A stretch of DNA of 17,186 bases from Candidatus Krumholzibacteriia bacterium. Its GTDB lineage: Bacteria > Krumholzibacteriota > Krumholzibacteriia > WVZY01. Numbering within the stretch: the first letter of the stretch is position 1; each line of letters starts with the position of its first letter. Shown piece after piece: positions 1-17,186 of this stretch. The notes below the pieces were generated by a model, which was not told the DNA's origin, did no database searches, and saw nothing but the letters and a program-made list of their open reading frames with translations. The position numbers and the translations under genes are program-made. The stretch lies in the NCBI GenBank assembly GCA_036478295.1, contig JAZGDW010000166.1, forward strand, positions 1-17,186, read 5' to 3'.

Positions 1-2
1 AC

Positions 3-2495
3 GATCGTAATGTGATCCTGCGCCTGCGCACGATCGAGATCCCCCGGCGGGTGAGCTTCATCCAACACGTGGCCTCCTACCAGAAACAGGTCGGGCCGAT
101 CGTCCCAAGCCGTCCGGAGCTTACCGCCTCGGCCGACTCGCTCTCGTTCGCCACCGTTACGGTCGGGGACACCGTGTCGTTGGATTTGCGGATCGAGAAC
201 ACCGGCAATCAGGCTCTGACGATCACCAGCGTGACGTTGCCATCGGCCGAGATGGAGATCAACCGGTTGCTACCCATTACAATCACCCCGGATAGTACAG
301 ATACGCTGACTGTGTTCCTCCAACCCCGGACAGAACTCAATATTTCTGGGAATCTGCTCGTTTCCAGCGACGATCCCATCACCCCCGTTGCCTCGATCGC
401 GGTCACAACCGACATCAAGCCGCTTTCCATCGCGTCGCAGGCACTGCCCGACAGTACGACCGTGCCGCTCGGAGCTGGGGTAACCGTTCTAGTGATCCCT
501 GCCGAGGCTGTTCGGATCGAACGCGGCACACTTTATCATGGCGCTACCGGTGACACGGTGTTTTCGGCGGTTCCACTGAAGCTGTCTGGGGGTTTTTTCA
601 GCGGCATAATTCCGGGCGAAGCCGTCACGGAACTCGGGCTGCAATACTACGTCGAGGTCGAGAACAGCGGTGTCTTCAACACCGACCCGCCCGGCGCACC
701 AACCGATTCACTTTTCTTTCAGGCCGTCGAATCACCGATGTCCATCACGTCGGCGGCGCAGCCGAATTCGGGTGATGGGTTCGTCGAGAATCGAATCGTT
801 CGAGTGCTAGTCACATTACCGTTGGGCGCGATCTTCAAACGTGGCGCACTGCACTTCCGGCGCGGTGGCGAAGAGTTTTTCCAAGTCGACAGCCTTCGCA
901 CCGGCGATCCACTTGCCTTCGGCACCATTCCCGACTCACTCGTCGGGCCGCGCGGCGTCGAGTACTGGGTCTCGGTCGAAACGGAGTCCCAGACGATGCT
1001 CACCGACCCGCCTATAGACGCCGCCGGCAATCCCCGGTCGCTCTCGATTGTCGTCTCGGACCTCGTCGAGAAGAACAAACATGCCGGCGAAGTGTTCCGC
1101 CTGCTCTCGGTACCGCTGGCGATGCAAGGAACAATCACCGGTGCGCTCACCGACGACATCGGCGGACCGGACAACATGCGTTGGCGGCTCTTTGCGTTCG
1201 AGCCGGTTGGTGGCAAGAACTACTTGGAGCTCCCCAACGACAGCCTCTTTGCCTTCGAGCAAGGACGCGCCTACTGGCTCATCACCCGCGACGGCCACCG
1301 GATCGGCACCGGCCCCGACCTCGGCGAGACGACGCCGACCGATGGCATGTACGCGCTCACGCTGCAGCCGGGATTCAACCTGATTGGCAATCCCTTCAAT
1401 TTTCCCGTCGCGTGGGACTCGATGCGGGTCGATACGCTTTCGATGGCACAGGCGGTGTCGAAGCTCGTAGAACCACCGGTTCGGTGGGGTGGTTTTCAGT
1501 ACCGCGGCGATGTAACGGTGCTGGATCCGTTCGAAGGATATTGGGTAAAGAACCTGCACACCGCCGCGGTGGTGCTCCGCATTCCGCCAGAAGAAGCGGC
1601 GGGCGGTGCGACGCGAACCTTTCCTGCTACGGTGGCGTCCGCGGCCATAGCAACCACAACTGGTACGGACGGATGGCGGCTTCAGCTGAGTGCGAGATCG
1701 GGCGATGCGAGGGACACGTATAACTATGTCGGCGTGACACCCGGCGCAACACTCCACCGGGACCCCAGCGACCGATCGGAAGCACCAATGAGTCCGGGGC
1801 CTGCGATCTCGCTCTATTTTCCACACAACGACTGGGAGAAACACCCGGGGCCGTACACGGTAGACATGCGGGGTGAGGCTCAGGCCGTGGATACCAAGAC
1901 GCTAGGCCTCTCGCTAACCGAGCAAGAACTCTGGGGCTACGTGTGGCGTTTCGATGTGGCCAAGAACTTCTCGGTCGACGGGGCGGGTGATGAGGTCGTG
2001 CTCGACTTCGGCGATATCGAGAGCGTTCCCGGCGATGCGAAGGTGCTCCTGGTCGACCACGACCTCGATCGCCTCACCGACCTCAAGAAAGAGCACACCT
2101 ACCGTTACTTCCAGGGCGTGCGGGCCGTCGTGCAAAGCGAGAATGACGCCCGGTTTGCCCTCATCGTCGGCAGCGACGAGTTCATCGCGAAACGCGACGA
2201 CCTGCCGGCGCTGCCCACTCGAACGGTGCTCCACCAGAACTATCCCAATCCGTTTAACCCGACGACAATCATCCGCTACGAGATCGCGCGGCCCGGTGAT
2301 GTCACACTTCGGATGTACAATGCCGCGGGAGCGCTTGTGAAAGAGCTTTACAATGGCCATCGCGCAGCCGGCGTCTATGAAGCCGGCTGGAACGGGGAGA
2401 ATAACCAGGGCCGCAAGGTTGCGTCGGGAATCTATTTCTACAAACTGACCGCGGTGGATTTTGCGCAGACCAAGAAAATGATCCTGCTAAAGTAG
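3..2495 (+). CDS. Large secreted protein, 5'-truncated: choice-of-anchor D/ASH-like Ig domain, two duplicated beta-rich domains, C-terminal FlgD-Ig/T9SS type A-like sorting domain
   Basis: The frame is open from position 3 (GAT CGT AAT GTG), so GTG at 12 is probably not the true start. Ig motif 'LSFATVTVGDTVSLDLRIENTGNQALTITSV...SSDDP'. C-terminus 'LHQNYPNPFNPTTIIRYEI...WNGENNQGRKVASGIYFYKL...TKKMILLK', then TAG at 2493-2495. Confidence 0.85.
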   Translation, partial: DRNVILRLRTIEIPRRVSFIQHVASYQKQVGPIVPSRPELTASADSLSFATVTVGDTVSLDLRIENTGNQALTITSVTLPSAEMEINRLLPITITPDSTDTLTVFLQPRTELNISGNLLVSSDDPITPVASIAVTTDIKPLSIASQALPDSTTVPLGAGVTVLVIPAEAVRIERGTLYHGATGDTVFSAVPLKLSGGFFSGIIPGEAVTELGLQYYVEVENSGVFNTDPPGAPTDSLFFQAVESPMSITSAAQPNSGDGFVENRIVRVLVTLPLGAIFKRGALHFRRGGEEFFQVDSLRTGDPLAFGTIPDSLVGPRGVEYWVSVETESQTMLTDPPIDAAGNPRSLSIVVSDLVEKNKHAGEVFRLLSVPLAMQGTITGALTDDIGGPDNMRWRLFAFEPVGGKNYLELPNDSLFAFEQGRAYWLITRDGHRIGTGPDLGETTPTDGMYALTLQPGFNLIGNPFNFPVAWDSMRVDTLSMAQAVSKLVEPPVRWGGFQYRGDVTVLDPFEGYWVKNLHTAAVVLRIPPEEAAGGATRTFPATVASAAIATTTGTDGWRLQLSARSGDARDTYNYVGVTPGATLHRDPSDRSEAPMSPGPAISLYFPHNDWEKHPGPYTVDMRGEAQAVDTKTLGLSLTEQELWGYVWRFDVAKNFSVDGAGDEVVLDFGDIESVPGDAKVLLVDHDLDRLTDLKKEHTYRYFQGVRAVVQSENDARFALIVGSDEFIAKRDDLPALPTRTVLHQNYPNPFNPTTIIRYEIARPGDVTLRMYNAAGALVKELYNGHRAAGVYEAGWNGENNQGRKVASGIYFYKLTAVDFAQTKKMILLK

Positions 2496-2517
2496 GCGCG
2501 CGAAGATAGTGAAGCAC

Positions 2518-2685
2518 CGTTGAATCGGTGACGGGTCCCGATACGGGAACGAGCGGGGCGCCTGTTGGGTTGTTGACAGAGCCCCATGCGGGACCAGGTG
2601 GCGGCGCGTTGTTGGGTTGGTGACGGAGCCGTTGCGGGACCAGGTGGTGGTGCGTTGTTGGGTTGGTGACGGAGCCGTTGCGGGA
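2518..2685. repeat. Degenerate intergenic tandem repeat, ~3.7 copies of a 45-47 bp unit
   Basis: Units start at 2518, 2563, 2610 and 2656; consensus about TGTTGGGTTGGTGACGGAGCCGTTGCGGGACCAGGTGGTGGTGCGT. The first 30 nt of copies 3 and 4 are identical, and copy 1 is the most diverged. Confidence 0.85.
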
Positions 2686-2845
2686 ACTAGCGAGGATCAC
2701 CCGCCGCAGGCGGGTCGCCGAGCGAAGTGGAGCACGGCGACGGAGGCAATCAAACAACGCACCACCAGCACACCCGTGCGCCGAGGACTGTCTGAGCCGG
2801 AGCATCCCTGTCCCATCACGCACACGAGTCACGCCGCGGGCGGCT

Positions 2846-3904
2846 CTACTCGAGCACTTTCACGTTTTCGTGAGTCGTCGCCCAGATATACCAGAAGGTA
2901 TCGAAACCGTTCAGCTTGACGAGTGTCGGCGCGGCGACCTTTTCGGCTTTTGCTTCCGGCTCGACGGCGAAACCGCCGGCGCTCGTAAAACTGTCACCGG
3001 TTACGGCGTAGCTCCACTTTCCATCTTTCATGACGAAACGGTCGCCCGCGTGGTCAACGTCGGCGATGTACGCATACGTGGATGCGAAAATCGATGAGCC
3101 TTTTTCCCGGAACAGAAACACTTCGCGGGTCTTACTGAGCTTGAATGAGCGGCCGCCCTCGAACTTCGAGTGTGCCACCGCATACGGGATCCCGTTCAGT
3201 TGAAACGCGTAGATCGACGCCTTGTCGTACATGCGCGTGTCACTGGTCGAGAGATTGCGGAACGTACGCGAGCTCGTAAAGTAGCTGTCGTAGGGGTTAC
3301 TCTCGTCGTGCTCTTTCCCATCGACGGAAAGGACTAGCGTGTCGGGATGACGCTTTTTCCATTCCCCCCACGTCATCTTCTCGGCGACCGGCACTTCCAC
3401 CAGCTGTGTTCCCTGCAGGACACCCCCGATGGCGTCGCCGGTTATGATGGACCACCAGCTGTCCGTCTCGCGGTCACGCATGACCAGGGAGGCGTTCATC
3501 AATCCGCCGGATGGCTCGAAAGCAAGTGTTTTTCCTGAATAACGACGGTCGTACACGACGCCCGTATTGGCCAGTGGTCACCAAACGGCGGCCAGGGGGC
3601 GCCCGGCGAAGTCATCGTTAACGATCTCGTGATGATTCAACAAGTTGAGGCTGTAGGCCTTGGCCACTCCGTTGTAGAACACGCCCATCACCCACGCGTC
3701 GTCACCGATTTCGGCCTCGTCGGCCGTTACGAACTCGGGGTCGAAAACGGCGGGAATGCCACCTCTGGGCAGGAGAATTTGAACCCCGGGCGGGGCCTCC
3801 TCGTCCTGGGCGAGGGCATCGGGAACGGCCAAATGGGCTGCTCCGGCGTACACCAGCGCTCCTGCCACCCCGGCAAGCACCAGGGCAAAAAACGTTCGAA
3901 ACAT
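2846..3904 (-). CDS. DUF3179-family exported protein, probable selenoprotein (352 aa, in-frame TGA = Sec109 at 3578-3580)
   Basis: Track ORFs 3578..4108 and 2846..3556 are in one frame, separated only by TGA: ...HHEIVNDDFAGRPLAAVW-TGA-PLANTGVVYDR...SGGLMNASLVMRDRETDSWWSIITGDAIGG...TWGEWKKRHPDTLVL...FWYIWATTH. These are DUF3179 motifs, and the TGA sits at the Cys of the family's 'CPL' motif. ATG at 3904 has AAAGGA 6 nt upstream. There is a signal-peptide-like N-terminus and a hairpin directly after the TGA. Confidence 0.85.
3535..3574 (-). promoter_or_regulatory. Putative bacterial SECIS element
   Basis: mRNA after UGA: CCA CUG GCC AAU ACG GGC GUCG UGUA CGAC CGUCGU UAUU CAG. The apical stem GUCG/CGAC closes a UGUA loop starting 23 nt after UGA. 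Lower pairings are GGC/GUC, AC/GU, AAU/AUU and CUG/CAG. Folded by eye. Confidence 0.7.
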
Positions 3905-3932
3905 AAGTTGTCCTTTCCGGGGCGACCGCCTT

Positions 3933-3961
3933 AATATAACATACGGGAACAAGCCGGGCAA
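3933..3961 (-). promoter_or_regulatory. Putative sigma70 promoter for the DUF3179 gene
   Basis: Minus strand TTGCCC (3961-3956), 17 bp spacer, TATATT (3938-3933), with an extended -10 TGn. It lies ~30 nt upstream of ATG 3904 in an AT-rich patch. Confidence 0.55.
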
Positions 3962-4040
3962 CGCTTGCCATTCGAGCCCGCCCCTGTGTTTCCCCGGGTA
4001 GCGATACCCGATCGTCCATCGCCGGAGGAGCCTTCTCCAG

Positions 4041-5102
4041 ATGCGAATAGAAGTGGTACCCGACGTCAGCGCCACCGAATGGCAGCAGCTCGTCGCTAAA
4101 GACCCCAAGGCCAGTTTTTTTCACACCCTGGAATGGGGCCAGTGCGTCCAGAGCATCTTCAAGGGATGGAACCGTTTCTTCCTGACAGCGAGAAGCGACG
4201 GTGAGCTTATCGCCGCCATTCCCGCCATGAGGCTTTCCAAGCGCGGCGTCTTCGCCATGATGTCGATGCCGTTCGGGACCTACGGTGGCCCCCTGGTCGC
4301 CGACGGAGCGCCGCCGGGCATCAGCGATGACCTCAGCCGCCGGTTCTTCGAGGCCGCGCGGCCGGCGCGTGTGGCGTTTGCCGAACTGGTGGACTTTCCC
4401 GCCCAACTCGCTGCGGTACCGTTCAAACGCATGCGTTCGGTGGAGGACGAAGCGCGCGTGCTCAGTCTCGAACCCGGCTACGACAAACTATGGACGGGAT
4501 TCAAGGATACAAACCGCAATAAGATCCGCAAGGCCGAAAAATCCGGCGTCACCATAAAACTGGCGGAGTCACGGGAGGATTTTCTCGCCTACAACGAAGT
4601 ACTGAGCGAGTGCTCCCGGCGCTGGGAGGAGCCGACTCAGTTTCACCGGGAATTTTTCGAGGCGTTGTGGGAGCTTCACAACGGCGGCATCCAAATGTGG
4701 CTCGCGGTGCACGACGGGGCGATTATCTCGGGACTGCTCAATTTTGCGCATAACAAGAGCGTGATGAACTGGGGTACAGTCTCTCTCCCCAGCGCGCGGC
4801 ACCTCGCTCCGGTCAACCTGCTCCACGCCCGCGCCATCGAGCACGCCGTCGACAAGGGTTTTTCGTTGTACAATTTCGGCTCGAGCGCCGGGATGGAAGG
4901 CGTGGACAAGTTCAAGGCCACGTTCGGTGCAGAGCGACTCCGCTACTATCACCACGTGCTGGAAAAAAGATGGTTTCCTATTTTTCGCCGCTGGTCACGC
5001 CGGCGACGCACCGATTACAAGACCTACCGCGGCAATGCCGGGTCGTTCGCGGAACACGAGGAAACGAAGCACGCGCCCGCGTCCGTCACCGCGAACCCGT
5101 AG
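4041..5102 (+). CDS. GNAT-family N-acyltransferase, FemAB-related / Acetyltransf_6 type
   Basis: GGAGGAG upstream of ATG. Motifs 'W..LV......SFFHTLEW', 'SMPFGTYGGPL', 'RNKIRKAEKSGV', 'NLLHARAIEHA...G...YNFGSS...GVDKFKATFGAE'. Confidence 0.85.
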   Translation: MRIEVVPDVSATEWQQLVAKDPKASFFHTLEWGQCVQSIFKGWNRFFLTARSDGELIAAIPAMRLSKRGVFAMMSMPFGTYGGPLVADGAPPGISDDLSRRFFEAARPARVAFAELVDFPAQLAAVPFKRMRSVEDEARVLSLEPGYDKLWTGFKDTNRNKIRKAEKSGVTIKLAESREDFLAYNEVLSECSRRWEEPTQFHREFFEALWELHNGGIQMWLAVHDGAIISGLLNFAHNKSVMNWGTVSLPSARHLAPVNLLHARAIEHAVDKGFSLYNFGSSAGMEGVDKFKATFGAERLRYYHHVLEKRWFPIFRRWSRRRRTDYKTYRGNAGSFAEHEETKHAPASVTANP

Positions 5103-5148
5103 CTTCGCGTGCCAACCCGTCACGCGCGGCCTGGCCGCCGGGTCGTGG

Positions 5149-5844
5149 CTAGTTCCGGTTCGTGTACACGACGAACTCACACCCGCCGAAGTTGTAACTC
5201 CCAAGCCTCACGAAGAACGCTTCCTCGTCGATCACCCGGCGAAATTCTGGGTTGTGATAGATGAGCCATAGCTTGCGGGAATGGTTCATATGAGATGCGA
5301 TGATGTTCGAAAAAACGTTTGTCATCACCGTGGCGTCGAAGGGGTTGAAAAAAAAGAACGTGGTATCGTCGTCGCGAATGGGGTAGTCGACGACGTCAGA
5401 CTCAATGATTTCCACGTGAGCCTGGATCCCGTTTTTCTCGCTGTAGAGCGCGAGGTTTTTTCTCGCCTGTACGCATAACTCGCGAGAGAACTCCACCCCG
5501 ACCACCCGCTCGAAACCGTACGCACTCGCCACCAGAAGTACACGCCCCTTGCCGCACCCGAAGTCGACGAACCCGCCCGCCTTCGGAAACGCCATGGCCT
5601 TGAAGAGCCGCCGCAGGGGACGGGCACGCGTGGGCTCGTAGCGCATGCCACTCACCTTGTTGGCGCTCGCGATGTCCAGGTCGTCCAGCTCCACGAGTTG
5701 CAGGGTATCGGTGCCGTAGCGGCGGTCGAACCACAGGTCTCCCACTTTGCTAAGAAGGATCGACGCCCGTCTCCAAACGAGCGCGATCGTCTTCCCAAGT
5801 CCTTTTTCTCTGAGATTGGTAGTGGTCCGGCGCAAGAGAGTCAT
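5149..5844 (-). CDS. Class I SAM-dependent methyltransferase
   Basis: Motif I 'FVDFGCGKGRVL', 'VVGVEFS', 'FFFFNPF', 'LIYHNP', and N-terminal 'FDRRYGTDT...YEPT'. Starts 9 bp after the transporter stop. Confidence 0.85.
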   Translation of the reverse strand: MTLLRRTTTNLREKGLGKTIALVWRRASILLSKVGDLWFDRRYGTDTLQLVELDDLDIASANKVSGMRYEPTRARPLRRLFKAMAFPKAGGFVDFGCGKGRVLLVASAYGFERVVGVEFSRELCVQARKNLALYSEKNGIQAHVEIIESDVVDYPIRDDDTTFFFFNPFDATVMTNVFSNIIASHMNHSRKLWLIYHNPEFRRVIDEEAFFVRLGSYNFGGCEFVVYTNRN

Positions 5845-5853
5845 GGGCGGGGG

Positions 5854-7098
5854 CTACCTCACAAAGATACCCACGACGGCGCCGGTCATGCTGGTGGCGA
5901 TGGTGCCCGCCAGGATCGAGCGAAAACCGAGGGCGACGATCTCGCTGCGACGCCCGGTAGCCATTGCTCCCATGCCGCCGATCATGATGCCGAGGCTGCC
6001 GGGATTGGCAAAGCCGCACATGGCATACATGACGATCAGGCGGCTCCGGGGGCCCAGCGCGCCGTCGGCCAGGCGGGTCAGGTCGAGGTAAGCGATGAAT
6101 TCGTTCAATACCGTTTTCGTCCCCATCAGCGCGCCCGCGGTTATGCTCTCGCTCCACGGGATTCCCATGAACCACATGACCGGCGCCATGACGTAGCCCA
6201 GCAGCCTCTGCAGGGTGATGGCTTCCCCGCCCATTCCCGGGAGGAGGCCGAGGATAATGTTCACCAGATGCACCAGCGCGACCAAGACGATGATCATGGC
6301 GACCACACTAAAGAGCAGCTGAATCCCTTGGAACGTCCCCTTGGTGATGGCGTCCATGGAGGAGGTGGCTTCTTCGGGGGTCGTGAGCTCGGCCGGCGTC
6401 GGCGGTTGCGTTTCGGGAATCATGATTTTCGAAATGGTAATCGCCGCCGGCGCGCTGATAATCGACGCGGTCAGGATGTGCCCCAGGGCGTTGGGAATCA
6501 CATCGCCCAGGATGCTCGCGTAGAGCACCATTACCGTTCCCGCGACGGTCGCCATGCCGCACGTCATCAGGCTGAACAGCTCGCTCCTCGTCATCCTCCC
6601 GAGGTACGGACGAACGAGGAGCGGCGCCTCGACCATGCCGACGAATATGTTGGCGGCCACCCCCACGCCTTCCGCACCACCGATACGCATGGTCCTACGC
6701 AGCGCCCAGGCGAAGCCTTTGACGACCACGGGCAGAACCTTCCAGTAAAACAGGAGGGCCGAGAGGGCGCTCATCACCAGGATGAGGGGCAGCCCCTTGA
6801 AGGCCAGGATAAAGCTCGAGCCGGGGATGGCTTCTTCGTACGGCAGCGGCGCACCGGCGAGATACCCGAATACGACCTTGGCGCCGGCCGTCGTGGACTC
6901 TTCCAGCGCCACCACCACCTTGTTCAGGGTGACGAATACACGACTCAACGCGGGTATCTTGAGGAGCAACGCACCGAGTGCCACCTGCACGCCGAGACCG
7001 GTAAGCACCATGCGCAGGGAAACACGTTTCCGGTTTTCGCTGAAGAGCCAGGCGATGGCGACGAACGCCGCCAGGCCAAGAACGCTTTGCAGGATCAT
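5854..7098 (-). CDS. nupC: Concentrative nucleoside transporter (CNT/NupC family)
   Basis: Multi-TM protein with CNT motifs 'AWLFSENRKRV', 'VFGYL', 'AANIFVGMVEAPLLVRPYL..MTRSELF..MT.GMATVAG', 'GTKTVLNEFIAY', 'YAMCGFANPGSLGIMIGG'. Confidence 0.93.
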   Translation of the reverse strand: MILQSVLGLAAFVAIAWLFSENRKRVSLRMVLTGLGVQVALGALLLKIPALSRVFVTLNKVVVALEESTTAGAKVVFGYLAGAPLPYEEAIPGSSFILAFKGLPLILVMSALSALLFYWKVLPVVVKGFAWALRRTMRIGGAEGVGVAANIFVGMVEAPLLVRPYLGRMTRSELFSLMTCGMATVAGTVMVLYASILGDVIPNALGHILTASIISAPAAITISKIMIPETQPPTPAELTTPEEATSSMDAITKGTFQGIQLLFSVVAMIIVLVALVHLVNIILGLLPGMGGEAITLQRLLGYVMAPVMWFMGIPWSESITAGALMGTKTVLNEFIAYLDLTRLADGALGPRSRLIVMYAMCGFANPGSLGIMIGGMGAMATGRRSEIVALGFRSILAGTIATSMTGAVVGIFVR

Positions 7099-7180
7099 GA
7101 TAGTCGATAGTACTCAGTGACCTGCTGTTTTCCAAGCGAATTGAGGCCACAGAGGCCGGAACGGCGAGCGCGTCTCTCGT

Positions 7181-9133
7181 CTATCCCCGTTTCCCCAGAA
7201 ACGAGCCGAAGAACCCCTTCTTGTTCCGTTGCTGCTCCATCTGCTTGACGACGAAGCCCTTGAAGGAAGACGAACAGATATCCGGTCCGGCTTTCGACTC
7301 GAGCAGGTAGCCGCGGCGCTCGAGATCCTCGTTCACGTACTTGTATTTCTTGTTGATCGCCTTTCCGATTGCGATGCGGCTCAGGTTGTCACGGGCTGGC
7401 TCGTCCATCCGCTCCCACACGAACCGGTAATGTTGATCCACTTCGTCCATATAGGATCGCTTGATCTCCTTCCAGTCCGGTTCGGCATCCGGGTTGTCCG
7501 TCAGGTACTCGAAGACATTCGCACACGCAACCTGGAGAAAAAGCGGAAAGTGGCCCGCGAGTTCCAGTATCCTGTCCGCGTAGGGTTCGAGCGGCACCCC
7601 TTCGGTCTCCGAGGGCGCGGTGATGAGCTCGAGCGCCTCGTCCTGCGTAAAGGGGCGAAGCGGCAAGTTGGAAAAGATATTAAAAAACGGAGAATCGGAG
7701 ATGTCCTTGTTGTGGCACATCCGCTGCAGGTCATCATAAGAGGATGTTACATAAGCAACCCGGTAACTGTTCGCCAGTGAGCGCAAAAACGAAAAGAAGC
7801 TCTCGTCGAAATTCTTGTTACGGGTAATGGCCTCGAATTCATCCATCAGGATGATGATTCTCTTGCCCTGGCCGTCCAGTTCTTCGATAGTCGCTTTCAA
7901 CTGGTCCAGAGTATTATCACGGCTTGTATAATCACTCCCGTCCTTCAATTCATAACTGAACATGTTGAACAAGAAATCGATAAAGCGGGGAATGTCATAG
8001 TCCGCGTCACTCTGAAAATCCATGTATGCGAAAATGGCATGCTCGTGGTTCTCCATGTTACGTCTTCGATTCCTGGGATGATAAACGTGGTTCAATAGCG
8101 ACGATTTGCCGATTCTCCGCTCGCCCACGACCGAGATCGACTGCGGGTGGGGGGCATCGAGACGCGAGTAGATCTTGCGGAGTTCCCTGGAACGCCCGAA
8201 GAACATACCTGGATTCTTGATCATTACGCGGTTGAGGTAGGGATTTCGCTTGCTGCCGCTCTTCGTGAAGACGTCGAGGCCGGAGAGTGTACTCGACAGC
8301 TCGCGATCCGCCGTCGTGAAATCCTTCTGAATCGCCTCGAGTTCAGAGATTACTTCGTCAAAATCGCGCGGGCGGCTGCGGGGATCTTTCTCGAGGCACC
8401 GCAAGATAAGCTCCTTCATCCCATCGGGCACGCCCTCGGCGAACTCGATATCAAAATGATTCAAGATGAGATAGGTAACCGCGTGGGGGTGTTCGGCCTC
8501 GAAAGGAAACCGACCGTTCACCAGACGATGCAGGCCGACACCAAAAGCAAAAATATCGACCCTGCCGTCGATCTTCTGGTTCTTGATTTGCTCGGGCGCG
8601 ATGTAATACGGCGTTCCGACCGCGGCGTGGCCGGACGTCTGGGCCTCTTCGTGAAGCACCTTTGCCAGCCCGAAATCCAGAACTTTGATGTTCTGCTCGT
8701 TATCTTCCCCTTCGTTGATCATGATGTTCCGCAGGGTCAGGTCCCTGTGGATGATGCCCTGCTTGTGCCCGTAGCTCATCGCCTGACAGACCTGGGTCGC
8801 GATCGTACAAACCTGTGAAATGGTCAGCGCCGTGCTCTTGCTGAGGTCCAGCAGATTGGGCCCGTTCACGTACTCCATGACGAGGTAGGGGCGGCCCTTG
8901 TATTCCGCAAAATCATGGACGGTAACAATATTGGGATGATTGAGCCTGGCCATGGATTCGGCTTCGAACAAGAAACGGGCTTTCGCGCCAGTGTGCACCA
9001 TCCGCTCATCCAGCACTTTGACCGCAACGGGCATCTTGAGCGTGGTATGGACGCCCTTATAGACTTCCGCAAATCCGCCCTTACCGACCTTCTTTTCGAT
9101 CTTGTATTTGTCTTGAAGAATCTTCCCGATCAT
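7181..9133 (-). CDS. Hanks-type protein kinase fused to a C-terminal STAND-like P-loop ATPase
   Basis: Kinase: GKGGFAEVY, VAVK, HRDLTLRN, DFG, GTPYYIAPE, DIFAFG. ATPase: NPY...FFGR, Walker A GERRIGKS (8102-8125), Walker B ILMDEFE, GxP-like 'AGHFPLFLQ'. No TM segment. The start overlaps the upstream stop (ATGA). Confidence 0.9.
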   Translation of the reverse strand: MIGKILQDKYKIEKKVGKGGFAEVYKGVHTTLKMPVAVKVLDERMVHTGAKARFLFEAESMARLNHPNIVTVHDFAEYKGRPYLVMEYVNGPNLLDLSKSTALTISQVCTIATQVCQAMSYGHKQGIIHRDLTLRNIMINEGEDNEQNIKVLDFGLAKVLHEEAQTSGHAAVGTPYYIAPEQIKNQKIDGRVDIFAFGVGLHRLVNGRFPFEAEHPHAVTYLILNHFDIEFAEGVPDGMKELILRCLEKDPRSRPRDFDEVISELEAIQKDFTTADRELSSTLSGLDVFTKSGSKRNPYLNRVMIKNPGMFFGRSRELRKIYSRLDAPHPQSISVVGERRIGKSSLLNHVYHPRNRRRNMENHEHAIFAYMDFQSDADYDIPRFIDFLFNMFSYELKDGSDYTSRDNTLDQLKATIEELDGQGKRIIILMDEFEAITRNKNFDESFFSFLRSLANSYRVAYVTSSYDDLQRMCHNKDISDSPFFNIFSNLPLRPFTQDEALELITAPSETEGVPLEPYADRILELAGHFPLFLQVACANVFEYLTDNPDAEPDWKEIKRSYMDEVDQHYRFVWERMDEPARDNLSRIAIGKAINKKYKYVNEDLERRGYLLESKAGPDICSSSFKGFVVKQMEQQRNKKGFFGSFLGKRG

Positions 9134-11331
9134 TGCTGAACGACCCCCTCGGCGGACATATCGATGGACAATTCCTTGTCCCCGCCCGAGAGCACCTGTA
9201 CCACCCTGGTTACGGTACCGTACGTCGGATGGCGCAACATGATCGTGTACGAGCCCTGCGAGAGAGACTGCTCATGACGCGACCCCTGTTTGACCAGGGC
9301 TCCGTCGAGATAGATCTTCGCGTAGGGCACCACTTTGATGGTCAGCTTGCCCGGCGGCAGTTTCTGGAGCTCGCTGCGAACTTCATTCCTAGGCGTGGGC
9401 ACCCGGATTGTCAGGTTCTTGGTCGCATAACCTTCCATCTCGAGCCGCAGCCGGTGCCGGCCGTAGACGAGCCTGTACATGTCTGGCGTCTTCCCCGCGG
9501 GCTTGCCGTCTATAAAAATCAAAGCCCCCGAAGGATCACTTTCGATACGAGTGTTGGCCATCGACTTTGCCAGATCATGATGACTGGTCACGACGGAATC
9601 CTCATAAACCTGGACACTCACCACCCGGCGGTCGTAGCCCTCCATGGCGAGGCGTATCTCGTGCGGGGCATTGACGGACAGGTTATCGAAGGTCCACGGC
9701 GTCACAGAATCTGTCTGCTTTCCATCCAGCGAGATTCTCGCCCCGCGCGGTGACGATGTGACTCTCACGCCGCCGGATTGCTCGATCAGCGTAATCAACG
9801 TATCAAAAGGCTCATCCGGCCGCAGCACCACCGTTGCCTCTGCCGGCTTGTACCCGGCAAGCTCGATGCGAAGAACAGCGCTCGCCGCGGGCACTACGAC
9901 ATTCCCCATGGGAGTCTGGCCGATCCTTCGATCATCCAGGAGAACCCACGCGTTGGGCGGCTCTGTCGCAATGGTCACACGCGTCGAATCTACGACCACG
10001 GAAACGCCCGGCTGGTTGGCGGGAGGCCTGGTAATGACCCACGTCGAGCCGGCGATCAGTGCGACAGCAGCCGCGATGGTCAGCGTCCTCGTGAGCTTCC
10101 TGCCCTTTATCCATTCGAGCCCCTCCCCGAGTTCCCCTTCCGCCGCTTTAATTTCATCGATGACCTGCCAGATCGAATGCATGCGCCCGGCCCAACGCCG
10201 CCACACATCCATCTTGAAAGTGTACTTGTTCTCGTCGCTTTCTTTTTCGAGTATGTCCTGGTGAAAAAGTCTCTCGAGCGTTTCATTCAGCGCATTGGGG
10301 TCAATGCTGAGTCCGATTTTCTCGTTCTTCCCATAGGCCAGGATTTCCTCGGCCGAGACCGGCTTGATCGCGTCCGTGTTCAGTTCCCCAATGATGGACA
10401 GGGCGAGTTTCTCGATGTCGGTCAGCGAGTTCCAGGCGAAGATCATCTGTGGCAGCGGATTCTCGATGATCTGGTCGGCGACGTTCTGGAGATCGTCGGC
10501 CGTCACTTCGTAGCGATGCACCTCGTTCAGATGGTCGACGAGCGCCTGGCATATGACCTGTGTGTAAAAGGGCTGGCCGGCGGTGAGCGCATAGATATGC
10601 TCCGGGACCAGCGGCTCGTACTGGATAACGTCGGCCAGAGGTTCCACGATGAGCCGCAGCGTATCCGCCTCCGTAAGAAAACTTATTCGGCGGTGAAGCG
10701 CCTTGACGAGAAAATGCTCCCAGTATTCGGCCTTTCTTTCCTCGAGCTTATCCGAACCCGTAAATACAATAAAAACCCCCTGCTTGTGTTCGATCCAGTT
10801 GGCAAAGAGGTTGAGAATCTCCGTACTTATGAGGCCTTTCACGTTATGGGTCTCGAATATCTCGTATTCGTCGAATAGGAGAATGAGCTTTTTCCCACCG
10901 AGACGCTCGTTGATCTTGGTGATCAGATTTTGAAACGCTTCCGACGAGCCGCTGTCGGTCTTCGCGAGAAAATCTCTTTCCAGGGAAATCCCGGGATCGC
11001 CAATCGCTTCGATGATGGCGCGGCCCAATTTGATCAGGAAATCGAGATCGTTCTCCACCGTCATCGCCTGCATGTCGATGAGCACCGGAAAAAAATCCTC
11101 CCCGAGACGACCGTTCATGATCTGAAAGAGGATCGACGTCTTGCCGCTGCGCCGGGAGCCGCATAGAACGAGGAGACCGCCCTTCTCGCCGCCCGTTACT
11201 TTTTGCCGGATGAATTTGAAATCGTCCTGCCGGCCGAAGAACATGTTCTGTTCCCGGATCGGATTGCCGACGATGTAGGGATTGGCGATCGGTTGGAAAT
11301 TATCTTTGCTGGCAGAGTTCATTAGGGGCAC
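9130..11331 (-). CDS. STAND-like P-loop ATPase - single TM helix - four PEGA-like domains
   Basis: NPYIVG...FFGR, Walker A GSRRSGKT (11137-11160), Walker B LLFDEYE, 'TAGQPFYTQ'. TM 'LTIAAAVALIAGSTWVI' follows basic KGRK. PEGA-type starts 'VTIATEPPNAWVLLD..IGQTP', 'VRVTSSPRGARISLDG...TP', 'IESDPSGALIFIDG...GKTP', 'LTIKVVPYAKIYLDG'. Start is GTG 11331 or ATG 11322. Confidence 0.85.
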   Translation of the reverse strand: MPLMNSASKDNFQPIANPYIVGNPIREQNMFFGRQDDFKFIRQKVTGGEKGGLLVLCGSRRSGKTSILFQIMNGRLGEDFFPVLIDMQAMTVENDLDFLIKLGRAIIEAIGDPGISLERDFLAKTDSGSSEAFQNLITKINERLGGKKLILLFDEYEIFETHNVKGLISTEILNLFANWIEHKQGVFIVFTGSDKLEERKAEYWEHFLVKALHRRISFLTEADTLRLIVEPLADVIQYEPLVPEHIYALTAGQPFYTQVICQALVDHLNEVHRYEVTADDLQNVADQIIENPLPQMIFAWNSLTDIEKLALSIIGELNTDAIKPVSAEEILAYGKNEKIGLSIDPNALNETLERLFHQDILEKESDENKYTFKMDVWRRWAGRMHSIWQVIDEIKAAEGELGEGLEWIKGRKLTRTLTIAAAVALIAGSTWVITRPPANQPGVSVVVDSTRVTIATEPPNAWVLLDDRRIGQTPMGNVVVPAASAVLRIELAGYKPAEATVVLRPDEPFDTLITLIEQSGGVRVTSSPRGARISLDGKQTDSVTPWTFDNLSVNAPHEIRLAMEGYDRRVVSVQVYEDSVVTSHHDLAKSMANTRIESDPSGALIFIDGKPAGKTPDMYRLVYGRHRLRLEMEGYATKNLTIRVPTPRNEVRSELQKLPPGKLTIKVVPYAKIYLDGALVKQGSRHEQSLSQGSYTIMLRHPTYGTVTRVVQVLSGGDKELSIDMSAEGVVQQ

Positions 11332-11394
11332 CCGTTACGCCGACACCTGCACGGCGTGACCACTCCTGAGATCGCTGTCCTGACCGCGGCACCA

Positions 11395-12159
11395 TCAGTT
11401 GGTAGGCGGATCCGGGGGTGGGGGTAGAGGATCGGGGGGCGGCTCCACCGGTTCATCGCCTCCACTCAGACCTACGGCCAGAGCGACAACGGCGACCACG
11501 GCCCCAGCGCTTCGGGTTAGCCACCACCACTTTCCGCGCTTGCGCTTCAGGGACACGTTTTCCTTGAGAGAAACACCCGGCCGGATGAGGACGCGTCCGG
11601 TGTAGTCGTGGTGTCCGGACTTGGCCAGTGTGAGATCGTATTCACCGGCCCTGACCAGCGCAAGGTGAAGTGGAGTGGTCCCGACATGTTCGGAATTCAG
11701 GAAAACCCGGCAGTCCTTGGGGTCTTCGATGGTGAGAGACCCGAACATCTCTTTTCTCAACTGGTCGTAGTAGTCGTTTATCGCCGGGAGAAACCAGTCC
11801 TGTTCGGCGGTGAGATCCGGGTACTTCTCCAGAGCCTCTCGGGCCGTTCGGACCGCGCTGCCGGTGTCTCCCTTCTCGTGGTGTATCGCGACCAAGTGGT
11901 TGTACGCCCTCCGCAACACGAGCTCGGAGTTCGAGTATTCTGTAATAATCTCCTGCAGCATGTCGATGGCCTGGTCGTACTCGCCGTCGACTTTGAGTTT
12001 GATGACCTCGTCGAACTTGCTGATTGCGGTGCTGCCTTCATCGCCCGCTCTCTGACCCATGACGATATTCGGTGCGATCCACGCACTGGCAAAAGCGATC
12101 AGGGTAGCAAGTATGAGGACCCTCGGGAACAGGGAGTCCCTGGAGATAAGCCGGGTCAT
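11395..12159 (-). CDS. Exported/membrane TPR + PEGA domain protein with C-terminal hydrophobic helix and Pro-rich tail
   Basis: GAGGGGG RBS and hydrophobic N-terminus. TPR-like 'GEYDQAIDMLQEII..Y', 'AYNHL.......GD...A......ALEKYPD'. PEGA 'GSLTIEDP..CRVFLN...VGTTPL......AGEYDLTLAKSGH'. Tail 'RKRGKWWW-hydrophobic-PPPDPLPPPPDPP'. Confidence 0.8.
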   Translation of the reverse strand: MTRLISRDSLFPRVLILATLIAFASAWIAPNIVMGQRAGDEGSTAISKFDEVIKLKVDGEYDQAIDMLQEIITEYSNSELVLRRAYNHLVAIHHEKGDTGSAVRTAREALEKYPDLTAEQDWFLPAINDYYDQLRKEMFGSLTIEDPKDCRVFLNSEHVGTTPLHLALVRAGEYDLTLAKSGHHDYTGRVLIRPGVSLKENVSLKRKRGKWWWLTRSAGAVVAVVALAVGLSGGDEPVEPPPDPLPPPPDPPTN

Positions 12160-12215
12160 GTGTCAACCCCCTCTGGTAGAGTGGTCGGGCAGGCCGCAGG
12201 GTCGTTTACATGGAA

Positions 12216-12245
12216 ACTTTACACTAATTGGCCGCCATGATTCAA
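12216..12245 (-). promoter_or_regulatory. Possible sigma70 promoter for the TPR-PEGA/ATPase/kinase cluster
   Basis: Minus strand TTGAAT (12245-12240), 18 bp spacer, TAAAGT (12221-12216), in an AT-rich intergenic patch ~55 nt upstream of ATG 12159. Confidence 0.35.
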
Positions 12246-12314
12246 GGTAATTCTTGCCCGTGAGGGGGTCCAAGGTCCTGTACCAGCTTCAGTTGGCTGT
12301 GCCGTACGGGGTGC

Positions 12315-13256
12315 TCACGGGCCCGCCCCCGGGGAACGATCGCCGGGGCCGGTCTCAGCCAGCACCGGGTATCCGCTGCTTTCCGTCTCCCTCTTGAAAA
12401 GCTCGCCGAGCCTCGTGGTCACCGGACCGATTTCGCCGGAGCCGATTGTGTGGCCGTCGACCGCCCGTACCCAGGCCAGCTCGCCCATGGTGCCCGTGCA
12501 AAACATCTCGTCGGCGCTGTAGACGTCGCTGGTGGATATGTCGCGCACCTCGCACGAGATATCGTCGTGGGCGCACAGGGCCAGTACCACCCGCCGCGTA
12601 ATCCCCTCGGGGCAGGCGTAGGCGTGAGGGGTTGCCAGGGTGTCGTTTTTCACAATGAAGACGTTCGTCGCGTTGGTCTCCGCAACGAATCCTCGTGTAT
12701 CCAGCATGAGCGCTTCATCCGCGCCGGCGGCACTGGCCTGTATCTTGGCGAGGATCGACTGGATGAGATTGGCGTGATGGATCTTCGCGTCCAGGCAATC
12801 GGGTGGAAAGCGCCGGACCGAGCTTGTAATGAGTGACAAACTGTCCGTGCCGTAGACCGGATCCTTGTGTTCGGCGAGGATGATGAACGTGGGACCAGCC
12901 TGGTTGAGACGGGGATCCATCCCGGACGTGATCTTTTCGCCACGCGTGAGCGTCAGGCGGATGTGCACGCCGTCGCACATGTGGTTGGCCTCCAGCGTGC
13001 GGCGGATTTCTTTTATGAAATTCTCGTGCGGCGGGATTTCTGTGAATGCTAGTGCCTTCGCGGAATCGCGCAAACGGTCCAGATGTTCAATCAAGCGAAA
13101 AATCCGGCCATCGTAAAGCCTCAGACCCTCCCACACCGCGTCGCCACCCTGGACGACACTGTCAAACGGGCTGACCCGCGCCCGGTCGCGGTGTACGAGC
13201 TCGCCGTTGATATTCACGACCAGGTCGCGATTCTTTTCGTTAAACGTTTGTTGCAT
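12315..13256 (-). CDS. PLP-dependent aminotransferase class IV (branched-chain/D-amino acid aminotransferase-like)
   Basis: Motifs 'VSPFD..VQGGDAVWEGLR', 'HLDRL', 'RLTLTRG', catalytic-Lys region 'DAKIHHANL', 'EALMLD..GFVAE....NVF', 'EGITR', 'ADEMFCTGT'. ATG 13256 has GAGG 5 nt upstream and avoids the overlap created by the track start at 13343. Confidence 0.9.
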   Translation of the reverse strand: MQQTFNEKNRDLVVNINGELVHRDRARVSPFDSVVQGGDAVWEGLRLYDGRIFRLIEHLDRLRDSAKALAFTEIPPHENFIKEIRRTLEANHMCDGVHIRLTLTRGEKITSGMDPRLNQAGPTFIILAEHKDPVYGTDSLSLITSSVRRFPPDCLDAKIHHANLIQSILAKIQASAAGADEALMLDTRGFVAETNATNVFIVKNDTLATPHAYACPEGITRRVVLALCAHDDISCEVRDISTSDVYSADEMFCTGTMGELAWVRAVDGHTIGSGEIGPVTTRLGELFKRETESSGYPVLAETGPGDRSPGAGP

Positions 13257-13287
13257 AACAGCCTCGGTGCGCTTGACCCAGGCGGAT

Positions 13288-14058
13288 TCACGCGCGCAGG
13301 CGGTGCTCGTAGAGTCTATCATACGACACGCGGCATTCTTCATGAACCGCGCGCAGGCGCTCCGGCACCGGGTCGGGCTTGGGTTTGTACGGCTGGAATC
13401 CCGTGGACTTCTCGACGGCGCCGTACCAGTACTTCGCCCACACCCCGTCCGTATCGCGGGGCCCGACCTGCCATGACAGCATCTCTTCCTGAAAAGGAAC
13501 CGCCACTGTCTCGCACAGCGCTGCCAGCATGCCCCGCGGGTTATCGAGAATGTCTTTGACGTCCAGAACCGGCGGTGCGACGCCGGCCTCTTCGCGCAGC
13601 AGCTCGAAAAGCTCCCACTGCTGGGGCAACCCCGTGTCCTCCACCGTCGGGCTGGGTGTCACTCTTATGAGCGAGGTCAGCATTTCACGGGGGTCGCGAA
13701 TCAAGAACGCGTTGGTCACCGAGTGGATCCACGCGCGGTCCATTCCCGGGAGCAGGTGGTGCGCCATGTGTTTCTGATAGAAAATCGACTTGCCACCGGG
13801 GATGTCACCGGTCAGGTACTCGACCACCTTGCGCCAGTCCGTCTCCTGGGTGGTCAGCACTTCTTCGCGGCCGGGGTGGTCGACGTTCGTGCGGCTGAGA
13901 TAGTGTGCGTAGAGCGGCTCGTCGCAAACAAAGGTGTCGTCCCGACTTTCCCACGAGCGCATGAGCGCTGTGGAAATGTTGCGCGGTCCCGACCACATCG
14001 CAATGCGAACGCCGGGTGCTTGACGCTGCGCTTTATCCTGACGCGTCTCACGAGTCAA
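13288..14058 (-). CDS. Sulfotransferase-like P-loop protein (Sulfotransfer_5-type)
   Basis: 5'-PSB-like loop 'RIAMWSGPRNISTALMRSW', 'DEPLYAHYL', 'YQKHMAHHL', 3'-PB-like 'FLIRDPREMLTS', 'ML.W..GP...DGVWAKYWY.AV..STGF'. TTG start has AAGGAG 8 nt upstream. Confidence 0.8.
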   Translation of the reverse strand: MTRETRQDKAQRQAPGVRIAMWSGPRNISTALMRSWESRDDTFVCDEPLYAHYLSRTNVDHPGREEVLTTQETDWRKVVEYLTGDIPGGKSIFYQKHMAHHLLPGMDRAWIHSVTNAFLIRDPREMLTSLIRVTPSPTVEDTGLPQQWELFELLREEAGVAPPVLDVKDILDNPRGMLAALCETVAVPFQEEMLSWQVGPRDTDGVWAKYWYGAVEKSTGFQPYKPKPDPVPERLRAVHEECRVSYDRLYEHRLRA

Positions 14059-14091
14059 TTCTCTTGCTCCTTCAACAGCATGTTCGCGGAT

Positions 14092-17000
14092 TCACTTCAG
14101 CACTACCAACTTGCGGGTGCGAACGAAGGTGCCGGCTCTGAGTTTGTAGAAATACACACCACTGGCAACGGCATCGCCCGATGCGTTGCGGCCGTTCCAC
14201 GGAACCTTGTAACGGCCAGGCTGCTGGTACTCGCTCACCAGCTCGCGGACGCGCTCACCCCGCACATTGTAGATGACAAGCCGCGTCTCCACCGCGTGCG
14301 GCAGGTCGTAGGCGATGGTCGTCGTCGGGTTCAGCGGATTCGGATAGTTCTGGTGCAGCGCGAACTGCCGCGGAATATTTGGCAGGTCGTTGGCGAGCAC
14401 GGTTGTCACCGCGGTGGAACTCACAACGAGATGAGCCGGAATCGTCACCTCGGTGGTCAGCGGATCGTTGCTCGCGATTCCCAACTGCGCGCGGTAGTCG
14501 CCGTCGGACAAACCGGTGGCGTCAAAAGTCACCTCGACTTTCATCGAAGCACCAGCGGCTATCGTGCCGGCAAGCGGATTGGCAGAGATCCATCCCGGCG
14601 CCTCACTCACCCAGTTCAAGGCGTTTCCCAATAGAACCCCGGCGCTCGCCGGCCCACCGCGGACGAACAGGTGCCAGTCCGGATCGAGCCCACACAGCAC
14701 CACGCGGCCCCCTGTGACCGTGCCGGCAAGGATCGCGGCTGCCCCAGAAGTGGGCACGACCGCCACGGGCTCGAGCCCCGGCGGAAAACGTGTGAAGACG
14801 TTGTGAACCCCGTTGTTCCAGTTACTGAGGTCGGCGCTCGTTAGACTCGCCATGACGGGGTGAGACGGGTTTACGATATTGACCACGTTCCGATCGACGC
14901 CCAGAAAACCCGCGTCGAAGGGTAACCATCGCCAGTCCAGCGCATTGTCACCGTTTTCTGACAGGGCGACGAGCCCGCCGCCCGCCGCCACAAAAGCGGC
15001 GATCTCCGTCTTCTTGTTCACGAGTGCCTGCATACCCGCCGGGTTCGCACCGCCCGACGTTCGGCCGACGTAGAGCAAATCGAATTCATTCAGGTTGGTT
15101 CCTGCAAAAGCAGCGGGCGACACTCGCGTGTAGGGGATGCCCAGGACGTCCAGGACCCGGTAGTTCTCCGGCTTGCCGAGGTCGATGGTGACGATTTTGG
15201 GTATGCGCTGCGCTGTCGAGTCGGCGTCTGTAATCGCAATGATGAATTCCAGCGGGTTTGCCCCCGCCGAGTTATCGATGGTCAAAAGTTGTTTGGAAAC
15301 GCTACCCGAAGATAGGTGTTCGTGCAGCGAATCGGGCGACACCGAGATAACCGGCGGCAAGGCGCCCGTGCCCCTCAGACTCACGGTGACGACGGATTCG
15401 TCGGGATCGTCGCTTTCGATGGTTAGTGTTGCGGTAATGTCTCCCACGTTACTCGGCGCAAACGTGACCAGGACAACACGGCTCCCACCCACCTCCAGGT
15501 TGAACCCCGTCACATCGACGGTGTATAACCGTGCGTCTGTGGATAAACTGGTGACGTGCAGTGTGTCGGCACCCACATTCAGGACGGTCAGTGTATCGGT
15601 CGCCGATCCGCCGATGAACACGATCCCGTACTCGAGCACGCTATCGGACAGCGCAATATCCGCCGACGGGATCACGTGGAGACGCACCGGCACCGCCAGC
15701 TCCGGACTCAGGGGGTCGTTGCTTACGAGGACGATGGACGCTTCGAAATCACCAGCGAGACCGGCCGCGTCGAGCGTAATATCCGCATCCAGCGACGCCC
15801 CCGCCGGCACCGTGCCGACGAGTGGCGTCCCCCTGGCCCACCCGACGGGTAGTGCCCCATTGGATATCCATATCTCATCCCACCAAGCCTCGGCCGACGA
15901 ATCGAAACTGTATATGTCGAGGCGGAAAACGTCGTTGACGATGGGCGCGTTGCGCAAGGAGATGCCCGCAAGAACGAGCGTTCCATCTACATAATAATCG
16001 AAGGTCTTGGTCGCAAAACTGATGTCCTTGAGTTCAATGTGATACCACGTATCCGCGTTGTACGGGTAGGTGTCGTGACCACCGACATCGGCGTTGATAT
16101 AGAAGCCTCCTGACCGCTGCGCATAGAACCAGATGACCTCCGTACCGAATTGATCCCGCAGCACGAAATATGAGTCGTCGGCCCTTACAGACGACGAGCG
16201 AATGTAGAAACCGATGTACGCGGGCTGCACCGCACCGAGCCGCTGGAAGATCCCGTCGAAGTGACCGAACGTTGAATTGGAATCGTGGTAACTGTAAACC
16301 GTGGCCGCCGCCGCGGTGGCGCTGGTGACTTCTTTCAGTCCCGCACCGGCAATGATCCAGCCGTCGAAATCACCATCCTCGAAATCATCCTGCAACACAA
16401 TTGCCGCGGGCCCGCCCGGCGTCACCGCTTGCCCACCGAACGGCTGAGGCGGCCCGGCGGTTCCTGCGTGCGCGGGTTGGCGCGGCGCCATCCCGGTTTC
16501 TGCGTGCGCCGCTTGAGGCGGCCCGGCGGTTTCCGCGTGCGCGGGTTGTCGCGGCGCCGTGCCGGTCCCCGTTGGCGTTAGCGCCATCATGGGAGCAGCA
16601 CGCAACCGGACCTCCGGTAGATGCGCCGCGGATACATCCCGAGGTTGGGCCGCGGCAGCGGGCACGCCTGCAGGCGTATCGAGGATCACCATCTGGAATG
16701 TCAAATCACCGCCGCCAGCGCTGTTGTCGATGGTCAGCGTGTGTTTCGATGATTGGCCGGTGAACAGGCTGTCGCCCACCGCATCGGGTAACACCCGAAT
16801 CACGGGCGGCAGGAGTCCCTGGCCCAGCAGGGCGACGGTGAGGGTCTTTTGCTCGTGATCGTTGCTTCGCACAGCAAGGGTCCCGGCACTTGCACCCACC
16901 GTCGCGGGGGCAAAGGAGACCGCGACGGCCTGGCTTTCACCCGGGGCGACGTTCAAGGTGGAAACGCCGACGGCAAAGTCCGTTTTGCGCGGCGGCCGGA

Positions 17001-17184
17001 ATTCAACCGTCAGCAGGTCCTTCCCCAGGTTGGACACGGTGAGCGTATGGGTGGCTACACCGCCGATGAATACCGCACCGTAGTCCAGCAACGTATCCGA
17101 GAGAACGATGTCGGGCGCGGCGGCGACGGTGAGACGGGCGGGCACCTCGATCACCTGGGCGAGGGGGTCGTTGGTCTCGAAGAC
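14092..17184 (-). CDS. Very large secreted modular protein, 5'-truncated: repeated choice-of-anchor D/ASH Ig domains, inserted lectin-like and GATase-like domains, FlgD-Ig/T9SS type A-like C-terminal domain
   Basis: The frame stays open to the window edge (VFETNDPLAQ-VIEVPARL, matching the internal 'SNDPL...PVRL' repeat). Two 'DI.LSD..L.YG.VFIGG.AT.TLTV.N.G.D.L.V' domains. C-terminus 'FALHQNYPNPLNPTTTIAYDL...WNGRNASGDAVASGVYFYKL...TRKLVVLK'. Confidence 0.88.
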   Translation of the reverse strand, partial: VFETNDPLAQVIEVPARLTVAAAPDIVLSDTLLDYGAVFIGGVATHTLTVSNLGKDLLTVEFRPPRKTDFAVGVSTLNVAPGESQAVAVSFAPATVGASAGTLAVRSNDHEQKTLTVALLGQGLLPPVIRVLPDAVGDSLFTGQSSKHTLTIDNSAGGGDLTFQMVILDTPAGVPAAAAQPRDVSAAHLPEVRLRAAPMMALTPTGTGTAPRQPAHAETAGPPQAAHAETGMAPRQPAHAGTAGPPQPFGGQAVTPGGPAAIVLQDDFEDGDFDGWIIAGAGLKEVTSATAAAATVYSYHDSNSTFGHFDGIFQRLGAVQPAYIGFYIRSSSVRADDSYFVLRDQFGTEVIWFYAQRSGGFYINADVGGHDTYPYNADTWYHIELKDISFATKTFDYYVDGTLVLAGISLRNAPIVNDVFRLDIYSFDSSAEAWWDEIWISNGALPVGWARGTPLVGTVPAGASLDADITLDAAGLAGDFEASIVLVSNDPLSPELAVPVRLHVIPSADIALSDSVLEYGIVFIGGSATDTLTVLNVGADTLHVTSLSTDARLYTVDVTGFNLEVGGSRVVLVTFAPSNVGDITATLTIESDDPDESVVTVSLRGTGALPPVISVSPDSLHEHLSSGSVSKQLLTIDNSAGANPLEFIIAITDADSTAQRIPKIVTIDLGKPENYRVLDVLGIPYTRVSPAAFAGTNLNEFDLLYVGRTSGGANPAGMQALVNKKTEIAAFVAAGGGLVALSENGDNALDWRWLPFDAGFLGVDRNVVNIVNPSHPVMASLTSADLSNWNNGVHNVFTRFPPGLEPVAVVPTSGAAAILAGTVTGGRVVLCGLDPDWHLFVRGGPASAGVLLGNALNWVSEAPGWISANPLAGTIAAGASMKVEVTFDATGLSDGDYRAQLGIASNDPLTTEVTIPAHLVVSSTAVTTVLANDLPNIPRQFALHQNYPNPLNPTTTIAYDLPHAVETRLVIYNVRGERVRELVSEYQQPGRYKVPWNGRNASGDAVASGVYFYKLRAGTFVRTRKLVVLK
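16445..16566. repeat. Intragenic direct repeat, 53 bp x2, period 69 bp
   Basis: 16445-16497 vs 16514-16566 match at 48/53 by eye. They encode TGTAPRQPAHAETAGPPQ and TGMAPRQPAHAGTAGPPQ. Confidence 0.9.
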
Positions 17185-17186
17185 AA

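Follow-up and report, generated by a model that had tools for sequence, protein, structure and literature searches.

A putative lone selenocysteine and a predicted Rieske-like fold in a DUF3179 protein of Candidatus Krumholzibacteriia

We analyzed a window of 17,186 nucleotides from a Candidatus Krumholzibacteriia bacterium, the whole stretch presented above. Its DUF3179 gene on the minus strand (positions 2846..3904, 352 codons plus a TAG stop in read-through translation) is almost certainly one intact gene and not two. Judging by the selenocysteine (Sec) machinery of the host and a hairpin behind the codon, both of which were observed, the in-frame UGA at codon 109 is in all probability decoded as Sec.

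The recoding is not new, since DUF3179 (PF11376) is already a listed selenoprotein family and NCBI names two relatives (49% and 40% identity) 'DUF3179 domain-containing (seleno)protein'. The consulted parts of PMC9312934 and PMC13188914 tabulate the family as predicted selenoproteins with the motif UxxC/T and credit them to Zhang and Gladyshev 2007 (PMC1976440). In the part of the latter text considered here, the 'OS_HP' families are unnamed and none could be matched to DUF3179. Position +3 of our motif is Ala112, where the listed motif has Cys or Thr, which makes the gene a motif variant of the DUF3179 selenoproteins; this UxxA form with a lone Sec is missing from both review tables.

Reading frame and probable decoding of the UGA codon

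Positions 3904 to 2846 (minus strand) form a single frame with TGA at 3580-3578 as the sole internal stop (AAVW-TGA-PLANTG). Comparative loci support codon 109 as a putative Sec in the context W-U-P-L-A-N. Translation table 11 splits the gene into ORFs 3578..4108 and 2846..3556, which the first-pass annotation had rightly described as one frame broken only by this codon. It had also described the family motifs as intact on both sides, and PF11376 indeed matches the read-through protein as one stretch (residues 48-346, profile positions 2-290 of 292, E = 2.3e-62) at 211.5 bits against a Pfam gathering cut-off of 27. No NCBIfam model matched the read-through protein. The good ribosome-binding site noted earlier, GGAAAGGA (3911..3918, minus strand), is located 6 nt upstream of the ATG, with its AAGGA at 3915-3911. 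A sigma-70-like match with an extended -10 element was found where a promoter had been noted (3961-3933, minus strand), but it is weak evidence, as chance alone would give 0.4 +/- 0.6 such sites and one was found. The second ORF has its GTG start (3556) within the loop of the hairpin described below.

Residues 1 to ~32 (3809..3904, minus strand) were judged by eye to be a candidate Sec-pathway signal peptide, with a basic start, a hydrophobic core and an A-L-A end. The leaders of homologs are similarly hydrophobic with unconserved sequence, and none of 67 homologous loci matched the twin-arginine pattern. From its sequence, the protein is likely exported to the periplasm. It contains no cysteine besides position 109.

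A scan of species genomes yielded 67 near loci (44-80% identity, segment over the site) and nine distant ones, 76 in total. The near loci come from Krumholzibacteriota, Acidobacteriota, Gemmatimonadota, Polyangiaceae, KSB1 and others; the nearest, also from Candidatus Krumholzibacteriia, is ~80% identical. All 67 carry TGA at the position of codon 109, within U-P-L-A in 66 and U-P-L-T in one. The nine distant loci have TGC or TGT in its place, with C-P-L-C/T in eight. The earlier statement that the family carries a C-P-L motif here and has Sec-containing members agrees with the homologs and with the tabulated family. Among 120 listed of 380 database protein matches, C-P-L-A occurs in 20, S-P-I-A in one and a gap in one; a genuine Cys codon behind C-P-L-A was readable for one related locus only (L086, TGT), which was also the single locus returned by a metagenome scan for Cys-form orthologs. 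Ser occupies the position in 1 of 22 full-length near homologs. The other 98 listed matches align only past codon 109. As they are fragments starting behind the UGA, a widespread clade is mostly invisible as full-length protein, just as the earlier suspicion of miscalling by standard pipelines would have it. The natural C-P-L-A versions should be expressible without selenium machinery.

The first-pass annotation had taken the UGA to imply Sec machinery in the host. The host genome (3.5 Mb, 316 contigs, 90.9% complete) indeed contains selA (E = 8e-143), selB (E = 1e-114) and a tRNA with a TCA anticodon, scored as tRNA-Sec by Rfam (68.1 bits against 47), together with the 5' part of selD, which lies at a contig end and scores below the family cut-off. 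All four DUF3179 genes of the genome carry TGA at the same site. In related genomes selA was found in 56 of 61, and in 39 of 39 of those of high quality. Of the 67 genomes with the TGA form, 32 were checked and 30 have selA; of the nine with the Cys form, all of them checked, none has it. This linkage is no formal test, because the Cys-form genomes stand far off in phylogeny and relatives do not count as independent. The selD fragment (G000:C118:2-229, L004) is itself a selenoprotein gene cut by the contig end, with TGA in C-A-G-U-A-S-K; U-A-S-K is the SelD motif in the consulted part of PMC13188914.

A SECIS-type hairpin with conserved pairing (3545..3565, minus strand) follows the UGA. Columns 17-24 pair with columns 27-35 (U of UGA = 1) around a loop N-G-U-N-U, here C-G-U-G-U at 3557-3553, which sets in 20 nt past the UGA. 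Across the 67 loci 88.6% of 536 cells are paired, 30 with changes on both sides, whereas none of 500 shuffles reached the observed values and slid structures gave 27-53%. Column pair 20-32 is mostly a mismatch (44/67). With the peptides fixed, 2000 rounds of synonymous recoding retained 5.20 +/- 0.11 pairs out of 7 and at most 5.57, compared with 6.73 observed, and the third positions of two Val codons are C-C or G-G in none of the 67 loci, where about 24 are expected. The alignments indicate that the hairpin is conserved beyond the protein requirement. Over the DUF3179 subfamilies in the fetched loci, TGA copies (n = 25) have a mean of 6.76 pairs and Cys-codon copies (n = 13) 3.15.

The folding z-scores of the region are unremarkable. 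The 21-nt conserved hairpin has -5.8 kcal/mol alone, and the 46-nt region reaches -9.3 kcal/mol, but in a shifted register. The window RNA favors this register, with the conserved pairs at a probability of ~0.1, and SelB binding would have to select the conserved form. Of the 67 homologs, 23 fold mainly in the conserved register and three in the shifted one; 62 regions reach the SECIS energy threshold used (<= -7.5 kcal/mol). The earlier reading of codon 109 as Sec stands as far as the recoding is concerned; it had overlooked this hairpin and the missing partner cysteine.

Could the TGA instead be a true stop, a sequencing error, or a Trp or Gly codon under another code, leaving a pseudogene or two genes? 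The database would seem to agree, with 98 of 120 listed proteins beginning past the codon, yet we regard this as highly improbable. All 67 loci, which belong to several phyla, keep TGA at the same codon between intact halves, the link to selA is strict, the hairpin is conserved, and homologs have Cys rather than Trp or Gly in this column. An alternative code, already deemed unlikely in the first-pass annotation, is ruled out by these loci together with the TGA stops that end 5 of 11 window genes, the 80 Trp codons of these genes, all of which are TGG, and the tRNA-Sec score of the TCA-anticodon tRNA. A sequencing error is ruled out by the same 67 loci and by a public contig of independent origin (3508-3661; record 27 of run X4), which spans the TGA unchanged and has two differing letters (3595 and 3600).

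Over 3546-3589 (44 nt, UGA and hairpin) the sequence is so conserved that many diverged contigs from other organisms match the gene here and nowhere else, with a sharp depth peak in all four runs. This segment is usable as a probe for the U-P-L-A clade.

Predicted fold and the surroundings of the putative Sec109

According to the model, which is all-beta and Rieske-like, the first half of the protein is predicted to fold like a Rieske ferredoxin (residues 78-179; 3368..3673, minus strand). This domain lacks cluster ligands and contains Sec109 as well as the invariant residues His92, Glu93, Arg120 and Asp144. Residues 219-352 (2849..3250, minus strand) repeat the first half in diverged form and contain neither Sec nor Cys; hhalign gives this internal similarity a probability of 89% (E = 2.4e-6), and only through it is a Rieske-like fold assigned to the repeat. 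His92 and Glu93 occur in every one of the 42 aligned N-domains and are probably cross-strand neighbors of Sec109, a placement based on strand ranges and alignment limits rather than coordinates.

Sequence comparisons gave no corresponding match. PF00355 was absent from the 42 N-domains at E up to 5, a profile comparison with Rieske domains from 30 loci was not significant (hhalign below 3%), and a PDB sequence search with an 87-row alignment returned no match at E up to 10. For neither model did Foldseek find a PDB match at E = 0.001. No thioredoxin-fold chain was among the 50 matches listed, and no MsrA or MsrB chain among the matches listed. The C-x-H and C-x-x-H cluster ligands are absent, and since there is no Cys beyond position 109, the protein is not a member of the Rieske [2Fe-2S] proteins.

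We considered Sec109 as the first cluster cysteine (C-P-H changed to U-P-L) and rejected it: model residue 65 pairs only with ferredoxin residues 23-36, whereas the ligand is Cys44. The exclusion draws on an alignment of 92 among 95 spanned ferredoxin residues and holds if this alignment is sequential.

Two uncharacterized giant-virus proteins in BFVD resemble the model by fold, A0A1V0SD44 from Indivirus (E = 2.5e-7) and A0A1V0SF28 from Hokovirus (E = 3.7e-3).

Our literature search found no known function or solved structure for DUF3179, no link between DUF3179 and the Rieske fold, and nothing combining a Rieske fold, selenocysteine and a periplasmic location; the fold may already stand in InterPro, ECOD or the AlphaFold DB. 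We tentatively suggest that DUF3179 may be a large, unrecognized Rieske-fold branch that lost the [2Fe-2S] cluster and acquired a new Sec/Cys site elsewhere on the domain, a periplasmic selenoenzyme class outside the thioredoxin fold in which the U-P-L-A clade has one selenol and no resolving thiol. With the predicted cluster-less scaffold and the candidate residues Sec109, His92, Glu93, Arg120 and Asp144, DUF3179 becomes testable.

Paralogs, subfamilies and genomic surroundings

The three further DUF3179 genes of the host (G000:C98:16471-17124, U-P-L-T; C53:9979-10470, U-P-L-A; C30:19275-19733, U-P-L-V; loci L007-L009) have the same hairpin as the window gene, with compensatory changes. Two of them encode short single-repeat proteins with lipoprotein-like leaders. 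At L104 (1177-3440) and L164 (311-2436), in the related genomes G054 and G059, a UbiA-family gene resembling heme O synthase is followed by a member of a membrane-anchored subfamily whose motif (N-P-L-C, S-P-L-C) lacks the first Cys; at L104 genes of cytochrome oxidase subunits III and IV adjoin on the opposite strand. Short homologs of one genus-level group (L110-L115) have Arg in place of Cys/Sec (R-P-L/F) and are apparently non-catalytic. In the loci scanned their genes have an ABC-2 permease gene on one side and a MutY-like gene on the other.

In the window, the DUF3179 gene and a FemAB-like GNAT gene point away from each other, and the gene on its other side, convergent with it, encodes a secreted protein with a FlgD tail; the nearest relative of the DUF3179 gene (L010) shares the GNAT side only. 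No neighbor is conserved, the largest cluster spanning 10 of 67 loci. For this search ORFs were cut at TGA and strict thresholds of 1e-8 and 1e-12 were used, so that split selenoprotein neighbors could be missed. Pfam scans covered 93 of 180 selected near-clade neighbors, those omitted being largely duplicates among closely related loci, along with ORFs at greater distance, and 85 of 130 neighbors of paralogs and distant forms. They revealed one bacilliredoxin and no thioredoxin, CcdA/DsbD or Msr family among these scanned neighbors.

Elsewhere in the window, three coupled genes at 7181-12159 (minus strand) encode a Ser/Thr kinase-STAND NTPase (nSTAND2) fusion, an ATPase with PEGA repeats and a TPR-PEGA protein, which looks like a signaling or conflict module. 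A sulfotransferase-domain gene (PF19798) overlaps a class IV aminotransferase gene at 12315-14058 (minus strand). Two large proteins, encoded at 12-2495 (plus strand) and 14092-17154 (minus strand), combine Ig-like ASH/HYDIN domains with C-terminal tails of a FlgD/T9SS-like type. The gap between convergent genes contains a short GC-rich repeat (2560-2700), with GTTGGGTTGGTGACGGAGCCGTTGCGGGA present twice in the part read.

Proposed mechanism and comparison with known systems

Three functions of the putative Sec109 were weighed. We give about an even chance to a single-selenol periplasmic redox enzyme that is recycled by an outside reductant, a putative function chosen because of the family motif U/C-x-x-C/T and the dispensable residue at +3 here. 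The lone Sec without a resolving Cys would also suit a periplasmic metal chaperone or scavenger that binds a soft metal or metalloid (Cu, Hg, As) together with His92 and Glu93, both invariant in 42 of 42 N-domains and cross-strand neighbors as far as the strand register suggests. The UbiA-family gene beside the distant subfamily in two related genomes, one of them with the cytochrome oxidase III and IV genes, also points this way. However, that oxidase-linked subfamily entirely lacks the first Cys/Sec, His92 is lost in several Sec paralogs, and among the neighbors scanned, genes for metal transport, regulation or resistance do not recur next to the U-P-L-A clade; we consider a metal site unlikely. 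Rather doubtful, in our estimate, is group transfer or hydrolysis on a periplasmic substrate, a covalent but non-redox reaction with Sec109 as the nucleophile and His92/Glu93 as acid-base partners. A single nucleophile would stand beside an invariant His and Glu, +3 varies freely (C, T, A, V, R, Q), and both Ser and Cys occur at the Sec position in full-length homologs, although Ser is found in just 1 of 22 near ones. No hydrolase or transferase fold was among the matches listed, and the consulted part of PMC13188914 describes most characterized bacterial selenoproteins as redox proteins.

For the redox enzyme we propose the following mechanism. SelB and Sec-tRNA would bind the hairpin 20 nt downstream and insert Sec at UGA109, and the N-terminal leader, as read from the sequence, would send the protein to the periplasm. 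There the first half would take the Rieske ferredoxin-like fold, with the second half as its diverged repeat. Sec109 would be positioned at a β-hairpin, cross-strand from His92 and Glu93 and away from the former cluster site, at which the invariant Arg120 and Asp144 would fall. The selenolate, predicted to be exposed, may then attack an oxidized substrate (peroxide, sulfoxide or disulfide). Since the protein is without a partner cysteine, a thiol donor from outside would have to restore the selenium center to its reduced state, much as one-Cys peroxidases are recycled.

With the listed DUF3179 selenoproteins the window gene shares the whole-length Pfam family, Sec as the first residue of U/C-P-L-x and an in-frame SECIS-type hairpin. 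It differs in having U-P-L-A (66 of 67 near loci, one U-P-L-T), absent from both tables, instead of UxxC/T, and in being a standalone gene with no second Cys and a likely cleavable leader. The hairpin agrees with the bacterial SECIS model (16-37 nt downstream, loop of 3-9 nt, consulted part of PMC13188914): it is within the frame, 20 nt from the UGA, and has G-U in its 5-nt loop, with G among the first two loop positions. Unlike in-frame elements read by SelB, the 21-nt hairpin is weak (-5.8 kcal/mol) and has a rival in the shifted register.

The Rieske [2Fe-2S] ferredoxins of naphthalene dioxygenase (2qpz) and toluene monooxygenase (1vm9) and the NirD-type protein 3c0d are 8-20% identical, with no profile match. 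In contrast to them, the DUF3179 protein has no C-x-H or C-x-x-H boxes, its Sec is not at Cys44, it adds an N-terminal arm and a second repeat, and it lacks a twin-arginine leader. In GPx-like UxxT proteins, one-Cys peroxiredoxins and Sec-MsrA, one reactive selenol or thiol is recycled by an outside reductant. For the DUF3179 protein, neither a thioredoxin-fold nor an MsrA chain was among the matches listed and Pfam gave no match to these single-Sec/Cys thiol oxidoreductases; what it shares with them is only the proposed working principle.

Follow-up and report, generated by a model that had tools for sequence, protein, structure and literature searches.

How can a kinase predicted to lie in the cytoplasm be made to answer to the cell envelope when the sensor and the kinase are separate polypeptides? 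The question is raised by three co-oriented minus-strand genes in a 17,186-nucleotide stretch of DNA from a Candidatus Krumholzibacteriia bacterium (the whole stretch is called the window), which encode a TPR-PEGA membrane protein (P0001), a STAND-like ATPase with one transmembrane (TM) segment and four PEGA-like domains (P0002) and a Hanks-type kinase fused to an nSTAND2 module (P0003). Our preferred reading, to which we assign a probability of roughly one half, is that this cassette is an accessory, conserved envelope-signalling system that works through two paralogous STAND-like ATPase switches. All sequences compared here come from metagenome-assembled genomes, and the genome to which the window belongs has a completeness of 90.9% and a contamination of 4.96%.

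Three proteins and two ATPase modules

The genes and their parts, all on the minus strand, are as follows.

11395..12159, minus: P0001, TPR-PEGA membrane protein, ORF of 254 aa
12061-12117, minus: signal-like N-terminal hydrophobic segment of P0001, aa 15-33 (hydrophobicity)
about aa 47-118 of P0001, minus: TPR region (Pfam TPR_6)
11539-11736, minus: PEGA domain of P0001, aa 142-207 (Pfam)
11464-11520, minus: second hydrophobic segment of P0001, aa 214-232
11398-11463, minus: conserved C-terminal PLPxPPxPP tail of P0001
9130..11331, minus: P0002, STAND-like ATPase with one TM segment and four PEGA-like domains, 733 aa from the GTG at 11331
10132..11331, minus: ATPase module of P0002, predicted cytoplasmic, aa 1-400 (AF2 model, Foldseek, motif alignment)
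10030..10086, minus: single TM segment of P0002, aa 416-434 (hydrophobicity, basic residues on its N-terminal side)
9133..10026, minus: ectodomain of P0002, four tandem PEGA-like beta-sandwiches, aa 436-733 (Pfam, AF2)
9130..9133, minus: ATGA overlap of the P0002 stop codon and the P0003 start codon (direct sequence reading)
7181..9133, minus: P0003, Hanks-type kinase fused to nSTAND2, ORF of 650 aa
8366-9106, minus: Hanks-type kinase domain of P0003, aa 10-256 (Pfam Pkinase)
7184-8281, minus: nSTAND2 ATPase module of P0003, aa 285-650 (Pfam PF20702)

The three-gene layout, the shared orientation and the ATGA overlap given in a first-pass annotation were all confirmed in the sequence, and every motif it had quoted was found in the P0002 and P0003 translations. 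P0002 probably starts at the ATG at 11322 and is then 730 aa long, because this start matches the consensus N-terminus of the relatives and because a 97%-identical match, P0004, has the same length. A promoter/terminator scan of the window, with FCB-type promoters outside its scope, found sites no more numerous than in shuffled sequences and no terminator standing out between the three genes, and an Rfam scan of the window gave 0 matches. The GC content of the cassette is 0.53-0.59, versus 0.59-0.64 in the flanks. Neither a substrate nor a gene for an FHA protein or a PP2C phosphatase was seen in the window.

The ATPase module of P0002 carries the Walker A motif GSRRSGKTS, kept in 25 of 25 aligned relatives, and the Walker B motif LILLFDEYE, whose DE is likewise kept in 25 of 25. 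Its AF2 model (aa 1-400; pLDDT 85.3, pTM 0.81) and the Foldseek matches, aligned over about 390-430 columns, display the layout of the STAND class, namely, a P-loop domain, a helical domain and a winged helix, with a winged-helix-like end closing the module. The best structural matches were 2qen (PAB2304; E 2.1e-11, TMq 0.57), ORC/Cdc6 chains (E about 1e-10), 2fna (Sso1545; TMq 0.54) and NRC3. PAB2304 and Sso1545, archaeal ATPases of the ATPase_2/MNS clade, and ORC/Cdc6 share with P0002 the P-loop domain, helical lid and winged helix, but they are soluble, have neither TM segment nor ectodomain nor kinase partner, and are only 12-17% identical in sequence. A PDB sequence search with both ATPase modules of the cassette returned chance-level matches only. 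The ATPase_2 match of P0002 (E 6.9e-7) lies under Pfam's own cut-off (29.7 versus 33.2 bits), and Pfam nSTAND2 (PF20702) does not match P0002 at E <= 0.1 or in the genome scan. More than 668 full-length relatives of P0002 were found, and among those aligned the ATPase module is better conserved than the PEGA part (mean identity 59.2% versus 38.7%). Of the relatives of the module, 260 are longer proteins (1284-3665 aa); in the 120 of these that were listed, Reg_prop and CarboxypepD_reg ectodomains are common, and a PF20702 match is precomputed for just one.

Four K/R residues precede the TM segment of P0002 within 15 residues, versus one after it, which suggests that the protein is oriented N-in, since this bias fits the positive-inside rule; the topology proposed earlier, with a cytoplasmic ATPase and an extracytoplasmic PEGA part, agrees with that rule. 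The PEGA family matches the ectodomain with an E value of 6.7e-38 (128.9 bits versus a cut-off of 20.8) in three stretches. The description of four PEGA domains is nonetheless right in terms of fold, because the AF2 model (pLDDT 92.9) contains four beta-sandwich units although only three pass Pfam. A fold search with the ectodomain gave no clue to a ligand; all that it matched were tandem Ig-like or CnaB-like stalks of a generic kind, from surface proteins.

P0003 contains no detectable hydrophobic segment and is predicted from its sequence to be soluble and cytoplasmic. Its N-terminal part (Pkinase, E 1.1e-57) has the Gly-rich loop, VAxK Lys, HRD, catalytic Asn, DFG Asp and APE of Hanks-type kinases, and K39, H129, R130, D131, N136, D153 and E181 are nearly invariant among relatives. 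The catalytic loop reads HRDL[T/S]xxN, with the usual Lys replaced by T or S, in 27 of the 28 relatives with an N-terminal kinase, which carry DFG (16), DLG (10) or DFN (2). The PknB_PASTA_kin model aligns with aa 2-278 at 263.8 bits, under the model's cut-off of 450. The second part is an nSTAND2 module (PF20702, aa 329-579, E 3.9e-44, 151.5 bits versus a cut-off of 24), the sole PF20702 match in the window's own genome, where each of the two ATPase families is present in a single copy. All 30 aligned relatives retain Walker A and 29 of the 30 retain the DE of Walker B, and mean identity is 53.5% in the ATPase module versus 44.5% in the kinase. Searching with aa 290-650 yielded 1094 proteins, of which the 120 listed were all kinase-nSTAND2 proteins or fragments. 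At two loci (L038 and L046) the order is reversed, STAND then kinase, which from the sequences is read as an independent fusion.

P0001 is a smaller protein that matches TPR_6 (E 8.1e-6) and PEGA (PF08308, E 5.6e-10, 39.4 bits versus a cut-off of 20.8). A basic cluster, KRKRGKWWW, sits ahead of the second hydrophobic segment, and the membrane topology is ambiguous from the sequence. In the C-terminal tail, P248, P249, P251 and P252 are invariant across an alignment of 17 orthologues.

The first-pass annotation had called the two ATPase domains clearly homologous. Over the whole module this holds only at the profile level, where hhalign aligned aa 11-316 of P0002 with aa 291-589 of P0003 over 274 columns (probability 98.6%, E 7.8e-16, 22% identity); pairwise BLASTP aligned only 59 residues (E 3e-5). 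The profile comparison, the AF2 model and the Foldseek matches agree in placing the two as paralogous STAND-like modules, and the conservation of the NTP-binding motifs across the relatives of each suggests that both are active, as had been claimed. Invariant arginines, candidates for the arginine finger that marks both partners of the nSTAND2 two-gene system discussed below, are present in both alignments, and AGQPFYTQ in P0002 and AGHFPLFLQ in P0003 are what we take to be a GxP-type motif.

It had also been inferred that the two proteins hetero-oligomerise through these domains. Complex prediction with the two modules gave an ipSAE of 0.53 (runs 0.53, 0.51 and 0.53) versus 0.00 for the best of three controls, and the mark so passed, reached by 116 of 157 solved complexes versus 2 of 215 mismatches, was at ipSAE <= 0.60 reached by just 18 of the same 157 complexes and by both mismatches. 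Between runs, at least 92% of the contacts are the same, with partner pLDDT of at least 79; the pass may partly reflect likeness to ORC/Cdc6, because ORC/Cdc6-like heteromers are solved. We regard the prediction as weak support for hetero-oligomerisation of P0002 and P0003 via their ATPase modules. The accompanying picture of a single-chain PEGA receptor kinase that was split and re-coupled found no support, because no fused kinase-ATPase-TM-PEGA form was found among the 120 listed of the 260 longer P0002-module relatives, which carry other sensor ectodomains and no kinase domain; this absence is weak evidence, since long proteins can crowd out relatives.

A recurrent unit and a giant surface protein

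The three genes form a real, recurrent unit in other genomes. At the 38 of 44 loci with at least 300 bp after the ATPase gene, which we consider evaluable, the kinase-nSTAND2 gene directly follows the ATPase-PEGA gene in 35 (34 by script and L018 by inspection), in several phyla, the exceptions being L028, L038 and L045. The kinase partner is found elsewhere in the genome that holds L028 (G208) and in the one that holds the non-evaluable L037 (G211). With the query used, no nSTAND2 partner was found in G210, and the only match in G209 was the sensor ATPase itself. Sensors with Kelch (L033) or TPR (L046) in place of PEGA are still followed by a kinase-nSTAND2 gene. The gene for the TPR-PEGA protein, which in the first-pass annotation would be the source of the signal, is less constant, lying upstream of the pair in 20 of 41 loci and missing there in about half; L003, the nearest relative (58% identity) in the species-representative genomes that were scanned, has none beside the pair.

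A genome of the same genus (G206) lacks exactly this cassette, with 693 bp and one 200-aa ORF replacing the 5.28 kb that hold the three genes between flanks that are 79-80% identical. Judged by this sequence comparison, the cassette is gained or lost as one unit. Within the phylum it has a patchy distribution, occurring in 30 of 208 genomes and in 21 of the 125 good ones, and its flanks differ between genera.

One further gene of the window bears on the function of the cassette:

3..2495, plus: giant T9SS-secreted surface protein, C-terminal 830 aa, cut by the contig end (ASH, FlgD_ig, Por_Secre_tail)

This ORF lies outside the operon on the opposite strand, 4.7 kb from the cassette and in convergent orientation to it. 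It is 52% identical to aa 857-1295 of the giant protein at L007 (E 2e-138) and, on this similarity, is taken as an orthologue of the FG-GAP giant proteins that lie beside cassettes elsewhere. Orthologues (45-51%) occur in three of four genomes of the family, two of which have them adjoining the cassette (G207 and G196), and G206 has neither cassette nor giant protein. Overall, 22 of 44 loci, and the window besides, contain a member of the giant-protein cluster, which lies immediately downstream on the same strand in 10 loci; FG-GAP was found in 10 of 10 giant proteins scanned. The remaining 22 loci show no giant gene in the available sequence, many of these contigs being short, and genes for T9SS cargo are frequent, with 62 CTD matches in 3.5 Mb. 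From these gene neighbourhoods, the giant FG-GAP T9SS protein appears to be a fourth partner with loose linkage, which the first-pass annotation had missed. In four loci a GT-C glycosyltransferase gene adjoins the cassette, PMT_2 in L010 and L012, STT3 in L025 and a TMEM260-like one in L033, and sulfatase and sulfotransferase genes occur in L010 and in the window.

Relation to described systems

Single-chain bacterial receptor kinases with a kinase-TM-PEGA layout exist. Like these PknB/Stk1-type kinase-TM-PASTA/PEGA receptors, the cassette couples a Hanks-type kinase to an extracytoplasmic wall-binding module; unlike in them, the kinase and the ectodomain belong to two different chains, both of which carry a STAND module. 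In the sensor/helper NLR pairs of plants and animals, paralogous STANDs split sensing and output. The cassette resembles such pairs in its proposed division of labour, and the structural matches of P0002 include a tomato NRC3 chain at rank 25, but paired NLRs are cytosolic immune receptors of a different STAND clade, and we found no evidence of an immune role for the cassette.

The closest known system, in what its description presents, is the nSTAND2 two-gene operon (Pfam PF20702) of Kaur, Iyer, Burroughs and Aravind (eLife 2021, PMC8195603, Fig. 6C), proposed as a mobile counter-invader system that forms a toroidal hetero-multimer. Both consist of adjacent co-oriented genes, each with an MNS-like STAND NTPase, and a predicted hetero-multimer. 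In the published system, mostly proteobacterial, one partner has eroded NTP-binding motifs and carries a fused, variable effector, HEPN or GT4; in the cassette, both ATPase modules are intact, the fusions are a Hanks-type kinase and TM plus PEGA, the P0002 partner does not pass PF20702, and a TPR-PEGA protein and a giant T9SS protein are associated. In the supplement of that paper, a Calditrichaeota row groups a STAND+wHTH gene with genes for a membrane beta-barrel and a Pkinase-cyclase, and neither "PEGA" nor "kinase+nSTAND2" appears in supplement 6 of the paper. The principle of paired STANDs is therefore not new, adjacent STAND genes with a predicted hetero-multimer being already in print there.

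The iSTAND ternary systems (vWA-MoxR subsystem 2; Kaur et al., eLife 2020, PMC7159879) are conflict systems which, as that article presents them, join a STAND module to TM segments and wall-associating domains such as PEGA, with action at the membrane implied. Their STAND is inactive and accompanied by vWA and MoxR genes, whereas P0002 keeps Walker A and B. Membership in this class was considered and rejected, with no vWA or MoxR family among 14 ORFs of the window and Walker motifs intact. In the literature searched, which covered PMC8195603 apart from its supplementary file 13, no account of the arrangement was found beyond these two papers.

Signalling, defence or surface assembly

Our working model is that an external change sensed by the PEGA ectodomain would drive nucleotide exchange in the P0002 module, and the small TPR-PEGA partner, whose conserved PLPxPPxPP tail is a candidate docking peptide, may help P0002 in sensing. 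The P0002 module would then join that of P0003, and the resulting membrane-bound hetero-oligomer would cluster and activate the kinase, leading to phosphorylation of cytoplasmic targets. What is sensed may be the condition of the giant FG-GAP T9SS surface protein, or else that of the wall or glycan layer. Several observations weigh against the model, namely, the weak complex prediction, the unusual catalytic loop of the kinase, the lack of a substrate, FHA or PP2C gene in the window, the exceptions to adjacency, the frequent lack of a TPR-PEGA gene, the ambiguous topology of P0001, the patchy distribution, the lower GC, and, in the window, the distance and opposite strand of the giant gene.

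We favour envelope or surface signalling over phage defence, the other role suggested at first. Seen as an nSTAND2-type anti-phage or conflict system, the membrane STAND would sense envelope attack and the kinase-STAND would be the effector. Such an effector would shut down the cell or mark invader proteins by phosphorylation. The mobile counter-invader role proposed for the nSTAND2 operon in PMC8195603 and the TM and PEGA modules reported for iSTANDs in PMC7159879 speak for this reading, and the patchy distribution, the insertion or deletion as a unit relative to G206 and the lower GC also fit a mobile conflict system. In PADLOC-DB 2.0, the kinase domain of P0003 matches defence kinase models (mad6, 7.4e-76, and PD-T4-6), but these matches are limited to the generic kinase domain; P0002 has a weak PDC-S27 match (3e-5) and P0001 none, leaving no match to a system-specific component. 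Moreover, most of the 114 ORFs scanned in the flanks of 35 loci are housekeeping genes; the 114 include one IS110 transposase, the only mobility gene, and one SIR2, and no restriction, integrase or phage families. There is one copy per genome, both ATPases are intact, the sensor is predicted to be extracytoplasmic and is moderately conserved (38.7% mean identity) rather than hypervariable, and the link to the giant T9SS surface protein is recurrent. On balance, we consider a defence role unlikely.

We also doubt that the cassette serves the giant FG-GAP protein as a device for its assembly, anchoring or quality control. On that reading, the cargo would be handled or tethered in the envelope by the membrane ATPase together with the TPR-PEGA protein, the kinase would do no more than regulate this machine, and no ATPase hetero-oligomer would be required. 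The giant gene immediately downstream in 10 loci and nearby in others, its orthologues beside the cassette in G207 and G196, the lack of both in G206, and the glycosyltransferase, sulfatase and sulfotransferase genes described above are what one would expect of such a device. STAND-like or ORC-like ATPases, however, are switches, not motors; half of the loci show no giant gene, many on short contigs; in the window it is outside the operon; and the kinase partner persists in relatives whose sensor has Kelch or TPR instead of PEGA. That the pairing is historical only, with each protein homo-oligomerising separately and adjacency reflecting co-regulation, would suit the unlinked pairs in G208 and G211, the weak complex prediction and the 22% identity of the modules, but is highly improbable given the adjacency in 35 of 38 loci across phyla with frequent stop/start overlap, the retention of both genes even where unlinked and the coming and going of the cassette as a unit.

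Returning to envelope signalling, we tentatively raise a broader possibility, which we hold to be rather less than probable, that the cassette represents a third kind of transmembrane signalling, in which a receptor STAND recruits a paralogous STAND-output enzyme into an NLR-like membrane "signalosome" that reports the state of a giant T9SS adhesin or of the envelope. It would stand beside histidine kinases and single-chain receptor kinases in several phyla, with interchangeable sensors (PEGA, Kelch, propeller, TPR) and perhaps interchangeable outputs.

STAND/NLR-type ATPases are familiar as switches that act in the cytosol, in immunity and in transcription. This family, with over 668 sensors and 1094 kinase partners in public data, would extend the principle to signalling across the bacterial envelope. 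The predicted nSTAND2 pairing would reach beyond conflict systems with a dead partner, and the cassette would help to explain how uncultivated bacteria of the FCB group monitor very large secreted surface proteins.

The three genes and their products

Three open reading frames span 7181-12159, all on the minus strand, and their domain matches agree with the three co-oriented genes of the first-pass annotation.

11395-12159, minus: P0001, 254 aa, TPR region (TPR_6, 8.1e-6) and one PEGA domain (5.6e-10)
9130-11331, minus: P0002, 733 aa, ATPase, then hydrophobic segment, then PEGA
7181-9133, minus: P0003, 650 aa, Hanks-type kinase fused to an nSTAND2 module

All the motifs quoted in that annotation are present in the translations, and the ATGA overlap was confirmed, the stop codon of P0002 overlapping the start codon of P0003. 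The N-terminus of P0002 matches ATPase_2 weakly (6.9e-7, below the Pfam cut-off) and is followed by a single hydrophobic segment (residues 416-434), preceded by basic residues. Pfam places PEGA (6.7e-38) in three stretches C-terminal to this segment, and the model of the ectodomain contains four beta-sandwich units (pLDDT 92.9), with likeness only to generic surface-protein stalks of tandem Ig-like type. P0002 likely starts at the ATG at 11322, which would yield 730 aa, a start consistent with the N-termini of its relatives and with a 97%-identical database entry of matching length.

P0003 combines strong matches to Pkinase (1.1e-57) and nSTAND2 (PF20702, 3.9e-44), the latter scoring 151.5 bits where the cut-off is 24, and a scan of the whole protein found no hydrophobic segment. 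Its catalytic loop, HRDLTLRN (residues 129-136), recalls the HRDLAARN of tyrosine kinases; 27 of 28 aligned relatives with an N-terminal kinase carry HRDL[T/S]xxN and not HRDLKxxN, and a permuted form (locus L046) retains HRDLKPAN. P0002 and P0003 had been described as the halves of a "split" receptor kinase, a history that found no support, a kinase domain being present in none of the 120 longer sensor-ATPase relatives listed.

P0001 has two hydrophobic segments (residues 15-33 and 214-232), with a basic cluster ahead of the second, and an acidic, proline-rich tail. At its extreme C-terminus, past the membrane segment (residues 233-254, window 11398-11463), lies a conserved PLPxPPxPP peptide, a candidate docking motif in which P248, P249, P251 and P252 are invariant across 17 orthologues.

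Conservation and distribution of the cassette

Full-length relatives of P0002 number more than 668 (45-97% identity), a lower bound given that the best 7999 candidates were scored, with named sources in Latescibacterota, Krumholzibacteriota, Eisenbacteria and others. We called ORFs in 44 loci, one genome per species, and scored them against the domains of P0001-P0003. The expected synteny proved conserved for two genes: the kinase-nSTAND2 gene directly follows the ATPase gene in 35 of the 38 loci whose sequence continues for 300 bp or more past the latter (34 by a script rule, plus L018, where the ATPase-PEGA gene is fragmented and the rule failed but the partner does follow). As to the exceptions, in L028 a 46%-identical kinase-nSTAND2 gene lies about 0.9 Mb off in the same genome, with no sensor ATPase within 8 kb of it; in L038 the partner lies 1.3 kb upstream of the ATPase gene; and in L045 it is absent from the available 2.7 kb, a genome search with the same query also finding none. 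Two loci encode the fusion in reversed order, STAND then kinase, which suggests that these two modules were fused independently.

L038:1719-3647: nSTAND2-then-kinase protein, Acidobacteriota locus
L046:5935-7947: nSTAND2-then-kinase protein, Gemmatimonadetes locus

The recurrence of the full three-gene set held only in part, the TPR-PEGA gene being directly upstream in just 20 of the 41 loci with sufficient DNA. It does not adjoin the cassette in L003, at 58% identity the nearest relative in the scan of one genome per species; that locus has a GAF histidine kinase gene on the opposite strand. In seven Eisenbacteria-type loci the matching gene is convergent and downstream rather than upstream (PEGA by Pfam in 4 of 5 scanned). 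Distant sensor ATPases carry other modules instead of PEGA, namely Kelch (L033), a two-component propeller (L043, L045) or TPR (L046), and in L033 and L046 the kinase-nSTAND2 gene still comes next. In L014, L018, L029 and L030, one or both core genes are fragmented into overlapping ORFs, which could reflect frameshifts or assembly indel errors.

Within the phylum of the window, 30 of 208 genomes, 21 of the 125 of good quality and 27 of 81 genera have the sensor gene, and it is single-copy in the window's genome. The genus includes one further genome, G206 (92% complete), and it has neither the sensor gene nor the rest of the cassette. Window 4001-7112 and 12396-14007 match one G206 contig at 79-80% identity, and between these flanks lie 5.28 kb in the window versus 693 bp in G206, where the slot holds a single 200-aa ORF (L047:4640-5242) for a secreted Cys-rich protein; the three genes were therefore gained or lost as one. 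GC content is 0.53-0.59 in the cassette versus 0.59-0.64 in its surroundings. Elsewhere in the window, DUF3179 is spread over two consecutive minus-strand ORFs, window 2846-3556 (profile positions 74-290) and 3578-4108 (positions 2-61), which match G206 at 80%; a frameshift, a pseudogene or an assembly error could account for the split.

A conflict or defence system is an unlikely reading of such a cassette. Flanking genes vary among genera, and 114 flank ORFs scanned from 35 loci (27 of the 141 listed were excluded, mostly giant-protein ORFs, several of them scanned separately, or other very long ORFs) included one IS110 transposase and one SIR2, were mainly housekeeping and lacked restriction, integrase and phage families. 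PADLOC models, consulted for the suggested role in defence, match only the generic kinase domain of P0003.

A giant secreted protein as recurrent neighbor

Clustering of flank ORFs gave a sole recurrent neighbor beyond the three genes, a giant surface protein secreted by the T9SS, present in the window and in half of the loci (22 of 44). In 10 loci its gene comes straight after the kinase gene and shares its strand. Many FG-GAP repeats are present in 10 of 10 members scanned, and FlgD_ig, a domain typical here of T9SS cargo tails, in all 5 of these that reach the C-terminus with a hit.

3-2495: giant-protein orthologue, cut by the contig end, with ASH, FlgD_ig and Por_Secre_tail hits

Of all sequences in the window's genome, this ORF matches one of the giants best (52% identity to residues 857-1295 of that giant, E 2e-138), and it has orthologues in 3 of 4 family genomes searched (45-51% identity over 830 residues). 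In two of them, G207 and G196, coordinate arithmetic shows the open frame reaching to a few hundred bases from the kinase gene; in G201 the orthologue lies away from the cassette, and the cassette-less G206 has none at E <= 1e-30. It is doubtful that the cassette is a device for handling or anchoring this protein, recurrent as their association is; in the window's genome the link is loose, because the two are convergent and 4.7 kb apart and T9SS cargo genes are common (62 CTD matches in 3.5 Mb).

A second T9SS cargo protein, with HYDIN/ASH Ig-like domains and Por_Secre_tail, is encoded at window 14092-17184 (minus, cut by the window end), upstream of the cassette and on its strand; genes for sulfotransferase and class IV aminotransferase lie between them. 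Two cargo genes in 17 kb are more than expected from the whole genome, which averages about one in 57 kb. GT-C type glycosyltransferases (PMT_2, STT3, TMEM260-like) adjoin the cassette at L010:345-5019, L012:2-982, L025:5061-7265 and L033:11435-13183, as do sulfatase and sulfotransferase genes (including window 13288-14058), which hints at a link to surface-protein modification. Immediately past the giant-protein gene, a dispersed repeat of about 170 bp (window 2600-2770) matches 52 sites in the window's genome (76-94% identity), has more copies in G206 and no Rfam match, and may be a MITE-like or REP-like element.

Two related ATPase modules and their possible coupling

The ATPases had been called clearly homologous. 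Pairwise BLASTP alignment does not extend beyond the first 59 residues of the modules (E 3e-5), but profile-profile comparison of 25 P0002 relatives with 30 P0003 relatives upheld the relationship (98.6% probability, E 7.8e-16, 274 columns, 22% identity), pairing P0002 11-316 with P0003 291-589. A sequence search found no solved structure for the modules. The AlphaFold2 model of P0002 1-400 (pLDDT 85.3, pTM 0.81) comprises P-loop and helical domains and a winged-helix-like end, and by Foldseek it is most similar to the archaeal Walker-type ATPase PAB2304 (2qen; E 2.1e-11, TMq 0.57), ORC/Cdc6 chains, Sso1545 (2fna) and the plant NLR NRC3. Both modules look active, as proposed, from the retention of Walker A (25/25 and 30/30) and the Walker B Asp-Glu (25/25 and 29/30) in relatives of P0002 and P0003, respectively. 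The ATPase module is the most conserved part of both proteins (mean pairwise identity of 59.2% versus 38.7% for the PEGA part of P0002, and 53.5% versus 44.5% for the kinase of P0003).

Complex prediction with both alignments lends weak support to binding between the modules and thus to the proposed hetero-oligomerization: ipSAE was 0.53 (0.53, 0.51, 0.53) versus 0.00 for the best of three controls, with at least 92% of contacts in agreement between runs and partner pLDDT of at least 79. Among solved complexes 116 of 157 pass the mark, and among mismatched pairs 2 of 215, yet scores at 0.60 or under include only 18 of those solved complexes and both mismatches; part of the score may also reflect ORC/Cdc6-like likeness, since solved heteromers of such ATPases exist. 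That P0002 and P0003 act independently seems very improbable.

The literature offered nothing closer than two systems. The study defining nSTAND2 (Kaur, Iyer, Burroughs and Aravind, eLife 2021, PMC8195603) describes a mobile two-gene operon, largely proteobacterial in the table, whose products are both STAND NTPases and are predicted to assemble into a toroidal hetero-multimer; NTP motifs are eroded in one partner, which carries a fused GT4 or HEPN domain. In a Calditrichaeota row, a STAND+wHTH gene is accompanied by genes for a membrane beta-barrel and a Pkinase-cyclase protein, and supplement 6 contains neither "PEGA" nor "kinase+nSTAND2". The iSTAND systems of the same group (2020, PMC7159879) combine TM segments with PEGA, OmpA, PASTA or Sel1, but have inactive STAND modules and vWA-MoxR partners, and no vWA-MoxR occurs in the window.

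Our working model builds on the observed architecture, homology, intact NTP motifs, conserved adjacency, unit indel and recurrent giant neighbor. PEGA would sense a ligand, nucleotide would drive hetero-oligomerization and the kinase would be activated, with a role for the TPR-PEGA protein. The best-supported reading, to which we give about even odds (0.5), is that the cassette couples a membrane sensor to a kinase via paralogous STAND switches, as an accessory system tied to envelope or surface biology.
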